Source: an uncultured Aquimarina sp. (lineage in GTDB: Bacteria > Bacteroidota > Bacteroidia > Flavobacteriales > Flavobacteriaceae). From it: a stretch of DNA of 64,000 nt. Below, in pieces: positions 1 through 64,000 of the stretch (its first letter is position 1; each line of letters begins with the position of its first letter). A program made the position numbers and the translations under genes. The notes beneath the pieces are model-generated. The model was not told the DNA's origin. It did not search any database and saw nothing but the letters and a program-made list of their open reading frames with translations. Where the stretch lies: contig CANMCO010000012.1 of assembly GCA_947496355.1 (NCBI GenBank), positions 9,705 through 73,704 of the forward strand, in the 5' to 3' direction.

Positions 1-8883: not shown

Positions 8884-8910
8884 CTACCGCTAGTCTTAGC
8901 CTAGCGGTAG
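8884..8910. other. Stem-loop at the 3' end of the RHS operon
   Basis: ctaccgctag-tcttagc-ctagcggtag perfect 10-bp inverted repeat just past the lipoprotein stop. Confidence 0.55.
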
Positions 8911-8922
8911 CGGGGATTTATA

Positions 8923-9558
8923 CTAAAGCTTGATTTCTTTAAACTTATAAACTTCCCTTTTCCCCTTTAAGCTATATTCTTTCTTAACATAATCAATTGA
9001 ATCAATGTTGATATTATCTGATTCATCATACTTATGAGTCTCCAAAAATTTGGAAGAATTAGAATCAAAGGTGATTACCTTTTTCCAACCAGTTGAAGAG
9101 TCATAATACTCGAAATAGTAATTATTCTCTTTCTTAAATCCAAATTCAAAGTCTTCTTTGTTTATCGAATAAACATTCTGACATATAACCAACTCATCAT
9201 CTTCAGTTATGTACAATAAATTAATGATTGGCTCTGTTGTAAAATCTCCCAGTCTATCATCATAATCAAATTTAATAAGGTTATACTTATAGTTATTCAG
9301 ATTGTAGCTTTTGAAATCTAAAGCCAGAAAATCGGGGTAATCAACTGCAATTATCTTATTCTTTTTAAGGAACCTGACTGCTTTTGTTTTATCATCTAAA
9401 AACTTGTCATTGGAAGAACTCACCTTTATATCCTGTTGCTTCTCCTCAATTTTGGGTGTATCAATAGTTCTTCTTTCAGGTTTGACGTCAGTAGTGTTTT
9501 TTTTACAGCTTGCACAAACTAAAAGCAGTAACAATATTTTTTTAAAATTGTATACCAT
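8923..9558 (-). CDS. Lipoprotein, putative cognate immunity protein of the RHS-M23 toxin
   Basis: Lipobox LLLVCAS-C; overlaps the RHS stop by 17 nt; position directly downstream of the toxin tip. Confidence 0.6.
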   Translation of the reverse strand: MVYNFKKILLLLLVCASCKKNTTDVKPERRTIDTPKIEEKQQDIKVSSSNDKFLDDKTKAVRFLKKNKIIAVDYPDFLALDFKSYNLNNYKYNLIKFDYDDRLGDFTTEPIINLLYITEDDELVICQNVYSINKEDFEFGFKKENNYYFEYYDSSTGWKKVITFDSNSSKFLETHKYDESDNINIDSIDYVKKEYSLKGKREVYKFKEIKL

Positions 9559-12500
9559 TTGTTAATCTATCTCTTGTGTTATTATTAATTAATTTTTCCC
9601 CAGTGTATCCATTTTCTTGAGTATTCTTGAAATCTTGGAATTCAAGAGTTAAAACTCCATCATCATTCCTGTAAATCTTTACTACTCCAGTAGAGCTCTG
9701 ATTCCCATTTTCATCTTGTGTCATAAATTTGACATTTTTGTACCCTACATTGGCATCCAATAGTGTTGACCTTCTTAAGAAAGGATTATTTGGTCCTCTT
9801 AATTCTGTCCCAATCTCGAAATGTAAATGTACATTTGGATTATTTGGGTCATCAGGATAATCAGTAGCATTACCAGTAGTTCCCACTTTGCCAACTTCTT
9901 GTCCAGCTGTTACGGTATCTTCTTTACTAACAGATGTAGATTCTAAATGAGCATAAAAATGATAATATGTATCTGTTACAGTTTCAGTAATTTTTTCTTT
10001 ACCATTATAACCTACCACTTTAGACCATTTATGTGTTGTCTTTATAGTTACATAATTACCATAAGTCGTGTTTTCACCTTCAGCAACCACGTATCCTGCC
10101 ATTGATGATTGGACACTTGTTCCTGCAGGAGCATATAGATCATGACCTGCATGCCATTGTTGTCCATTACTTCTCGTAAAACCAGCCCCTAAATTACTTG
10201 CTCTGTTAACTCTTATTCTTTCCATATTGGGTAAAACATTTTCACAAGGAATACCAGGAGGACATGGTGAATTTCCATCAGGATCAATAAAATAAATAGG
10301 ATTATTAAACGAATACCCATAAGGAGACTTATCATATTGAATTAGTTCATCTGCTAAAGCATCAACATTCATCCACCTTCCTAAAGCTACATTATAGTTC
10401 CTAGCACCAAAATCTAACCACTCTAAACCTATTTCATCATTTTCTTCTTTTCCCACAAACCCATAGTTGTGATTTCTACCATTTACAGCAGAATTATATC
10501 CTTTATGTGTCAATCCAAAAGGATAATAATTCTTCTCTTGTACAATCTCATTCTGGGTAATATTACCATCTTGATTAGCATCTTTATAAGATAATCTAAT
10601 GTTATTCAGGTGATCTTTAAATTGGTAAACATATCGATATGAACTACCATTTGGTGTTGCATATCCTTCCGGCGTAAACATGAACTGTAATTGCCCATTT
10701 TCATACATATAATTCCCAGCATACACTGTTTCTGTTAAAGAACTTCCTTCTGTTACGATCTTTTTCAATTTCGCTCCAGTGGCGTCGTAAATATAAGAAA
10801 TAGTTCCTGTTCCTTCGCTATTTGATATAGAAACGGTTGTTGGCAGATTAAGATGATTATAGGTCATCCCAGTGATGCCTTTGTTACGGTCTATGACCAT
10901 GTTACCGTTGTCATCATACTCAAAATCATCGTTGATATTGGTATCGTCTTTAAATCCAAAGGCATCATTAGCCGTATCAACCACTTTAAGCAATTTATTG
11001 CCACTATCATAAGTATATGCCAAGATATCCATATCCCCAAAGGTGGTAGCCGCTGTATTGGTATGCCCTTTTCTGCTTAGAGATAAAATATTCCCCATTT
11101 TATCATAAGTCACATTACTAAGGTTATACTTGTTATCATTACTAATACCTGTTTTTATCCTGTTTAGGGCATCATAAGTATACGTATAACTACGTGTAAT
11201 ATTATCATTGGCTGTTTGCCATGATGTTTTTGAGATATTACCATTGTATAATGGGCTTGTGCCTTTATTATAGTCAATGGCAAAGCTAAATAGATCATTA
11301 CCTAGCGTATTTACATTGTTGATTCCTTTTAGCCAACCACGTACGTTGTATGTGTAGTCTACGGTTTGCAAGCCTATTGTGCCAACCACAATAGCGCCTC
11401 CTACATTCTTACTAGTAAGTTGCCCTACTTCATCATAGTTATTACTAGCAATTAACTCCTCGTCTTGATTATCGATCTTTTGGGTTTGTTGGGTAACTCG
11501 GTCCGCATGATCATATTCGTATTTATCGATTGTAATTAGAGGTGTACTTCCGTTTTTAACATGAGAAGTAGTGGTTTCCATAACTCTGCCCGTAAAATCT
11601 AATTTGATTGATGTTTTATCGATAGTGCTCAAATAATGATTTCTGCTTCCCGTCCAGATCGTTCTTCCTTTTTTGTCATAAGCTGTTACGGCTGTAATCC
11701 AATTATTAGTGCCTAAAACCCTTATTTTAGTTCCTGTTGGCAACCCTCTAACATTATTGGTAGTTGCTTCTTGGTATACTGTTGCAGGTTTATCCATACC
11801 GTGAAGGTCAAAGTTATAATCATCATAATAATTAATCGTATGAATCTCTGTAATCCCTTGTGGTATTGCATCATTAGAATAATATATTGTAGTACCCGCT
11901 ATGGTAATGCTACTACTTTGTTTGGTTTCGTACTGTTTGTATACCGTAGTATTATTTGCAGAATCCTGTATGGCTGCTCTATCACTATTATTTGTAATTA
12001 TACCCGTATATGTAACTCTACCCATAGCATCATACTTAGTAAACAACCATTTACCTTGTGCTTTTAGATTTGCATCCTGACTCATTACAGGTTGATCTAG
12101 TTTATTGTATACGATATATTCCCATCCTTTGCCCGGGATCTTTTTTTCGATCAATCGGTTTCTATAATCATATCGATATTGGTAACAGAGTTCGGCAAGT
12201 TCGGTTGTAGAAACACCGTCGGTCGTAGTTACTTTAGGTGGTAATACATACGTAAGATTACCATAATCATCATATACATAATAGGTTTCATGAGGTACCC
12301 CTTCGTTATAACTACGTTTCAAAACAATACGGCCTTGTTTATCTTTATATTCTCTGGTAGTATGATTATCACCACTTGTTGTTTTCCAGTTTTCATCTTT
12401 GGTGATGCTTACCATTAACTCATTCGCTGCATAAAAGTCTCTCTTTGTCAAACTTGGTTCTTCGGTAATACTAACATCAGTAAAAGTAACGTCAAAGCGC

Positions 12501-14926
12501 ACAACTTCGTTGGCTGAATTATGTCTCCAATCAAATTTGACGGTATGATCCGTATCACTGTTTGGATCTGCCTTCCAAGCTGTACCCGGTGCCCCTTGCT
12601 CTAGTATTCGGTTTAACGGCGAAGCTTCATAAATACTTTCTGAATAGGCATTTACTTGTGCCGGATTAGTAATGCCAGGAAAATCATTGGCATAGGTATT
12701 TAAATAATAACTATTAATATGATTAGTTACATTTACCGCTGTATATGCTCCTGTAGCTGCCTTGGTAAAAGGTAAATACTGCTTAGCTTGTCTACCCAAC
12801 TCATCATATTCGATATGAGAGATGATGTCCTGTTCTGTAGGTGATGCCTTGATCGCCGTTTGTTGTTTTGGCCTGCCCAATCCATCCATATACGTTACAG
12901 TTTCTGCCACATCTTTATTGAATTTGATCCCGCTTGGCAGAGTCATTTCTTTTAGATATGTTCTACTATACACATAGTTCTCATTATTTGATAAGGTAAG
13001 TGTATAGGGAGCATTTTTACATCCTTGTTGATCTCCAAATTCATCTGGACATAAATCAGTGCTATTTGCAACGTATCCTAGTGGTTGCTCACATGCATTT
13101 GTAGTATCGCTAGGGTCTCCTAATCCATCATTATCAGTATCGGCATACCATTTGGTATTGGGATGAACCCCCGAATTAGTATCATCACAATCGGTTACAG
13201 GAAGTACACTACGTATATATCCAGACCCTGGACTAGTACATTGGGTTTTGGTACTACCTGCAAAACCATCGCCATCACTATCCTTGTACCAAATCGTATC
13301 AGGGTGAATGTTGATATCATCATCATTACAATCTCCTAATGGTTTTACAGTTAAACTATAACCATTTCCCGGGTTACTACATTGCGTCTTAGTCGTACTG
13401 GCAAAACCATCACCATCACTATTCTTATACCAGACTGTATTAGGATGAATAGCAGCATTACTATCATTACAATCTCCCAATGGTTTTACAGTTAAACTAT
13501 AATCACTTCCCGGACTACTACATTGTGTCTTGGTCATACTAGCAAAACCATCACCATCACTGTTCTTGTACCAAACTGTATTAGGATGAATAGCAGCATT
13601 ACTATCATTACAATCTCCTAATGGCTTTACAGTTAAACTATAACCACTTCCTGGACTGCTACATTGCGTCTTGGTCATACTGGCAAAACCATCACCATCA
13701 CTATTCTTATACCAAACAGTATTAGGGTTGATTGAAGCATTACTATCATCACAATCAGATACAGGCATCGAAGTATAGGTATATCCTGATCCTGGGCTAC
13801 TACATCTTACTAAAGTACTTGCAGCAAAACCATCACCATCACTATCCTTATACCATTTAGTATTAGGATGAATCTTATTATTGTTATCATTACAATCGGT
13901 TACTGGTAATACATTATACGTATATCCAGCTCCTGGAGAACTACAACGAGTTGTCTTGCTACTGGCAAAGCCATCACCATCACCATCCTTATACCAAACA
14001 GTATTAGGGTGGATATATCTATTACCATCATTACAATCGGTATTATTGATCACATATCCTAATGGTTGATTACACCCTTTAAAAGTAGTTCCCGAAGTAC
14101 CAAAGCCATCACTATCGTTGTCTTTATACCAAATAGTATTAGGATGAATCGCCGCATTGTTATCTACACAATCACTATTATTAGTTACATATCCGCTTGG
14201 CTGTAAACTGCGATAAAGTCGATCCACAGCTGCTTGAGAACCATACGTATCCTTGTCAACATCTCTATAAAAATATCGAGGAGTGATATTGGTGATCCAT
14301 TTGTCACTATCGTTGATATCATCATCATTACTTACATAACCTGACGGCTGCGTACATTTTTTTGTCGTTGAGTTCTTATTTCCCCATCCATCACCATCGG
14401 CATCTCTGTACCAAGTTTTATTAGGATTGATTGAGGCATTACTATCATTACAATCACTATTATTAGTGACATAACCTCCCGGACGAACACTACGGTAAAC
14501 TTTTACACTGGGGTTACCGTAACCATCCCCATCTGCATCTCTATAAAAATTTCGAGGAGCAATATGAGTAATATGAATATTATTATCATCTCTATCATCC
14601 TTGTATAGCACATACCCTGATGGCATGGCACACTGTATTTTTATAGGACTGGTTCTTCCTCTTCCATCACCATCAACATCTCTATACCATCTCGTTGTAG
14701 GGTTGATAACTGCATTAGCATCATTACAATCCGTTTTATTGGCTACATAACCACTTTGTGAACTGGTAACATAAGAGGAATTTGGGTTGCCATATCCATC
14801 ACCATCGCTATCACGATAATACTTGGTAGTACCTCCACCTCCATCACTTGGGCCATCAGTTAATTGCGCTTGTGTTGTGTACCCTAACAGTAGTAGGAAT
14901 ACAATCATATATATGTTATTTTTCAT
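9542..14926 (-). CDS. RHS repeat-associated core protein (DUF6443-type) with N-terminal DxDGDG repeats and C-terminal M23 peptidase domain
   Basis: Signal peptide; 13 (W/F/Y)YxDxDGDG-type repeats; TYMDGLGRPKQ; YD repeats; core EKNYYPFG, DFGARNY, YSFNNPIYFIDPDG; M23 motifs HAGHD, YAHL, HLHFEI. Confidence 0.9.
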   Translation of the reverse strand: MKNNIYMIVFLLLLGYTTQAQLTDGPSDGGGGTTKYYRDSDGDGYGNPNSSYVTSSQSGYVANKTDCNDANAVINPTTRWYRDVDGDGRGRTSPIKIQCAMPSGYVLYKDDRDDNNIHITHIAPRNFYRDADGDGYGNPSVKVYRSVRPGGYVTNNSDCNDSNASINPNKTWYRDADGDGWGNKNSTTKKCTQPSGYVSNDDDINDSDKWITNITPRYFYRDVDKDTYGSQAAVDRLYRSLQPSGYVTNNSDCVDNNAAIHPNTIWYKDNDSDGFGTSGTTFKGCNQPLGYVINNTDCNDGNRYIHPNTVWYKDGDGDGFASSKTTRCSSPGAGYTYNVLPVTDCNDNNNKIHPNTKWYKDSDGDGFAASTLVRCSSPGSGYTYTSMPVSDCDDSNASINPNTVWYKNSDGDGFASMTKTQCSSPGSGYSLTVKPLGDCNDSNAAIHPNTVWYKNSDGDGFASMTKTQCSSPGSDYSLTVKPLGDCNDSNAAIHPNTVWYKNSDGDGFASTTKTQCSNPGNGYSLTVKPLGDCNDDDINIHPDTIWYKDSDGDGFAGSTKTQCTSPGSGYIRSVLPVTDCDDTNSGVHPNTKWYADTDNDGLGDPSDTTNACEQPLGYVANSTDLCPDEFGDQQGCKNAPYTLTLSNNENYVYSRTYLKEMTLPSGIKFNKDVAETVTYMDGLGRPKQQTAIKASPTEQDIISHIEYDELGRQAKQYLPFTKAATGAYTAVNVTNHINSYYLNTYANDFPGITNPAQVNAYSESIYEASPLNRILEQGAPGTAWKADPNSDTDHTVKFDWRHNSANEVVRFDVTFTDVSITEEPSLTKRDFYAANELMVSITKDENWKTTSGDNHTTREYKDKQGRIVLKRSYNEGVPHETYYVYDDYGNLTYVLPPKVTTTDGVSTTELAELCYQYRYDYRNRLIEKKIPGKGWEYIVYNKLDQPVMSQDANLKAQGKWLFTKYDAMGRVTYTGIITNNSDRAAIQDSANNTTVYKQYETKQSSSITIAGTTIYYSNDAIPQGITEIHTINYYDDYNFDLHGMDKPATVYQEATTNNVRGLPTGTKIRVLGTNNWITAVTAYDKKGRTIWTGSRNHYLSTIDKTSIKLDFTGRVMETTTSHVKNGSTPLITIDKYEYDHADRVTQQTQKIDNQDEELIASNNYDEVGQLTSKNVGGAIVVGTIGLQTVDYTYNVRGWLKGINNVNTLGNDLFSFAIDYNKGTSPLYNGNISKTSWQTANDNITRSYTYTYDALNRIKTGISNDNKYNLSNVTYDKMGNILSLSRKGHTNTAATTFGDMDILAYTYDSGNKLLKVVDTANDAFGFKDDTNINDDFEYDDNGNMVIDRNKGITGMTYNHLNLPTTVSISNSEGTGTISYIYDATGAKLKKIVTEGSSLTETVYAGNYMYENGQLQFMFTPEGYATPNGSSYRYVYQFKDHLNNIRLSYKDANQDGNITQNEIVQEKNYYPFGLTHKGYNSAVNGRNHNYGFVGKEENDEIGLEWLDFGARNYNVALGRWMNVDALADELIQYDKSPYGYSFNNPIYFIDPDGNSPCPPGIPCENVLPNMERIRVNRASNLGAGFTRSNGQQWHAGHDLYAPAGTSVQSSMAGYVVAEGENTTYGNYVTIKTTHKWSKVVGYNGKEKITETVTDTYYHFYAHLESTSVSKEDTVTAGQEVGKVGTTGNATDYPDDPNNPNVHLHFEIGTELRGPNNPFLRRSTLLDANVGYKNVKFMTQDENGNQSSTGVVKIYRNDDGVLTLEFQDFKNTQENGYTGEKLINNNTRDRLTNGIQF
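13020..14830 (-). repeat. Intragenic array of about 46-47-aa DxDGDG/Cys repeats; central copies are near-identical 141-bp units
   Basis: atcattacaatctc recurs at 13322, 13463 and 13604 (141-bp period); boundaries approximate. Confidence 0.8.
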
Positions 14927-14945
14927 GTTTTCTTACTTTTGGGAA

Positions 14946-17900
14946 TTAGTTCTTGTAATGATATTTGTTTTCTGAAACCAGCTTGCCTTCGGCATCACGA
15001 ACATATTGCAGTCGATTATAAGTATCATACTCGTAGTATACTGTATATCCCCTAGGATCTGTCATACTTGTGACTCCAATCATAGGATCATATGTATATG
15101 TTGTAATCATTACCGTACTAGGAAGAACTGTTCTTAAATTATTTAACGCTTGACGTAGTGCTCCTTCAGTCCCGGAATTTCCTATGGCATGATCGGTATC
15201 CAGATTGGATTTAGATTCGATATTGTCTATATAACTCGATACTGCACTATAGGTAGTGTTTTCTAATTTGGCTAAGGGATATTGGTGATTATATCCCCAG
15301 ATATATACCATAGGGGTACCATCTGTCTTGGCCACTTGTCTGGGATTACCAAAATCATCATACAAGGTATAGACTACTCTTTTTTCTAAATCGTTTAATC
15401 CGTTCGAGGTTTGCACCTCTTCTGGTAGTACTAGGTTATTTCCCCATATTTTATGTTTGGTGTATACTTTATAAAGTACGTTCTCGGGATCCGTTCCTTC
15501 TTTTTTAGAGGTGATCACTTCTATTGGAGCAGCAATATGGTGTTGATCGATCAGGAGTTGTTCGGCATTCGACCTATTCACAGTAGCAATATCTTGTGGG
15601 TAAATCGTTTGGGTTTTGATTAACTTTCCTTTACTATCTATAGTTTCGGTTCTGGTTTGTTGTAAATGCTGTGTATTATCATAGAAAAAATTCTTGGTAG
15701 TTGTGATCGGATTTTCGCCATTACGATCGTACTGTCTGGCAACACGTTTACTTATCGTATGCCATTGTGTTTTTAAAGAGTATTGACCTATTGCGAAAAG
15801 ATTATTCTCGAAGGTAAAATTTTCGGTCTCTACATAAGAAAAACCTTCCTTCATCTCCGCTTCTCTGCGTACTACATATACATTAGTGTCTTTATCTAAA
15901 ACAGCATTTTTATTATAGATGTTTTCGATTTCAGATACCTTTTGAAACTGATTTCCATTTTTAGTATAGGTAGTGATTCCTTTATTTCTTCCAAAGCCAA
16001 AGAAATTACTATTTCTGATACCCGATATATAGTCCCCCTGTATTGTAAATGCAGGTTCGATAGCAAAACTACCTTCAAATTCGTGTTGTACTGCTCCTCC
16101 TGCAAAGTTGTTACCCAACTCTTCGATCACATTACTATATCCGATATGGTATCCCTGAGCATACAATGAAAACAAGGTGTTTGCTGTAATGGTCGTATAG
16201 CCACACTTGTTGGTACTAGAGCATATTCCCGATCCGTCAGGACCAGCGCCAGTGTTTCCGGTGCCACTTGTATTACCAGAGTTCCTAGAGCTCGAACCGC
16301 CAGAACCTCCAGAACCACCATTGGAACCTCCTCCAGAATTAGTATTATCTCCCTGACTATTAGGGCCATCACCTGTGCTTCCCCCTCCATTACCTATCGT
16401 ACCTGAAGAACTTTCCATACAAAATAGCACTCTAGAATTGATTACAGTAGGCCTTAGATTTCTATTAAAAATGCTCCCCGAGTCACAGTCTAAACAATCC
16501 ATTGTACCGTAATGATACTTCTTAGTTTCTATTTTACCACTGTCATTTAATGTATTCACTTGTTGAATGCGCATCCCGCCTACAGGGATATTTTCCTGAG
16601 TAATAATCATAGGCGCATCATAATAACGTAATGTAACACCAGACAATGAATACCCTGGATCTAACTGAATCGTAAATCGATAGGCATGTCCTTTCTCTAA
16701 TTTTACATACATCGACCTGGAAAAGTTCCTACTATACACACCATAAGGAGTCATAAAAGGATTCTGTCCATGAATATCAGACTCACCATACACTGGTTTT
16801 GTTGTACCCGTGGTGAGATCCTGAACCTCGATTAAGGCGATATTAAAATCGACAGTAGTAAAGGTACCATCCTCTGCAGCAAAAAAATCATCCAGATTTG
16901 CTTTAAAAGACAAAAATCCTTTATGATCAAAATCAACATTGGGAATATCAAAACTATTGGTTAGCAAACCATTTTGGGCAACATCTGCAGTTTTCGTAGC
17001 TATAGGAGGATAATTTTTTACTTTGCCATAGTAGGCATGACCTTCATAGGTAAATTCATTGCTTCCTCCTAATGGATAAGTTACTCCTTTCAATAGCCCT
17101 TTAAATGCAAAAGAAGGGTCTGGTGTGCGGTTGGCCGCCTTAAAAGAGCTCAACGCATTAAGTAATAAATAATTACCCGAGATTGCGTCAATAGTTCTTT
17201 GATCGATCAGGTTTTCATTTTGATTTTTTCCATTGTAAAACCCCCAATGATCCTGTGCATATGAGAATCGCGAAGGTAAATCTTCGGGGTTGAAATATGC
17301 AAATGTATGAGGAGGCAAGCCGTTACCATTTTTATCTACTTCGGTGATAGATGATAAAAAATATCTTTTGCTATAATATTCTTGCGAAATGATATCATTA
17401 TTTGAAGGGCCGTTACTGCCTGTAATCAAATAGGCGAGGTCGAAACTTTTTATCACTTGAGCATGATAATCATGTATGGTAATATGATCCAACTTCTTAA
17501 AACCGGTTGGCATCTGTGCTTTCTGAGAATACTCAAAAGTGATCTTTCCGGCAGCTGTAGAGTTGATTTCGGTAAGATAACTGAAATTTCCTGTGGCAAA
17601 GGTTAAATATGCATTTTCACTTGATGGAATGTCGCAAAATCTGGGAGCTACGCCGTAATTGGTTATGCTATTTTCTTTGTTGATACTTTGTGAGATACCA
17701 TTAGAATAATTCACACCTCCTTTTGCATACGAAAAAGTTATCTCGTCTCCAGACGGATGTGTCATTTTAGTTAGATACCAGGCAGACGCAACATTCTCAG
17801 GCCCTTCGGGATTATCAGCCTGATTACTGGCTTGGTATCTAAATTTTTCTATAGCATTGGTCCCTCCAAAATAATATATTACCCCAGTAGGGTCTGTAAT

Positions 17901-18479
17901 CTTAAAATGAGTTTCCTGATTTACTTGTAATAGTTCTACTTTTAAAGGACTAGGTTCTAAAAAGACAACATTTCTAGAATACATAAAGGTACTATTGTCG
18001 TCTAGATAAAACTTACCACTGTATCCATTAAAACTAAATGAAAAAATATCAGGTTGTGTATCTACGGCATTGTTACCCGATCCTGTAGCTGCAATTACAA
18101 AATTGTATTGATCTACACTGGCATCAAGATTTACTTGACTAGCCGGTTTGTATTGATTTTCGTCTTTTTGCCCAAATACTGTTCTCGTAATAACTCCATT
18201 AGCAGAGAGATTCCATCCCAATCCCAACGAGGATGAGTATTCGTCTATTCTAATTCCGTTAGAACTATAATTTATACTAATAGGTAATTGTAAAGCTCCT
18301 GACTTAAATTGATAAATTGGAATACCCAATTGTGGTGTCCCTGTAAAAAGGCCAACCGGAACTTGACCATATTTTCCTATGGATGAAGCCTCTGGTGATT
18401 GTGGAAGAATATTTTGCAATGTCTGCCCCATGGCAATGGTGCATACCATTACCTGCATGAATATGAAAAGTTTTTTCAT
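14946..18479 (-). CDS. Large secreted YD/RHS-repeat protein (SpvB/TcB-like N-terminus), partner of the downstream RHS core protein
   Basis: Signal peptide; GLFTGTPQLGIPIY...LPISINYSS...LGLGWNL...ITR; C-terminal YTYDPMIGVTSMTDPRGYTVYYEYDTYNRL. Confidence 0.75.
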   Translation of the reverse strand: MKKLFIFMQVMVCTIAMGQTLQNILPQSPEASSIGKYGQVPVGLFTGTPQLGIPIYQFKSGALQLPISINYSSNGIRIDEYSSSLGLGWNLSANGVITRTVFGQKDENQYKPASQVNLDASVDQYNFVIAATGSGNNAVDTQPDIFSFSFNGYSGKFYLDDNSTFMYSRNVVFLEPSPLKVELLQVNQETHFKITDPTGVIYYFGGTNAIEKFRYQASNQADNPEGPENVASAWYLTKMTHPSGDEITFSYAKGGVNYSNGISQSINKENSITNYGVAPRFCDIPSSENAYLTFATGNFSYLTEINSTAAGKITFEYSQKAQMPTGFKKLDHITIHDYHAQVIKSFDLAYLITGSNGPSNNDIISQEYYSKRYFLSSITEVDKNGNGLPPHTFAYFNPEDLPSRFSYAQDHWGFYNGKNQNENLIDQRTIDAISGNYLLLNALSSFKAANRTPDPSFAFKGLLKGVTYPLGGSNEFTYEGHAYYGKVKNYPPIATKTADVAQNGLLTNSFDIPNVDFDHKGFLSFKANLDDFFAAEDGTFTTVDFNIALIEVQDLTTGTTKPVYGESDIHGQNPFMTPYGVYSRNFSRSMYVKLEKGHAYRFTIQLDPGYSLSGVTLRYYDAPMIITQENIPVGGMRIQQVNTLNDSGKIETKKYHYGTMDCLDCDSGSIFNRNLRPTVINSRVLFCMESSSGTIGNGGGSTGDGPNSQGDNTNSGGGSNGGSGGSGGSSSRNSGNTSGTGNTGAGPDGSGICSSTNKCGYTTITANTLFSLYAQGYHIGYSNVIEELGNNFAGGAVQHEFEGSFAIEPAFTIQGDYISGIRNSNFFGFGRNKGITTYTKNGNQFQKVSEIENIYNKNAVLDKDTNVYVVRREAEMKEGFSYVETENFTFENNLFAIGQYSLKTQWHTISKRVARQYDRNGENPITTTKNFFYDNTQHLQQTRTETIDSKGKLIKTQTIYPQDIATVNRSNAEQLLIDQHHIAAPIEVITSKKEGTDPENVLYKVYTKHKIWGNNLVLPEEVQTSNGLNDLEKRVVYTLYDDFGNPRQVAKTDGTPMVYIWGYNHQYPLAKLENTTYSAVSSYIDNIESKSNLDTDHAIGNSGTEGALRQALNNLRTVLPSTVMITTYTYDPMIGVTSMTDPRGYTVYYEYDTYNRLQYVRDAEGKLVSENKYHYKN

Positions 18480-18627
18480 AAAATGTTTGAATTTGTATTT
18501 TAATTAATCCCCTAAAAATGATCAATAACATTTGTTCGTTTACGCTTTAAAAAGAAGCCATTGAAAAAGAATATTTAACTCATATGTACAGTTGTTCAAT
18601 CCATATGACAGAGATCATTTATAGGGT

Positions 18628-18635
18628 CAAATGTA
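18628..18635 (-). promoter_or_regulatory. Candidate -7 promoter box for the RHS operon
   Basis: TACATTTG on the minus strand matches TAnnTTTG. Confidence 0.45.
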
Positions 18636-18932
18636 ATTGCAATACAATCAGAAAGGCAAGAAGTAACACCATCAATTCCGTGAAACGGAACCGATAAAAA
18701 CGGCTGTAAAATATTGTAATACAGAATTTTACATAAATTTTTAAAAATACCTTAATTTATAAAAAGGTAATCTCATAAAACTTATAAAGTGGCTATTACA
18801 AGTAAATCAGGAAACTCATTTTACAGATCTCAAAAATACTATCCTCTAAATTTGGAAGGTAAATTTTTACTATAGAAGATGAAAAACAGGGGCTTGAAAA
18901 AGGGGATAAATAATTACAAATATTTTGCTAAG

Positions 18933-18971
18933 CTCTGCTCCTTTTAAAATTTATAATTATGGTTTTTTGAA
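18933..18971 (+). repeat. 39-bp perfect direct repeat, copy 2
   Basis: Identical to 5884-5922. Confidence 0.9.
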
Positions 18972-19023
18972 TATCTTCCAACCAAAAATATATTTGTCAA
19001 CTTATTTTCTTTACTATCATAAG

Positions 19024-19584
19024 TTATAATGCATTTTTAGTCTTCAACCATTTTACCATTGTGGGAGAAATCTTTTTCCTTTCTAAAGCTCTTAAAGGTT
19101 TTGTTTTGGCTTCTTTCTGGATTAAAATGTCTACAATTTCTTTGTGATTCTCTAAAACCGCAAATACAAGAGCCGTTTTTCCGGATCCAATAAGTCCAAA
19201 TGTTTTTGCTTCAAGATTTGCCCCGGATTCTAATAAAACTTGCACAACTTCTTTTGCATTATTCTTAGCAGCAAACATAAGTGCTGTCATACCATTTATT
19301 TTATGACAGATCTCGATTTCTGCATTATTATTAATAAGAAGTTTCAAAGCTTCTACTGCATTAGTTTCTGCAGCATGCATTAAAGCAGTAGCCGGACCAC
19401 CTATGCTTTTTTCATTATAATGATTTAAATTCGCTCCCTTTTTTATGAGTAACTCTATAGCACTAGTCACATTTTGACTACACGCCTTCATTAATGGTGT
19501 TTCCCCCATGGCATCTTCAGAATGAACATCAATACTGTCAATGTTTCTTAATAAGGCTTTTATTTTATCTGATAGACTACTCAT
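19024..19584 (-). CDS. Ankyrin repeat protein
   Basis: GETPLMKAC, TALMHAA, GMTALMFAA, GKTALVFAV repeats. Confidence 0.9.
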   Translation of the reverse strand: MSSLSDKIKALLRNIDSIDVHSEDAMGETPLMKACSQNVTSAIELLIKKGANLNHYNEKSIGGPATALMHAAETNAVEALKLLINNNAEIEICHKINGMTALMFAAKNNAKEVVQVLLESGANLEAKTFGLIGSGKTALVFAVLENHKEIVDILIQKEAKTKPLRALERKKISPTMVKWLKTKNAL

Positions 19585-19607
19585 AAATTAAAGATGGGTT
19601 AGTGTTC

Positions 19608-20114
19608 CTAAAAAGATATTTCTATAAATAATTTATCTTTTGGGGAAATAGTCCATAGCTTTCTTATTAGTTTTTCAAGATCATCTTGAAGTTGATGCTC
19701 ATCTAGGTAATCAAATATCAAATACCTGTAAACAGCATCTGGTTTGCTTTTTAACAAATCTATTAGTTTAAAATATTCTTTTGATTGCACCCAGTGTTTC
19801 ATTGTAGTAAACAAAGGCAAGGATTCTTCTATACTCACTAACGTACCTGTATCTTTATTTGGATCCGTGGTATCATAAAAAACCCGTTCAAAGATATTGA
19901 TATCACCTCCCGATTGCTTACATATATAAAGTAGTATAGAATCATCCATCCAATCATTTTTCAACCATAATCTATCAATTCCATAACAGTGGGTAAATTC
20001 TGTGTCTAGCCAAAGTAATTCATTAACAACTCCTTCTGAATTCACTGAAACTAAATTCGTACTAGGGCGACCTCCAATTTTAAAGAGTGAATGTGCATCT
20101 TTGATTCCTTTCAT
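19608..20114 (-). CDS. Hypothetical protein
   Basis: 168-aa ORF directly upstream of the ankyrin gene; no recognised motif. Confidence 0.55.
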   Translation of the reverse strand: MKGIKDAHSLFKIGGRPSTNLVSVNSEGVVNELLWLDTEFTHCYGIDRLWLKNDWMDDSILLYICKQSGGDINIFERVFYDTTDPNKDTGTLVSIEESLPLFTTMKHWVQSKEYFKLIDLLKSKPDAVYRYLIFDYLDEHQLQDDLEKLIRKLWTISPKDKLFIEISF

Positions 20115-20313
20115 GAGATATAACCTTGATAAGTATAGTATATCAATAATCTTATTGAAAATACGAAAGTTAATCGTTAAAAAGTCCTAAATTTATTAGA
20201 ATACTTTACTTTATTATTTTAAAAAACAGAAGAGGTTTTTTTGATCATCTTGGATCATGTTTACTGTTTGAATCACATAAAACCTTTATAATAACTAAAT
20301 ATTGAATTAATGT

Positions 20314-20355
20314 AAACAAAAAAATCCGGTTGATGTAACCGGATTTTTTTTGTTT
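20314..20355 (-). terminator. Intrinsic terminator after the micro-peptide cluster
   Basis: aaacaaaaaaatccggtt-gatgt-aaccggattttttttgttt inverted repeat with T/A tracts on both sides. Confidence 0.75.
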
Positions 20356-20368
20356 GCAATTCTATATT

Positions 20369-20527
20369 TTAGCACTTCTGACATAATTCATACTCTAGAC
20401 CTCCAGACTCGTTACCTCCGGTTCCACTGCCTCCACAAGCACAGCTTCTTTCTCCTCCATTAACTTGTGTTAAAACCTTTCTTTCTAATGTTTGTACCCC
20501 TTCTAAGTTTAAAATGTTTGCTAACAT
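20369..20527 (-). CDS. Double-glycine-leader micro-peptide (52 aa), not in ORF track
   Basis: MLANILNLEGVQTLERKVLTQVNGG|ERSCACGGSGTGGNESGGLEYELCQKC; leader paralogous to three other ORFs in the window. Confidence 0.75.
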   Translation of the reverse strand: MLANILNLEGVQTLERKVLTQVNGGERSCACGGSGTGGNESGGLEYELCQKC

Positions 20528-20538
20528 AATTTATACGT

Positions 20539-20574
20539 TCCCTGAGCGTCTAAAGACATTCAGGAATTATGTCT
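20539..20574 (-). promoter_or_regulatory. Conserved 36-nt upstream element, copy 1
   Basis: Transcript strand agacat-aattcctga-atgtct-ttagacgc-tcaggga; homologous to 20934-20969 and 21214-21249. Confidence 0.6.
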
Positions 20575-20681
20575 GCATCGTTTTAAGTACCACTTAACTC
20601 TATTATGCTATTCTGTTTATTGATTGATAATAAGCAAACATATTGTCTGTAAAAATTTTTAAACAACACTTTCCGATTATA

Positions 20682-20720
20682 CTAAATCCAAGGTTACAAC
20701 ATTAGTCTCCTTGGATTTAG
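20682..20720. other. Stem-loop downstream of micro-peptide 20751-20906
   Basis: ctaaatccaagg ... ccttggatttag perfect 12-bp inverted repeat. Confidence 0.55.
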
Positions 20721-20750
20721 AAAGAAATATTAAAATAGATTACTATTCTT

Positions 20751-20906
20751 TTAATAACAATCACATCTCCCGGTATTGCCATCTGGCTTTCCACCTAAAG
20801 GTCCACAAAGAGCGTAACAGTCTACTCTCCAACCTCCATTTATTGACTTTTGTTCTTTGTTACCCAACTTCGTTGCGTTTTCTAACTTTAAAATGTTTTC
20901 TAACAT
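20751..20906 (-). CDS. Double-glycine-leader micro-peptide (51 aa) with defensin-like Cys spacing, not in ORF track
   Basis: MLENILKLENATKLGNKEQKSINGG|WRVDCYALCGPLGGKPDGNTGRCDCY. Confidence 0.75.
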   Translation of the reverse strand: MLENILKLENATKLGNKEQKSINGGWRVDCYALCGPLGGKPDGNTGRCDCY

Positions 20907-20933
20907 AATTTAAGTAATTTAATAATTTATTTT

Positions 20934-20969
20934 TTTCCAAACATTTATAGACAGTCAGAAACTCTGTCT
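20934..20969 (-). promoter_or_regulatory. Conserved 36-nt upstream element, copy 2 (most diverged)
   Basis: Transcript strand agacag-agtttctga-ctgtct-ataaatgt-ttggaaa. Confidence 0.55.
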
Positions 20970-21044
20970 TAATTTTCTTATTCTTGATAAGACAAAGAAT
21001 ACGTCTTTTCTACAAGTCCTTTTTAAAACTATATGATGTCACTT

Positions 21045-21185
21045 TTAATGACACTGGCTGTTTGTGCTACCTGTATGACCATAGCAGTTTAATCCAGGAG
21101 CATGCCATTCTCCACCTTTTACAATGACTTGTTGATTTCTGTCTAATTGATTTACCCCTTCTAAATTTAAAATGTTTGCTAACAT
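21045..21185 (-). CDS. Double-glycine-leader micro-peptide (46 aa), not in ORF track
   Basis: MLANILNLEGVNQLDRNQQVIVKGG|EWHAPGLNCYGHTGSTNSQCH. Confidence 0.75.
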   Translation of the reverse strand: MLANILNLEGVNQLDRNQQVIVKGGEWHAPGLNCYGHTGSTNSQCH

Positions 21186-21213
21186 AATTTATATTGTTTA
21201 ATAATTTATACGT

Positions 21214-21249
21214 TCCCTGAGCGTTTATAGACATTCAGGGATTCTGTCT
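21214..21249 (-). promoter_or_regulatory. Conserved 36-nt upstream element, copy 3
   Basis: Transcript strand agacag-aatccctga-atgtct-ataaacgc-tcaggga. Confidence 0.6.
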
Positions 21250-21352
21250 ATATCCTAGTATTAAATGAGAGCATAATAAATTAATTATAATCGCATTGTT
21301 AAGAACAAATATAGAAGCGGTTATAGGTAAAAGACAAATGAAGTAAGTGGCC

Positions 21353-21384
21353 TTTCAAGGAAAACACACTGTGTTTTCAAGGAA
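21353..21384. promoter_or_regulatory. Tandem TTTCAAGGAA sites, candidate operator
   Basis: TTTCAAGGAA at 21353-21362 and 21375-21384 (22-bp period), between divergent peptide and TPR-AraC genes. Confidence 0.55.
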
Positions 21385-21478
21385 TCAATTGTTACTAAAA
21401 TGATGTCAAAAACAATAAATCCAATTTTTGGTTTTATCCTAAGTAAACCTTTAAATTTGTTGAACAAAATATCTTTAG

Positions 21479-23197
21479 ATGCCATATACCATTCTATTGT
21501 TTCGTATAAAAAGTAAGTGTTTTATACTATTTCTATTATTTAATAGCCTTAATCTTTTTGCATTTCAAACCTCTTATGATAGCTTACTTACCAAAGAGTA
21601 TTCATATCTAAAAAAAATGGTTTCCAAGCATGTAAGGGACTCTTCAAAAGCAAGTATATATATCCAATCGCATCTTTTTAAAGCAAAAAAAGATGTTGAT
21701 ACTACCGAAATAGTGAATGGGTTTTATTATTACTCAGGTATTACTAAGGATGAAAAAATTAAAGAAAAATATCTGGATAGTATGATTCTATTCTCAAAGA
21801 ATCTAAAAACAAAACATTATCCAGCACTTGCATATTATAGAAAAGGAAAAATAGAGTATAATAAAGGTAATTTTAAAAATGCGCTAGATTTATATCTTAA
21901 AACCAATGAAAAAGCAAAAGAATTCGAAAATACCCATCTTTTTTATGCCAGTAAAAAAAGTATAGGAATATTAAAAAGTAGGATTGGAGAACACAAAGCG
22001 GCATTAACAGAACTTAAGGAATGTCATCAATATTATTCAAAATTAAAGAAGGGTAAACCAATAAACTATTTAGGTACATTATTTGCACTGGCCGATTCCT
22101 ATAATTTGAATAAAAAGCTAGATTCGGCAACGACTATGAATATCCTTGGGTATAAAGAATCTATAGCATTTAAAAAAGAAGACTTCAAATACTACTTTAC
22201 ATTAAACGAAGGGATTAATTTATTTGATAAAAAAAACTTTACCACAGCAAGAGATAGTTTATCAATCGCTATTGAAGAGTTTAAAATTAATGACGACAGA
22301 GCCAATCTGTCTATGGCTTACTTTTTTTATGGAAAAACATTGACAGCATTAGGTAAAGAAAAAGAAGCCATTGCTGCACATATCAAAGTAGATGAGATAT
22401 TCGAGGAAATATCTGAAATTATGCCCAATAATCGAGAGAATTATGAAATCTTAATCAATTATTACAAAAAATTAGATGATAAGGATAATCAGTTAAAATA
22501 CATTCAACAGTTAATTACCGTAGATAGTGTATTACACACTAATTATCGATATCTAATGAAAGCTGTAGTACAGAATTATGATACCCCAAGATTACTTTCG
22601 GAAAAACAAGAAATTATAGATAGTTTAGAAACCGGAAAAAAAACATCGTATACAATTATTAGCATTTTGGCAATTGCCAGTCTTTTGCTATTTGTCTTAT
22701 GGTTGATTAATCGACGTAGACAAAAGCAATATAAACAGCGTTTCGAAGAACTCTATTACAAACAAGATGCTCATAAAAAAGAAGAAAATCAAACGGTATC
22801 ACATAAAGAGAAAACAAAACTTGCTATCCCAGAAGAAAGTATTAAAGAGGTTCTTAACAAATTGGCAATTTTTGAAAATGAATTAGGGTTTATCCAACCT
22901 GATTTATCAATTAATTTTTTAGCAAAGAGATTTGGAACCAATTCTAAATATTTGTCCAAAATTATTAATACCTATAAAAAGAAATCATTTAATCAGTACA
23001 TCAATGATTTAAGAATCAATCAATCAATCATAAAACTAAAAGAAGATGCTAAATTCAGGAACTACACTATAAAAGCAATTGCTCAAGAAATAGGCTTTAA
23101 TACTACGGATGCTTTTTCTAAAGCTTTTTACAAACAAAACGGAATCCATCCTTCCTATTTTATAAAAGAATTAGAAAAGCAGATTAAAGCTGTATAA
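21479..23197 (+). CDS. TPR-repeat, single-pass transmembrane, AraC-type HTH regulator (copy 2)
   Basis: TPR helices (GNFKNALDLYL, GEHKAALTEL, GKEKEAIA), TM IISILAIASLLLFVLWLI, AraC HTHs INFLAKRFGTNSKYLSKIIN and TIKAIAQEIGFNTTDAFSKAF; paralog of 6012-7724. Confidence 0.88.
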   Translation: MPYTILLFRIKSKCFILFLLFNSLNLFAFQTSYDSLLTKEYSYLKKMVSKHVRDSSKASIYIQSHLFKAKKDVDTTEIVNGFYYYSGITKDEKIKEKYLDSMILFSKNLKTKHYPALAYYRKGKIEYNKGNFKNALDLYLKTNEKAKEFENTHLFYASKKSIGILKSRIGEHKAALTELKECHQYYSKLKKGKPINYLGTLFALADSYNLNKKLDSATTMNILGYKESIAFKKEDFKYYFTLNEGINLFDKKNFTTARDSLSIAIEEFKINDDRANLSMAYFFYGKTLTALGKEKEAIAAHIKVDEIFEEISEIMPNNRENYEILINYYKKLDDKDNQLKYIQQLITVDSVLHTNYRYLMKAVVQNYDTPRLLSEKQEIIDSLETGKKTSYTIISILAIASLLLFVLWLINRRRQKQYKQRFEELYYKQDAHKKEENQTVSHKEKTKLAIPEESIKEVLNKLAIFENELGFIQPDLSINFLAKRFGTNSKYLSKIINTYKKKSFNQYINDLRINQSIIKLKEDAKFRNYTIKAIAQEIGFNTTDAFSKAFYKQNGIHPSYFIKELEKQIKAV

Positions 23198-23240
23198 AAT
23201 CATTGTTAGCAAGCTAACAACCCTTCATTTCAATAGTCCG

Positions 23241-23253
23241 TTTTCCCTGAAAA
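23241..23253. promoter_or_regulatory. Palindromic candidate operator TTTTC-cct-GAAAA
   Basis: Same core and same 53-nt spacing to a TATATTTG box (23300-23307) as at 7759-7771/7818. Confidence 0.55.
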
Positions 23254-23475
23254 CAGGTAATAACCCATAAAAAAAACACGATTTCATCGTATTACTAATT
23301 ATATTTGATTTAGAAATAATAAAAACATTTGCTAAAGACATTTACTAGTAATTTGGGAAAATAAAATATCTATAAAGTAATATGTCGTTTCAATTTTTGA
23401 GGGTATGAAAGGGTTAAAATGTAGCTTATATTAATTTATTATTTCTGGTCAAAACCTTTAAATGAAAAACAAAAA

Positions 23476-23655
23476 ATGAAAAACAAAAAATTAAGTTTGC
23501 GGAAAATAACAGTCACAAAATTGGATAACTTACATAATATTCAAGCAGGTGCTCCTGTTTGCCCTACTCTTCCACACGAGAGCTGCACAACAAAACCTTT
23601 TGAAGATGAAGATTTTACAGAAAATGGAACCTTAATAGGTCCCGGGTTTATTTAA
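23476..23655 (+). CDS. Small leader-core peptide (59 aa), not in ORF track
   Basis: MKNKKLSLRKITVTKLDNLHNIQAG|APVCPTLPHESCTTKPFEDEDFTENGTLIGPGFI; paralog of 23675-23875. Confidence 0.75.
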   Translation: MKNKKLSLRKITVTKLDNLHNIQAGAPVCPTLPHESCTTKPFEDEDFTENGTLIGPGFI

Positions 23656-23674
23656 AAAATATACTTCTTAAAAT

Positions 23675-23875
23675 ATGAAAAATAAAAGACTAAGTTTACA
23701 GAAAACGACGATCACTAGACTAAATAATTTGCATAGTGTTAAGGGTGGTAATTTTCCTTCAGAATTTGACACAACTCCAATAGGCACAGCTCCAAGTGAG
23801 AGACCAACAACTAAAACTGCTGAAGGTGATGATTTTACAGAAAACGGAACCCTAACAGTTCCGGGGTTATATTAA
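23675..23875 (+). CDS. Small leader-core peptide (66 aa)
   Basis: Leader RLSLQKTTITRL...VKGG; C-terminus DFTENGTLTVPGLY shared with upstream paralog; no Cys. Confidence 0.72.
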   Translation: MKNKRLSLQKTTITRLNNLHSVKGGNFPSEFDTTPIGTAPSERPTTKTAEGDDFTENGTLTVPGLY

Positions 23876-23986
23876 AAGTACAAATCAAATAAAAAAATTG
23901 ATCTCTGCAACCAGGTATTCCTAATATTTTCATAAACACTTTTTGATACTGTTAGTATGTACTATTTTTAGTTTTAAACTAAAAAC

Positions 23987-25126
23987 ATGCAACACCAAAA
24001 ACATCTTTTTGATCTTTCAGAAGGCACAACATATCTTAACTGTGCCTACATGTCGCCTCAATTAAAATCAGTATCAAAAGTTGGTCTGAAAAGTGTACTC
24101 AGAAAAGCCAAACCTGATAAAATCTTACCCGAGGATTTCTTTAACCAGAAAGAAATATTAAAACAACGTTTTGCAACTTTAATTGATGCTCCAGACTATA
24201 GAAATATAGCTTCAATACCTTCGGTATCATATGGTATTGCCAATGCAGCAAATAATGTACCTATCAAAAAAGGAGATGAAATTTTGTTGGTGGATGAGCA
24301 ATTCCCCAGTAATGTATATGTATGGCAAGAAATTGCGCAAAAAAAAGGTGCGATAATAAAAGTGATTAAACCACCTCAAAGTTTCAATAATCGAAGTATC
24401 ATCTGGAATCAAAATATTCTGGCCGCCATAAACAAAAAAACTGCTGTGATCGCCATGTGCCATGTACATTGGGCAGACGGAACCCTGTTTGATTTAAAAA
24501 CCATCAGAGAAAAAACCAAATCTGTAGATGCAATGTTGGTTATAGATGGTACCCAAAGTATAGGTGCATTACCTTTTTCTGTTCAAGAAATTAAACCAGA
24601 TGCTTTGGTTTGTGGAGGTTACAAATGGATGCTTGGCCCCTATTCTACAGGAATGGCATATTACAGTGATAAATTTAATAACGGGACTCCTATCGAGCAT
24701 AATTGGATGCATCGCTATAATAGTGAAGATTTTACTAAACTCACACAATATGAAGATCGCTACCAGGAAAAAGCAGCGCGCTATTCTGTAGGTGAAGCTA
24801 GTAACTTTGTACTCACTCCTATGCTTATTAGATCGATCGAACAATTAATCGAATGGTCGCCAGCAGCTATACAAGCATATTGCAAAACAATCTCATCGAC
24901 AGCAGTTCAAAAACTAAGAGATTTAGGTTGTTTTATAGAAGATGATGACCATAGGGCGTATCATCTTTTTGGGATTTATCTGCCCAAGCATATTGATCTT
25001 GAAAAATTAAAAGCAAAACTAAAGCAAGAGAATATCATTGTATCTTTCAGAGGAAATGCAATGCGCGTTTCTCCTCATGTATATAATTCTGAAGTGAATT
25101 TTGAGAAATTATTGAACTGTTTCTAA
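23987..25126 (+). CDS. Class V PLP-dependent aminotransferase (cysteine desulfurase-like family)
   Basis: YLNCAYMSP, EQFPSN, IDGTQSIG, GGYKWMLGP (PLP lysine), RVSPHVYN. Confidence 0.88.
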   Translation: MQHQKHLFDLSEGTTYLNCAYMSPQLKSVSKVGLKSVLRKAKPDKILPEDFFNQKEILKQRFATLIDAPDYRNIASIPSVSYGIANAANNVPIKKGDEILLVDEQFPSNVYVWQEIAQKKGAIIKVIKPPQSFNNRSIIWNQNILAAINKKTAVIAMCHVHWADGTLFDLKTIREKTKSVDAMLVIDGTQSIGALPFSVQEIKPDALVCGGYKWMLGPYSTGMAYYSDKFNNGTPIEHNWMHRYNSEDFTKLTQYEDRYQEKAARYSVGEASNFVLTPMLIRSIEQLIEWSPAAIQAYCKTISSTAVQKLRDLGCFIEDDDHRAYHLFGIYLPKHIDLEKLKAKLKQENIIVSFRGNAMRVSPHVYNSEVNFEKLLNCF

Positions 25127-25136
25127 AACCAAGTTA

Positions 25137-26105
25137 ATGAACATAGCCTACCTAAAAGAAAAACGAAAGTGTCCTATAACTAAAGAAAAAGTTTTAAATC
25201 TTCAAACGACTAATGGTATTTATTATAAGCTTGAAATAAAAGATAAGACATATAGCTTACGCTTTTGTGAAAGCTGTTTTGAAAAAATTAATTTTAAAAA
25301 ATATAGAAGTACAATCTTTGGTTTAATCCTTAATGAAAAAATAGATATAAATGATCGTAATCTAATAATTCATTGGGATAAAAAAGGAGATGATTTTTTT
25401 GATCTAAAACAATTTATAACAGAATCGTATTACCCTCGAACTCCAAAAGAAAAATATGACAATCTAATTTCTGAATTATTCAAAAGACAATCGGCAATAG
25501 GTCACAATATAGCTTATCTAAATCTGAAAAATGATATGCTAATTGAAAAATCCTACTTTGATAGTAGTGGTGAATTCCTAAAATACATAAACGCTCTCGA
25601 AGAAGAAAAACTTATTAATTGTAACTATTCGTCGGGTAAAAGTTTAGATTCACTAATACTAAATATTACGTTTAAAGGTTTCACCTATCTGGATCAACTA
25701 GAAAAAACTGGGTCAGAATCTAAAAATTGCTTTATCGCTATGGCTTTTAAAAATGAAACTGTACCCGCAAGAGAGGCTATAAAAAATGCAATAATCAAAA
25801 CCGGATTTATTCCAATCATAATTGATGAACAAAATATTGATAGTGATCAAACTATAAACGACGCAATTATTGCGGGTATCAAAAAATCGAAATTCTGTAT
25901 TTCTGATTTTTCATTTCATAGGAATGGGGTCTATTTTGAAAGTGGTTATGCCCTTGGACTAGGAAAACCAGTAATTTATTGTTGTTCTAAGGAAGAATTT
26001 AAAAATGCACATTTCGACATTAAACCTCTACAACATATTATTTACGATTCTCCCGAACAACTAGAAAAAAACTTAATTCACAAAATAGAAGCTTGGATTA
26101 AATAG
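25137..26105 (+). CDS. Hypothetical protein with C-terminal TIR-like/nucleoside 2-deoxyribosyltransferase-like domain
   Basis: CFIAM.F, II..IKKSKFCISD, NGVYFESGYALGLGKPVI; upstream ITFKG winged-helix-like end and an N-terminal CP..CxxC. Confidence 0.65.
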   Translation: MNIAYLKEKRKCPITKEKVLNLQTTNGIYYKLEIKDKTYSLRFCESCFEKINFKKYRSTIFGLILNEKIDINDRNLIIHWDKKGDDFFDLKQFITESYYPRTPKEKYDNLISELFKRQSAIGHNIAYLNLKNDMLIEKSYFDSSGEFLKYINALEEEKLINCNYSSGKSLDSLILNITFKGFTYLDQLEKTGSESKNCFIAMAFKNETVPAREAIKNAIIKTGFIPIIIDEQNIDSDQTINDAIIAGIKKSKFCISDFSFHRNGVYFESGYALGLGKPVIYCCSKEEFKNAHFDIKPLQHIIYDSPEQLEKNLIHKIEAWIK

Positions 26106-26141
26106 CATAATACGTTTATATTTGCCACAAAACATCGCTAC

Positions 26142-29100
26142 GTGAGTGCAACTATAATCTCGCAAACTTTTTTACAGTCTCCGCATCAGCAGAAACTGGG
26201 AAATGCTATTGCCCAATCCCAAGCAAAAGTACATTTACAAGGACTAATAGGATCATCGTTATCCTATGTTATTGAAAATGCTTTTAAGCAATCTGAAACA
26301 CCTTTCTTATGTATTTTTAATGATAAAGAAGAAGCAGCTTATTACCTTAATGATCTAGAGCAATTATTAGGTGACAAAAATGTGCTTTTTTATCCCGGTA
26401 GTTATCGCAGGCCCTATCAAATTGAAGAAACAGATAATGCCAATGTACTTCTTAGAGCAGAAGTACTAAACCGCATCAATTCTAGGAAGAAACCGGCCTT
26501 AATTATAACGTATCCGGATGCACTATTCGAAAAAGTAGTCACCCGAAAAGAGCTTGAAAAAAACACGCTGAAAATTGCAGTAAATGACACACTTTCTTTA
26601 GATTTTGTAAATGAAGTATTGTTTGAATATCAATTTCAACGTGTAGATTTTGTAACCGAACCTGGTGAATTTTCGGTTCGTGGTGGTATTGTAGATGTAT
26701 TTTCTTTTAGTAACGATGAACCCTACAGGATCGAGTTTTTTGGAAACGAAGTTGATAGCATAAGGACATTTGATGTAGAAACACAATTATCTACCGATCA
26801 GATCAAAAAAATATCAGTTATTCCTAATGTAGAGAATAAAGCTATGCAGGAAACTCGTGAGAGTTTTTTAAAATATATTGCTTCAAAAACTGTAGTTTTT
26901 GCCAAGGATATTGATCTGCTATCAGCCAGAATTGACAAAAATTTTGAAAAAGCTCATGAAGCTTTCAAAACATTATCTGAAGATATAAAACATGGTACTC
27001 CTGAAGAGCTTTTTGCGAATTCTGAATTAATTAAAAAACAACTTCTTGATTTTACCTTGGTAGAAATCGGAAACCGCCCGTTAACCAAAGCCGATTACTC
27101 TATAAAATTTGACACAAAACCTCAACCTTCATTCAATAAACAATTTGACTTATTAATTCAGAACCTAAATGAGAATAATGAAGAAGGTTTTAAGAATTAT
27201 ATCTTTTGCGTTAGCGAACAGCAAGCCAAGCGTTTTCATGATATTTTTGATGATGCCGATCTTGATGTAAAACAATACGAGACTGTTGTTTTTTCAGCTT
27301 TTCAAGGATTTATTGATCACGGCCAAAAAATTGCTTGTTACACAGATCATCAAATTTTTGAGCGTTATCATAAATTTAATCTCAAGAATGGCTATGCCAA
27401 AAAACAAGCCATCACGCTTAAAGAGCTTACCAACCTAGAAGTAGGTGATTATGTGACCCATATTGATCATGGGATCGGAAAATTTGGAGGGCTTCAGAAA
27501 ATAGATGTCGAAGGCAAAAAACAAGAAGCCATAAAATTGATCTACGGCGAACGTGATGTACTTTATTTAAGCATACATTCGCTTCATAAGATTTCAAAAT
27601 TTAATGGCAAAGATGGTAAAACTCCGCAGATATACAAGTTAGGATCCAAAGCTTGGAAGACGCTTAAACAAAAGACCAAAGCAAGGGTAAAACATATTGC
27701 CTTCAATTTAATTCAGCTTTATGCAAAGCGAAAATTACAAAAAGGATTCCAATATAATCCCGATAGTTATTTGCAACATGAATTAGAGGCGTCCTTTATT
27801 TACGAAGATACGCCCGATCAAAGTACTGCTACTGAAGCTGTAAAAGCCGATATGGAAAGTGAGCGCCCAATGGATCGCCTTATCTGTGGAGATGTTGGTT
27901 TTGGTAAGACTGAAGTTGCAGTTAGAGCAGCTTTTAAAGCAGTGGATAACGGAAAACAAGTAGCAATCCTTGTACCTACCACAATTTTGGCTTTTCAGCA
28001 TGCAAAAACATTTCGTGAACGACTAAAAGATTTTCCGGTAACGGTAGATTATGTAAATCGTTTCCGCACGGCAAAACAAAAAAGAGAAACTCTAGAGGGC
28101 TTAGCAGCCGGAAAAGTAGATATCATTATTGGCACTCACCAATTAGTTAATAAGAATGTAAAATTTAAAGATCTTGGATTGCTGGTTATTGACGAAGAAC
28201 AAAAGTTTGGAGTATCTGTAAAAGACAAACTTAAGACTATAAAAGAAAATGTAGATACACTTACATTAACCGCCACACCAATCCCAAGAACATTACAATT
28301 TAGTTTAATGGCAGCCCGTGATTTATCCACAATCACAACTCCCCCGCCCAATCGTTATCCTATCGAAACTAATGTAATACGATTTAGCGAAGAAACAATT
28401 AGGGATGCAGTAAGCTATGAAATCCAACGGGGTGGCCAAGTGTTTTTTATTCACAATAGAATTGAAAATATAAAAGAAGTAGCCGGAATGATTCAACGCG
28501 TTGTTCCTGATGCAAAAATAGGCATTGGTCATGGACAAATGGAAGGGAAAAAACTTGAAGGCTTAATGCTCTCGTTTATGAATGGAGAATTTGATGTCTT
28601 GGTATCTACTACCATTGTAGAAAGTGGGTTAGATGTACCCAATGCCAATACCATCTTTATTAATAATGCGAATAATTTTGGCCTTTCGGATCTGCACCAA
28701 ATGCGTGGACGCGTAGGACGAAGTAACAAAAAGGCATTTTGCTATTTTATTACTCCGCCATATTCTGCTATGACCGAAGATGCACGAAAACGTATAACTG
28801 CTCTGGAGCAGTTCTCTGAACTGGGTAGTGGGTTCAACATTGCCATGAAAGATCTAGAAATTAGAGGAGCTGGAGATCTACTGGGTGGCGAGCAAAGTGG
28901 ATTCATTAACGAGATAGGTTTCGACACCTATCAGAAAATCCTAAACGAAGCTATTGAAGAACTAAAGGAAAATGAGTTTAAGGAGCTTTATGAAGATGAT
29001 TCAAAAGAGAAAGTATTCTTAAAAGACACCCAAATCGATACTGATTTTGAACTCTTATTCCCCGATGATTACATCAACAACATCACCGAACGATTGAATC

Positions 29101-29507
29101 TGTATACAGAACTTAATGCAATCAAAGATGAAGAAGGGTTGCAAGCGTATGAAAAAAGACTAATTGATCGTTTTGGTGAATTGCCAGATCCAGCTGTGGA
29201 TTTATTAAACTCTGTTCGTATTAAATGGATTGCTACGGCTATTGGATTAGAAAAAATCATACTAAAACAGGGCAAATTAATAGGATATTTTATAAGTGAT
29301 CAACAATCAAGTTTTTATCAAAGTCCTGCTTTCTCTAAAGTGCTTCAGTATGTACAGCAAAACTCGGGAGTTTGTAAAATGAAAGAAAAAAACACACGCA
29401 ACGGATTGAGGTTATTATTAACTTTCGAAAACATTGATTCTGTGGATAAAGCTTTACATGTTTTACAACCTTTAAAACCTAAAGACATAGTAGAAATACA
29501 AAATTAA
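26142..29507 (+). CDS. mfd: Transcription-repair coupling factor
   Basis: GDYVTHIDHGIG (CarD-like domain), GDVGFGKTEVA, DEEQKFGV, QMRGRVGR, TRCF domain; GTG start. Confidence 0.97.
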   Translation: MSATIISQTFLQSPHQQKLGNAIAQSQAKVHLQGLIGSSLSYVIENAFKQSETPFLCIFNDKEEAAYYLNDLEQLLGDKNVLFYPGSYRRPYQIEETDNANVLLRAEVLNRINSRKKPALIITYPDALFEKVVTRKELEKNTLKIAVNDTLSLDFVNEVLFEYQFQRVDFVTEPGEFSVRGGIVDVFSFSNDEPYRIEFFGNEVDSIRTFDVETQLSTDQIKKISVIPNVENKAMQETRESFLKYIASKTVVFAKDIDLLSARIDKNFEKAHEAFKTLSEDIKHGTPEELFANSELIKKQLLDFTLVEIGNRPLTKADYSIKFDTKPQPSFNKQFDLLIQNLNENNEEGFKNYIFCVSEQQAKRFHDIFDDADLDVKQYETVVFSAFQGFIDHGQKIACYTDHQIFERYHKFNLKNGYAKKQAITLKELTNLEVGDYVTHIDHGIGKFGGLQKIDVEGKKQEAIKLIYGERDVLYLSIHSLHKISKFNGKDGKTPQIYKLGSKAWKTLKQKTKARVKHIAFNLIQLYAKRKLQKGFQYNPDSYLQHELEASFIYEDTPDQSTATEAVKADMESERPMDRLICGDVGFGKTEVAVRAAFKAVDNGKQVAILVPTTILAFQHAKTFRERLKDFPVTVDYVNRFRTAKQKRETLEGLAAGKVDIIIGTHQLVNKNVKFKDLGLLVIDEEQKFGVSVKDKLKTIKENVDTLTLTATPIPRTLQFSLMAARDLSTITTPPPNRYPIETNVIRFSEETIRDAVSYEIQRGGQVFFIHNRIENIKEVAGMIQRVVPDAKIGIGHGQMEGKKLEGLMLSFMNGEFDVLVSTTIVESGLDVPNANTIFINNANNFGLSDLHQMRGRVGRSNKKAFCYFITPPYSAMTEDARKRITALEQFSELGSGFNIAMKDLEIRGAGDLLGGEQSGFINEIGFDTYQKILNEAIEELKENEFKELYEDDSKEKVFLKDTQIDTDFELLFPDDYINNITERLNLYTELNAIKDEEGLQAYEKRLIDRFGELPDPAVDLLNSVRIKWIATAIGLEKIILKQGKLIGYFISDQQSSFYQSPAFSKVLQYVQQNSGVCKMKEKNTRNGLRLLLTFENIDSVDKALHVLQPLKPKDIVEIQN

Positions 29508-29645
29508 TTATATAACTTCAAAACATCGAAAATACCTATATTTATTGATCTGTCGGGTAAATGGCGGGTTAAATACGTACTAAAAAATTTGAGAACCTAT
29601 TTCTGAGAATTAATATTGCTGAACAAAATGAAAATCAACCAGATT

Positions 29646-30488
29646 ATGAAACAGCCAGAATTAGGTCAGAAAATTTCTGAACTCAGAAAGTCAAAAGGAC
29701 TTACGCAAGAAGAACTGGTAGAGCAATGTAATATTAGTGTTAGAACCATTCAAAGAATTGAAGCTGGAGAAGTTACCCCTAGAAGTTACACTATCAAAAC
29801 CATTCTAACTGCTCTAGATTATGAGCTTGAGAAAATACAATCAGAAGATTCTAATGTGGCAAAAGAGTTTAAAAAATTGTTTCTTCTTGATATAGACGAC
29901 AGTAAAGAAGTAGGTTTTCTTACTCGTCAACTTTCTATAGCCTGGATTAGTGGTATCGTTTATTTTATTTTAGGTTTTGCAGAATTTGCTATCGAATATT
30001 TTCGATATTTTGAAGATAGAATGGTAACAAATGAAGTAGTATATATTAGTTTAAAATTAATTATTCTGGCTTCAATTATTCTATTTACCCGAGGGTTCGT
30101 ACTTGCCGGAAAAATTTTCAAAAACTATCTGCTTCGAATAACGGCATTTATTTTTATTCTAATTGGTATTTTGTTTTATATCTATGACATTGTCTCGTTA
30201 TATACCACTCAGCTTGATTATGAGTTTGTAATTGGTGCAGAAGCGATTACTTATGGTGTTATTGGAATATTATTTGGAATCTCTGTTTTACGTCTTAAAA
30301 ATGGCCTAGGAACAATCGCAACAGTTACAGGTGTATTTGAGATCATTACCTACGCTTTTATGGTTACTATTATTTTATCTATTGTAGGTTTTGTTTTACT
30401 AACTCCAACCATAATCTTAGAAATTATTTTGCTCTATAAGATTTCTGAAATGTTGAAAGCAAAACAACAGGAAATCGACTCTGATTAA
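29646..30488 (+). CDS. XRE-family HTH regulator fused to a multi-pass membrane domain
   Basis: LRKSKGLTQEELVEQCNISVRTIQRIEAG followed by several hydrophobic helices; likely start MKQPELG (ORF track starts at 29616). Confidence 0.82.
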   Translation: MKQPELGQKISELRKSKGLTQEELVEQCNISVRTIQRIEAGEVTPRSYTIKTILTALDYELEKIQSEDSNVAKEFKKLFLLDIDDSKEVGFLTRQLSIAWISGIVYFILGFAEFAIEYFRYFEDRMVTNEVVYISLKLIILASIILFTRGFVLAGKIFKNYLLRITAFIFILIGILFYIYDIVSLYTTQLDYEFVIGAEAITYGVIGILFGISVLRLKNGLGTIATVTGVFEIITYAFMVTIILSIVGFVLLTPTIILEIILLYKISEMLKAKQQEIDSD

Positions 30489-30580
30489 TCTCAGTAAATC
30501 TTTTCATCGTAAAATTCAATATCATAACATTCTCAGGTTATGACTAACAATCCTATGTCTAATTTTAAATAATCTAAAAA

Positions 30581-31483
30581 ATGAAAAATTTAGTTTCTTT
30601 AGTAATCCTAATAGTATTTGGTATTTTAAAAATAATAGCGCAAGAACCAAATTATAATGTCGTTTTTCCAGAAACGTATTATAAAGCATATCTATCTGAA
30701 GTTAAAAAAAATGAACCTAAGAATTATGAAGATTTGTATCTTGAAAAAGTACGAATGCCTATGTTTCAGGACTTATTTATGCAAAGTGAATATGCTTCCT
30801 TTGTTTTTGAAGATCTTGCTCGACCTTCTTTGGATATTCCTTACTTAGAAACCAGTCTAAATGGAATAGCATTGCACAAAAAGGAAATCGAAAAAATAAT
30901 TTTAGATGCCCTTAATAAATGTAATGCATTAATCAAGAAAGACAATGTTACGATTTATATCATCCCACCAAGTTCAGAATTGAAGAGCATGATAAGAACT
31001 ATGAGCGGAGTCTTAGGTTTTACTGCAGGCAGTAAGCAAGTGATCATAAGTTTGGATACCAATATCAAAGGTTGGAAAGCAATGCTCCCCTACGCTATCG
31101 CACATGAATACAATCATGTGTATTGGACCAAAGAAAATTTTGCAAATCTTACAAAATGGACACTGTTGGATTATCTGGTTTTTGAAGGAAAAGGAGATTG
31201 CTTTGCTAAATTATTATACCCCAAAGTAAAAACGCCGTGGACAGAAGCTTTGTTAGAAGAGAAAAAAACAACATTATGGGAACGTATTCAACCGCAATTA
31301 GAGAATCAAGATTTCTCCTTTCAAGCAGAAATAATGTTTGGTTCGGAAAGATTTCCTCTTTGGGGAGGGTATACTATAGGTTATGATATTGTATCTCAAT
31401 ACTTATCAAAAAACGAATCCATTGCACCAGGGAACTGGATTAATTTTACTTCAGAAAAAATTCTCAAATCCAGTATGTACTAA
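30581..31483 (+). CDS. Secreted DUF2268-type putative Zn-dependent protease
   Basis: Signal peptide; AHEYNH (HExxH), LVFEGKGD, WGGYTIGY. Confidence 0.75.
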   Translation: MKNLVSLVILIVFGILKIIAQEPNYNVVFPETYYKAYLSEVKKNEPKNYEDLYLEKVRMPMFQDLFMQSEYASFVFEDLARPSLDIPYLETSLNGIALHKKEIEKIILDALNKCNALIKKDNVTIYIIPPSSELKSMIRTMSGVLGFTAGSKQVIISLDTNIKGWKAMLPYAIAHEYNHVYWTKENFANLTKWTLLDYLVFEGKGDCFAKLLYPKVKTPWTEALLEEKKTTLWERIQPQLENQDFSFQAEIMFGSERFPLWGGYTIGYDIVSQYLSKNESIAPGNWINFTSEKILKSSMY

Positions 31484-31506
31484 TCAAAGAAAATACGAGC
31501 ATAAAA

Positions 31507-31539
31507 AAAGCCCAGAATGAATAGTACATTTTGGGCTTT
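31507..31539. terminator. Probable bidirectional terminator
   Basis: aaagcccagaatg-aatagta-cattttgggcttt between convergent genes. Confidence 0.65.
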
Positions 31540-31556
31540 CAATCTAGTTTTTAGTT

Positions 31557-31730
31557 TTAGAAAGGACCTCCTACAGGTCTACAAAAGCATCCTGCACAGA
31601 TTAAAGGATAGCAACATTCTTGATCAGAATGACAAAAATCGTTTAGATTTCCACTTCCTCCATTAATGGATTGTTGTTGATTTTTGTCTAATTGATTTAC
31701 TCCTGATTGGTTTAAAATTGATTTCAACAT
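31557..31730 (-). CDS. Double-glycine-leader micro-peptide (57 aa) with 6-Cys knottin-like core, not in ORF track
   Basis: MLKSILNQSGVNQLDKNQQQSINGG|SGNLNDFCHSDQECCYPLICAGCFCRPVGGPF. Confidence 0.75.
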   Translation of the reverse strand: MLKSILNQSGVNQLDKNQQQSINGGSGNLNDFCHSDQECCYPLICAGCFCRPVGGPF

Positions 31731-31803
31731 AACTAATTGGTTTTAAGAATTACGTATTAAAGGTATTGTTTATTTATTGATTATTAGATTTTTAAATAAA
31801 AAA

Positions 31804-32709
31804 TCAATACTTCACCCGGCTCGAAATTATTCTTAAATTACTAGTGCCCGCATCTGAGACATATAAGGTTTTTTGGTCTCTACTTGACAAAATACCATTC
31901 GGAAAATTGAACGTAGCTTCGGATACATCTCCATCCGTATCTCCCAACGTACTTCCTGCAAAAACTTCAAAATCATCAGTTGCTCTAGGATTAATTTTAT
32001 AAATTTTATGTTCTCCTATTTGAGTGGCGAATAAAGACCCTTTGGCATACGTAAGAAAACCTAAGAAATTAGCATTAGGAGCTTCTGCCGGTAACTCTGC
32101 AATAAAGGTAACCGCACCATCTTCATATTTGTAGATTTTTCTGTCATTAAAGTTTCCGATATAGGTATTTCCTCTTCTATCAAAAGCAATACCCGCCGGA
32201 CCATTAATAGGAGCTCCTTCAAAAATTTTGGTAATAGTACCATCTGTTTTTAGAACATTAATAGTATTGGTGTTGTACTCTACAAACAACATGTTATCAC
32301 TTCCTGGAATCTTTTTGATTCCTGCCGGAGACACTGCAGGAAAACTGTCTAATAGATTACCATCACTATCATATTTAAAAATAGTATTTCCGAAATTATC
32401 ACATACGTATACTTCATCTTTACTATTAATACCTATCCCATTGGGTGAAGTAAATCCAGTTGCAAATACGGTTACATTTCCTGAGGGATCTAGTTTGTAA
32501 ACATCATCTCCTGGGAAATCAGATCCATAAATATTACCGTGACTATCTTCTGCAAGACCATCATAAAATGCTCCTTCGGTAACTGTGGAAACCGTGGTTT
32601 CGATCTCAGGAACATTTCCCTCTTGACAAGAAATCATAATTGTCGATACGTTTGCAATTAATAAAAGGGCAAGTGCCTTTTTGCTTAAAAATTTGATTGA
32701 TACTTTCAT
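31804..32709 (-). CDS. NHL/SMP-30-type beta-propeller lipoprotein
   Basis: Lipobox MISC; repeats such as SPNGIGINSKDEVYVCD, GPAGIAFDRRGNTYIG, FNFPNGI. Confidence 0.78.
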   Translation of the reverse strand: MKVSIKFLSKKALALLLIANVSTIMISCQEGNVPEIETTVSTVTEGAFYDGLAEDSHGNIYGSDFPGDDVYKLDPSGNVTVFATGFTSPNGIGINSKDEVYVCDNFGNTIFKYDSDGNLLDSFPAVSPAGIKKIPGSDNMLFVEYNTNTINVLKTDGTITKIFEGAPINGPAGIAFDRRGNTYIGNFNDRKIYKYEDGAVTFIAELPAEAPNANFLGFLTYAKGSLFATQIGEHKIYKINPRATDDFEVFAGSTLGDTDGDVSEATFNFPNGILSSRDQKTLYVSDAGTSNLRIISSRVKY

Positions 32710-32797
32710 TTCTTTTGATTTTTTAAAGTTTTTGTGAAAGTACTTTCGGGTATTTAGGAAATCGACCGTTTGGGTACAACCAAACCAATATGTATTC

Positions 32798-33922
32798 TTA
32801 GATTACATTTAGTTTTTTGATGTAATTGCTTGGCGTATCTTTTAACTCAGCTTTAAATGCTTTATTAAAAGTCGATTTAGAGTTAAATCCAGAATCAAGT
32901 GATAATGCAAGAAGTGTATGATTATGATGTTCTCCTTTTTGTACCTTTTCGATAAAAGATTGAACCCGATAATGATTTACATAGTCATAAAAGCTGCTTT
33001 TATGAATATTATTAAGAAGCCACGAAACATTATTAGCAGATGTATCCAATTTTTTAGCCAAATCTGATAAAGTGAGTTTATGATCTAGATATATTTTTTC
33101 TTCGACCATGAGCTTTTCCAGATTCATCTTTAGGTTTTCGATTGCTTCTCCTTCTAATCTTTCTTTATTTTTTACATTTTTCTTTTTAGCCCATGGCATT
33201 CTAAAAATACTGGGTTGTTTCAAACTATAAAAGCCGATTACATAAATAAAAACCGGAATGGAAACCCAAACTAAGTTATAGTTTACTACAGAGGTATAAA
33301 TTTGTAAAAAATATACCATAACATAGCTTATTAACCAAAGTACCATGAACAATACTATCGTAATTAAAAAAGATGATAAAAATGGCGTTAAGTTCTGAGA
33401 ATAGGATAGATTTTTCTTTTCTTCTTTTTTGTAAACTTTAATCAATTGAAAACAACGAAAACAATAGTAGAAATTAAACAAAAGACCACTTGATTCTATA
33501 ATAAAATATAACAAATTTAGTTTACCTTCTCTTCCCAGGATCCGAAACTCCTCAAAAGAAAACATTAATGTCCAAATAAAATAAATAATCATCCCAGCTG
33601 CAGGAATAAAATTAGAGACATGAAGCCTATAACTAGGTATTTCGTTAAAAACCAATCTTCTGCAGTACAAGTATAGTAATGGCCCAAAAACAAATATTAA
33701 CGTATCTACGAAAATTGCAATTCTAAAAAACCATTCACTACTCATAGAGCGAAAAAAGAATAGTCTTCCTGTTAGCATAAGGCATGCGATCAATAAAATT
33801 ATCGATAACACTTTATTCGCATTTCTATTTTTGTTTTGTATAATTTGAATCGTAGCTGCCAAAAACACACCTTGACTTATCCCTAAAAAAAGTATAATAT
33901 CTATAAAATCAAAAGATTGCAT
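32798..33922 (-). CDS. AraC-family regulator with N-terminal multi-pass membrane domain
   Basis: About 6-7 hydrophobic segments, then LTLSDLAKKLDTSANNVS and SGFNSKSTFNKAFK; likely start MQSFDF (ORF track starts at 33991). Confidence 0.85.
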   Translation of the reverse strand: MQSFDFIDIILFLGISQGVFLAATIQIIQNKNRNANKVLSIILLIACLMLTGRLFFFRSMSSEWFFRIAIFVDTLIFVFGPLLYLYCRRLVFNEIPSYRLHVSNFIPAAGMIIYFIWTLMFSFEEFRILGREGKLNLLYFIIESSGLLFNFYYCFRCFQLIKVYKKEEKKNLSYSQNLTPFLSSFLITIVLFMVLWLISYVMVYFLQIYTSVVNYNLVWVSIPVFIYVIGFYSLKQPSIFRMPWAKKKNVKNKERLEGEAIENLKMNLEKLMVEEKIYLDHKLTLSDLAKKLDTSANNVSWLLNNIHKSSFYDYVNHYRVQSFIEKVQKGEHHNHTLLALSLDSGFNSKSTFNKAFKAELKDTPSNYIKKLNVI

Positions 33923-33999
33923 GTAGAAGTAATTATATGGTTCATTCAAAACTACAGTATTATCAAGTGTCATTCGACCGAATGTACACAATCATACAC

Positions 34000-34359
34000 T
34001 CAAAAATGATAAAAAGCATCCTCAAGATGCTCAATCTTCGTGCCTAATTTATTCTTTATAATTGCGATGATATCAAAGCGAACTTCTACATCCAGATCAT
34101 TACTGGCAATATAATGATCAATAGTCTTTACCAAGGATTGAATTTGTTTTGGTTTCACAAAATCTTGTGGATTTCCAAATTCTGGAGTACTTCTAGTTTT
34201 TACTTCAACAACTACAATTACATCTTGTTTTTGAGCTATGATATCGATTTCAGACTTTAGGTAGCGATAGTTTTTTTCTAGAATATCATATCCTTTCTCA
34301 ACAAGAAAATCTACTGCAAGTTTCTCACCTTTTTTACCTAATGCATTATGCTCTGCCAT
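34000..34359 (-). CDS. yraN: YraN family protein (UPF0102, PD-(D/E)xK nuclease-like)
   Basis: LGKKGEKLA, EIDII, VEVKTR, VRFDII. Confidence 0.93.
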   Translation of the reverse strand: MAEHNALGKKGEKLAVDFLVEKGYDILEKNYRYLKSEIDIIAQKQDVIVVVEVKTRSTPEFGNPQDFVKPKQIQSLVKTIDHYIASNDLDVEVRFDIIAIIKNKLGTKIEHLEDAFYHF

Positions 34360-34361
34360 CC

Positions 34362-35258
34362 TTATATATATTCAAATTTAACCTCATCGCTATTAACACT
34401 AAGCAAAACTTCTGCTCCCATAATCAATGCTCTATTATCTTCGATATGTCCCATCGGAAAGTTAAAAACCACCGGAAAATCATATTCTTTTACGATGTCT
34501 AAAATTATCTTTTTAGATTTCTTCCCAAAAGGAATATTATTATCATGCATTTTGGTCATTCCACCTACGATTAACCCTGATAATTTATCAAAATATCCAT
34601 TCCGTTTTAAATTCTGTAGCATGCGATCAATATGGTAAAGATATTCATCAAGGTCTTCAATACATAAAATTTTGCCAGAGGTGTCTAAAGAAGACGAAGA
34701 GCCACATAAAGAATATAGTATAGATAAATTTCCCCCTATTAACTGCCCTGTACATGTTCCTAAGATATTCCTTTTAGAAGGAGAAACAGAATACGAAATG
34801 CTCTTTCCAAAAATTGTGTCCCGTATAGATTGTATAGATGTTTTGGTACCTTTATGCACATCAATAGGCATAGGAGCATGCAATGTATTTATCCCAAGGT
34901 TATGAATATGAGCATGTAATATGGTAACATCAGAATACCCAATAATCCATTTTGGGGAAACACAAAAACTGGAAAAATCAATAGCATCAATAATCCTAAC
35001 CGTACCATATCCACCCCGTGCACACCAAATTGCTTTTATCTCCTTATCATCAAGCATTTGCTGAAAATCAGACCTACGGTCTTCGTCTGACCCAGCAAAT
35101 TGATTATACGCTAACCCTATTGTTGAACCGATCACGGGCTGCAAACCCCATTGTTTTAGCAAATCTGTGGCAGCCTGAACTTCCTTAAAATCAATCTTTC
35201 TAGCAGTAGAAACTATTGCTATTTTGTCTCCAGGAGTAACAAAATCAGGGGTAAACAT
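34362..35258 (-). CDS. ldcA: LD-carboxypeptidase (peptidase S66)
   Basis: ARGGYG, IGYSD (catalytic Ser), GGNLS, IEDLDE, MGH. Confidence 0.9.
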   Translation of the reverse strand: MFTPDFVTPGDKIAIVSTARKIDFKEVQAATDLLKQWGLQPVIGSTIGLAYNQFAGSDEDRRSDFQQMLDDKEIKAIWCARGGYGTVRIIDAIDFSSFCVSPKWIIGYSDVTILHAHIHNLGINTLHAPMPIDVHKGTKTSIQSIRDTIFGKSISYSVSPSKRNILGTCTGQLIGGNLSILYSLCGSSSSLDTSGKILCIEDLDEYLYHIDRMLQNLKRNGYFDKLSGLIVGGMTKMHDNNIPFGKKSKKIILDIVKEYDFPVVFNFPMGHIEDNRALIMGAEVLLSVNSDEVKFEYI

Positions 35259-35456
35259 TTTATCAGTAAATTTTTATTTTTTAACAATGGTCTGATAGAA
35301 TTCACGAAAAAAATATCCATGCGTTAACAATTTATGGATACTTCTGGTATCGTTCATTTCTTAAAATTTTCAAATTAGGATACTAATTAACAAAGACTTT
35401 CGTTATAATCTATTATATTGTGTTGAATTTGTCCCTCAACTTTACTACTAAATCTT

Positions 35457-36992
35457 ATGCCTATGATGTCTGATACTACATGTAATCTAGATTCTCTGGA
35501 TCCGTACGTACCTTCCTCTGAAAACCCATGGAATGTTACGAAAATAAATCATCTCTATCGCAGAATTGGTTTTGGTGCCTCTAAAACTGAGGTTCTTGCA
35601 GCCTTAACTCAAGATAATCCATCTGCGCTGGTTGATTCTCTTATTGATAATGCAATTGCATTAAATACTACACCACCACCCGTTTGGGGGTTTTGGAATA
35701 GAGACCAATTTGAAGCTGCCGAAATGGCTAATCCAGATAATGATACGGGTTTCTATAGACGAGAAGGTAAAAATCAAATGGTTAACGATCTTGTCCTAAA
35801 TGGTGTAAGAGAACGTCTTACTCTCTTCTGGAGTAATCACTTTGTAACCGAAGATGATACCTACAGAAGCCCCGCCTATCAATCTCAATATTACAATCTT
35901 CTTCAAGTTCATGCTTTGGGAAATTTTAGAGATTTTGTATACGATATTGGGATTTCTAATGCCATGTTAGTATATCTTAACGGAGATGAAAACATAAGAG
36001 ATAGACCTAATGAGAATTATGCTCGAGAGCTTTATGAACTTTTCACCCTTGGTGTTGATAACGGTTACACCGAAGATGATATCCAGGAAACGGCTAAAGC
36101 CCTAACAGGGTATGTTGAAACCAATGATATCCCATGGGGAGATATTGTCTTTAACCCAGCTCAGTTTAGTAATGATTCTAAAACCATTTTTGGTCAATCA
36201 GGAAATTGGACGTATGATGATGTAATCAATATTTTATTTCAACAAAGAGAAAGACAAGTTGCCACTTTTATCTGTGGTAAACTTTACGCATATTTTGTAA
36301 GCCCAACGTGTAGCGAAGCTATAGTTGATCAAATGGCACAAACATTTATTGATAACAATTTTGCTATTGCCCCCGTTCTTCGACAACTTTTTAAAAGTGA
36401 ACACTTTTTTAATATTGAAGCTATAGGAGCAATTATCAAAAGCCCATGTGATTTATTAATTTGTTTCTATAACGAATTAGGGTTCCCACTTTCTTCTACA
36501 GACGTTAACGATTTTATCAGAGGTACTGTTCGTATTCTAGGACAAGATGTATTAAACCCTATAGATGTGGAGGGATGGCAAATGGACGAAGATTGGATTA
36601 GTCCGGATCTTTTAATCGGGCGATGGGAAAGTGCAAGATTTATTACAAATCAAGCTTGGAGTGAAAATCAACAGCAATTTAGAGATTTTGTCGTTGGCTT
36701 ACCAATTGGGACTTCTACAGATGGAATTCTTGATCCGGGATTAAATAGGGACCAAGTTGATATTGTTGTTAGAGCACTAGTGAATTATTTTTTCCCAAGA
36801 GGGATTGAAGATCCAATAATTTTCAATGAAATTTTAGGTGTATTTAAGGATATCGATGCCTTTCCGCCTAGTTACTATGAACCAGATGCACCAGATGCAA
36901 ACAGTTGGATGCTTAGTCGTCCTGAAGTATCAGAGCAATTTTTTGCTTTTCTTAACTTCATTGTAGATATCCCTGAATTTCAACTTAAATAA
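35457..36992 (+). CDS. DUF1800 family protein
   Basis: HLYRRIGFG, ERLTLFWSNHF, AMLVYL, PNENYARELYELFTLG. Confidence 0.9.
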   Translation: MPMMSDTTCNLDSLDPYVPSSENPWNVTKINHLYRRIGFGASKTEVLAALTQDNPSALVDSLIDNAIALNTTPPPVWGFWNRDQFEAAEMANPDNDTGFYRREGKNQMVNDLVLNGVRERLTLFWSNHFVTEDDTYRSPAYQSQYYNLLQVHALGNFRDFVYDIGISNAMLVYLNGDENIRDRPNENYARELYELFTLGVDNGYTEDDIQETAKALTGYVETNDIPWGDIVFNPAQFSNDSKTIFGQSGNWTYDDVINILFQQRERQVATFICGKLYAYFVSPTCSEAIVDQMAQTFIDNNFAIAPVLRQLFKSEHFFNIEAIGAIIKSPCDLLICFYNELGFPLSSTDVNDFIRGTVRILGQDVLNPIDVEGWQMDEDWISPDLLIGRWESARFITNQAWSENQQQFRDFVVGLPIGTSTDGILDPGLNRDQVDIVVRALVNYFFPRGIEDPIIFNEILGVFKDIDAFPPSYYEPDAPDANSWMLSRPEVSEQFFAFLNFIVDIPEFQLK

Positions 36993-36998
36993 ATTGCT

Positions 36999-38627
36999 AT
37001 GTGCGAAACGAATCACAATCAAAAGATAAAATTAGATAAAAACGGTAATTGTAATACCGATGATCATATAAAATGGAACAGAAGATCCTTTCTTCAGGCA
37101 TTAGGAATTGCCGGTGGGGGTTCTATGATGCTGGCAAATACGCCTCTTTCTGTATCAAGACCTTCTCCTCTATCTATTGCATTAAGCCAGTCTACTAATG
37201 AAAATATTCTTGTTTTGGTTAGACTTCAAGGAGGTAATGATGGTTTTAATACCATTATCCCTGTATATGACTATGATGTATACGCTAATGCAAGGCCTTT
37301 GATACGCATACCTCCTAGTGAGTTTATTACGCTAGATGAGGACTACGCTATGCCAAAACCAATGAATAAACTCGAGAGAGTATGGGGAAATGGCCAAATG
37401 AAAGTAGTTCATGGTGTTGGGTATGAGGATTCTTCATTATCGCATTTTAAAGGATCTGATATTTACGCAAACACAAACCTGCTTGAAGATGATCGCACAG
37501 GTTTTATGGGTAGATATTTTGGAGAAATTTATCCAAGTTACTTTTTTAATCCACCTCCAAGTCCACCATCTATACAGATTGGAAGTATTGGAAATTTAAT
37601 CTTTAAAGGACCAGAGAGTGATTATTCTTTTGCAATTTCCGACCCAAGAAGGTTATTGCAAATTATAGAAAATGAAACTTTCTACAACCTAGATGGGCTT
37701 GACAATTGTACTTATGATGATAAAGTAAGATACCTTAGAGAAGCCACTAATACTACGTTTAATTATGCAGATGTAATTAGTGCCGCTTACGAAAGATCAA
37801 CTGATTTTGGCGGGTATTTGGATGATAGCTTAGGAAGGCAGTTTAGTATCATTTCACGTTTAATAAAGGGTGATCTGGGCACCAAAGTCTTTTTAGTAAC
37901 CTTAGGAGGATTTGACACACATAATAATCAAACCGAAAGACACCAACAACTCCTAAATTCCTTTTCTGAAGCTGTTAGCAATTTTTATGCTGATCTTACA
38001 GCAGCAGGATGGGACGATAAGGTACTCACTATGACTACCTCAGAGTTTGGTAGAAGGTTTACAGAAAATGGTTCTCTAGGAACAGATCATGGTACAGCAG
38101 CACCAACTATGTTTTTTGGATCTGCCCTTAACGGAAGTGGTTTTGCAGGAGAACATCCTGATCTAAATAATCTTACCAGAGGTGGAAATGTAACCAATAC
38201 CATGGATTTTAGACGAGTCTACGCCACAGTGATGAAAGATTGGCTATGTATTGATGAAGGTATGGTAGGAAGAGCATTATTAGACTCTGATGGAGGACCT
38301 TTTGAATCCCTCGATTTAGGGTTTAATTGTTCTGGAACCACGACTAATATTCCAACAGATGGAGAAAGCCTAACGCACATCCCAACATATAGTGATAGCC
38401 AAACTTTTATAAATATTGTCTCACCACAAACCACTCATTTAGAAGTTTCTTTGTTTAATATCATTGGACAAAAAGTGGCAACATTGGCTAATGAAATGCT
38501 TATGGAGGGTGTTGATCTTATAATTAATGTAAAAGATTCTGCGAACACCAGATTAAGTACAGGGTCCTATGTATACCTTATTAAGACTAATAATGGTGAA
38601 TTTAGCAAGTCAATTATAATCTCATAA
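36999..38627 (+). CDS. DUF1501 family protein with Tat signal and C-terminal T9SS sorting domain
   Basis: RRSFLQ twin-arginine motif, LQGGNDG, GGFDTH, SEFGRR, GTDHG, DFRRVY; C-terminal LFNIIGQKV...GSYVYLI...SKSIII. Confidence 0.88.
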   Translation: MCETNHNQKIKLDKNGNCNTDDHIKWNRRSFLQALGIAGGGSMMLANTPLSVSRPSPLSIALSQSTNENILVLVRLQGGNDGFNTIIPVYDYDVYANARPLIRIPPSEFITLDEDYAMPKPMNKLERVWGNGQMKVVHGVGYEDSSLSHFKGSDIYANTNLLEDDRTGFMGRYFGEIYPSYFFNPPPSPPSIQIGSIGNLIFKGPESDYSFAISDPRRLLQIIENETFYNLDGLDNCTYDDKVRYLREATNTTFNYADVISAAYERSTDFGGYLDDSLGRQFSIISRLIKGDLGTKVFLVTLGGFDTHNNQTERHQQLLNSFSEAVSNFYADLTAAGWDDKVLTMTTSEFGRRFTENGSLGTDHGTAAPTMFFGSALNGSGFAGEHPDLNNLTRGGNVTNTMDFRRVYATVMKDWLCIDEGMVGRALLDSDGGPFESLDLGFNCSGTTTNIPTDGESLTHIPTYSDSQTFINIVSPQTTHLEVSLFNIIGQKVATLANEMLMEGVDLIINVKDSANTRLSTGSYVYLIKTNNGEFSKSIIIS

Positions 38628-38729
38628 ATTAGTAAATATAACCACTAGAAACATTCAAAATAAATGGATGATCTAGTGGTTATGTTTTGTACCTGTTTTT
38701 ATTACCTTTGTGCCTTATTTTTATGCACT

Positions 38730-40784
38730 ATGAGCACACAGGGAAGATATACAATTACAGCAGCATTACCATACACCAACGGTCCTATTCATATAGGTCA
38801 CCTTGCTGGGGTTTATGTACCAGCAGATATTTATTCACGTTACCTTAGAATCACTGGCAATGATGTTGCTTTTATTTGTGGAAGTGATGAGCATGGCGCT
38901 GCAATCCCTATGCGAGCAAAAAAAGAGGGGGTTTCTCCTCAAGTAATCATCGATAAGTATCATACGATTATTAAAAAATCTTTTAATGAGTTCGGGATTT
39001 CGTTCGATAACTACTCAAGAACCTCTGCTCCTATTCATCATGAGACCGCTTCTGAGTTTTTTAAGAAAATGTATGCCGATGGTAAGTTTATCGAAGAAAT
39101 ATCAGAACAATTATACGATCCAGAAGCCAACCAGTTTCTAGCAGATCGATTTGTAACCGGTACTTGCCCAAAATGTGGAAATGAAGAAGCCTATGGTGAC
39201 CAATGCGAAAATTGCGGAAGCTCACTTAATGCAACGGATTTAATCAATCCAAAATCTACTATTTCTGGAGCAGAACCTATTCTAAAACAAACAAAACACT
39301 GGTTCTTACCACTAGACCAATACGAGGATTTTCTAAGAGAATGGGTATTAGTAGGGCATAAAAAAGACTGGAAAACAAATGTATACGGGCAAATTAAGTC
39401 ATGGGTAGATGATGGATTACGCCCACGTGCCGTAACTCGAGATTTGGATTGGGGAATCCCGGTTCCTGTTGAAGGTGCAGAAGGAAAAGTACTATATGTA
39501 TGGTTTGATGCCCCAATTGGATATATCTCCTCTACCAAAGAATGGGCTACAAGAGAAGGAAAAGATTGGGAACCTTATTGGAAAGACAAAGACACTAAAC
39601 TTGTTCATTTTATAGGAAAAGATAATATAGTTTTTCACTGCATTATTTTCCCAAGCATGCTAAAAGCTGAAGGAAGTTATATTTTACCAGAAAATGTCCC
39701 TGCAAATGAGTTTTTAAATCTAGAAGGTAATAAACTTTCTACTTCAAAAAACTGGGCAGTATGGCTACATGAATATCTAGAAGATTTTCCAGGCAAGCAA
39801 GATGTGTTGCGATACGCACTTACTGCTAATGCACCAGAAACCAAGGATAATGATTTTACCTGGAAAGATTTTCAGGCACGTAACAACAATGAATTGGTTG
39901 CTATATTTGGAAACTTCATTAATCGAGTTGTTGTACTCACAAACAAGTACTACGATGGTGTGGTGCCAACTCCTTCTACCCTTTCTGAAATAGACGCACA
40001 AACCTTGGCTGAGCTTAAAGCCTACCCGGCAGTGATCTCAAGTTCTATCGAAAGATACCGATTTAGAGAAGCGAGCCAGGAATTGATGAATGTAGCACGA
40101 CTAGGAAATAAATACCTGGCAGACGAAGAACCATGGAAAACAGTTAAGACTGATGAGGATCGCACTCAAACTGTGATGTATGTAGCGCTTCAAATTGCTA
40201 GCGCATTGGCGACACTATCTGAGCCATTTTTACCATTTACAAGTACTAAATTAAAAGGCATTCTTAATCATTCTGGGTTAAATTGGTCTGAAATATCTTC
40301 GGCAGAAGTTTTACTTCCTGCAGGACACCAAATCGAAAAAGGAGAATTGTTATTCTCAAAAATAGAAGATACTGACATTCAAAAACAATTAGAAAAACTG
40401 GAAGCTACCAAAAAAGCCAACGAGGCCGAAAATAAAATCGTAGAACCACAAAAAGATACGGCTACTTTTGAAGATTTTACCAAACTAGACATTAGAGTAG
40501 GAACAATCATTGAAGCAGAAAAAATGCCTAAGGCAAAAAAGCTTTTGGTACTTAAAGTAGATACCGGGATCAATGTTCGTACCATCGTATCTGGGATCGC
40601 AGAACATTTTACCCCAGAAGAAGTTGTAGGGAAAAAAGTAACGGTTTTGGTAAACCTTGCGCCTAGAAAACTGCGTGGTGTAGAAAGTGAGGGTATGATC
40701 CTAATGACTGAAACTCCTGAAGGTAAATTGGTATTCCTAAATCCTGATGAGGATAATGTAAATCCTGGCGAGGTAATTAGTTAA
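38730..40784 (+). CDS. metG: Methionine--tRNA ligase with C-terminal tRNA-binding domain
   Basis: [13 protein letters not shown], Zn knuckle CPKC/CENC, KLSTS (KMSKS analogue), OB-fold C-terminus; likely start MSTQGR (ORF track starts at 38664). Confidence 0.97.
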
Positions 40785-40811
40785 CATACTCATTCCTAAA
40801 CGAACATTTTT

Positions 40812-42290
40812 ATGAAGAAGATTGTATTAGCAATTTTGTTGGCATTGACTTGTGAAATCATCTCATCTCAGGAAAAATTAATAGAATTAAACGATACCTT
40901 TTCCTATCCTAGGGAGATTCCTAAACAGTCTTTTTCTATACCTAACCAGGTCAACGGTGAACTAACAATACTATTTGATGAGAAGAAAGAACTGCAAGCT
41001 CAGTTATTTGATTCTAACTATAAATCGAAAGCAAAAATAAAAACCAAGGCACTTTCGAAAAAATATAAAAACCTAATAGGTTATAATATCTACAATGATA
41101 TTTACTCGGTTTTCTTTTCCAATGAAAAAAACACCAAATTCGGAGTTCAGATTCTTGATTTTAAAAATAAAACATCGGAAATCAAATTTTTAAAGAATTT
41201 TAGTTTAACTGGTGAAAAGTATATTGAAGCAGTAAATTATAAAAATAAAATTCACCTTCTCACTAGTAAAAACTATTCTTCAGAAGTAAACATTTATACT
41301 TTTAACCCTAATTTTGAAAGCGAAAAAAGGACTATTTCATTAAAAGAAATAGAAATGGAGAGTCCATTTACCCAAGGTTACATTCTTAAAGCTTCCGAGT
41401 TGTTCACTCAAGATTCAAAAAGTGGAACATTAAGAAAAACAATTGAAGCCTCTAAAATAGAATATTACAATCCCAATACAATAGAAACTACTTCTAAAAA
41501 ACTTAAGCTATATCAGCAAGGTAAAATAGTCGTTTTGAGTTTGGATCATAATGTAAAAGAAACAAAGCTTTGTTATATTAACCTGGAAAGTTTAGAAATA
41601 ACATACAAAACATTTGATAAGCCATCAGAAGAAGAAATAGAATTTAAAAAAAGCAACTCCTACTTGTATGATGATAAACTTTTTCAAATTGTAAGTTCTG
41701 CAGCTAAAATGAAATTCACAGTCTTGGATATCAATACCAACAAAATTATCAAAGAATATACAATTGGTAAGCAGGATTCTATAACTTTCAAAAACTCTCC
41801 AATTATCCAGGAAGGAAGTATGACTATTTTTGGCTTTTCAGAAAATCAAACCCGTGAAATGGAAAAAACGACTAAATACCTGAGAAAAATTTCTCAAGGA
41901 AATTTAGGTATTTCTGTATTCAAGACAAATAACAATTATAATATCGTTTTAGGTGGGATTCAGGAAATAATAACGTCTAGAAATTTTAGACCTGGATTTG
42001 GTGGAACGGCTTCAAGAACTCCTCTTTTTTTCAATGTTAGCTATAATCCAACATCTTTCGAATTTAATAAATATACTTCATCCAAGTCTACTTATATAAA
42101 ATGTCTTTTCGATGAAAATCTAGAGCATATAAAAGGCAAAATAGGTAAGAATAGGTTCGATAAAATAAGGAATTTCGAAAGAAAAGTGAGCTATTTTACA
42201 GGCAAAAATATCTTCTTACATAATGGTAAAATACACTACGGTCTCTATCACACAAAAGATGAAGTATATAGATTATACAAATTTAAATAA
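40812..42290 (+). CDS. Secreted hypothetical protein (paralog A)
   Basis: Signal peptide; shares DSITFKNSPII, KSTYIKCLFD motifs with the next gene. Confidence 0.7.
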   Translation: MKKIVLAILLALTCEIISSQEKLIELNDTFSYPREIPKQSFSIPNQVNGELTILFDEKKELQAQLFDSNYKSKAKIKTKALSKKYKNLIGYNIYNDIYSVFFSNEKNTKFGVQILDFKNKTSEIKFLKNFSLTGEKYIEAVNYKNKIHLLTSKNYSSEVNIYTFNPNFESEKRTISLKEIEMESPFTQGYILKASELFTQDSKSGTLRKTIEASKIEYYNPNTIETTSKKLKLYQQGKIVVLSLDHNVKETKLCYINLESLEITYKTFDKPSEEEIEFKKSNSYLYDDKLFQIVSSAAKMKFTVLDINTNKIIKEYTIGKQDSITFKNSPIIQEGSMTIFGFSENQTREMEKTTKYLRKISQGNLGISVFKTNNNYNIVLGGIQEIITSRNFRPGFGGTASRTPLFFNVSYNPTSFEFNKYTSSKSTYIKCLFDENLEHIKGKIGKNRFDKIRNFERKVSYFTGKNIFLHNGKIHYGLYHTKDEVYRLYKFK

Positions 42291-42315
42291 TGTCCCCAAT
42301 CCCAAAATAAAATTT

Positions 42316-43764
42316 ATGAGGAGAATTATTTTTACAATCCTATCCATTTTCTTTTTGGTTTCACCAATTCTATCCCAAGAAATACTCTCAGAAAGTGAGA
42401 TGAAATTAAAAATTGGATTAAATGAGGCAAGAAAGTCTATTCCGGTGGTGAATGAAAAAGCAAAGGAATTGTCTCTTTTTATTATTGATAAAAAGGCATT
42501 TCATTTGAATAAATATAACAAAGCGTTTGAGTTAGTATATCAGCAAAAATTTGAGAGACCTAAAACGAAAACGAAAAACATCAAAGCCGTTGTAGTTCCA
42601 AATCCAGATGAATACTTATTTTTATCGTCAAATGATAACAACAAAAAGCTGGAATTATTAAGTCTCAATATTAAAGACAAAGAAACGGAAGTAATCACAA
42701 AACCCCTTATTTCGAAAAAAGAGCGGTTCTTACATACATTTACACATGAGAATCTGATCTATATTATTACGCTTCAGCCCAATACTTCAAAACTGAATAT
42801 TCATAAGATTAAAGAAAAAAATAATATAGAAATTCTAGAATATGATCTCGCTAAAGAAGTATTTTTTGACTATAACGGTGATGTGAGTTCTTTGTATAAT
42901 GCTTTTTTAATACCAGATGGTAATTCTGTTAAGTTCAATTTGGAAATTGAACTTATAAAGACAGGTATTCCTAATTCCTTATACACTACTTCAAAACTAA
43001 TTAAACTATACATTCAAGATAAAAATACGATAACTATATCATTTGACAAGGGGCATAAGTTTACGCAGTTAATAACACTTAATCTCGATATTATTGATTA
43101 TACAATAAAAACAATTCAAAAACCTGTGTTATCCATAACTCGAGAATATGATCCGATAAAATCTAATTCTTTTTTATCTAAAGATAAGCTTTATCAAATT
43201 GTTAGTAATAATGATCAAATGAAATTTGCAGTTACTAACCTTGAATCGAAAAAGATAATTAAAGAACTCGTACTTCATGAAAAAGATTCTATAACTTTTA
43301 AAAACACACCTATAATAACAAAAGGTAGCGCCCATGATGACTATCTAGAAACAGAAAAAACCAGAAAATTTTTAAGGAATATAGCTTCGGAAAATAATGG
43401 TATTGTTATGTTTGAAAAAGATTCTATTGTAAAAATAACACTAGGCGGGGTATCAGAAGCCCCTTCTGGAACCCTAACAATGATCCATGGAACTCCATCA
43501 GTAGATCATTTTACATCACCAACTCACTATGCCTATACTGGTTATACTAAAGCCAGATCTACGTATATTCATTGCCTATTCAACCAAAAACTTCAACACA
43601 TTCCTGGTGAAGTCTTGAAAAATGCTTTTGACAAAATACAAGATTTTTCTAAAGACCTTAAAAACCTAAAAGTTGAGACCATCTTTAAATTTAATAAACA
43701 TTACGTATATGGGTATTATGATTCTCAATTGAAAAAATATTTTTTAAGAAAGTTCGAAGGTTAA
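42316..43764 (+). CDS. Secreted hypothetical protein (paralog B)
   Basis: Likely start MRRIIF with signal peptide (ORF track starts at 42223); DSITFKNTPII, RSTYIHCLFN. Confidence 0.7.
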   Translation: MRRIIFTILSIFFLVSPILSQEILSESEMKLKIGLNEARKSIPVVNEKAKELSLFIIDKKAFHLNKYNKAFELVYQQKFERPKTKTKNIKAVVVPNPDEYLFLSSNDNNKKLELLSLNIKDKETEVITKPLISKKERFLHTFTHENLIYIITLQPNTSKLNIHKIKEKNNIEILEYDLAKEVFFDYNGDVSSLYNAFLIPDGNSVKFNLEIELIKTGIPNSLYTTSKLIKLYIQDKNTITISFDKGHKFTQLITLNLDIIDYTIKTIQKPVLSITREYDPIKSNSFLSKDKLYQIVSNNDQMKFAVTNLESKKIIKELVLHEKDSITFKNTPIITKGSAHDDYLETEKTRKFLRNIASENNGIVMFEKDSIVKITLGGVSEAPSGTLTMIHGTPSVDHFTSPTHYAYTGYTKARSTYIHCLFNQKLQHIPGEVLKNAFDKIQDFSKDLKNLKVETIFKFNKHYVYGYYDSQLKKYFLRKFEG

Positions 43765-43776
43765 TTTCTCTAATTT

Positions 43777-44679
43777 ATGCTCAAAATAGCGTATCATCCG
43801 ATCTATACACATCCTTTACCAGAAGGGCATCGCTTTCCGATGATCAAGTATGAGTTATTACCCAAGCAGTTGCTTCATGAGGGAACTTGCATAAAAGCGA
43901 ATTTCTTTGAACCAAACATTCCAGATCCTGAACCTATTTTAGCCGTTCACACAAAAGAATATTATCAAAGCTTGATGGCATTATCTATAGAGCCTAAAGC
44001 TGCCAGAAAAATTGGGTTCCCATTATCACAAGAACTAATTGATCGTGAAGTCATTATTGCTGATGGCACCATAAAAGCTTCAGAGTATGCGCTAGAGTTT
44101 GGTGTTGCAATGAATATTGCAGGAGGAACACATCATGCTTATACTAATCATGGCGAGGCTTTTTGCTTACTTAATGATCAAGCTATCGGGGCCAAATATC
44201 TTTTGCAGAAAGGATTGGTAAAAAATATACTCATTGTAGATTTGGATGTACACCAAGGTAATGGTACTGCAGAGATATTCGAAAGTGATGATACGGTATT
44301 TACATTCTCTATGCACGGGGCCAATAATTACCCTTTTAAAAAGGAAAAATCTGATCTTGATATCGAACTTCCTGATCAAATTGACGATACCTTATATCTA
44401 AAAACGTTAAAACAAACCCTTCCAGAGCTCATCAAGGATCAAAAACCAGATTTTATCTATTACCTATGTGGTGTAGACATACTATCAACAGATAAATTAG
44501 GAAAATTAGGATGTACCGTTGCCGGTTGTGCAGAACGTGATCGATTTGTACTGCAAACCTGTAAAGATCTTGACATTCCCATAATGTGCTCCATGGGTGG
44601 TGGCTATTCCCCAGATATTAAAACTATTATCGAGGCACATGCAAATACATTTAGACTAGCACAGGACATTTTCTTTTAA
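43777..44679 (+). CDS. Histone deacetylase family protein
   Basis: GHRFPMIKY, GGTHHA, DLDVHQGNG, GVDIL, MGGGY. Confidence 0.92.
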   Translation: MLKIAYHPIYTHPLPEGHRFPMIKYELLPKQLLHEGTCIKANFFEPNIPDPEPILAVHTKEYYQSLMALSIEPKAARKIGFPLSQELIDREVIIADGTIKASEYALEFGVAMNIAGGTHHAYTNHGEAFCLLNDQAIGAKYLLQKGLVKNILIVDLDVHQGNGTAEIFESDDTVFTFSMHGANNYPFKKEKSDLDIELPDQIDDTLYLKTLKQTLPELIKDQKPDFIYYLCGVDILSTDKLGKLGCTVAGCAERDRFVLQTCKDLDIPIMCSMGGGYSPDIKTIIEAHANTFRLAQDIFF

Positions 44680-44743
44680 TACCTATTGCTAATCATTTGT
44701 AAACGGATATTTATCGTATATTCCACCCCTAATATATTTCTAA

Positions 44744-45094
44744 ATGCAAAAAGAATGTCCCGTATGTGGTGATAAGATTATCGGTCGTGCAGATAAAAAA
44801 TTCTGTAGCGATTACTGTCGTAACGCTTATAACAATCAACTTAATAAGGATAGTAAAAACCTTGTTCGTAATATTAATAATTTATTACGTAAAAACTACC
44901 GCATCCTTAGCGAGTTAAATCCAAAAGACAAAACCAAAACCACCAAAACAAAGTTAATAGCAAAAGGATTTGATTTTCAACACTTCACCAGCATTTATGT
45001 TACCAAAACAGGGAACACCTATTATTTTGTCTATGATCAAGGGTATTTACCACTCGAGAATGAGTTTTATGCTCTTGTAAAAAGAAATAGTTAA
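44744..45094 (+). CDS. Hypothetical Zn-ribbon protein
   Basis: CPVCG...KKFCSDYCR four-Cys motif. Confidence 0.75.
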   Translation: MQKECPVCGDKIIGRADKKFCSDYCRNAYNNQLNKDSKNLVRNINNLLRKNYRILSELNPKDKTKTTKTKLIAKGFDFQHFTSIYVTKTGNTYYFVYDQGYLPLENEFYALVKRNS

Positions 45095-45097
45095 TCA

Positions 45098-45265
45098 AGA
45101 AAGAAGAGGGTAATTGAAATTGGGGAAGAAGTTTGAGTAATGGGTATAGGTAAATGGAAAGAATCCGATCATAAATTTGACCGATACTCTTCCAAAAATC
45201 TATTTATATCAGGAGACAAAGCAAACAAACTTTTAATTACCGATGATCCAAAAGCAATTGTATAA
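45098..45265 (+). pseudogene. Probable 3' remnant of a deleted gene
   Basis: Frame reads RKKRVIEIGEEV*VMGIGKWKESDHKFDRYSSKNLFISGDKANKLLITDDPKAIV*, protein-like across an in-frame TGA at 45134-45136, with no upstream start. Confidence 0.4.
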
Positions 45266-45268
45266 TGA

Positions 45269-45739
45269 TTATTTATCCCACCAATTTTGACTGTTCAATT
45301 TCAGTGCAGCTTTCATGACATCTTTCTGACTAATCTGTCCTATCAGTTTTCCATCTTCGATAATTGGAAAACGCCTTCTTTTGGTTTGTAGAAATTTATT
45401 AGCGGCATCAAAAATATTTAAATTACCATCAATAGTCTCTACATTCTTTACCATAAATTTATCTACTCTGGCATCATCAATTGGCATATTGTAATAACGA
45501 CTTTCATTAAGCTGTTTTATGCAATCTCCTTCAGAAATAATACCCAACAACTTATTATTGTCGTCCACAACAGGACCACCCGAAATTTTATGCTTTACCA
45601 AAGTTTCGATTACCTCCATTACAGACTGATTAGGATTAAATGTAATCAAGTCTTTCGTCATATAATCCGAAACCTTTATTGGAGTCTCATCTTGCTTTTT
45701 GGTTTTAGAGCGAGCTCCCTGAAAACTTATTATTCCCAT
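45269..45739 (-). CDS. CBS domain protein
   Basis: Two CBS repeats: ISGGPVVD...GIISEGD and RRFPII...GQISQKD. Confidence 0.9.
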   Translation of the reverse strand: MGIISFQGARSKTKKQDETPIKVSDYMTKDLITFNPNQSVMEVIETLVKHKISGGPVVDDNNKLLGIISEGDCIKQLNESRYYNMPIDDARVDKFMVKNVETIDGNLNIFDAANKFLQTKRRRFPIIEDGKLIGQISQKDVMKAALKLNSQNWWDK

Positions 45740-45964
45740 ATTATTAAGTGATTTAGTGATTCTTAAATATAATGATTTCCAACCACTTATTCAATATGTA
45801 TTTCGAATTTCGCACTCCTAAAACCTAATTTTTATCATACTCGTAACAATTCCTTTTTAATTATACGATTTCCAAAAGCATATAACGCTTACAATCATTT
45901 CGATTAGTATCAATACAATAATTGTGGCTTATTTCTTACCTTTAGCCTAAACCAATACTCACAC

Positions 45965-48349
45965 ATGCGAAAGTTTCCCTCACTAATTACTCTCTTGATT
46001 CTACTTACTTCTTTATTTTATACTTTTTATAGCAGTAAATCACACTCAATAACCGATCTGGAAACTCCTAAACAGGAATTCTCAACGCTTCGTGCTTTAG
46101 AACATGTAAAAGCAATTTCTGAAGTACCTCATTACTTGGGTAGTGCTGGACACAATGATACTAAAAACTATATCGTAAATGAATTAATAAAATTGGGGCT
46201 AAAACCCGAAATCCAAGAGGGATATTCTGTTGGTAAATCAGGTAATTTTAGCAAACCTCAAAACATCCTTGCTAAAATTAAAGGAAGCAGTGGTAGAAAG
46301 GCGTTATTGCTCATGTCGCATTATGACAGTTCGCAACATTCTTCGTATGGAGCAAGTGACGCAGGTAGTGGTGTAGCTACTATCTTAGAAGGTGTTAGAG
46401 CATATTTAGCAACAAACAAAGTGCCTAAGAATGATATTATTATTTGTATAACCGATGGGGAAGAACTTGGATTAAATGGTGCCGATCTTTTTGTAAAAAA
46501 ACACCCTTGGGCCAAAAATGTAGGGCTTGCACTTAATTTTGAAGCTAGAGGAAGTGGTGGAGATTCGTATATGCTTATGGAAACCAATGGTAAGAATGGA
46601 AAAATGATTACCGAGTTTTCAAAAGCAGGTGTAAGATACCCTGTTACCAATTCATTGGCGTATAGTATTTATAAAATGTTACCAAACGATACCGATCTTA
46701 CTGTTTTTAGAGAACAAGGAGACATAGATGGGTTTAATTTTGCTTTTATAGATGATCACTTTGATTACCATACTGCAAACGATACTTGGCAAAATTTAGA
46801 TTTAACTACACTACAACATCAAGGTAATTATCTAATGCCACTACTCTCTTATTTCTCTGAGGTCGATATTACAAACATGAAATCGGATCAGGATTACATA
46901 TATTTTAATACTCCTGTCTTTAACCTTATTAAATACCCTTTTAGCTGGATATTTGGTTTATTAATTATCGCTATTATCCTATTTATTGGATTAATATTTT
47001 ATGGGAAAATCACTTATCGAATCGACTTCAAAGAAGTTTTAAAAGGTTTTGGAATATTTCTTTTGACCATGAATCTGGCTGGGTTTTTAACTTTCGGTAT
47101 CTGGGAGTTACTCAAAATTATCTATCCTCAGTATCGAGAAATCCAACACGGGTTCACCTATAATGGGTATATATATGTTTCTCTTTTTATAATACTATCA
47201 CTAGCCATTTGTTTTAAAATATATGCTCGGTTTGGAAAACCCCAGAATATACCAAGTTTGATGATAGCACCATTATTTATGTGGTTAGTACTCTCGGCAC
47301 TGGCAGCTATATATTTAAAAGGTGCCAGTTATTTTATAATCATTGTAATTTTTGGATTGATTTCCTTATTTGTACTTATACGACAAAAGGAACCTAATCC
47401 ATTATTAATGGTGGCCTTAGCACTCCCAACCATCTTTATTTTATCACCATTTATAGCTTCTTTTCCTGTAGCTCTAGGTCTTAATATTCTTTTTGTATCT
47501 GCGGTCTTATCTGTAATACTATTTGGCGTATTGCTTCCAGTAGTCGGATTTTACAAAAGAAAAAATCTCTTGGGCAACCTTGGTCTTGTATTTTCATTAG
47601 CATTCTTAATAGTGGCTCACTTAAAATCTGACACTACAGAAAGTCGTCAAAAACCTAATAGTCTTGTTTATATTCTCGATACAGATCAAAACAATGCAGT
47701 CTGGGCTTCTTATGATAAAACACTTGATTCCTGGACTAAGAATTATATCAACCCAGAAGAAAATATAGCAGAAACGTATAATGCGAATGCATTACAAAGT
47801 AAATACGGACGATCTTTTGCATACGCCAACCAAGCACCCACTAAAAACATAAGGTCACCCAAAATAGACATTAGTAAAGATACTCTAATAGGAGATAAAA
47901 GACATTTAGATATATGTATAGCACCACAAAGAGATATTCACAGAATTGATCTTTTTAACGAGACTGTTTTTAATTTTGAGGTATTACATGTAAATGGTGC
48001 AACAGCTCAGGATTTTAAACATTCTGATGGTAATACGTATAACGCCTTTACCAAAAGGTGGAAACATCATTTACTAACCTATTTTGTTAGCAAAAATGAA
48101 CCGTTAGAATTAAAAATGCAGTTTCATAAAGATTCCTTACCAAAATTTGTGCTTTATGAATCCTCTTATGACTTACTCAATAATGAGCATTTCTCGGTTC
48201 CTGCAAGAAGCGCTGCAATGATGCCAAAGCCCTTTGTAGTAAATGATGCCGTCGTAGTTAAAAAGAGTTTTGCTACAGAAGAATATCGGGTAAAGGAAAT
48301 TGATACATTAGCAACTAACCCTACAAAAGATAAGAAGATAAATGAGTAA
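45965..48349 (+). CDS. Membrane-bound M28 family metallopeptidase
   Basis: SHYDS, GASDAGSG, DGEELGL, NFEARGSGG, YHTAND, followed by many TM helices. Confidence 0.92.
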   Translation: MRKFPSLITLLILLTSLFYTFYSSKSHSITDLETPKQEFSTLRALEHVKAISEVPHYLGSAGHNDTKNYIVNELIKLGLKPEIQEGYSVGKSGNFSKPQNILAKIKGSSGRKALLLMSHYDSSQHSSYGASDAGSGVATILEGVRAYLATNKVPKNDIIICITDGEELGLNGADLFVKKHPWAKNVGLALNFEARGSGGDSYMLMETNGKNGKMITEFSKAGVRYPVTNSLAYSIYKMLPNDTDLTVFREQGDIDGFNFAFIDDHFDYHTANDTWQNLDLTTLQHQGNYLMPLLSYFSEVDITNMKSDQDYIYFNTPVFNLIKYPFSWIFGLLIIAIILFIGLIFYGKITYRIDFKEVLKGFGIFLLTMNLAGFLTFGIWELLKIIYPQYREIQHGFTYNGYIYVSLFIILSLAICFKIYARFGKPQNIPSLMIAPLFMWLVLSALAAIYLKGASYFIIIVIFGLISLFVLIRQKEPNPLLMVALALPTIFILSPFIASFPVALGLNILFVSAVLSVILFGVLLPVVGFYKRKNLLGNLGLVFSLAFLIVAHLKSDTTESRQKPNSLVYILDTDQNNAVWASYDKTLDSWTKNYINPEENIAETYNANALQSKYGRSFAYANQAPTKNIRSPKIDISKDTLIGDKRHLDICIAPQRDIHRIDLFNETVFNFEVLHVNGATAQDFKHSDGNTYNAFTKRWKHHLLTYFVSKNEPLELKMQFHKDSLPKFVLYESSYDLLNNEHFSVPARSAAMMPKPFVVNDAVVVKKSFATEEYRVKEIDTLATNPTKDKKINE

Positions 48350-49157
48350 GCAGGTCAGCATTCTAGGAACAGGTTGGCTTGGATTTCCGTTAGCGCAAGC
48401 CTTAATACATGAAAAATACATCGTAAAAGGTTCTACTACTTCAGAAAACAAGATTAAAACCTTAAAAAGTACAGGTATTATCGGGTATCAAATTGTTCTT
48501 AGTGAAGAAGGGCCCATTGGGGACATAATCAAGTTTCTTGATGGTAGTGAGGTGCTAATTATTAATATCCCGCCAGGGTTGAGACGAAATCCCGAAATAA
48601 ATTTTGTAGCTAAAATCCAGAATCTAGTACCTTATATCGAAAAATCGACTGTCCAAAATGTGCTTTTCGTGAGTTCTACCTCTGTTTTTGCAGATTTAGA
48701 AGGGTTTCCGTTGATTTCTGAAGAAACCACACCTAACGCTACTTCTAACGCCGGAAAACAGCTTATTGAAGCTGAGCGTCTGCTACAAAATAACACTGCA
48801 TTCAAAACTACTATTTTACGTTTTGCAGGTTTGTTTGGTCCACACAGACATCCTGCCAATATGCTATCCAAAAGAAGTAATATCAAGAACCCTAAAGCCC
48901 CTGTAAATCTTATCCATTTGAATGATTGTATTGGGGTAATTCAAAAAATTACAGAAATGGAAAAATGGAATGAAGTGTTTCATGCCTCCTATCCCGATCA
49001 TCCCAAAAAAGCAGAATATTACGGAATGGTTTGCAAACAAATGGGGTTACCCATACCAGATTATGATTTTGAGACAATTTCTAAGGGCAAGATTATTGAA
49101 TCACTAAAAGTTCAAGATGTTTTGGAGTATCGCTATTTAAAAGACCTTACATCATAA
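48342..49157 (+). CDS. NAD-dependent epimerase/SDR-like oxidoreductase (YeeZ-like)
   Basis: ILGTGWLG Rossmann motif, FVSSTSV, ILRFAGLFGP, VNLIHLND. Confidence 0.85.
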   Translation: MSKQVSILGTGWLGFPLAQALIHEKYIVKGSTTSENKIKTLKSTGIIGYQIVLSEEGPIGDIIKFLDGSEVLIINIPPGLRRNPEINFVAKIQNLVPYIEKSTVQNVLFVSSTSVFADLEGFPLISEETTPNATSNAGKQLIEAERLLQNNTAFKTTILRFAGLFGPHRHPANMLSKRSNIKNPKAPVNLIHLNDCIGVIQKITEMEKWNEVFHASYPDHPKKAEYYGMVCKQMGLPIPDYDFETISKGKIIESLKVQDVLEYRYLKDLTS

Positions 49158-49606
49158 CCTTTCACAAGATTTAGTGTAATATTTACTTTACTAACCTAAC
49201 CTTAAAACTTTAGTTAAGTTTCCTTTCTAAAGCAAATACAAAAAAACGCATTGCATAGTTACAAGAGTAATCGTTTAGACTGTCTTGTATATACCGTCTA
49301 TCTTATTTAAGCGGTATTTATCAATATATTTTCTAAAAGAATCCTAAATCTTAATGTTTTTAACAAAAAACAATATTAAGATAATACTTACGTTAACAAA
49401 ACGGAGCTATACAATAATAAATTTTATAAACAATTAATAATTAAAATGTTATAAAAAAATTAAGCAACATAGTTAACGTTTAATCAGGTAAAAATGATTT
49501 TTAGCGAAAACTTAATAAGGTTTTCTCCAAATTTATTTTACTAATTACTATTTGAACTAATTATGTTATTGACATCAAATTTCTAGTAACTAACCAAAAT
49601 AAAGCG

Positions 49607-50047
49607 ATGAAAAAGTGTTTATTAATTATTTGTATACTATCTATTAATGGATCGTATGCTCAACAAGAACCAATTATTATACAAAATGAATATAATAATG
49701 TTATCGAGGAATCAGAACAACAAAATAGCACATCTCTACGTGTCGATAATTTAAAATATTCTATGGAAGAATACGAGTCTATGGTAAAAAGAGGTAAAGA
49801 GCTTACGGCTATACTTGAGGAACACGACAAATTAATGCAGGAAGGGTCTATGACCAAGAAACAGATCAAAAACTGGAAAAGAGATGTGATAGAAGCTAAA
49901 CTCCTTAATTATAGGATTGGTGATTTTACATCTGCCTATATAAGAGAAGGGTATTCATTAATTGATCATATAAGTCAAGATGTGTTAAGCGATTATTATG
50001 ATTTTTCTAAAAAACTGGAGTCTTCCTCGCAATATGCAGGCTTTTAG
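49607..50047 (+). CDS. Secreted hypothetical protein
   Basis: Signal peptide MKKCLLIICILSINGSYAQ; mostly helical; no motif recognised. Confidence 0.65.
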   Translation: MKKCLLIICILSINGSYAQQEPIIIQNEYNNVIEESEQQNSTSLRVDNLKYSMEEYESMVKRGKELTAILEEHDKLMQEGSMTKKQIKNWKRDVIEAKLLNYRIGDFTSAYIREGYSLIDHISQDVLSDYYDFSKKLESSSQYAGF

Positions 50048-50087
50048 AAGACACTTTTATCAAGCCGAATAAAATACAAAATACCAC

Positions 50088-50125
50088 AACACCTCTTTTT
50101 CAATGTAAAACGGAGGTGTTTTTTT
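50088..50125 (+). terminator. Probable intrinsic terminator
   Basis: aacacctc...gaggtgtt stem followed by a T-tract. Confidence 0.6.
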
Positions 50126-50274
50126 ATACAAACTCAGCTACTATAGAATAAATAAGCTATTAACGTATCGTTATTATTACTATCCAAATTTTACAATCCC
50201 AATATCATTTTTTATATTAAATTGCTCATGTAAAAAATCCTTATTAGAGATTTGTGATAATTTTTTAAATAAAA

Positions 50275-52467
50275 CTATTTCTTTAGACTATACTTTGGGT
50301 GACCCACTTGCCAAAAAGCAAAAGAGTAAACATCTGCCAATTGCTCAAATCCTTTAGACTTTGTATCATTAATACCATGACCAGATTCATAATCTACACG
50401 AAAAACGATTGGTTTTTCGGAACTATTAGATGCCTGTAATTTTGCAGCAAACTTTCCTGGTTGCCAAGCAATCACACGAGGATCATTCATACCAGTAGTA
50501 ATTAAAGTTGCAGGGTATTTTGTGCCTTTTTCAATATGTAAATAAGAATCCATCTCTATTAATGCTTTACATTCTACCTCATTAGTACTTACCCCAAATT
50601 CCTTTGTATTATTAGGCCCGTTAGGAGTTACCTCATTTCTTAACGGGTTCATCATTCCAACCTCAGGGATCGCAACCGCAAAAAGATCAGGTCTTTCTGT
50701 CATTGCTCTTCCAATCAATATACCTCCTGCACTCCCACCATGAATTACAGTTTTATCTTTTGATGTGTATCCTTCTTCTATCATATATTCTGTACAAGAG
50801 ATAAGGTCTTTCCAAGTATTAGGTTTTGTAGTTTTTTTACCTGATTGATACCACTTGTCACCTTTTTCACCTCCTCCTCTAACATGAACTATACAAAAAA
50901 TACCTCCTTCTTCAACCCAAGTAAGTCGTGATGTAGAGAAAAAAGGACGATAGGATACACCATAAGAACCATATCCTAGAAAAAGTACTGGGTTATTTCC
51001 ATTTAATTCAATATCCTTTTTGTGAATAATCGACAAAGGTATTTCTTCGCCATCATGACCCGATACTAAAACTTCCTTAACAACAAAATCATTAAATTCT
51101 GGATAGTTGGTTTCTGGAGTAAGGTTCTCCTTTTTAAACTCTTTTTTATCAGAATCATATTTATAACGAATAAAATCATTTTTCCATCCCATCGATGAAA
51201 CCCAAATATCTGGAAAATTAGCACCTTTGAAATCCATGTTTACCCTACCTGAAGCTCCTGGTAAAGAAATCTCAGTTTTTTTACTTTTATTTTGATGATA
51301 TAATTTTCCCTCCACTCCATTCTTAGTTGTTGTAAAGTACATTCCATCAGAAGCAAACCCAAAAGTTCTTAAAACTTCATCTTCTTTTTCTTCAACCAAT
51401 ACTTCAGGATTATCAAAATCCGCATCAACTATTGAAGTTTTTAGTATTCTAAAATTTGGTGCGTTTATAGCAGACATAAAAATAAAATTATCTCCTCTAA
51501 ATGTCCCCCCTTTTATTTTATCTTCTTTTTTATAAAGCTCTTTCCACTGAATTTTTCCGTTTAGCACATCCTTAACCTCCGCATAATAACAATCATAATA
51601 CGCTGTTGCCCCTCCTATATAACCAAACATATACTTGTCATTTTTAGATTGAATAGAAGCGATAGGGAAATCTTGCGGAGACAATCCTAGTTCTGGTTGT
51701 GCTTCCCTGCCAAGTAATACATTTAGCTCTTTTGGGTCATCTCCTATTTTATAAAGAACAGATTTCATATCTTTCAAAAAACGATCAGATGTGTGATCAA
51801 TTTCAGGATAGTGTAAATACATAAAACCACTATTATCAGGAAGCCAGCTAACTCCTCCTCCATCAGAAGGCCAACAATGATCAATTACTTCTAATAGAGG
51901 CTTTCTCGTCTTCATATCAATAATGATTATTTCAGAAATTTCAGCTCCACTATGAGTCATTGCTACAACCACATAAGATCCATCCCAACTAGGCTTGACA
52001 TAATTGATGACATAGGTATTACCTAATTCAGGTTTAAAATTCTTCGGATCATATAGTAATTCATCTTCACTATTAAAGTTTTTTCGATAATACAAATGAG
52101 CGACATCCTCATTAGCTTCCTGTTTTAAGAAGAAGTATTCATCTTTTTCTGTAACATTAATCTGAGTAACTCGATATGATTTTCTTCTGTCATAACCTAT
52201 CATTTTTTTAACAAGCTCTTCTCTTCCTGATATTTTTTTTAGAATATCATTAGCGAACTTTTCTTCATCCTTAAACCATTTGAGGACTAATGAATCGTCT
52301 AAATTTTCAATATTTCTGTAATCATCGAGTATTGTAGTTCCAAAGTATGTTTCAGATATAGGTTCTGATGGAGCTACTGGGTAATCAAAAGATACTTTTT
52401 TTTCTTCTACGTTTTGGTTACAACTTGTACAGAAAATAATAATTAGGAAGAATAAAATATTTTTCAT
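50275..52467 (-). CDS. Prolyl oligopeptidase (S9A) lipoprotein
   Basis: Lipobox FCTS-C; GYGSYG, RGGGE, GGSAGG nucleophile elbow, DPRV, SGHG triad. Confidence 0.92.
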   Translation of the reverse strand: MKNILFFLIIIFCTSCNQNVEEKKVSFDYPVAPSEPISETYFGTTILDDYRNIENLDDSLVLKWFKDEEKFANDILKKISGREELVKKMIGYDRRKSYRVTQINVTEKDEYFFLKQEANEDVAHLYYRKNFNSEDELLYDPKNFKPELGNTYVINYVKPSWDGSYVVVAMTHSGAEISEIIIIDMKTRKPLLEVIDHCWPSDGGGVSWLPDNSGFMYLHYPEIDHTSDRFLKDMKSVLYKIGDDPKELNVLLGREAQPELGLSPQDFPIASIQSKNDKYMFGYIGGATAYYDCYYAEVKDVLNGKIQWKELYKKEDKIKGGTFRGDNFIFMSAINAPNFRILKTSIVDADFDNPEVLVEEKEDEVLRTFGFASDGMYFTTTKNGVEGKLYHQNKSKKTEISLPGASGRVNMDFKGANFPDIWVSSMGWKNDFIRYKYDSDKKEFKKENLTPETNYPEFNDFVVKEVLVSGHDGEEIPLSIIHKKDIELNGNNPVLFLGYGSYGVSYRPFFSTSRLTWVEEGGIFCIVHVRGGGEKGDKWYQSGKKTTKPNTWKDLISCTEYMIEEGYTSKDKTVIHGGSAGGILIGRAMTERPDLFAVAIPEVGMMNPLRNEVTPNGPNNTKEFGVSTNEVECKALIEMDSYLHIEKGTKYPATLITTGMNDPRVIAWQPGKFAAKLQASNSSEKPIVFRVDYESGHGINDTKSKGFEQLADVYSFAFWQVGHPKYSLKK

Positions 52468-52563
52468 TTGTTTGATTTGATGATTTGTTGAATGTTAAAT
52501 TAATGATATAAAGGTATAACACTTCTCGATTATTAATGTGTATAGTGATGAAAATGTTACTAT

Positions 52564-52598
52564 AAAAAAACCGAAGCATTTACATACTTCGGTTTTTT
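52564..52598 (-). terminator. Intrinsic terminator of the sdh operon
   Basis: aaaaaaccgaag...cttcggtttttt. Confidence 0.75.
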
Positions 52599-52618
52599 AT
52601 TTATAAGCTTTGCAGCTT

Positions 52619-53365
52619 TTATCCTTTCAAGCTCGCTTTCAAATATTCACGGTTCATTCGCGCAATATTCTCTAATGATATTCCTTTTGGACATTCGATC
52701 TCACATGCACCTGTATTAGTACAGTTTCCAAAACCTTCTTCATCCATTTGATTTACCATTGCCAATACACGATCGGTTGCCTCTACCTGGCCTTGCGGTA
52801 ATAATGCAAACTGTGAAACTTTGGCTGATGTAAATAACATTGCTGATGCATTTTTACATGCCGCTACGCAAGCACCACAACCAATACACGTTGCGGCCTC
52901 AAAAGACTCATCTGCATCATCCTTATTTACAGGAATAGCATTTGCATCTATCGTATTACCAGACGTATTTACAGAAACATACCCTCCTGCTTGTTGAATT
53001 CTATCAAAAGAACTACGATCAACCATCAAATCCTTAACTACAGGAAATGCTTTGGCTCTAAATGGTTCGATATAAATCGTATCTCCATCGTTAAACTTAC
53101 GCATGTGTAATTGACAAGTAGTGACCAAACGGTCAGGACCGTGCGGTTCTCCGTTAATTTGCAAAGAACAAGCTCCGCAGATTCCTTCTCTACAGTCATG
53201 ATCAAATACTACAGGATCATCTCCTTTAGTAATTAGTTGTTCGTTTAACACGTCTAACATTTCTAAAAAAGACATGTCACCTTCAATTCCTTTCACTTGA
53301 TAGTCTACTATCGATCCTTGTGATGCAGCATCTTTTTGACGCCATATTTTTAGTGTAAGATTCAT
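52619..53365 (-). CDS. sdhB: Succinate dehydrogenase/fumarate reductase iron-sulfur subunit
   Basis: [32 protein letters not shown]. Confidence 0.95.
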
Positions 53366-53371
53366 AGCTTT

Positions 53372-55387
53372 TTATTTATAAGAACGTGTTTTTAATTCAA
53401 TGTTTTCAAAGACTAAGTCTTCTTTATGTAATTGTGCATCTTTAGGCTCTCCTTTATACTCCCATGCAGAAACATACTTGAAGTTTGTATCGTCTCGCAA
53501 TGCTTCACCTTTTTGCTCACCAGATTGTTCTACGGATTCTTCTCTAAAGTGCCCTCCACAAGATTCATTACGATCTAGTGCATCTTTTGCAAACAATTCT
53601 CCTAATTCTAAGAAATCAGCCACTCTTCCGGCCTTTTCTAATTCAGGATTCATACTATTTGCCGTTCCCGGAACTTTTACATTTTTCCAGAAATCTTCAC
53701 GTAAAGCTGCGATCTCATCAATTGCAGATTTTAAATCTTTTTCATTACGAGACATCCCGCATTTGTTCCACATTATTTTACCTAATTTCTTATGGTAATA
53801 ATCTACAGAGTGTTCTCCTGATCCGTCCATCAGCTTTTCTATACGATCTTTTACATCTTTCTCCGCCTGATCAAACTCTGGTGTATCTGTTGGGATTTTT
53901 CCGGTACGAATATCATGAGATAAGTAATCTCCAATCGTATATGGTAACACAAAATATCCATCCGCAAGACCCTGCATCAATGCCGATGCACCAAGTCTAT
54001 TAGCACCGTGGTCTGAGAAGTTTGCTTCTCCTGCAGCATAACATCCAGGAATGGTTGTCTGCAAGTTGTAATCTACCCAAAGACCTCCCATTGTATAATG
54101 CACCGCAGGATAAATCATCATAGGTGTTTTATACGGGTTTTCATCTACGATCTTCTCATACATCTGGAACAGGTTACCGTACTTATCTTCGATTATCTTT
54201 TCTCCTAATGCAGTAATTTCTTCCTTTGAAGGGTTATGCATCCCAGATGTTAATGCTTTTTCTTTTCCGTATCGTTGGATAGCTGCTGCAAAATCAAGAT
54301 ATACAGCCTCTCCTGTTTTATTTACTCCAAAACCAGCATCACAACGCTCTTTAGCTGCTCTAGAAGCCACATCACGGGGCACTAGGTTACCAAAAGCAGG
54401 ATAACGACGTTCTAAGTAATAATCTCTTTCTTCTTCAGACAACTGCGTTGGCTTTAATTTACCTGCTCGTATTGCTTCAGCATCTTCAATTCTTTTTGGC
54501 ACCCAAATACGACCATCATTACGTAATGATTCAGACATTAACGTTAATTTAGACTGATGATCTCCCGATACCGGAATACATGTAGGGTGAATTTGTGTAT
54601 AGCAAGGATTTGCAAAGAACGCCCCTCTTCGGTGAGCTCTCCACGCTGCCATTACATTACTTCCCATAGCATTGGTACTCAAAAAGAATACATTTCCATA
54701 TCCACCTGATGCTAATACCACAGCATGTGCAGAATGTCTTTCTATTTCTCCTGTAACCAGATTACGAGCAATAATACCTCTTGCTTTACCATCGATTTTT
54801 ACCAAATCCAGCATTTCATGACGGTTAAAAGCCTGTATTTTACCTCTATTAATCTGCCGATTCATTGCAGAATACGCTCCAAGTAACAATTGTTGCCCTG
54901 TTTGTCCTTTAGCATAAAATGTTCTGGATACCAATACCCCTCCAAATGAACGGTTGTCTAGTAAACCACCGTATTCTCGAGCAAAAGGAACCCCTTGCGC
55001 AACACATTGGTCAATGATATTACTAGAAACCTCTGCCAATCTATATACATTGGCTTCACGAGATCTATAATCTCCTCCTTTTATTGTATCATAAAATAAA
55101 CGGTAATCAGAATCACCATCTCCCTGGTAATTTTTTGCAGCATTGATTCCTCCTTGTGCAGCAATTGAGTGTGCACGTCTAGGGGAATCTTGATAACAGA
55201 ATGTTTTTACATTATAACCAAGCTCAGCTAATGTAGCAGCTGCGCTTCCTCCTGCTAATCCTGTTCCAACAACAATAACATCTATATTACGCTTATTGGC
55301 CGGGTTAACCAGGTTAATTGTATTTTTATGTTTTGTCCACTTATCTGCCAGTGGACCTTCAGGTATTTTAGAATCTAAAATTGACAT
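53372..55387 (-). CDS. sdhA: Succinate dehydrogenase/fumarate reductase flavoprotein subunit
   Basis: [17 protein letters not shown] (FAD-His), QIHPT, HYTMGG, HGANRLG. Confidence 0.95.
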
Positions 55388-55400
55388 AATAGTGGTTTTT

Positions 55401-56060
55401 TTAATGAGTTAAATGAAGTATTATCGCTATAACTATAAATCCTAATGGGATTATAATTGAAAAAGCCTTAGCAAACTTAGTTGCCGCTACAGAATACTTA
55501 TTATTAAATCCTACAGATTGAAATGAAGACGCAAATCCGTGCCATAGGTGTAACGCTAAAAACACAAATGAAACTACATATAACCCAGTGCGCACAGGAC
55601 TTTCAAATCTGTGTAACAACTCTGGATAATAACGTGTAGGATCTTCTGGTGCAAATTCTACATATTTATGAACCATTTCTGGAATCCAGAAATCGTAAAA
55701 ATGTAATCCCAAAAATGCAAGAATCACCAATCCAGAATAAATCATATTTCTAGACACCCATGAAGCATTAGCGCCGCCGCTATATTTTGCATACTTAACT
55801 GCTCTCGCATTTCTATTTTTAAGTTCTAATACAAATCCCATTACAAAATGAAAAACTACTCCAAAGATAAGCACAGGTTGTAAAGCGAACTGAACCAAAG
55901 GATTGGTTCCCATAAAATGAGATAGTTCATTAAAAACATCTGCGCTAAAAATTGAAGTAAAATTGATTGTAAAGTGTTGTAATAAGAAGAAAACTAAGAA
56001 AAGTCCCGAAAGTGCCATGGCAACTTTTCTTGCTATTGAAGATTTTATCAATCCACCCAT
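55401..56060 (-). CDS. sdhC: Succinate dehydrogenase cytochrome b subunit
   Basis: Five TM helices with heme His residues (LQHF, VFHF, GLHF, LHLWHG); upstream of sdhA. Confidence 0.92.
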
Positions 56061-56265
56061 TATTTAAAATGTTTAAAATTTTGAAAAACAAAAATAAGGT
56101 TCGCACACCTTTTTACCAACATTTTCGTCTGTTTATGTCGTATTTATAATGAATTTAAAATACAATTTGCCTTTTGTTTACCCTAAAAAGCGAAATCGTT
56201 TGAGTTAATGATTTAAGATTCAACAAAAAAGATGAATGTAATTAGAAATATGCTAATTTTAGGGC

Positions 56266-57411
56266 ATGCAAAATATCATATCTAAACTTCCGGAAGTATC
56301 TATAACAATATTTACGATAATGAGCAAGCTTGCATCAGAATATGGTGCAATTAACCTATCACAAGGCTTCCCTAATTTTGAAGCTAATCCAGAACTTATA
56401 AATTTAGTTACCCAGGGCATGAAAAAAGGACATAATCAATATGCTCCAATGCCAGGTTCGATGGGGTTAAGAGAAATTATTGCAGAGAAAACCAATACCT
56501 TGTATGGCAGTAATTATCACCCTGACACTGAAATTACAGTAACATCTGGTGCAACACAAGCCATTTTTACAATTATTTCGGCATTTATTAACCCTGGCGA
56601 CGAGGTGATTATTTTTAAACCCGCCTACGATTCTTACGAACCCTCTATCAAATTATTTGGCGGAACGATCGTTCCTATACAACTATCAGCCCCTAATTTT
56701 ACATTAGACTGGCAAGAAGTAGCTTCTAAAATCACTACTAAAACCAAAATGATGATTATCAACTCTCCGCATAACCCAAGCGGAACCGTTTGGTCAAAAG
56801 AAGATATGCTACAATTGGAAAAACTACTTCGGGATACAGATATTATTTTACTGAGCGACGAAGTGTATGAACATATTATTTTTGATGGCCAACAACATGA
56901 GAGCGCGGCTAAATTTTCGGGATTGGCAGAACGCGCTTTTATCACGGCCTCATTTGGAAAAACATTTCATACCACAGGTTGGAAAATGGGATATTGCCTT
57001 GCTCCCAAAGAGTTAATGGTAGAGTTTCGCAAAGTACACCAATTTAATGTCTTCTGTAGTAATCATCCAATGCAATATGCGCTGGCAGAATACTTAAAAG
57101 CTCCTGAGAACTACTTATCTCTTCCCAACTTTTATCAGGAAAAACGTGATAGATTCTTATCTTTAATCAAAGATTCTCGTTTTAGTTTTACTCCTGCTGC
57201 GGGAACCTATTTTCAACTATTGGATTACTCTACAATTACAGATGAAGGTGATGTGGCTTTTGCCGAAAGGTTAACTAAAGAACACAAAATAGCTTCAATC
57301 CCGGTTTCTGTTTTTAATTTAAACCAACAAGATGATAAAGTATTACGATTTTGCTTTGCAAAGACTGAGGAAACGCTAAAACGAGCTGCAGAGATTTTGT
57401 GTGGGATTTAA
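56266..57411 (+). CDS. ybdL: Class I/II PLP aminotransferase (methionine aminotransferase YbdL-like)
   Basis: INLSQGFP, NSPHNPSG, SDEVY, SFGKTFHTTGWKMG, LRFCFAK. Confidence 0.88.
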   Translation: MQNIISKLPEVSITIFTIMSKLASEYGAINLSQGFPNFEANPELINLVTQGMKKGHNQYAPMPGSMGLREIIAEKTNTLYGSNYHPDTEITVTSGATQAIFTIISAFINPGDEVIIFKPAYDSYEPSIKLFGGTIVPIQLSAPNFTLDWQEVASKITTKTKMMIINSPHNPSGTVWSKEDMLQLEKLLRDTDIILLSDEVYEHIIFDGQQHESAAKFSGLAERAFITASFGKTFHTTGWKMGYCLAPKELMVEFRKVHQFNVFCSNHPMQYALAEYLKAPENYLSLPNFYQEKRDRFLSLIKDSRFSFTPAAGTYFQLLDYSTITDEGDVAFAERLTKEHKIASIPVSVFNLNQQDDKVLRFCFAKTEETLKRAAEILCGI

Positions 57412-57450
57412 AGCACAAAAAATCAATTTTGAGTGTTTTTTGAGTATAAA

Positions 57451-57487
57451 TTGATGAAAAAGTATCAAAAAGTCGCTTTTTCATCAA
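57451..57487. terminator. Inverted repeat between convergent ybdL and dinB
   Basis: ttgatgaaaaag ... ctttttcatcaa perfect 12-bp arms. Confidence 0.55.
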
Positions 57488-58590
57488 AAATCAAATCGTA
57501 ATTGAATAATCTCTACCTCATCTTCCTCTTTTTTCTTTTCATTTTTCTTTCCAGTATTTAGATTTGATAATGATATCCCAAGCAATCGTACAGAATTTTT
57601 CATTTTCTCTTGATATAGCAACTCTTTCGCCGTTTCTAATAGGATGTCGGCATCACTTACATAATATGGTAAGGTTTTACTTCGGGTTTGTAAAGAAAAA
57701 TCGCTGTATTTAATCTTCAATGTCACCGTTCTACCGGCGACTTTGCTTCGCTTCAGTCGTTTTTGTAATTCTTCGGCAATGTTTTCTAATCGCTCTAACA
57801 TGTATATTTCCGAAGATATGTTTTCGCTAAACGTTCGTTCTGCGGCAAGGGATTTACGTTCTCTATTAGGTTTTACTGCACTTTGGTGAACTCCTCGTAC
57901 TATACGATAATAATGCCCTCCAGATTTACCGAAATGCTCCGTAAGAAACTCTTCAGATTTTGTTTTCAGGTCCTTGCCTGTATAAATCCCCATCGAATAC
58001 ATTTTGGCCTGAGTAACTTTTCCTACGCCATAGAATTTTTTGACATCAAGATCCTCTAGGAATTCAATTACTTCCTCAGGGTTTACTGTTTTCTGCCCAT
58101 TGGGTTTATTATAATCACTAGCGACCTTAGCAATGAACTTATTTATAGATATTCCCGCAGAGGCAGTTAAGCCCACCTCATCCAAAATTCGTTTACGGAT
58201 TTCCTGAGCAAGTAATGTGGCGCTTGGATGTCCTTTTTTATTTTCGGTAACATCCAAATATGCTTCATCTAGCGATAAGGGCTCGACCAAATCTGTATAA
58301 TCAAAAAATATCTTTCTGATTTTAGATGAAATTTCCTGATACCGATCATATCGTGGGCGAACAAAGATCAGATCTGGGCATAGCTTTCTTGCTGTGAAAC
58401 CGGGCATTGCAGAACGTACACCAAACACACGAGCTTCGTAACTTGCCGCGCTTACCACTCCGCGTTTTCCTCCTCCGCCTACAGCCAATGGCTTTCCTTT
58501 AAGTTCGGGATTGTCCATTTGCTCTACCGAAGCGTAGAATGCATCCATATCTACGTGAATAATTTTTCTATGTTCCAGTAATTCTTCCAC
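57484..58590 (-). CDS. dinB: DNA polymerase IV
   Basis: HVDMDAFYASVE, SYEARVFGV, SLDEAYLD, AKVASDYNKP. Confidence 0.96.
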   Translation of the reverse strand: MEELLEHRKIIHVDMDAFYASVEQMDNPELKGKPLAVGGGGKRGVVSAASYEARVFGVRSAMPGFTARKLCPDLIFVRPRYDRYQEISSKIRKIFFDYTDLVEPLSLDEAYLDVTENKKGHPSATLLAQEIRKRILDEVGLTASAGISINKFIAKVASDYNKPNGQKTVNPEEVIEFLEDLDVKKFYGVGKVTQAKMYSMGIYTGKDLKTKSEEFLTEHFGKSGGHYYRIVRGVHQSAVKPNRERKSLAAERTFSENISSEIYMLERLENIAEELQKRLKRSKVAGRTVTLKIKYSDFSLQTRSKTLPYYVSDADILLETAKELLYQEKMKNSVRLLGISLSNLNTGKKNEKKKEEDEVEIIQLRFDF

Positions 58591-58660
58591 AATACAAAAA
58601 TAAGAGATATTGATTATTCAAATTGTAATATCTTTAGGTCATTAATAAAAGTAATTTTTT

Positions 58661-58732
58661 CTGTTATCTCGAGCGAGGTCGAGAGAGATTCTTCTTTGTT
58701 CAAATACATTTCGACTCTGCTCAATGTGACAG
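58661..58732. repeat. REP-like imperfect inverted repeat element
   Basis: Left arm ctgttatctcgagcgaggtcga vs reverse complement of right arm ctgtcacattgagcagagtcga; GAGCnnAGTCGA-type core seen in flavobacterial intergenic repeats. Confidence 0.6.
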
Positions 58733-58778
58733 GAATCTAGTAGAATACATTCTCACAAATAAAAGGAAACTATTTTTT

Positions 58779-59438
58779 ATGAAAACAGCAATTATACTTG
58801 GTGCCACAGGGCTTACTGGTGGGATTTTACTTCAAAAGCTTATCCAGGATGATAGATATGAAAAAATCAAACTGTTCTCCAGAAAAAGTGTCAATATCTC
58901 TCATCCAAAGATAGAAGAACATCTCATAGATATGCTTAAGTTACGAGATAGTGCACAGGATTTTACTGCAGACGAAGTTTTTTGCTGTATTGGAACAACC
59001 AATGCCAAAACCCCTGATAAAGATTTATACCACAAAATTGATTATGGTATTCCGGTAAGCGCAGCTAGGCTATGCAAAACCAATAAAATTAAAACTCTAG
59101 TTGTTATTTCTGCATTAGGAGCAGATGCAGAAAGTCGAGTATTTTACAACCGCACCAAAGGTGAAATGGAAAAAGCAGTTCTTGAATTTGATATTCCTAA
59201 AACACATATACTACAGCCTTCACTTATTGGTGGTAAAAGAGTCGAAAAAAGATCTGGAGAATACTTTTTTAAGGTGTTAATGAAGATATTTAATCCATTA
59301 CTTATAGGGCCATTAAAAAAATATCGAACCATTCATCCTGAAACGATCGTTTCAGCTATGATTTGGTTGGCAAATAACGATTTTGAAGAGAAAAGAGTGC
59401 TTTCTGATAAGATTAAAGCGATTGTAAAGAAAAACTAG
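58779..59438 (+). CDS. NAD(P)-binding oxidoreductase (TIP30/HTATIP2-like atypical SDR)
   Basis: ILGATGLTG, CCIGTT, SALGAD, YNRTKGEME, LQPSLI. Confidence 0.85.
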   Translation: MKTAIILGATGLTGGILLQKLIQDDRYEKIKLFSRKSVNISHPKIEEHLIDMLKLRDSAQDFTADEVFCCIGTTNAKTPDKDLYHKIDYGIPVSAARLCKTNKIKTLVVISALGADAESRVFYNRTKGEMEKAVLEFDIPKTHILQPSLIGGKRVEKRSGEYFFKVLMKIFNPLLIGPLKKYRTIHPETIVSAMIWLANNDFEEKRVLSDKIKAIVKKN

Positions 59439-59469
59439 TCTTTGAGAACCTCAGACTACGAACAAAATT

Positions 59470-59937
59470 ATGATAGAAATAGAACGTAAATTCCTAGTTA
59501 ATTCTGAAACTTATAAAAATGAAGCACAAAAAAACTATCGTATAGTACAAGGGTTCCTGAATACTGATCCCGAGCGTACTGTGCGTGTTCGAATAAAAGG
59601 AGATCAAGGGTTCCTGACTATAAAAGGTATTGGAAATGCATCTGGTACTTCTCGTTTTGAGTGGGAAAAGGAAATCCCGGTAATTGAAGCAGAACAGTTG
59701 ATGTTATTGTGTGAAGAAGGAATCATCGAAAAAACGCGTTATGAAATTCCTTCTGGCTCGCATATCATTGAAGTAGACGAGTTTTATGGTGAAAATAATG
59801 GCCTAACTATAGCCGAAATTGAGTTAAATGACGAAAATGAGACATTTTTAGCACCAAATTGGCTAGGAAAAGAAGTTACTGGTGATTCTAGGTATTATAA
59901 TTCACAATTAGGTAAAAAACCATTCAAAACATGGTAA
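59470..59937 (+). CDS. CYTH domain protein
   Basis: EIERKFLV, RVRI, EKTRY, EVDEF, AEIEL. Confidence 0.93.
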   Translation: MIEIERKFLVNSETYKNEAQKNYRIVQGFLNTDPERTVRVRIKGDQGFLTIKGIGNASGTSRFEWEKEIPVIEAEQLMLLCEEGIIEKTRYEIPSGSHIIEVDEFYGENNGLTIAEIELNDENETFLAPNWLGKEVTGDSRYYNSQLGKKPFKTW

Positions 59938-59979
59938 AACATGCATTTTTAAGTTTAATATGATCAAAAAACATAAAAA

Positions 59980-60465
59980 ATGAAGAAAATACTGATATTT
60001 CCTGTATTGCTTTTTCTATTTTCTTGTCAACAACAAAAGGAAGAAGAAAAAGTCTTGGCCTCAACTACTGAAAAACCCTCTGCAAAAGCAATTAAGGAGA
60101 AGTTACAAAAAGATGGTTTTCAGATTTTTGATTATATAGATGATAAAAGTGGTGATACGGTGATCATGCAACAATATTTTATAGCATTCTTAAAACGTGG
60201 TCCTAATCGTTCACAAACCGAAGAAGAGGCTACAAGTTTACAGAAGTTACATATGGAACATCTGGGCAGAATGTATAAAGAAGGATATGCAGATATTTCT
60301 GGCCCTTTTGGTGATGATGGAGACATACGCGGCATTACTATTTATAATACTCCAACTCAAAAAATTGCAGATAGTTTAGCAAATATGGACCCCATGGTTA
60401 AAGCCGGTCGTTTAGTGATAGAAATCCATCCTTGGTGGGCAGCCAAAGGATTTCCGTTAAGATAA
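59980..60465 (+). CDS. YCII-related domain lipoprotein
   Basis: Lipobox LFS-C; HMEHL, SGPF, DPMVKAG. Confidence 0.8.
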   Translation: MKKILIFPVLLFLFSCQQQKEEEKVLASTTEKPSAKAIKEKLQKDGFQIFDYIDDKSGDTVIMQQYFIAFLKRGPNRSQTEEEATSLQKLHMEHLGRMYKEGYADISGPFGDDGDIRGITIYNTPTQKIADSLANMDPMVKAGRLVIEIHPWWAAKGFPLR

Positions 60466-60477
60466 AACCAACAGTTC

Positions 60478-61899
60478 CTATAAGTACTTAATAGTCAAAT
60501 CGATCAATTTTTGTTTGAAATTAGTGTACGGCGGAGACATAAACTCAACGGCGCTTGGCAACTTTTGATGTACAATTGCTCGTTCATTTGTAAACTCCAT
60601 AAATCCATAATGCCCTCTAGATTTTCCTATACCGCTATTATTTACTCCTCCAAAAGGTAAATTAGGGTTTCCAACATGGATATTAGACATATTAATGCAT
60701 GAACCGCCTGCACTTGTATTTTCTATAAAATATTTGATATTCTTTTTACTCTGACTATAGAGATATAAGGCCAGAGGTTTTTCTTTAGCGTTAATAAGCT
60801 CGATTACTTCTTGTCGATCTTTGTAAGTGACAATAGGAAGTATAGGACCAAAGATCTCATAATGCATCAAATCAGAACTAGGTGGTGGGTCTACAACTAC
60901 GGTTGGTTCTATATAATTTTCTTCTTCATTGATCGCACCACCATAAATTACTTTTCCACCTTGTGCTACGGTACTTTCTAGATATCCTTTCAATCTCAAA
61001 AAATGCTTTGAGCTAATAATTCTGAGGTAATCGGGAGAGGTAATAGCTTCATCTCCATAATGTTTAATAATTTGGCTCATCAAACCTTGAATAAGCTCTT
61101 CTTTTTTGCTTTCATGAACAACCACATAATCAGGTGCAATACAAATCTGTCCTGCATTTATAAATTTACCCCAAACGATCCTGGGGACAATTGCTTTTAT
61201 ATTTGCAGTTTCGTCTATAATCGTTGGTGACTTACCTCCTAATTCTAGTGTAACACTTGATAAGTGTTTGGACGCAGCTGCCATCACGACTTTACCTATT
61301 TCCGGAGCTCCGGTAAAAAACACATGACTAAACTTCATACTAAGCAACTTGGTTGCTACTTCGACACCTCCTTCTACAATGGCAACTTCTTTTTCCTCAA
61401 AAGCCTCTGCGATAATTAATTTCATTATCGCTACGGTATGAGAAGTAAACTCAGAAGGTTTCAGAATGACTGTATTTCCTGCAGCAATTGCCGAAACCAA
61501 TGGAGCAAAAAGGAGTTGCATAGGATAATTCCAGGGTGCAATAATAAGACACATTCCTTTTGGTTCATACAAAACTCTAGAAGATGACCCGATCATTGTA
61601 ATTGGTCTGGCCACCTTTTTAGGTTTCATCCACCTTTTTAGATGTTTTGAAGCAAATCTAATCTCAGTTAAAACAGGGTAAATCTCTGTAAGATCAATTT
61701 CTGCAGCTGGTTTTCTAAAATCCTTCCACATGGCTTCCTGCAATTCTACACGAAACTTTAGAATCGCTTTCTGAAGTCTTTTTAGCTTCTTAATACGTTC
61801 TGAAGCGTTTGTTTTTCCAATTGATCTATATTCCGATTTCTGCTCAGCATAAATCTGCTCTATTTCAGAAATTTCAGTTTCATTGAACTCAGCTACCAT
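60478..61899 (-). CDS. Aldehyde dehydrogenase (class 3 / fatty aldehyde type)
   Basis: IAPWNYP, LKPSE, FTG, LELGGKSP, AGQICIAPDY (catalytic Cys), EIFGP, PFGG. Confidence 0.93.
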   Translation of the reverse strand: MVAEFNETEISEIEQIYAEQKSEYRSIGKTNASERIKKLKRLQKAILKFRVELQEAMWKDFRKPAAEIDLTEIYPVLTEIRFASKHLKRWMKPKKVARPITMIGSSSRVLYEPKGMCLIIAPWNYPMQLLFAPLVSAIAAGNTVILKPSEFTSHTVAIMKLIIAEAFEEKEVAIVEGGVEVATKLLSMKFSHVFFTGAPEIGKVVMAAASKHLSSVTLELGGKSPTIIDETANIKAIVPRIVWGKFINAGQICIAPDYVVVHESKKEELIQGLMSQIIKHYGDEAITSPDYLRIISSKHFLRLKGYLESTVAQGGKVIYGGAINEEENYIEPTVVVDPPPSSDLMHYEIFGPILPIVTYKDRQEVIELINAKEKPLALYLYSQSKKNIKYFIENTSAGGSCINMSNIHVGNPNLPFGGVNNSGIGKSRGHYGFMEFTNERAIVHQKLPSAVEFMSPPYTNFKQKLIDLTIKYL

Positions 61900-61920
61900 A
61901 AGACATCTTTAAAATTATCC

Positions 61921-63423
61921 TTAAGAAAATAAGGACTGCAGTTTCATAGCTACAGACATATCTCCTTTGATTTTTATCTTTCCACCCATTACTGCTGACA
62001 TTGGATTAAGCTCTCCCTTGGTTAGTGCAACAAAATCATCAAACCCTACATCTACCTGGCAATCTGCTTCTTTGTCTTCGATAGAAACCTGATTCTTCTC
62101 ACCAGTACCATCTATATATAATTGCTCTTCTCCAAAATTAAATTTTAGTGTATTGTTTAGGCTGTCGGCCTTTTCTGCCTTTGCTTGTATTGTCTGTAAT
62201 AAATTTTCTAAATTACTCATAATGTTTCCGTTTGAATTAGTATTATTTTTTGAATTATTATCTGCTTGTTTGTATGACACATCATCTATGACCATTTTGG
62301 CTATAATTTCTCTCATGATCTCTGATGTACCCCCTCCAATAGTTCCTATACGACTATCCCTAAACATTCTTGCTATTTTGAAATCTTCAATATAGCCATA
62401 TCCTCCAAAAGACTGAAGACATTGGGTCATTGTTTTATCTGATAACTCCGTCGCCAACAGTTTAGCCATTGAACATTCTTTTACAGCATATTTAGCATCA
62501 TTATTTAACCTTGAACAATGTAATACGAATTGTTTGCAGGACTCGATTTCTGATGATAACTGCGCCATTCTATGCCTCAATACCTGAAACTTATTAATGG
62601 GTCTCCCAAAAGCGGTTCTTTCTGACATGTATTGCAACGTATACTCCATAGCAACTTCACAAGCCGAATACCCCATTATGGCGCCCACCAATCTTTCTAC
62701 CTGTAAACCTCCCATTAGGTAATAGAATCCTTTTCCTTCTTCACCAATGAGGTTTTCTTTGGGTATTTGCACATTATCAAAAGCAAGTTCTGCAGTGTCA
62801 GAAGAATGCCATCCCAGTTTCTTTAATTTTGTCCTACTTACCCCATCTTTATCAAGATCAACTACCAAAAGGCTCACTCCATCGGGTCCGGCTTTTGGGT
62901 CCGTTTTAACTACACAAACCACAAAATCTCCATAAATAGCATTTGTAATAAAGGTTTTAGAGCCATTCACCACATAATGATCACCTGTAAGCACTGCGGT
63001 AGTTCGTACATTGGCTACGTCTGATCCTGCAGTTGGTTCTGATATTCCGATACAGCTTATGGCTTCACCAGAGATTATGCCCGGAAGATACTTCTCCTTT
63101 AACCTTTGAGATCCATGTTTTAGAATATAAGGTCCAGACATGTATTGAACCACTGCTTGGGTAATTGCAAATCCTCCAGAAAACACTTTGGCTATTTCTT
63201 CGCAAAAAATGACATCATAAAAGAAATCGAGGTTTGCTCCTCCAAATTCTTCGGGATAAGAAAGGCCCAAAAACCCCATTTTACCCATTTTTTTCCATAC
63301 TTCCCGGGGGATACGTCGATCCTCTTCCCATTGATCTATATTAGGAGTTACTTCCTTTTGTAAAAAAGCTCTCAGACTTTCTCTAAATAACTCATGCCCC
63401 TCGTCAAAATAATAGCTTTTCAT
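61921..63423 (-). CDS. Acyl-CoA dehydrogenase with C-terminal SCP2 sterol-binding domain
   Basis: ISEPTAGSD, NGSKTFITN, RTAFGRPI, GGYGY, GGGTSEI; SCP2 tail LNPMSAVMGGKIKIKGDMSVAMKL. Confidence 0.9.
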   Translation of the reverse strand: MKSYYFDEGHELFRESLRAFLQKEVTPNIDQWEEDRRIPREVWKKMGKMGFLGLSYPEEFGGANLDFFYDVIFCEEIAKVFSGGFAITQAVVQYMSGPYILKHGSQRLKEKYLPGIISGEAISCIGISEPTAGSDVANVRTTAVLTGDHYVVNGSKTFITNAIYGDFVVCVVKTDPKAGPDGVSLLVVDLDKDGVSRTKLKKLGWHSSDTAELAFDNVQIPKENLIGEEGKGFYYLMGGLQVERLVGAIMGYSACEVAMEYTLQYMSERTAFGRPINKFQVLRHRMAQLSSEIESCKQFVLHCSRLNNDAKYAVKECSMAKLLATELSDKTMTQCLQSFGGYGYIEDFKIARMFRDSRIGTIGGGTSEIMREIIAKMVIDDVSYKQADNNSKNNTNSNGNIMSNLENLLQTIQAKAEKADSLNNTLKFNFGEEQLYIDGTGEKNQVSIEDKEADCQVDVGFDDFVALTKGELNPMSAVMGGKIKIKGDMSVAMKLQSLFS

Positions 63424-63435
63424 GGTGTGATTCTT

Positions 63436-64000
63436 TTAAATTTTATACTGATTTTCCTGAATGAAATGAGACGCAATAACTCTTCTATTCTCAATAACAT
63501 TGCTAACAGGAAGCTGTAATAGTTTATTGATCGCTTTAAGGCTCATTAGCGCCATATCGCCTTCTGCAACAGCAAAAATCACTTCTCTTGCCGATGTCTT
63601 TATCAAATCTACAGAAGCATACATAAATGTAGTACTCATAGCTTCGCGAATAGCTTGATTTTTGCCTTGATGTTTTAGGGTTCTTAACAATACCCCTTCG
63701 AGCATATAGAGTTGTGTTATAATATCCGAAATACGAGACAACACCTCTTGCTGTTCCTGAATATCTTGCTGAAATTTTTGCATTGCCTGGCCACTAATAA
63801 GGATGGCAGACTTTTTACAATTCTCTAAAAAATCCATGCTGAATTCTGCAAAAGATTGATTACTATCGGCAGGTTTTAAATTGCCGGATTGTAAATCCTG
63901 AAGGGCCTGCATTGCAGACTGCATTAATGGTAGTTTTCCCTTTAGGGCATATTTCATTATTGTACCAGGTATAACGAGTCGATTAATCTCATTGGTCCCT
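63436..64000 (-). CDS. Acyl-CoA dehydrogenase, C-terminal part (runs off the window end)
   Basis: Frame extends past the ORF-track start: GTNEINRLVIPGTIMKYALKG...EQQEVLSRISD. Confidence 0.85.
   Translation of the reverse strand, partial: GTNEINRLVIPGTIMKYALKGKLPLMQSAMQALQDLQSGNLKPADSNQSFAEFSMDFLENCKKSAILISGQAMQKFQQDIQEQQEVLSRISDIITQLYMLEGVLLRTLKHQGKNQAIREAMSTTFMYASVDLIKTSAREVIFAVAEGDMALMSLKAINKLLQLPVSNVIENRRVIASHFIQENQYKI

Follow-up and report, generated by a model that had tools for sequence, protein, structure and literature searches.

Double-glycine Cys-rich peptide genes of Aquimarina and a conserved structured RNA element in their 5' untranslated regions

Three short open reading frames (ORFs), read from the minus strand beside a regulator gene in an uncultured Aquimarina sp., raise the question of whether they are genuine peptide genes and, if they are, how their products may be expressed, processed and used. 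Each would encode a double-glycine (GG) leader followed by a small core with Cys residues. Double-glycine peptides and their exporters are textbook knowledge in Gram-positive bacteria; to our knowledge, they have barely been studied in Bacteroidota.

In this study, we analyzed the window, i.e., the whole stretch of 64,000 nucleotides that contains these ORFs, together with the remainder of the genome and related Flavobacteriaceae. The best explanation of the data, which we hold to be likely as a whole, comprises precursors with GG leaders, their export in trans by a C39-ABC/HlyD system, disulfides introduced by a VKOR fusion protein, and control by a 42-nt RNA. Neither the peptide family nor the RNA element nor the C39-VKOR-thioredoxin fusion turned up in a literature search of incomplete coverage.

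A dispersed family of Cys-rich peptides

The window ORFs are genuine genes of a large, dispersed, multi-copy Flavobacteriaceae family of double-glycine Cys-rich peptides. An earlier note, made from the DNA letters, had described three such minus-strand ORFs with 4, 4 and 2 Cys and a distant fourth member, TAnnTTTG boxes upstream of two of them, a strong terminator at the cluster end and a divergent TPR-AraC gene, and all of these are present as described (Table 1). TAnnTTTG is the promoter consensus (-7 box) of Bacteroidota, for which a sigma-70 promoter scan is uninformative. The terminator is the only terminator-like site in 20100-21600 (shuffle mean, 0.4).

Table 1. Features of the peptide cluster and associated loci. 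Positions refer to the window unless a contig (C2 or C4) is given.
Feature	Position	Strand	Description
Intrinsic terminator	20318-20350	-	14-bp hairpin, then T-run; closes cluster
pep1	20369-20527	-	52-aa precursor: 25-aa GG leader MLANILNLEGVQTLERKVLTQVNGG, 27-aa core ERSCACGGSGTGGNESGGLEYELCQKC with 4 Cys
Element before pep1	20536-20577	-	S1 AGACA/UGUCU; S2 UUCCUGA/UCAGGGA; model R1, 52.1 bits, E=4.7e-9
-7 promoter box	20635-20642	-	TATGTTTG; 57 nt upstream of pep1 element; pattern search
Hairpin after pep2	20682-20720	-	12 bp, ctaaatccaagg...ccttggatttag, no T-run; would divide pep3-pep2 from pep1 (sequence reading)
pep2	20751-20906	-	51-aa precursor; leader end ...KSINGG, core WRVDCYALCGPLGGKPDGNTGRCDCY with 4 Cys, CxxxC...CxC
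Element before pep2	20931-20972	-	S1 AGACAG/CUGUCU; S2 UUUCUGA/UUGGAAA, two G-U pairs; model R1, 53.1 bits
pep3	21045-21185	-	46-aa precursor; leader end ...VIVKGG, core EWHAPGLNCYGHTGSTNSQCH with 2 Cys
Element before pep3	21211-21252	-	S2 CCCUGA/UCAGGG; model R1, 60.1 bits, E=7.9e-11
-7 promoter box	21306-21313	-	TATATTTG; 53 nt upstream of pep3 element; pattern search
TPR-TM-AraC one-component regulator	21479-23197	+	Divergent from cluster; Pfam HTH_18 4e-12, TPR_12 4.8e-9
pep4 (fourth member)	31557-31730	-	57 aa, 6 Cys; no upstream RNA element in model R1 search
Exporter/HlyD pair	C4:300502-304000		Ortholog of array neighbors in other genera
C39-like-VKOR-thioredoxin fusion	C2:120134-121723		Adjoins sister peptide gene

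The leaders of all four window peptides are hydrophilic, 25 residues long and end in NGG or KGG, and the cores have 21-32 residues. Read from the sequences, leader position -4 is I/V, -8 is E/Q, -12 is L and -15 is V/A; position -7 is Q/K, where double-glycine leaders are expected to be hydrophobic, as at -4, -12 and -15, with an acidic residue near -8. In length (~25 residues), GG end and hydrophobic residues at -4, -12 and -15, these leaders resemble the GG-motif substrates of AMS/PCAT peptidase-containing ABC transporters, e.g., LahT (PMC6363468).

The dispersed set of peptides that the earlier note envisaged was recovered with a leader HMM. Run against the genome's complete set of 132,413 stop-to-stop ORFs, it detected 17 members at E<0.2, including 11 at E<=1.2e-11 (pep1, E=7.8e-13), and below these the list drops to noise. 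At least 292 homologous sequence clusters occur in Flavobacteriaceae (Aquimarina, Flavobacterium, Kordia, Dokdonia). Leaders of relatives end in GG, AG or GS, and the 90% cluster of pep4 contains WP_456516591.1, 'hypothetical protein [Aquimarina sp. 433]'. The leaders, on whose selection the earlier note had staked the reality of these genes, evolve under constraint. Crude pooled Nei-Gojobori estimates (pS 0.3-0.7) of dN/dS over ortholog groups are 0.18-0.37 for leaders and 0.29-0.38 for cores (leader and core, respectively: pep1, 0.37 and 0.29; pep2, 0.18 and 0.35; pep3, 0.18 and 0.38), and Cys residues are invariant within each group. Orthologs of pep1 were found in at least five Aquimarina species and those of pep3 in three species, and pep2 orthologs share the pattern C-x3-C-GP-GG-P...C-x-C-Y. 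The cores had also been called unrelated, which is true between paralogs, and hypervariable or diversifying, which does not agree with the core estimates and overstates the case because each core has clear orthologs in other species.

One might still suppose that these ORFs are chance open frames in AT-rich intergenic DNA that are not translated, given that they are short and mostly unannotated and that their exact sequences are unnamed in the public collection. However, in-frame purifying selection, hundreds of homologs that share the leader and keep the Cys counts, and consistent operon partners already contradict this idea, which retains hardly any probability.

The peptides have no sequence similarity to known bacteriocin families. 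The only Pfam hit was that of pep1 to Bacteriocin_IIc (E=0.03; 14.7 bits, below the cut-off of 27.1), and pep2 and pep3 had no Pfam bacteriocin match. Sequence searches of PDB with pep2 and pep4 returned scorpion alpha-KTx toxins (for pep2; E 0.18-0.9) and knottin-like toxins (E 0.8-7); as these matches are nonsignificant and reflect the Cys pattern only, a defensin or knottin fold is not claimed.

A 42-nt element in the 5' UTR

The most unusual feature of the peptide genes is a conserved structured 5' UTR element of 42 nt, with the form AGACA-K-AA-(S2 5')-R-UGUCU-WUAAAUG-N-(S2 3'). Its six copies in the genome all precede GG peptide genes, one of which has a different leader type. Of 91 Aquimarina genomes, 64 contain it, as do 9 of the 302 Flavobacteriaceae genera that were sampled. 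The next ORF is a GG Cys-rich one after 38 of 44 matches in Aquimarina and 25 of 26 in a family-level set (mostly other genera), and a Cys-rich lipoprotein of ~170 aa lies behind the same element in three related arrays. The element is not obligatory, because pep4 and about two thirds of the genome's family members lack it.

The element most likely folds as an H-type pseudoknot, in which the model pairs two helices, S1 and S2. S2 is the MFE fold of the pep1 (z = -2.4) and pep3 (z = -2.5) elements. Both sides vary in six of its seven pairs, pairing holds in 92% of cells, as against 28-53% in slid controls, and the score was reached by none of 500 shuffles. In the five inner S2 pairs, G-U exceeds A-C by 19:1, which suggests sense-strand RNA. 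The element loops and five pairs of S1 are invariant; a sixth S1 pair (columns 9-19) is UA in 14 sequences, CG in 13, UG in 11 and GC in 4, with G.A in 20 of 65. The pseudoknot thus rests on geometry and one covarying pair, because S1 is almost invariant. A candidate upstream ORF starting from an AUG or GUG inside the element was rejected, since invariant third-codon positions together with the covarying S2 indicate RNA constraint and not coding.

The closest likeness is to the preQ1-I, SAM-II and SAM-V riboswitches, which are also ~40 nt long, have invariant loop nucleotides and lie just upstream of a start codon. As in these small H-type pseudoknot riboswitches, the proposed fold has two helices, a short L1 and almost no L2, and the A-rich 8-nt L3 could occupy the minor groove of S1. 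Unlike preQ1-I, SAM-II and SAM-V, the element has no covariance-model match in Rfam 15 (three copies searched at E<=10 gave noise only, e.g., miRNA and sRNA models), and RNAalifold, given the element with 110 nt of downstream sequence, revealed neither a second conserved structure nor an alternative expression-platform pairing. Those riboswitches also precede metabolic or transport genes, whereas here the downstream genes encode secreted peptides and once a Cys-rich lipoprotein, so that no ligand suggests itself. The element is a candidate riboswitch and could equally be a protein-binding or stabilizing element.

Three of the four window genes would be expressed through this 5' UTR RNA, which most likely acts post-transcriptionally, through translation or the stability of the mRNA, and would form a common control point of the peptide regulon. 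Could it instead act as DNA, with AGACA-N11-TGTCT serving as the inverted-repeat binding site of a protein in an operator or an unusual promoter? The inverted repeat of AGACA and TGTCT is indeed invariant, many loci have a palindrome (TTCGCGAA or CTTGCAAG) resembling a protein site directly 5' of the element, and a regulator gene adjoins the cluster. Such a site would leave unexplained both the Watson-Crick covariation between segments 15 nt apart and the G-U excess, which is specific to the sense strand. Position also speaks for RNA: the element lies 20-29 nt from the AUG in 61 of 63 copies (just 8 nt from the ATG in the case of pep1), whereas anything from 36 to 101 nt separates it from the -7 box. 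In addition, it is repeated before each gene of tandem arrays and occurs directly after a same-strand upstream gene. We consider a function as DNA very unlikely.

Export and disulfide formation

The earlier note had seen no C39 peptidase ABC exporter in the window and proposed export by one encoded elsewhere. Peptidase_C39 indeed has no match in the window part of contig C12; its five matches in the genome are on contigs C9, C1, C2 (two) and C4, and there are four full C39-ABC exporters, in all of which a conserved (D/E)CG motif occupies the expected position of the catalytic Cys. Gene neighborhoods in other genera point to one of them. There, family peptides lie next to a C39-ABC exporter and its HlyD partner or directly between the two, and arrays of element-plus-peptide genes are flanked by the exporter at 6 loci and by HlyD at 6 loci. 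The pair on C4 is clearly orthologous to these array neighbors (70-76% identity for the exporter and 47-63% for HlyD), whose exporters are only 24-39% identical to the other three of the genome. The C39 peptidase domain of such an ABC exporter, working with the HlyD-family adaptor, would recognize the leader and cut it after GG, and the pair on C4 would serve the window peptides in trans. This assignment is one of orthology, because the window itself has no exporter, oxidase or immunity gene.

A second recurrent partner is a protein with VKOR (Pfam, 1.4e-14) and Thioredoxin_4 (4.6e-5) domains, for whose domain combination NCBIfam has no dedicated model. Its N-terminal region matches Peptidase_C39 weakly (1.2e-3; 19.2 bits, below the Pfam cut-off of 22 bits). 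BLASTP of this N-terminus against that of one exporter found nothing, and a small profile from the four exporters did align it; where the catalytic Cys, His and Asp would be expected, the sequence is absent or replaced. HlyB likewise carries a C39-like domain without catalytic residues, and the fusion differs from it in that this domain is joined to a VKOR-thioredoxin oxidoreductase and not to a transporter. The fusion gene adjoins peptide arrays in 10 of 45 loci. Genus-wide, 30 of 150 element matches, in 22 genomes, are within 3 kb of a fusion-type gene (chance expectation ~0.3, a rough estimate), and presence and absence of element and fusion are associated across 91 genomes (64/0/11/16; Fisher p = 5e-11, not corrected for phylogeny). 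The fusion is probably a dedicated disulfide-forming enzyme, in which a noncatalytic C39-like domain would bind the leader, and VKOR and a periplasmic thioredoxin domain would put in the disulfides.

One to three disulfides would lock each secreted core. That the products are disulfide peptides, as the earlier note had it, gains support from this recurrent neighbor and from the Cys counts, which are 4 in 56 and 6 in 49 of the 120 relatives listed. As to Cys pairing in the window, pep3 has just 2 Cys.

Cores rich in Cys, Ser and Thr might also be expected of precursors of modified natural products (lanthipeptides, ranthipeptides or sactipeptides) whose enzymes are encoded elsewhere. UniRef gives a few relatives the automatic name 'Natural product', and four LanC-like genes occur in the genome, two of which share the window's contig, ~43 kb past the window end. 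All four are unlinked to the window cluster and to pep4, one being ~14 kb from another family member. No LanB, LanC, LanM or radical SAM gene occurs within 1.5 kb in any of 45 loci, and the radical SAM partner that the earlier note had suggested looking for comes down to one marginal SPASM match in the genome, unlinked to any member. What does recur beside the arrays is a probable disulfide-forming enzyme, the marked preference for 4 or 6 Cys agrees with disulfide pairing, and NCBIfam, including its precursor models, has no match for the peptides. Modified products are therefore highly improbable; in the disulfide model, no further modification enzyme would take part.

Antagonism, signaling and significance

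The Aquimarina peptides are somewhat more likely to be an antagonistic cocktail, similar to class II bacteriocins, than signals. In the pediocin operon, a thioredoxin-like accessory protein, PedC, aids the formation of correct disulfides, and a thioredoxin-like protein may have the same part here. As in class II bacteriocin loci of Gram-positive bacteria (the pediocin PA-1 operon, whose layout is given in PMC5465099, and the blp/pln cocktails), a GG leader would be removed by a C39-ABC exporter, mature peptides would be small and contain disulfides, and a locus or genome has several different peptide genes. Unlike those loci, the system described here belongs to Gram-negative Flavobacteriaceae and includes an HlyD adaptor, its oxidase is a three-part fusion (C39-like, VKOR and thioredoxin), its genes are dispersed, exporter and oxidase being encoded in trans in this genome, and a structured 5' UTR RNA is present in place of control by response-regulator promoters alone. 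It also lacks a recognizable immunity gene, with no candidate between 20100 and 21480.

The absence of an evident immunity gene would suit signals, as would the adjoining gene. The TPR-TM-AraC protein may control transcription of the peptide genes that flank it, and the peptides could be sensed in the periplasm by its TPR domain, which would switch on transcription. Such a circuit would parallel RRNPP-type peptide signaling (Rap, Rgg, NprR, PlcR, PrgX) in a Gram-negative, membrane-bound form; in RRNPP systems, too, a TPR-domain regulator gene adjoins genes for small secreted peptides. Unlike RRNPP proteins, the regulator carries a signal peptide and a single TM helix, with a TPR domain in the periplasm and an HTH of the AraC type; the peptides differ too, in having GG leaders and disulfides, and would need no re-import. 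The cluster is divergent from the regulator gene, whose orthologs in 9 Aquimarina genomes (60-84% identity) are flanked by GG peptides in most, not all, cases: such peptides lie upstream in 6 of 9, and GG peptides of a second leader class lie downstream in 5 of 9. Two distant regulator paralogs (33-34% identity) also adjoin element-plus-peptide genes, and further TPR-AraC paralogs on C9 and C1 each have an adjoining GG peptide.

These associations within Aquimarina amount to few independent events, however, because most are one syntenic site, and the association is not universal in the family. At 3 of the 9 orthologous regulator loci there are no upstream peptides at all, and arrays sampled outside Aquimarina adjoin the exporter and oxidase, with no TPR-AraC relative within 1.5 kb. 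Moreover, the many different paralogous cores per genome agree better with a toxin cocktail than with one receptor. We regard signaling through the TPR domain as unlikely. Less likely again, in our estimate, is a combined scheme in which the element is a new ligand- or protein-sensing class of pseudoknot RNA that gates translation of a secreted disulfide-peptide regulon across Flavobacteriaceae (responding, e.g., to thiol/redox state or a population signal) and, together with periplasmic TPR-TM-AraC sensors and a leader-docking VKOR-thioredoxin oxidase, makes up an unrecognized Gram-negative system of peptide production and communication.

For the biology of marine and freshwater Flavobacteriaceae, the probable account of exported, disulfide-locked peptides under RNA control defines a system of hundreds of Cys-rich peptides, a specific exporter pair and a dedicated oxidase with its own leader-recognition domain. 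Bacteroidota do not use Shine-Dalgarno pairing, and their translational control is poorly understood; among structured regulatory RNAs, the conserved RNA before the peptide genes is a clean new candidate. Each part of the system is open to ordinary genetics in a tractable relative, Flavobacterium johnsoniae, and the peptides offer a ready library of small disulfide scaffolds for antimicrobial or signaling screens.

Peptide genes of the window and their family

The window contains four short minus-strand genes, pep1-pep4, for peptides with double-glycine (GG) leaders (Table). The leaders of pep1-pep3 begin with ML(A/E)NIL(N/K)LE and carry (N/K)GG at residue 25. The earlier note had proposed three such ORFs with a common leader, a fourth member, two TAnnTTTG boxes, a terminator at the cluster end and a divergent TPR-AraC gene; all were recovered, with ORFs and boxes at exactly the positions given there; the terminator-like site is the only one in the region, and the divergent gene encodes TPR and AraC-type HTH domains.

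Table. Features of the window and of other contigs of the same genome (contig prefix) or compared loci (L prefix)
Feature	Position	Strand	Description	Source
pep1	20369-20527	-	52 aa, 4 Cys in core	minus-strand reading, short-ORF listing of 20100-21500
pep2	20751-20906	-	51 aa, 4 Cys in core	short-ORF listing of 20100-21500
pep3	21045-21185	-	46 aa, 2 Cys in core	short-ORF listing of 20100-21500
pep4	31557-31730	-	57 aa, 6 Cys	
Terminator-like site	20318-20350		closes peptide cluster	
TAnnTTTG boxes	20635-20642, 21306-21313			
TPR-AraC gene	21479-23197		divergent from cluster	
Second-class GG peptides	23476-23875	+	59 and 66 aa	
Element, pep1 copy, with 8-nt spacer	20528-20577	-		
Frame opening in pep3 copy	21067-21234	-	55 codons	
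Rejected element match	32316-32353	-	inside 301-aa ORF 31804-32709	model R1, 19.7 bits, E=0.07
Fusion gene	C2:120134-121723		~530 aa, directly downstream of sister peptide gene	
Exporter-adaptor pair	C4:300502-304000			
GG-peptide island	C9:96700-109000		at least 12 small GG-leader genes	
GG-peptide island	C1:648000-665400		at least 10 small GG-leader genes	
LanC-like cyclase genes	C12:116116-118666, C5:300026-301159, C17:43572-44669		four genes	
Tandem family members	C20:10086-11113	-	four, near-identical, 60 aa	
Lipoprotein gene	L009:57-572		~170 aa, very Cys-rich	

The window corresponds to C12:9705-73704, and relatives of its TPR-AraC protein place the genome (5.03 Mb, 33.8% GC) in Aquimarina, family Flavobacteriaceae. 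When every one of the 132,413 stop-to-stop frames in this genome was searched with a profile built from nine leaders, 17 members were found at E<0.2, with noise beyond. Although the cores are unlike between paralogues, they are not hypervariable, as the earlier note had called them, because each core of pep1-pep3 has orthologues in other Aquimarina species (for pep2, aligned: WRVDCYALCGPLGGKPDGNTGRCDCY / WGSAGCFPQCGPGGGVPNLETGRCACY / RFANCFAICGPTGGQPNGHGCDCY). Cys residues are invariant, and pooled Nei-Gojobori dN/dS values, which are crude (pS 0.3-0.7), point to purifying selection on leaders (0.18-0.37) and are similarly low in cores (0.29-0.38). A profile search of a public protein collection revealed at least 292 homologous clusters (E<=1e-3), from metagenomes and from Aquimarina, Flavobacterium, Kordia and Dokdonia; almost all are annotated just as "hypothetical protein", and no Pfam domain occurs in any of them. 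Counts of 4 and 6 Cys account for 56 and 49, respectively, of the 120 clusters listed, an even-number bias that disulfide pairing predicts. The exact window peptides are present, without names, in an NCBI-derived collection. The 90%-identity cluster of pep4 is represented by a 382-aa protein and has a second 382-aa member, which may reflect gene fusion or miscalling on other contigs. The tandem members on C20 share the core DQTPGMGYCYDPETWWYEHPCGQVCNDGVSYPEYC.

Other GG peptides also occur in this genome. Two of a second class, with the leader MKNK(K/R)LSL(R/Q)K.T(V/I)T(K/R)L, lie directly downstream of the TPR-TM-AraC gene of the window; at orthologous loci of five other Aquimarina species, one or two genes of this kind are similarly placed. 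Outside the window, the islands on C9 and C1 contain paired hydrophobic, Gly-rich peptides resembling two-peptide bacteriocins; both islands have a C39-ABC exporter, an HlyD gene and 2-4 TPR-TM-AraC paralogues, most of which adjoin a peptide with a KLSLKK..I.KL...GG leader. Four LanC-like genes, all unlinked to pep4 and to the window cluster, make it probable that the genome also has class I lanthipeptide clusters.

A conserved element, probably an RNA, upstream of peptide genes

In alignments of upstream regions, a 42-nt block is far better conserved than its surroundings; it has no Rfam match. In the pep3 copy (AGACAGAAUCCCUGAAUGUCUAUAAACGCUCAGGGAAC), two complementarities, S1 (AGACA/UGUCU) and S2 (CCCUGA/UCAGGG), overlap in the order of an H-type pseudoknot. 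Across copies, the loops (L1, 2-3 nt; L2, 0-1 nt; L3, an invariant A-rich WUAAAUGN) would have the lengths that a classical H-type pseudoknot requires. Among 65 distinct copies, six of the seven S2 pairs show two-sided changes and 92% of S2 cells are paired, compared with 28-53% in slid controls, which partly allow for relatedness, and with 0/500 matching shuffles, which ignore it. The five inner S2 pairs contain G-U 19 times and A-C once, an asymmetry that fits RNA of the peptide-coding strand and speaks against both a DNA cruciform and antisense transcription. S1 hardly varies and thus cannot be established by covariation; next to it, positions 9 and 19 behave like an additional, sixth pair (UA 14, CG 13, UG 11 and GC 4, but G.A 20; naive chi-square p 1e-6).

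A covariance model, R1, built from five unaltered copies of this genome with S2 as its only structure, found six copies here, each before a GG peptide gene, one of these with the unrelated leader MKNQKKDLKL...IKGG. One further match, inside a larger ORF and without the conserved loop, was dismissed as a false positive. The element occurs in 64 of the 91 Aquimarina genomes, with at most 10 copies in any one, and, in a family sample, in 11 of the 401 genomes and 9 of the 302 genera; matches in a phylum sample were confined to Flavobacteriaceae. A GG-leader, Cys-rich ORF follows 38 of 44 matches in Aquimarina and 25 of 26 in the family-level set, which comes mainly from other genera; three further copies precede a lipoprotein gene. 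Because at least three leader classes follow the element, it is not merely carried with one leader by gene duplication. The lipoprotein (L009, L014, L016; Aquimarina) lies within peptide arrays and is possibly an immunity or accessory protein.

In 61 of 63 copies the element ends 20-29 nt before the AUG, whereas the canonical -7 box, where found, lies a variable 36-101 nt upstream. The element recurs before each gene in tandem arrays and also stands 50-130 nt past the stop codon of an upstream gene; its position therefore follows the beginning of the coding region rather than the promoter. Between element and ORF, no second conserved structure was found. The pep1 copy ends just 8 nt before its AUG, apparently through loss of 17 nt from an A/U-rich spacer, and in the C20 tandem only the first member is preceded by the element. 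The conserved AUG/GUG (columns 19-21) opens a frame in the pep3 copy that overlaps pep3 out of frame; elsewhere neither its length nor its sequence is conserved. In many loci (L048, L050, L052, L053, L061, L064, L023, L026 and others, but not the three window copies) the element is directly preceded by a short palindrome (TTCGCGAA, CTTGCAAG or CTGCAG), often with ATATTCTCT before it; this palindrome could bind a protein or be part of a promoter that sets transcription start at the element.

Candidate export and disulfide-forming partners

Flanking ORFs were clustered for 45 non-redundant loci of 3 kb, each containing relatives of the peptide genes. The most frequent neighbors were a ~530-aa membrane protein (10 loci), the TPR-TM-AraC regulator (8, Aquimarina only), a C39-ABC exporter (6) and an HlyD-family adaptor (6). 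The earlier note had suggested searching for a C39 exporter or a radical SAM partner; neither radical SAM nor lanthipeptide enzymes appeared among these neighbors. As it had stated, the window lacks a C39 exporter: none of the four full-length C39-peptidase ABC exporters of the genome lies on this part of the contig. The C4 pair is the predicted exporter of the window peptides, acting in trans, since it shares 70-76% (exporter) and 47-63% (adaptor) identity with the genes beside peptide arrays in other genera, and these exporters are only 24-39% identical to the other three.

The ~530-aa protein, a candidate oxidase, is a fusion with VKOR (1.4e-14) and Thioredoxin_4 (4.6e-5) matches and a weak N-terminal Peptidase_C39 match (1.2e-3; 19.2 bits, under the 22-bit Pfam cut-off). 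In an alignment with a profile built from the four exporters, it lacks the N-terminal third of the C39 domain, and the catalytic Cys, His and Asp positions are absent or substituted; judged from this alignment, the C39-like domain is non-catalytic and presumably binds leaders. Of the 91 Aquimarina genomes, 75 have the full-length fusion, many of them in several copies, and no genome has the element without it (both, element only, fusion only, neither: 64/0/11/16; Fisher p = 5e-11, ignoring phylogeny and with many double-negative genomes small or incomplete). Among the 150 element matches listed for the genus, 30, in 22 genomes, lie within 3 kb of a fusion gene, against a rough chance expectation of ~0.3.

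Possible roles of the peptides and the RNA

The fixed distance between element and AUG makes a translational or stability role the most consistent one for the RNA; a ligand-sensing riboswitch is possible but unsupported. For the peptides, we favor antagonism, given the several unlike cores per genome and the analogy with blp/pln-type cocktails. That the peptides are signals appears unlikely, even though a periplasmic-TPR/AraC regulator adjoins the cluster and no immunity gene is evident. The GG-leader precursor would be handled by a C39-ABC exporter with its HlyD adaptor and by a dedicated disulfide-forming enzyme with its own leader-recognition domain, under a common post-transcriptional control element. 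These parts are scattered in this Aquimarina genome, the window holding only peptide genes and regulator, and would add up to a class-II-bacteriocin-like production system fitted to the Gram-negative envelope.

Follow-up and report, generated by a model that had tools for sequence, protein, structure and literature searches.

The 36-nt element that precedes three small peptide genes in a marine flavobacterium is, on comparative evidence, a compact H-type pseudoknot, and elements of this family occur in hundreds of copies across marine flavobacteria. We put at about even the chance that it is a cis-acting leader pseudoknot which would operate at translation initiation, docking the 30S subunit or protein S1 or insulating the start region, in bacteria that lack Shine-Dalgarno signals. 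The DNA analysed (the window) is a stretch of 64,000 nucleotides from an uncultured Aquimarina sp. (GCA_947496355.1 CANMCO010000012.1:9705-73704), and positions are counted from its first letter.

Three copies of the element lie on the minus strand of the window, at exactly the positions given for them in an earlier note on this sequence, and they precede the ATGs of three ORFs by 11, 27 and 28 nt, in line with the 11-28 nt stated there (Table 1). All three ORFs have the double-glycine (GG) leader pattern MLxNILxLE...xxGG, followed by short, mostly Cys-rich cores. The motif AGACA-N6-CTGA-N-TGTCT at the heart of the element has three occurrences in the window, against 0.49 expected by chance. 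Two -7 boxes are also present. The consensus of this box for Bacteroidetes sigma-A is TAnnTTTG, at position -12 to -5 (PMC9723704), and the box TATATTTG, if used, predicts a transcript that would start near 21300 and carry copy 3 at about +51 to +87. The protein with TPR, transmembrane (TM) and AraC parts encoded next to the array is likely the transcriptional regulator of the peptide genes, and no part of the RNA element. The TTTTC-N3-GAAAG palindrome, which recurs with a -7 box in the same layout upstream of a fourth copy of the element, is a candidate operator for this regulator.

Table 1. Features of the peptide array and its pseudoknots in the window, with one comparable region on another contig (S1 and S2, stems; L1 and L3, loops)
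Feature	Position	Strand	Details
Pseudoknot copy 1	20539..20574	-	covariance model match 59.9 bits
Copy 1, S1	20574..20569/20559..20554	-
Copy 1, S2	20566..20560/20545..20539	-
Copy 1, L1	20568..20567	-
Copy 1, L3	20553..20546	-
Spacer, copy 1 to ATG	20528..20538	-	11 nt
Peptide gene 1	20369..20527	-	52 aa, leader MLANILNLEGVQTLERKVLTQVNGG
Pseudoknot copy 2	20934..20969	-	covariance model match 58.3 bits
Copy 2, S1	20969..20964/20954..20949	-	G-C at pair 6-16
Copy 2, S2	20961..20955/20940..20934	-	includes two G-U pairs
Spacer, copy 2 to ATG	20907..20933	-	27 nt
Peptide gene 2	20751..20906	-	51 aa, leader MLENILKLENATKLGNKEQKSINGG, core with 4 Cys
Pseudoknot copy 3	21214..21249	-	covariance model match 66.9 bits; first in the three-gene array
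Copy 3, S1	21249..21245/21233..21229	-
Copy 3, S2	21241..21235/21220..21214	-
Spacer, copy 3 to ATG	21186..21213	-	28 nt, A/U-rich, G-poor
Peptide gene 3	21045..21185	-	46 aa, leader MLANILNLEGVNQLDRNQQVIVKGG, core with 2 Cys
Intrinsic terminator	20318..20350	-	strong; 14-bp stem then U run; closes the three-peptide array
-7 box TATATTTG	21306..21313	-	perfect match to TAnnTTTG; 5' of the first peptide gene
Second -7 box TATGTTTG	20642..20635	-	5' of pseudoknot copy 1
TTTTC-CTT-GAAAG palindrome	21352..21364	-	51 nt 5' of the -7 box TATATTTG
TPR + transmembrane + AraC-HTH regulator gene	21479..23197	+	divergent from the peptide array
Palindrome and -7 box in the same layout, 5' of the fourth copy	L004, 1677..1665 and 1627..1620

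Counted from the first A of AGACA, helix A (stem S1) pairs positions 1-6 with 16-21 and helix B (stem S2) pairs 9(10)-15 with 30-35(36). The pairings had been read correctly in the earlier note, with helix A as AGACAK/MUGUCU, in which pair 6-16 does indeed change from U-A in copy 1 to G-C in copy 2, and helix B as UUCCUGA/UCAGGGA, UUUCUGA/UUGGAAA and UCCCUGA/UCAGGGA. It was mistaken in taking the two helices to overlap and to be unable to form together: they interleave without a common nucleotide, so the two-state switch proposed on that basis falls. The strand order read from the sequence, 5'A-5'B-3'A-3'B, is the topology of an H-type pseudoknot. Stem S1 has 6 bp, L1 2-3 nt (AA or AAA), stem S2 6-7 bp and L3 8 nt, with no L2. 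The two stems differ in character, stem S1 being the invariant AGACAN/NUGUCU and stem S2 being of free sequence; L3 is a conserved A-rich NUAAAUGN, and stem S1, L1, L3 and the S1/S2 junction are all invariant while S2 covaries. Copy 3 of the window has a G-A mismatch at pair 6-16. Folded as separate hairpins, helices A and B of the window copies each come to about -3.6 to -9 kcal/mol. Pseudoknot loops obey geometric rules on the length needed to span a groove, and the loops found here, with L1 of 2-3 nt over a 6-7 bp S2 and L3 of 8 nt over a 6 bp S1, keep to the usual rules and are sterically ordinary.

Compensatory change supports the fold. With three paralogous copies the evidence had been described as thin, and this has been superseded by a fourth and a fifth copy in the same genome and by about 200 distinct copies elsewhere, which covary strongly. 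In an alignment of 84 rows standard pairs fill 94% of cells, six pairs of helix B show two-sided changes (pair 12-33 reads U-A 38, G-C 20, C-G 12 and A-U 4 times) and the first five pairs of helix A are invariant, with pair 6-16 reading C-G 38, U-G 27, G-C 6, U-A 5 and A-U 1 times. The covariation score was reached by none of 500 shuffles, and when partners were slid by 1-3 columns pairing fell to 24-53%. An independent alignment, made with MAFFT from 28 diverse copies, agreed with this, 97.6% of its cells being in pairs. A structure-free test, in which APC-corrected mutual information was computed for all 4465 column pairs of 176 ungapped copies, placed 12-33 and 11-34 first, followed among non-adjacent pairs by 6-16, 10-35 and 13-32; the remaining high scores came only from adjacent columns, in the loop of a 5' hairpin (P0, see below) and at the start codon.

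Selection bias was considered as a source of helix B, since the copy finder had demanded helix-B complementarity. A recount that used only AGACA-N11-TGTC and a downstream GG-leader ORF gave the same result, with all six helix-B pairs in 149 of 196 copies and at least five of the six in 180 of 196; when partners were swapped between copies, 23% reached six of six. A larger alignment could have revealed conservation without covariation, yet helix B and pair 6-16 do covary. By comparative standards helix B, with four to six covarying pairs, is proven. Support for stem S1 is thinner, and consists of one covarying pair (6-16, with five pair types) and five invariant ones.

The genome from which the window comes holds five copies of the element. 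The fourth lies on another contig, 5' of a gene for a 56-aa GG-leader peptide and a C39-like/VKOR gene, and one of its helix-B pairs has changed on both sides, from U-A to C-G; the fifth is on contig C9. A search of the Flavobacteriaceae with a covariance model, as the earlier note had proposed, recovered a family: the first model, built from only four Aquimarina copies with helix B as its structure and run against one genome per genus, found matches in 16 of 201 genera, often clustered. The ATG of a GG-leader peptide ORF lies 20-28 nt 3' of 28 of the 30 retrieved matches, which is an independent validation of the family because the gene association had not been used in the search. A second model, built from 84 copies, detected the element in 34 of 40 Aquimarina genomes, at 1-19 copies each. 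In a phylum-wide sample it is present in 7 of 401 genomes, almost all of them Flavobacteriaceae. When one genome per species was scanned with the sequence pattern, more than 120 stretches matched, dominated by Aquimarina, Tenacibaculum, Dokdonia, Winogradskyella, Bizionia, Olleya, Kordia, Lacinutrix, Algibacter and Leptobacterium, with clustered copies sporadically also in Roseivirga, Saprospiraceae and a Bacteroidales MAG. Isolated matches to the pattern in further phyla, among them Chloroflexota and Desulfobacterales, did not pass the covariance model and were put down to chance.

The genes served form a subclass of GG-leader, Cys-rich, bacteriocin-like peptide genes, and 302 neighbouring ORFs from 88 loci were clustered. 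The recurrent neighbours are a C39-ABC transporter (26 of the 88 loci), a VKOR-thioredoxin fusion (23), HlyD (20), a TPR/CHAT protein (14) and a TPR-TM-AraC regulator (11), with RecQ also among the recurrent families. The same clustering gave no recurrent RNA-binding protein, and the idea of a locus-encoded RNA-binding partner was dropped. Many of the peptide genes have 3' hairpins, with or without a U tract. In the genome of the window only 5 of about 20 GG-leader peptide genes have the pseudoknot, and the other classes have different leaders; the pseudoknot is thus not needed for translating GG-leader peptide genes in general, and belongs as an accessory to a single lineage of leader peptides.

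A short 5' hairpin, P0, directly abuts stem S1 in about half of the copies that lie outside the window, and in most of the other genera. Its arms are at -17 to -13 (5') and -5 to -1 (3'), with a bulge at -12 and a loop of CGCG or UGCA, and it covaries at pairs -14/-4 (C-G 54, U-G 16, U-A 10) and -15/-3 (U-A 69, C-G 10, U-G 6). P0 is thermodynamically weak, and is missing from the window copies and from the four main Aquimarina copies of the genome. A semi-conserved single-stranded AACAAUAU lies 5' of P0, and in some genera a palindromic TCGCGA box is found just upstream of the element.

The position of the element is tied to genes rather than to promoters. Among 185 evaluable copies, 157 (85%) have the end of a same-strand ORF no more than 120 nt upstream, which makes most copies intercistronic, and 28 have no such end inside that distance. 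Same-strand ORFs of at least 150 codons precede 69 of the 185, with their stop a median of 34 nt upstream, and are typically those of C39-ABC transporters (...KNQLELGN*) or HlyD (...YQLKNVLK*), so that a copy often sits 20-35 nt past the transporter or HlyD stop codon. A further 88 of the 185 follow a short ORF, often that of another peptide. The sequence TAnnTTTG occurs within 200 nt upstream of 18 of 207 copies, versus 23 of 207 on the opposite strand, and no promoter was found at a fixed distance. At paired positions in the recount of 196 copies there are 120 G-U against 24 A-C combinations, an excess which indicates that the sense-strand RNA is the folded molecule. The earlier proposal of a cis-regulatory RNA is borne out by this asymmetry, by the compensatory changes in both helices and by the intercistronic copies, and the element, probably transcribed through, acts as sense-strand RNA.

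The distance to the start codon is also narrowly set. Of 207 copies, 153 have 26-29 nt and 193 have 24-31 nt between the last base of S2 and the ATG, which puts the pseudoknot 27±2 nt from the AUG, a tolerance (±2 nt) about that of a Shine-Dalgarno sequence. Copy 1, with its 11-nt spacer, is an exception to this rule and counts against a role in initiation; its spacer appears to have been shortened through a deletion between two TATAAATT repeats. The tight spacing could also stem in part from common descent of the pseudoknot, spacer and leader as one module. A 24-nt spacer anchored on the ATG has 10% GC, with G at no more than 6% per position, and adenine is found at -3 in 88% of copies, at -12 in 90% and at -11 and -13 in 72-73%. 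Ribosome profiling and reporters in F. johnsoniae have shown that A-3, A-6, A-12 and A-13 promote initiation, and the -11 to -14 region of the mRNA is thought to lie near protein S1 (PMC6847099). The A-3 and A-12/-13 of the spacer match these measured positive determinants.

No conserved pairing of the element with the spacer or the AUG was found by RNAalifold, which returned helix B only and left the spacer and start unpaired. No terminator follows the element and there is no U tract directly 3' of helix B, for which reason a terminator or attenuator was rejected. An upstream ORF from the conserved AUG in L3 was also discarded, as its frame is inconsistent and the AUG is absent where L3 reads AGG or ACG.

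The fold, its conservation, its action as sense-strand RNA, the gene association, the spacing and the optimised initiation region are observed; the ribosome or protein S1 as the partner and the direction of the effect are what we infer. A rigid pseudoknot would stand at the 5' edge of the ribosome footprint, ahead of an open A/U initiation region, where it may offer the 30S subunit or protein S1 a place to dock or stand by, and may insulate this open region from upstream coding RNA. The outcome would be strong translation of a tiny, usually internal cistron where ribosomes ignore Shine-Dalgarno sequences. More specifically, the pseudoknot might be a dedicated, high-affinity landing pad for protein S1 or the 30S subunit, lying a constant 27 nt from the AUG and replacing the Shine-Dalgarno helix, although we find this narrower proposal doubtful. 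An invariant stem is odd for a purely structural element, and stem S1, L1 and L3 call for either a specific partner or a tertiary triplex. Such a partner might just as well be a small ligand or a repressor.

The last point leads to a signal-responsive operator, in which the pseudoknot would be a riboswitch aptamer or the site of a trans-acting repressor or activator that switches peptide production. An invariant S1, L1, L3 and junction combined with a covarying S2 is the pattern of triplex-forming pseudoknot aptamers, the 36-nt size resembles that of preQ1-I, the genes served are accessory and conditionally useful, and the T4 gene 32 operator, where an unstructured A/U region comes after a pseudoknot, is comparable in layout. 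We nevertheless consider an operator or riboswitch unlikely, since there is no match to an Rfam family even at E≤10, no expression platform (spacer and AUG stay unpaired and there is no terminator downstream), no recurrent candidate binding protein in the loci and no metabolic logic that ties the downstream genes to a ligand. The pseudoknot with P0 might instead be a processing or stability element, the polycistronic RNA of transporter and peptide being cut just upstream and the folded 5' end and 3' hairpin together protecting a short, abundant peptide mRNA. Processing of bacteriocin operon transcripts is known in Firmicutes, and the intercistronic position of most copies, the 3' hairpins of many peptide genes and the semi-conserved single-stranded stretch ahead of P0 would all fit. 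A protective 5' structure, however, needs neither an invariant stem sequence nor ±2 nt spacing to the AUG, and P0 is weak where present and lacking in the window copies, which makes this explanation improbable.

Two further readings, which take in the switch and the operator of the earlier note, are poorly supported. Helices A and B could be alternative, mutually exclusive folds of an RNA switch, and on paper a nested alternative does exist, in which helix B grows inward through G-U-rich pairs that enlist helix A's 3' strand. Covariation links position 16 to position 6 and not to 29, which leaves this extended hairpin unsupported; both helices are kept in nearly every copy, they have no nucleotide in common and are compatible as a pseudoknot, and RNAalifold shows no conserved alternative pairing with the spacer or AUG, so that exclusive folds are very unlikely indeed. 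The other is a DNA element, either an inverted-repeat operator AGACA-N11-TGTCT or part of a promoter, and it can point to the invariant inverted half-sites AGACA and TGTCT, to the adjoining TPR-AraC regulator gene and to the TCGCGA box of some genera. Against it, helix B changes freely among copies inside one genome while each copy keeps its own complementarity, which a single DNA-binding protein would not cause, and the asymmetry between G-U and A-C is unexpected for duplex DNA. The half-sites are 16 bp apart centre to centre, hence out of helical phase and on opposite faces of the helix, and copies keep their place relative to the AUG, just past stop codons, without a fixed promoter. A dimeric transcription-factor operator therefore fails on strand symmetry, helical phase and promoter position, an ECF-like -35/-10 reading of 'GAAC' fails because this sequence stands anywhere from about 10 to 27 nt from AGACA, and the likely operator of the regulator is the other palindrome further upstream. 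We regard a DNA element as scarcely credible.

The pseudoknot bears on the largely open question of how single messages are boosted or controlled in Bacteroidota, which translate without Shine-Dalgarno pairing. The peptide products presumably must outnumber those of the export genes. A binder of the ribosome or protein S1 would be a new kind of bacterial initiation signal, and the landing pad, if true, an IRES-like, structure-based one for small internal cistrons made in large excess. A binder of a ligand or regulator would be a new switch for antimicrobial peptide production in abundant marine bacteria. The element is also a practical marker for short peptide genes missed by gene callers, and could become a portable expression part for Flavobacteriia.

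Several known systems resemble the element in part. It is like the preQ1-I/II/III, SAM-II/V and guanidine-III riboswitches in size, H-type topology, conserved loops, covarying stem and position in a 5' leader, and differs from these small pseudoknot riboswitches in having no covariance model match and no expression platform that overlaps the start region. The Downstream-peptide/glutamine-II motif precedes short ORFs in cyanobacteria, and the element likewise precedes tiny ORFs. Rfam 15, whose families include preQ1, SAM-II/V, guanidine-III, fluoride, glutamine-II and Flavo-1, gave no match to the element, whether in the window (threshold E≤10) or in 20 loci of other genera (E≤1). Type III toxin-antitoxin RNA, in which ToxI-like 36-nt pseudoknots repeat head to tail just ahead of an endoribonuclease toxin gene, was rejected, as the copies here stand singly, with about 280-395 nt between them, and each before a peptide ORF; no ToxN-like gene was seen among the recurrent neighbours of the 88 loci. 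Bacteroidetocin loci have the gene content seen around the element, with GG-leader, Cys-rich peptides encoded beside a C39-ABC transporter and a thiol oxidoreductase, and a term search of the paper that describes them brought up no RNA element (Coyne et al., 2019, PMC6671954). Unlike those loci, the element is found mainly in Flavobacteriaceae and on only a subset of peptide genes. Full-text literature searches, including bacteroidetocin and F. psychrophilum transcriptome papers, returned no description of the motif.

By analogy, the closest precedent for the proposed mechanism would be the E. coli tisB +42 mRNA, in which a 5' pseudoknot and an adjacent single-stranded region form a high-affinity site for protein S1 and the 30S subunit (Romilly, Lippegaus and Wagner, 2020, PMC7708055); nanomolar affinity for protein S1 is also a property of a SELEX-derived H-type pseudoknot (cited in PMC7708055). 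Both leaders belong to mRNAs for small peptides, toxic in the case of tisB, and place an H-type pseudoknot beside a single-stranded region, which here is a 27-nt spacer of 10% GC without predicted structure; the 30S or protein S1 partner and the initiation-promoting role are proposed here by analogy. The two have no sequence relationship, and the tisB ribosome binding site is sequestered about 100 nt away, whereas the initiation region of the element is open and starts directly 3' of the pseudoknot. Unlike E. coli, moreover, the hosts of the element are Bacteroidota, whose ribosomes ignore Shine-Dalgarno sequences. The translational operator of T4 gene 32 is a compact 5' pseudoknot from which an unstructured A/U tract extends into the start codon, and so has the same layout. 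It is bound by the single-stranded nucleic-acid binding protein of its own gene, whereas the products here are exported peptides and no RNA-binding protein is recurrently encoded near the element in the 88 loci. Leader pseudoknots are thus a known kind of RNA, of which the element is an uncatalogued new family, unusual in that it combines an invariant stem and a fixed AUG distance with many copies per genome, hosts without Shine-Dalgarno signals and a bacteriocin-like cargo.

In most members of the family, the 36-nt H-type pseudoknot that precedes the GG-leader peptide genes (the knot) is separated from the ATG by 27±2 nt, a rule which copy 1 of the three-peptide array breaks as an outlier. 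The motif TATAAATT is present twice in copy 3, as direct repeats, and judged against that copy the spacer of copy 1 looks like the result of a deletion between such repeats. The peptide gene behind copy 1 may be expressed differently from the others.

Coordinates of features in the window and on contig C9 (same genome)
Feature	Position	Strand	Remarks
Knot-ATG spacer, copy 1	20528-20538		11 nt
Knot-ATG spacer, copy 3	21186-21213		28 nt (copy 2: 27 nt)
Hairpin AAATCCAAGG-N14-CCTTGGATTT	20684-20718	minus	10-bp stem; between peptide genes 2 and 1
TTTTCCCTGAAAAC palindrome + TATATTTG box	23242-23307		5' of the peptide pair (23476, 23675)
Six-gene array, MKSKKKLSLKKM...GG peptides	contig C9, ~96.7-99.5 kb	plus	same genome

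Most family members also conserve an AUG in L3, the 8-nt loop between the 3' strands of the two stems, at element positions 26-28 (e.g. copy 2, window 20944..20942). In Bacteroidetes, AUG triplets are reportedly depleted close to start codons (PMC6847099), and the L3 AUG is presumably concealed by the fold.

Within the array, the 10-bp hairpin, which has no U tract on its 3' side, might mark where the RNA is processed, stabilise it, or act as a leaky terminator.

The pseudoknot is absent from the leaders of the six-gene array, where a different conserved leader combines the palindrome CGAAATTCTAGAATTTCG with the box TATGTTTG and the hairpin TCAAAGCGCTTTGA. This seems to be a GG-peptide leader module of a second, distinct kind. 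The palindrome and box upstream of the peptide pair repeat the operator-promoter layout found on the opposite side of the regulator (the TPR-TM-AraC gene), minus the pseudoknot.

In other genera (loci L006-L034 and L155-L176), the stretch 5' of the knot, -26 to -1 from AGACA, holds the semi-conserved AACAATAT and a near-palindrome, the hairpin P0, which has TCGCGA, TTGCAA or GGCC at its centre. The central four bases of P0 are nearly always self-complementary, which is more than a simple RNA hairpin needs. In Aquimarina species, GTAAC-N17-AC(G/A)(T/A)A is conserved 5' of knots preceding 'MKKKKL...' peptides (L071, L146, L078, L060, L038). This motif may be the promoter of these peptide units, and it resembles ECF-sigma promoters.

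Follow-up and report, generated by a model that had tools for sequence, protein, structure and literature searches.

The locus lies in a stretch of 64,000 nucleotides of Aquimarina DNA that was analysed as a whole (hereafter the window). Its main gene is an ORF on the plus strand (21479..23197) encoding a regulator of 572 amino acids. The initial annotation had described this gene as a receptor paralogous to one further upstream in the window, with a conserved HTH and a divergent TPR region, followed by two KLSL-leader peptides and preceded by three GG-leader peptides. All of these features were recovered. The two regulators (copy 1, 6012-7724; copy 2, the gene described here) share 37% identity over 551 residues, unevenly distributed over 62% in the HTH, 33% in the TPR region, 25% in the linker and 19% in the TM segment, and the motifs NSKYLSKIIN and IKAIA.EIG.N...AFSKAF occur in both. 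Copy 2 is followed on the same strand by peptide A (23476..23655) and peptide B (23675..23875), whose cores bear no relation to the Cys-rich ones of the copy-1 peptides (7848-8090 and 8145-8363), and the three GG-leader peptides in front of it are encoded on the minus strand.

The regulator is predicted to begin with a signal peptide (residues ~1-29, ending ...LFAF before Q), followed by eight TPR hairpins (~40-331), a segment of stalk and membrane helix (335-427, with the TM part at 392-410), a linker and a C-terminal AraC-type HTH (~442-571). The Pfam model HTH_18 (PF12833) matches residues 481-562 with 46.7 bits (cut-off 33.6), which places the DNA-binding end in the AraC/XylS type, and TPR_12 (PF13424) identifies the TPR repeats with 36.7 bits (cut-off 30.1). 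In an AlphaFold2 model of the protein (pLDDT 87), 16 TPR helices span residues 41-331 with pLDDT values above 90, one unbroken helix crosses the membrane from residue 335 to 427, and residues 452-571 fold into a seven-helix AraC domain. All 70 aligned family members carry an N-terminal hydrophobic segment ending in AFQ, AYQ or AQ, and in all 70 the sequence after the membrane helix is richer in Lys and Arg than the sequence before it, as judged by hydropathy and positive-inside counts. Comparison across the family thus shows a common predicted domain architecture and topology, and since the signal peptide would export the protein, the TPR superhelix is expected to face the periplasm. Structural searches using Foldseek returned as best matches peptide-binding TPR superhelices, namely LGN/Pins and also RapJ, NprR and a phage Rap; superhelices of eight TPR repeats are among the matches, and the top ones are eukaryotic scaffold proteins.

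The occurrence of the regulator and its neighbours was analysed in this and other genomes. Orthologues with 60-84% identity occupy the same chromosomal position in relatives, and the family as a whole was found in 81 of the 302 Flavobacteriaceae genera sampled, with up to 19 copies per Aquimarina genome and with C39-peptidase ABC exporters often adjacent. The genome studied here holds about 14 paralogues, at least eight of which are followed on the same strand, after 100-280 nt, by the start of a leader peptide. The same combination of regulator and downstream leader peptide recurs in other genomes and genera (23 of 30, 64 of 77 and 12 of 20 loci), and such an arrangement is far beyond chance; it is by this comparison that the cassette shows itself to be conserved. 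No description of a TPR-AraC regulator with a peptide cassette was found in the full-text literature searched, and the proteins apparently constitute a large, undescribed family of single-pass membrane regulators of Flavobacteriaceae, of which the regulator described here is one member with its local regulon. A search of sequencing runs turned up no RNA run for this organism and only a marine sediment metagenome that contains part of the stretch.

Peptide A (59 amino acids) consists of the KLSL leader MKNKKLSLRKITVTKLDNLHNIQAG, ending in an AG cleavage motif (...NIQAG), and a core of 34 residues beginning APVC (APVCPTLPHESCTTKPFEDEDFTENGTLIGPGFI) with two Cys and a net charge of -5. Peptide B (66 amino acids) has the KLSL leader MKNKRLSLQKTTITRLNNLHSVKGG, ending in GG (...SVKGG), and a Cys-free core of 41 residues beginning NFPSE (NFPSEFDTTPIGTAPSERPTTKTAEGDDFTENGTLTVPGLY), likewise with a net charge of -5. 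Both leaders therefore end in one of the pairs characteristic of double-glycine peptides (GG, GA or AG). The AG of peptide A is kept in its closest orthologue (locus L044), and orthologous cores of the form C-x7-C...TK..ED..FTExGTL occur at L044, L046, L049, L058 and L059. An Rfam scan of the spacers and of the long leader region of peptide A yielded no match near any gathering score.

The leader type raises the possibility that the KLSL peptides are precursors of class I lanthipeptides or other RiPPs that are modified in trans by LanB/LanC, with the regulator as a pathway-specific activator. Against the NCBIfam model of the Bacteroidota class I lanthipeptide leader (NF038153, cut-off 22 bits), the copy-1 peptides score 24-25 bits and peptide B scores 22.8 bits, but peptide A with 17.3 bits stays under the cut-off, and the same leader type also scores against TIGR04149, a non-lanthipeptide family, so that the leader marks an export class and not a chemistry. 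The cores point in the same direction: peptide B has no Cys and hence no lanthionine-capable combination of Cys with Ser/Thr, for which peptide A alone would qualify, and across 81 regulator-linked cores the number of Cys residues varies from 0 to 6 without pattern, eight having none and 16 a single one. As for the enzymes, the genome's only LanB is encoded on the same contig about 40 kb past the end of the window (C12:114009-115964), in a cluster with two adjacent LanC (C12:114-118.7 kb) and two adjoining leader peptides that itself contains an operator-like palindrome with a -7 box (C12:117447); neither the window nor the surroundings of most cassettes hold a LanB, LanC, radical-SAM or ATP-grasp gene. 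Taken together, we consider a RiPP pathway to be an improbable account of the locus. A graspetide/microviridin reading, prompted by the core motif T-x-K...D/E (Thr, Lys and an acidic residue), was rejected on the absence of an ATP-grasp gene nearby; the KLSL leader presumably also lacks a microviridin-type motif. A neighbouring ORF of 322 amino acids is nucleoside-deoxyribosyltransferase-like.

The peptide cores are mostly acidic. Among the 81 regulator-linked cores 88% are net negative, with a median of -3, while the TPR ectodomain carries a net charge of +10 in this regulator and of +6.5 on average in the family. TPR charge and core charge are weakly and inversely correlated (rho=-0.30, p=0.018), and copy 1, with -5 in the TPR domain and -4 in the core, breaks the complementarity.

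The peptides on the other side of the regulator are of a different class. Cys-rich peptide 1 (20369..20527, minus strand; leader MLANILNLEGVQTLERKVLTQVNGG, then ERSCACGG...) and peptide 2 (20751..20906, minus strand; leader MLENILKLENATKLGNKEQKSINGG, then WRVDCYALCG...) contain four Cys each, and peptide 3 (21045..21185, minus strand; leader MLANILNLEGVNQLDRNQQVIVKGG, then EWHAPGLNCYGH...), which is the first gene behind the divergent promoter P_left, contains two. An orthologue of peptide 1 occupies the same position in a relative (L035), and orthologues of peptide 2 with 59-63% identity are found at L039 and L040. This operon ends in an intrinsic terminator on the minus strand (20318..20350), a 14-bp stem followed by a T run. 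Genome-wide, all five peptides with an MLxNIL-type leader, the type that peptide 1 carries, are divergent from and within 1 kb of a regulator paralogue. What lies behind P_left is variable, namely Cys-rich peptides or, in some relatives, a protein of 1470-1840 amino acids together with an RHS toxin operon.

The promoters on the two sides share both their -7 box and an operator-like sequence. Downstream of the regulator, the palindrome C-GTTTTC-CCT-GAAAAC-A (23239..23255, centre 23247) precedes the P_right box TATATTTG of the peptide genes (23300..23307, plus strand); its centre, in a palindrome that reads TGTTTTC-N3-GAAAACA in this clade, stands exactly 53 nt before this -7 box of the TAnnTTTG type. 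Upstream, the sequence was read directly to give a P_left box TATATTTG on the minus strand (21306..21313) and two operator-like sites, GCCTTTC-AAG-GAAAACA (21350..21366), which is kept in orthologues and centred at 21358, 45 nt from the box, and TGTTTTC-AAG-GAATCAA (21372..21388), whose centre at 21380 is 22 nt from that of the first. This double site is conserved and tied to the minus-strand box, with CAAATATA conserved at a fixed distance from it in eight orthologous loci, and double sites 21-22 nt apart lie upstream of regulators at 30 loci from several clades and genera. The regulator's own gene has a candidate -7 box, TAAATTTG, by direct reading (21452..21459, plus strand), and TAAGTTTG is found in the same place at L031 and L039. 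Autoregulation of the regulator gene is unsupported: the double operator keeps a fixed register with the divergent promoter on the minus strand instead, and its distance to the regulator start varies from 57 to 230 nt among orthologues, out of register with the candidate box. Given this variable spacing to the promoter of the regulator gene, nothing points to classic autoinduction of the receptor.

Such palindromes could be unrelated to the regulator, being terminators, RNA hairpins or sites of a global factor, with the adjacency of regulator and peptides devoid of direct regulatory meaning. The P_right palindrome does lie in a plausible place for a terminator, about 40 nt past the regulator stop codon, but its hairpin is weak (-3.4 to -4.8 kcal/mol), a U tract is missing and the terminator scan did not call it, so that we rejected it as a terminator. 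In 10 of 12 orthologous spacers its arms are kept and its loop is variable, and there are no compensatory changes in the arms. The short core is frequent by chance, with 242 TTTC-N3-GAAA sites in the genome, and a genome-wide regulon search with this short motif was abandoned for its many chance matches; a strict in-register search found few additional sites. TTC-N2/3-GAA occurs in the 53-nt register to the -7 box in 47 of 56 related promoters versus 1.2% of such boxes genome-wide, and this register is fixed across genera. The four bases flanking each half-site, moreover, are clade-specific and alike among the sites of one locus, matching at 3.4 of 4 positions within a locus versus 2.2 of 4 between clades (12 clades; permutation p=0.0002), as expected of a factor encoded at the locus. 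We consequently regard it as very unlikely that the palindromes are unrelated to the regulator.

What comparison shows to be shared by the putative operators family-wide is the TTC-N2/3-GAA core and the geometry, with the centre 53 nt before the -7 box, and within each locus the matching half-sites. The initial annotation had proposed that the operator stays fixed while sensor and peptide diverge; the clade-specific, locus-matched flanks contradict this and imply that DNA specificity diverges too, the operator not being fixed across the family. AraC domains usually recognise asymmetric or direct-repeat sites and rarely ones that fit a palindrome, which counts against binding here. Even so, it is probable that the regulator binds the palindrome, and control of the promoters by the regulator has good comparative support.

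The accompanying proposal that sensor and peptide diverge together is borne out between clades, though weakly. Between paralogues the TPR region has diverged much further than the HTH, and the cores group into types that are specific to, and match, the clades of the regulator. Controlling for HTH distance, core dissimilarity rises with TPR distance (partial Mantel r=0.25, p=5e-4), and this relation is stronger than the reverse partial correlation (r=0.12); TPR divergence thus tracks peptide divergence to a limited extent. As ongoing diversification within the orthogroup, the proposal does not stand. Per-domain dN/dS in the copy-2 orthogroup amounts to 0.07-0.14 for the TPR domain versus 0.05-0.10 for the HTH (rough pairwise estimates at dS 0.5-1.5), so the TPR domain is under purifying selection, and no positive selection on it was seen in these rough pairwise values. 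The cores change faster, with identities of 32-90% where TPR identity is 81-90%. Purifying selection on the TPR domain combined with fast-changing cores speaks for co-divergence between clades and not for diversifying selection that is still under way. It also means that the TPR domain, if it reads the peptide, would be limited to a short conserved part of it, for example the C-terminal [FIL]xTE[DEN]G.

The best explanation for these observations, which we hold with middling confidence, is a membrane regulator with a local regulon that is controlled through the palindromes and subject to feedback by the acidic KLSL peptides. The signal peptide would export the regulator such that the periplasmic TPR domain is joined by one membrane helix to the cytoplasmic AraC-type domain, which in this clade would most likely bind TGTTTTC-N3-GAAAACA. 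The single palindrome would serve the promoter of the two downstream KLSL-leader peptides, and the double palindrome the divergent promoter with its three Cys-rich peptides here and the RHS toxin operon in some relatives. For cleavage and export, both sets of double-glycine peptides would depend on C39-peptidase ABC exporters whose genes lie outside this locus; four full-length exporter genes are present in the genome, two of them directly beside regulator paralogues and each of these with an HlyD partner, an adjacency that recurs in many relatives, and none lies within the 64-kb window. One or both acidic mature KLSL peptides would then come back to the groove of the TPR domain in the periplasm and there activate the regulator, closing a positive feedback loop that would also turn on the antagonistic peptides.

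The step from peptide to sensor is the more tentative part of this scheme, and that the adjacent peptide is the regulator's ligand is in our estimate a reasonable possibility, falling somewhat short of probable. In its favour are the clade-specific core motifs, the partial Mantel correlation, the mostly negative cores facing a net positive TPR ectodomain, and the peptide-binding superhelices among the structural matches. A peptide that has left the cell across both membranes would, however, need a way back into the periplasm, and adjacency, co-inheritance and the Mantel correlation would be equally expected for a regulator and a linked target gene. The peptides might accordingly be products only, bacteriocins or secreted effectors which the regulator controls via the palindrome, while the TPR domain senses another cue such as the envelope state, a competitor molecule, a host or algal signal, or a partner protein. 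The operator evidence supports control and is silent on the input, TPR superhelices bind diverse partners, as the scaffold proteins among the Foldseek matches illustrate, and many family members lie in bacteriocin-like clusters with exporters; a conserved TPR domain next to rapidly changing cores fits as well. On the other hand, typical membrane-active bacteriocins are cationic, whereas most of the cores are acidic and hydrophilic and they often contain no Cys. The KLSL peptides at the copy-2 locus also come without an immunity-like gene, and a separate, more bacteriocin-like class is encoded on the divergent side, so that no obvious role as effectors is left for the KLSL peptides. We therefore treat the peptides being products only as a serious, if less than probable, alternative.

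Returning to the feedback scheme, its widest form would be a type of peptide quorum sensing in Flavobacteriaceae that is so far unrecognised for a Gram-negative phylum, in which double-glycine peptides exported by C39-ABC transporters are read in the periplasm by the TPR domain of a single-pass AraC regulator, in at most about 19 parallel channels per genome, each with a sensor, peptide and DNA half-site of its own, which switch on bacteriocin-like peptides and RHS toxins. We put this forward as a tentative proposal. The unit may be a switch through which bacterial weapons are controlled by peptide sensing, and as the receptor, the peptide, the operator, the promoters and the likely outputs can be specified with single-base precision, the cassette is a concrete and testable candidate. 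Peptide-based cell-cell signalling is textbook knowledge for Firmicutes and, to our knowledge, essentially undescribed for Bacteroidota, a dominant phylum of oceans and animal guts. If peptide sensing is true, the periplasmic TPR domain, single membrane helix and AraC domain would form a new receptor architecture, the system would account for the timing with which marine flavobacteria release bacteriocin-like peptides and RHS toxins, and sets of apparently separate peptide-inducible promoters would become available as genetic tools for Bacteroidota. Should the peptides turn out to be products only, a widespread regulator family and its operator are still defined, along with a rule by which small peptide genes, usually overlooked by annotation pipelines, can be found.

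Among known systems, the RRNPP family of Firmicutes (PlcR-PapR, NprR-NprX, Rap-Phr, Rgg-SHP, ComR-ComS, and AloR-AloP in Paenibacillus) likewise places a TPR superhelix receptor beside the gene of a small secreted peptide, with many divergent receptor-peptide pairs per genome and the peptide gene as a likely target of the receptor. RRNPP receptors, however, are cytoplasmic and sense re-imported peptides, and they carry an N-terminal XRE-type HTH, no HTH or a phosphatase-type domain, whereas the protein described here is membrane-anchored with a signal peptide, a predicted periplasmic TPR domain and a C-terminal AraC-type HTH, its peptides have double-glycine leaders and its host is a Gram-negative member of the Bacteroidota. 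It shares with the family the adjacent small peptide gene and departs from it in cellular location and in the type and position of the HTH, and at the sequence level no RRNPP membership was found. Three-component bacteriocin induction (BlpC/BlpH/BlpR, ComC/ComD/ComE, PlnA/PlnB/PlnCD) and lantibiotic autoinduction (NisRK, SpaRK) were also compared. These systems resemble the cassette as proposed here in that bacteriocin-like peptides, expressed from neighbouring promoters that share one operator, are regulated together with a double-glycine peptide that leaves the cell through a C39-ABC transporter, with the same logic of a feedback loop over antagonism. They employ a histidine kinase and a response regulator that binds direct repeats, while here a single polypeptide would do both at a palindromic operator; no kinase/response-regulator pair adjoins the cassette, and the hybrid kinase encoded at 3835-5379 is part of another operon. 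The Bacteroidota double-glycine RiPP precursors (NF038153, TIGR04149, PF14406) share the KLSLxKxxIxxL...GG leader type; what defines these families is the modification enzymes encoded next to them (LanB/LanC, radical-SAM/SPASM, ATP-grasp), whereas here the neighbour is a regulator and the cores have no consistent Cys/Ser/Thr pattern. ToxR, CadC and VtrA, finally, are also single-pass membrane proteins in which a periplasmic sensor is linked directly to a DNA-binding domain in the cytoplasm, but in the opposite topology, with an N-terminal cytoplasmic winged-helix domain and a C-terminal periplasmic sensor, so that the regulator is not ToxR-like, and they differ further in using another DNA-binding fold and in having neither a TPR domain nor an adjacent peptide gene.

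The regulator under study (copy 2; 21479-23197, plus strand) is a 572-residue protein encoded in the low-GC window (~33%; C12:9705-73704 of the 5.03-Mb assembly, in which C1, C9 and C12 are contigs), and it exceeds the Pfam cut-offs for both HTH_18 (46.7 bits, residues 481-562) and TPR_12 (36.7 bits). In an AlphaFold2 model calculated from a family alignment of 70 sequences (mean pLDDT 87), residues 41-331 form 16 helices, corresponding to eight TPR hairpins, followed by a continuous helix (335-427) that is hydrophobic at 392-410, then by a disordered linker and a seven-helix AraC-type domain. In 70/70 aligned relatives, the N terminus has a hydrophobic segment whose last residues are AFQ, AYQ or AQ, and there is one internal membrane helix, with 2-5 K/R residues before and 4-8 after it. 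Based on this N-terminal segment and the K/R bias around the single membrane helix, the TPR domain is predicted to be extracytoplasmic and the HTH domain cytoplasmic. Copy 2 shares an overall identity of 37% with its paralogue in the window (copy 1; 6012-7724); by domain the values are 33% (TPR), 25% (linker) and 62% (HTH).

Downstream of copy 2 lie two KLSL-leader peptide genes on the plus strand, peptide A (23476-23655; leader MKNKKLSLRKITVTKLDNLHNIQAG, core APVCPTLPHESCTTKPFEDEDFTENGTLIGPGFI) and peptide B (23675-23875; leader MKNKRLSLQKTTITRLNNLHSVKGG, core NFPSEFDTTPIGTAPSERPTTKTAEGDDFTENGTLTVPGLY), whose leaders score 17.3 and 22.8 bits, respectively, against the Bacteroidota leader model NCBIfam NF038153 (cut-off 22). 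The copy-1 peptides (7848-8090 and 8145-8363) have Cys-rich cores unrelated to those of peptides A and B. Upstream of copy 2, three minus-strand peptides of 46-52 residues with 2-4 Cys each carry a double-glycine leader of their own, MLxNILxLEG...GG, unlike the downstream pair. The open reading frames, Pfam matches, leaders and paralogue identities thus bear out in every detail the initial annotation of a second TPR-TM-AraC and peptide-pair cassette with peptides on both sides. Each Cys-rich peptide gene is preceded by an AGACA...TGTCT element (20539-20574, 20934-20969, 21214-21249), already pointed out in that annotation; it also precedes the corresponding peptides of L031, one of the related loci in other genomes designated by L numbers (tatagacattcagaaattctgtctg), and is therefore conserved across species.

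A tblastn search recovered ~14 full-length regulator paralogues in the genome, at least eight of which are followed on the same strand, 100-280 nt downstream, by a leader peptide detected with a profile made from the local peptides. The regulator family is present in 35/61 related genomes, with a maximum of 19 copies in one genome, and a downstream peptide was found at 23 of their 30 best regulator loci. A pattern scan over representative genomes yielded 77 loci from Aquimarina, Flavobacterium, Kordia and Spongiimicrobium, 64 of them with a downstream peptide. In a profile search of 401 Flavobacteriaceae genomes the full-length architecture appeared in 81/302 genera, and 12/20 loci fetched from other genera have the downstream peptide. 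Positional orthologues of copy 2 (60-84% identity) keep the gene order regulator, one or two peptides, class-V aminotransferase, mfd. The regulator-peptide cassette is conserved and no coincidence. Between aminotransferase and mfd, the window additionally contains a 322-aa ORF (25137-26105) with a weak nucleoside 2-deoxyribosyltransferase-like C-terminal domain, which is without a match (0/11) in the orthologous loci compared; in most of these, mfd directly follows the aminotransferase.

The spacer between copy 2 and peptide A contains the palindrome C-GTTTTC-CCT-GAAAAC-A (23239-23255), centred at 23247, 53 nt before a plus-strand -7 box (TATATTTG, 23300-23307) that fits TAnnTTTG, the Bacteroidota -7 promoter consensus. 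In 10/12 orthologous spacers the TGTTTTC/GAAAACA arms and their distance to the box are unchanged while the three loop bases vary; the distance from the box to the peptide start codon ranges from 30 to 250 nt. With the spacers aligned on the -7 box, a TTC-N2/3-GAA palindrome stands in a common register at 47/56 related promoters, compared to 1.2% of 7,580 such boxes in the genome and 7.9% of 21-nt windows placed arbitrarily in these spacers. Folded as RNA, the palindrome would give a hairpin of low stability (-3.4 to -4.8 kcal/mol, z = -1.7); no U tract follows it, and a terminator scan gives no call there. As the arms are conserved without compensatory change and their position relative to the promoter is fixed, the palindrome has the signature of a putative protein-binding site. 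The stretch separating the -7 box from the start codon of peptide A (23308-23475) is unusually long, 176 nt versus 30-50 nt in several orthologues; it has no Rfam match and includes GGGAAAATAAAAT, a sequence present again in the likewise long leaders of L034 and L038.

Two further operator-like sites, 22 nt apart, lie between the regulator and the minus-strand peptides: GCCTTTC-AAG-GAAAACA (21350-21366) and TGTTTTC-AAG-GAATCAA (21372-21388), centred 45 and 67 nt, respectively, from a minus-strand TATATTTG box (21306-21313). This entire block of double site and box is kept in eight orthologous loci. The divergent promoter leads to one to three Cys-rich MLxNIL-type peptides in the Aquimarina genome, L031, L035, L039 and L040, and in L032, L036 and L038 directly to a secreted protein of 1,470-1,840 residues, the first gene of an RHS toxin operon and a homolog of window genes 14946-18479 and 9542-14926. 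The genome has five MLxNIL-type peptides, each of them divergent from, and within 1 kb of, a regulator paralogue; three paralogue clades are represented. The flanking of the regulator by peptides on both sides is therefore a recurrent design, and the two sides are probably co-regulated. Autoregulation of the regulator gene is not claimed, as the double site is 57 to 230 nt away from the regulator start, depending on the orthologue.

Several features of the neighbourhood were observed alongside. Upstream of the RHS-associated 1177-aa gene (18620-18700, minus strand), a degenerate TTTC-ACG-GAAT lies 45 nt before TACATTTG, the spacing of the copy-2 divergent promoter, and in three relatives the homologous operon is driven directly by a full double operator. 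A TerB-like gene immediately follows the Cys-rich peptides in L031, L035, L039 and L040; in the window it lies at 5414-5872, ~14.5 kb from them, separated by a block with the copy-1 cassette and the RHS system (5884-18971), described in the initial annotation as bounded by a 39-bp direct repeat, and then by 19024-20114. The gene order would fit insertion or rearrangement of the block. The segment 19024-20114 encodes two proteins, one of 186 aa with ankyrin repeats and one of 168 aa without family match. The two genes travel together; in L031 and L037 they lie to either side of the cassette of copy 2. They may be orphan immunity genes belonging to polymorphic toxin systems.

The initial annotation also proposed that the DNA-binding end and operator stay fixed. 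Family-wide, only the TTC/GAA core and the geometry are constant; the four bases outside each core triplet depend on the clade (for example TGTT for copy 2 and its clade, GAAA among Flavobacterium loci, elsewhere GATA or TGTA; GCCTTTTC-TCG-GAAAAGGC for copy 1). With the upstream double sites located by the generic core pattern alone, so as to keep the flank test unbiased, upstream and downstream flanks match at 3.4/4 positions within a locus and at 2.2/4 between clades (permutation test on 12 clades, each represented by a single locus, p = 0.0002). This matching supports binding by the locus-encoded regulator, and at the level of predicted sites it shows that DNA specificity diverges along with the rest of the system, contrary to a fixed operator.

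That sensor and peptide diverge together holds between clades. Core types track regulator clades: copy-2 clade cores carry, in their C-terminal part, the acidic motif [FIL]-x-T-E-[DEN]-G, extended to C-x7-C...TK..ED..FTExGTL in a subgroup including peptide A; the next clade (regulators 47-55% identical) has RPT[EQ]...C.C, and further clades have DLTTRPRESV..NNCES or MSGLECTWS. Over 64 loci, cores become more dissimilar with increasing TPR distance (r = 0.44), and with HTH distance controlled a partial r of 0.25 (p = 5e-4) is retained, compared to 0.12 for the converse, physical linkage remaining in these tests. Within the copy-2 orthogroup, however, neither pairwise dN/dS (TPR 0.07-0.14, HTH 0.05-0.10) nor core identity (32-90% at a TPR identity of 81-90%) shows ongoing diversifying selection. 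The pattern would fit co-divergence at the level of clades, with no more than a short conserved epitope being recognised.

Concerning export, two of the four full-length C39-peptidase ABC transporters of the genome, each with an HlyD-type partner, adjoin regulator paralogues and peptide arrays: one (C9:100.5-103.9 kb) is accompanied by seven leader peptides in tandem and by two units of regulator and peptide, the other (C1:656.9-660.2 kb) lies beside a regulator paralogue. Coordinates place exporters next to regulators in many relatives as well; the 64-kb window contains none. In C9:96.7-109.0 kb the order is seven tandem KLSL-leader genes, HlyD, C39-ABC and two opposite-strand regulator-plus-peptide units, with a CGAAATTC-NN-GAATTTCG palindrome at both units and inside the peptide array (C9:99143). 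As peptide B contains no Cys and 81 regulator-linked cores contain 0 to 6, a lanthipeptide reading of the KLSL peptides cannot be general. The genome encodes one LanB with two adjacent LanC (C12, 40 kb beyond the window) and two lone LanC-like proteins. The former belong to a class I lanthipeptide cluster with two leader peptides (C12:114009-120034), in which a -7 box situated between the LanC genes is preceded, at a distance of 45 nt, by an operator-like palindrome, CGGTATTC-CA-GAATATCG; as the cluster lies at the contig end, an adjoining regulator could be absent from the assembly.

A net negative charge is found in 88% of the 81 cores (the median is -3; A and B each have -5). For the TPR ectodomain the net charge is +10 (copy 2) or +6.5 (family mean), per residue ~1 standard deviation above the genome mean, and TPR and core charges are weakly and inversely correlated (rho = -0.30, p = 0.018, uncorrected for phylogeny), with copy 1 as an exception. 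It is plausible, if tentative, that the acidic KLSL peptide is exported and then bound by the periplasmic TPR domain as a putative ligand, and that the ligand-bound regulator would close a feedback loop on the peptide genes. The main rival takes the peptides as products only and has the TPR domain sense another cue. Foldseek matches the copy-2 TPR domain to peptide-binding superhelices, with LGN/Pins on top and RapJ, NprR and phage Rap lower, a resemblance that is generic. Binding of the palindromic sites by the regulator, which would control both promoters with antagonism genes as an output, is likely.

Sequence comparison firmly supports a widespread family of signal-peptide/TPR/membrane-helix/AraC regulators, each with at least one double-glycine-leader peptide gene, and a putative palindromic operator that is matched to its locus and keeps a fixed register relative to the peptide promoter, often accompanied by a double operator at a divergent promoter. 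A description of a TPR-AraC regulator and peptide cassette was not found in the full-text literature searched, and the cassette, classified as peptide-linked control of bacteriocin-type genes, is real and conserved, and apparently undescribed. New here are the divergent double-operator promoter with its outputs, the family-wide 53-nt register with its statistics, the half-site flanks matching within a locus, and the domain-wise selection and Mantel analyses. The proposed working resembles that of RRNPP receptor-peptide pairs, from which the regulator differs in location and HTH type, and that of the Blp/Com/Pln and NisRK induction circuits, whose kinase/regulator pair the cassette lacks, while the topology of ToxR-type regulators is the reverse of that predicted here.
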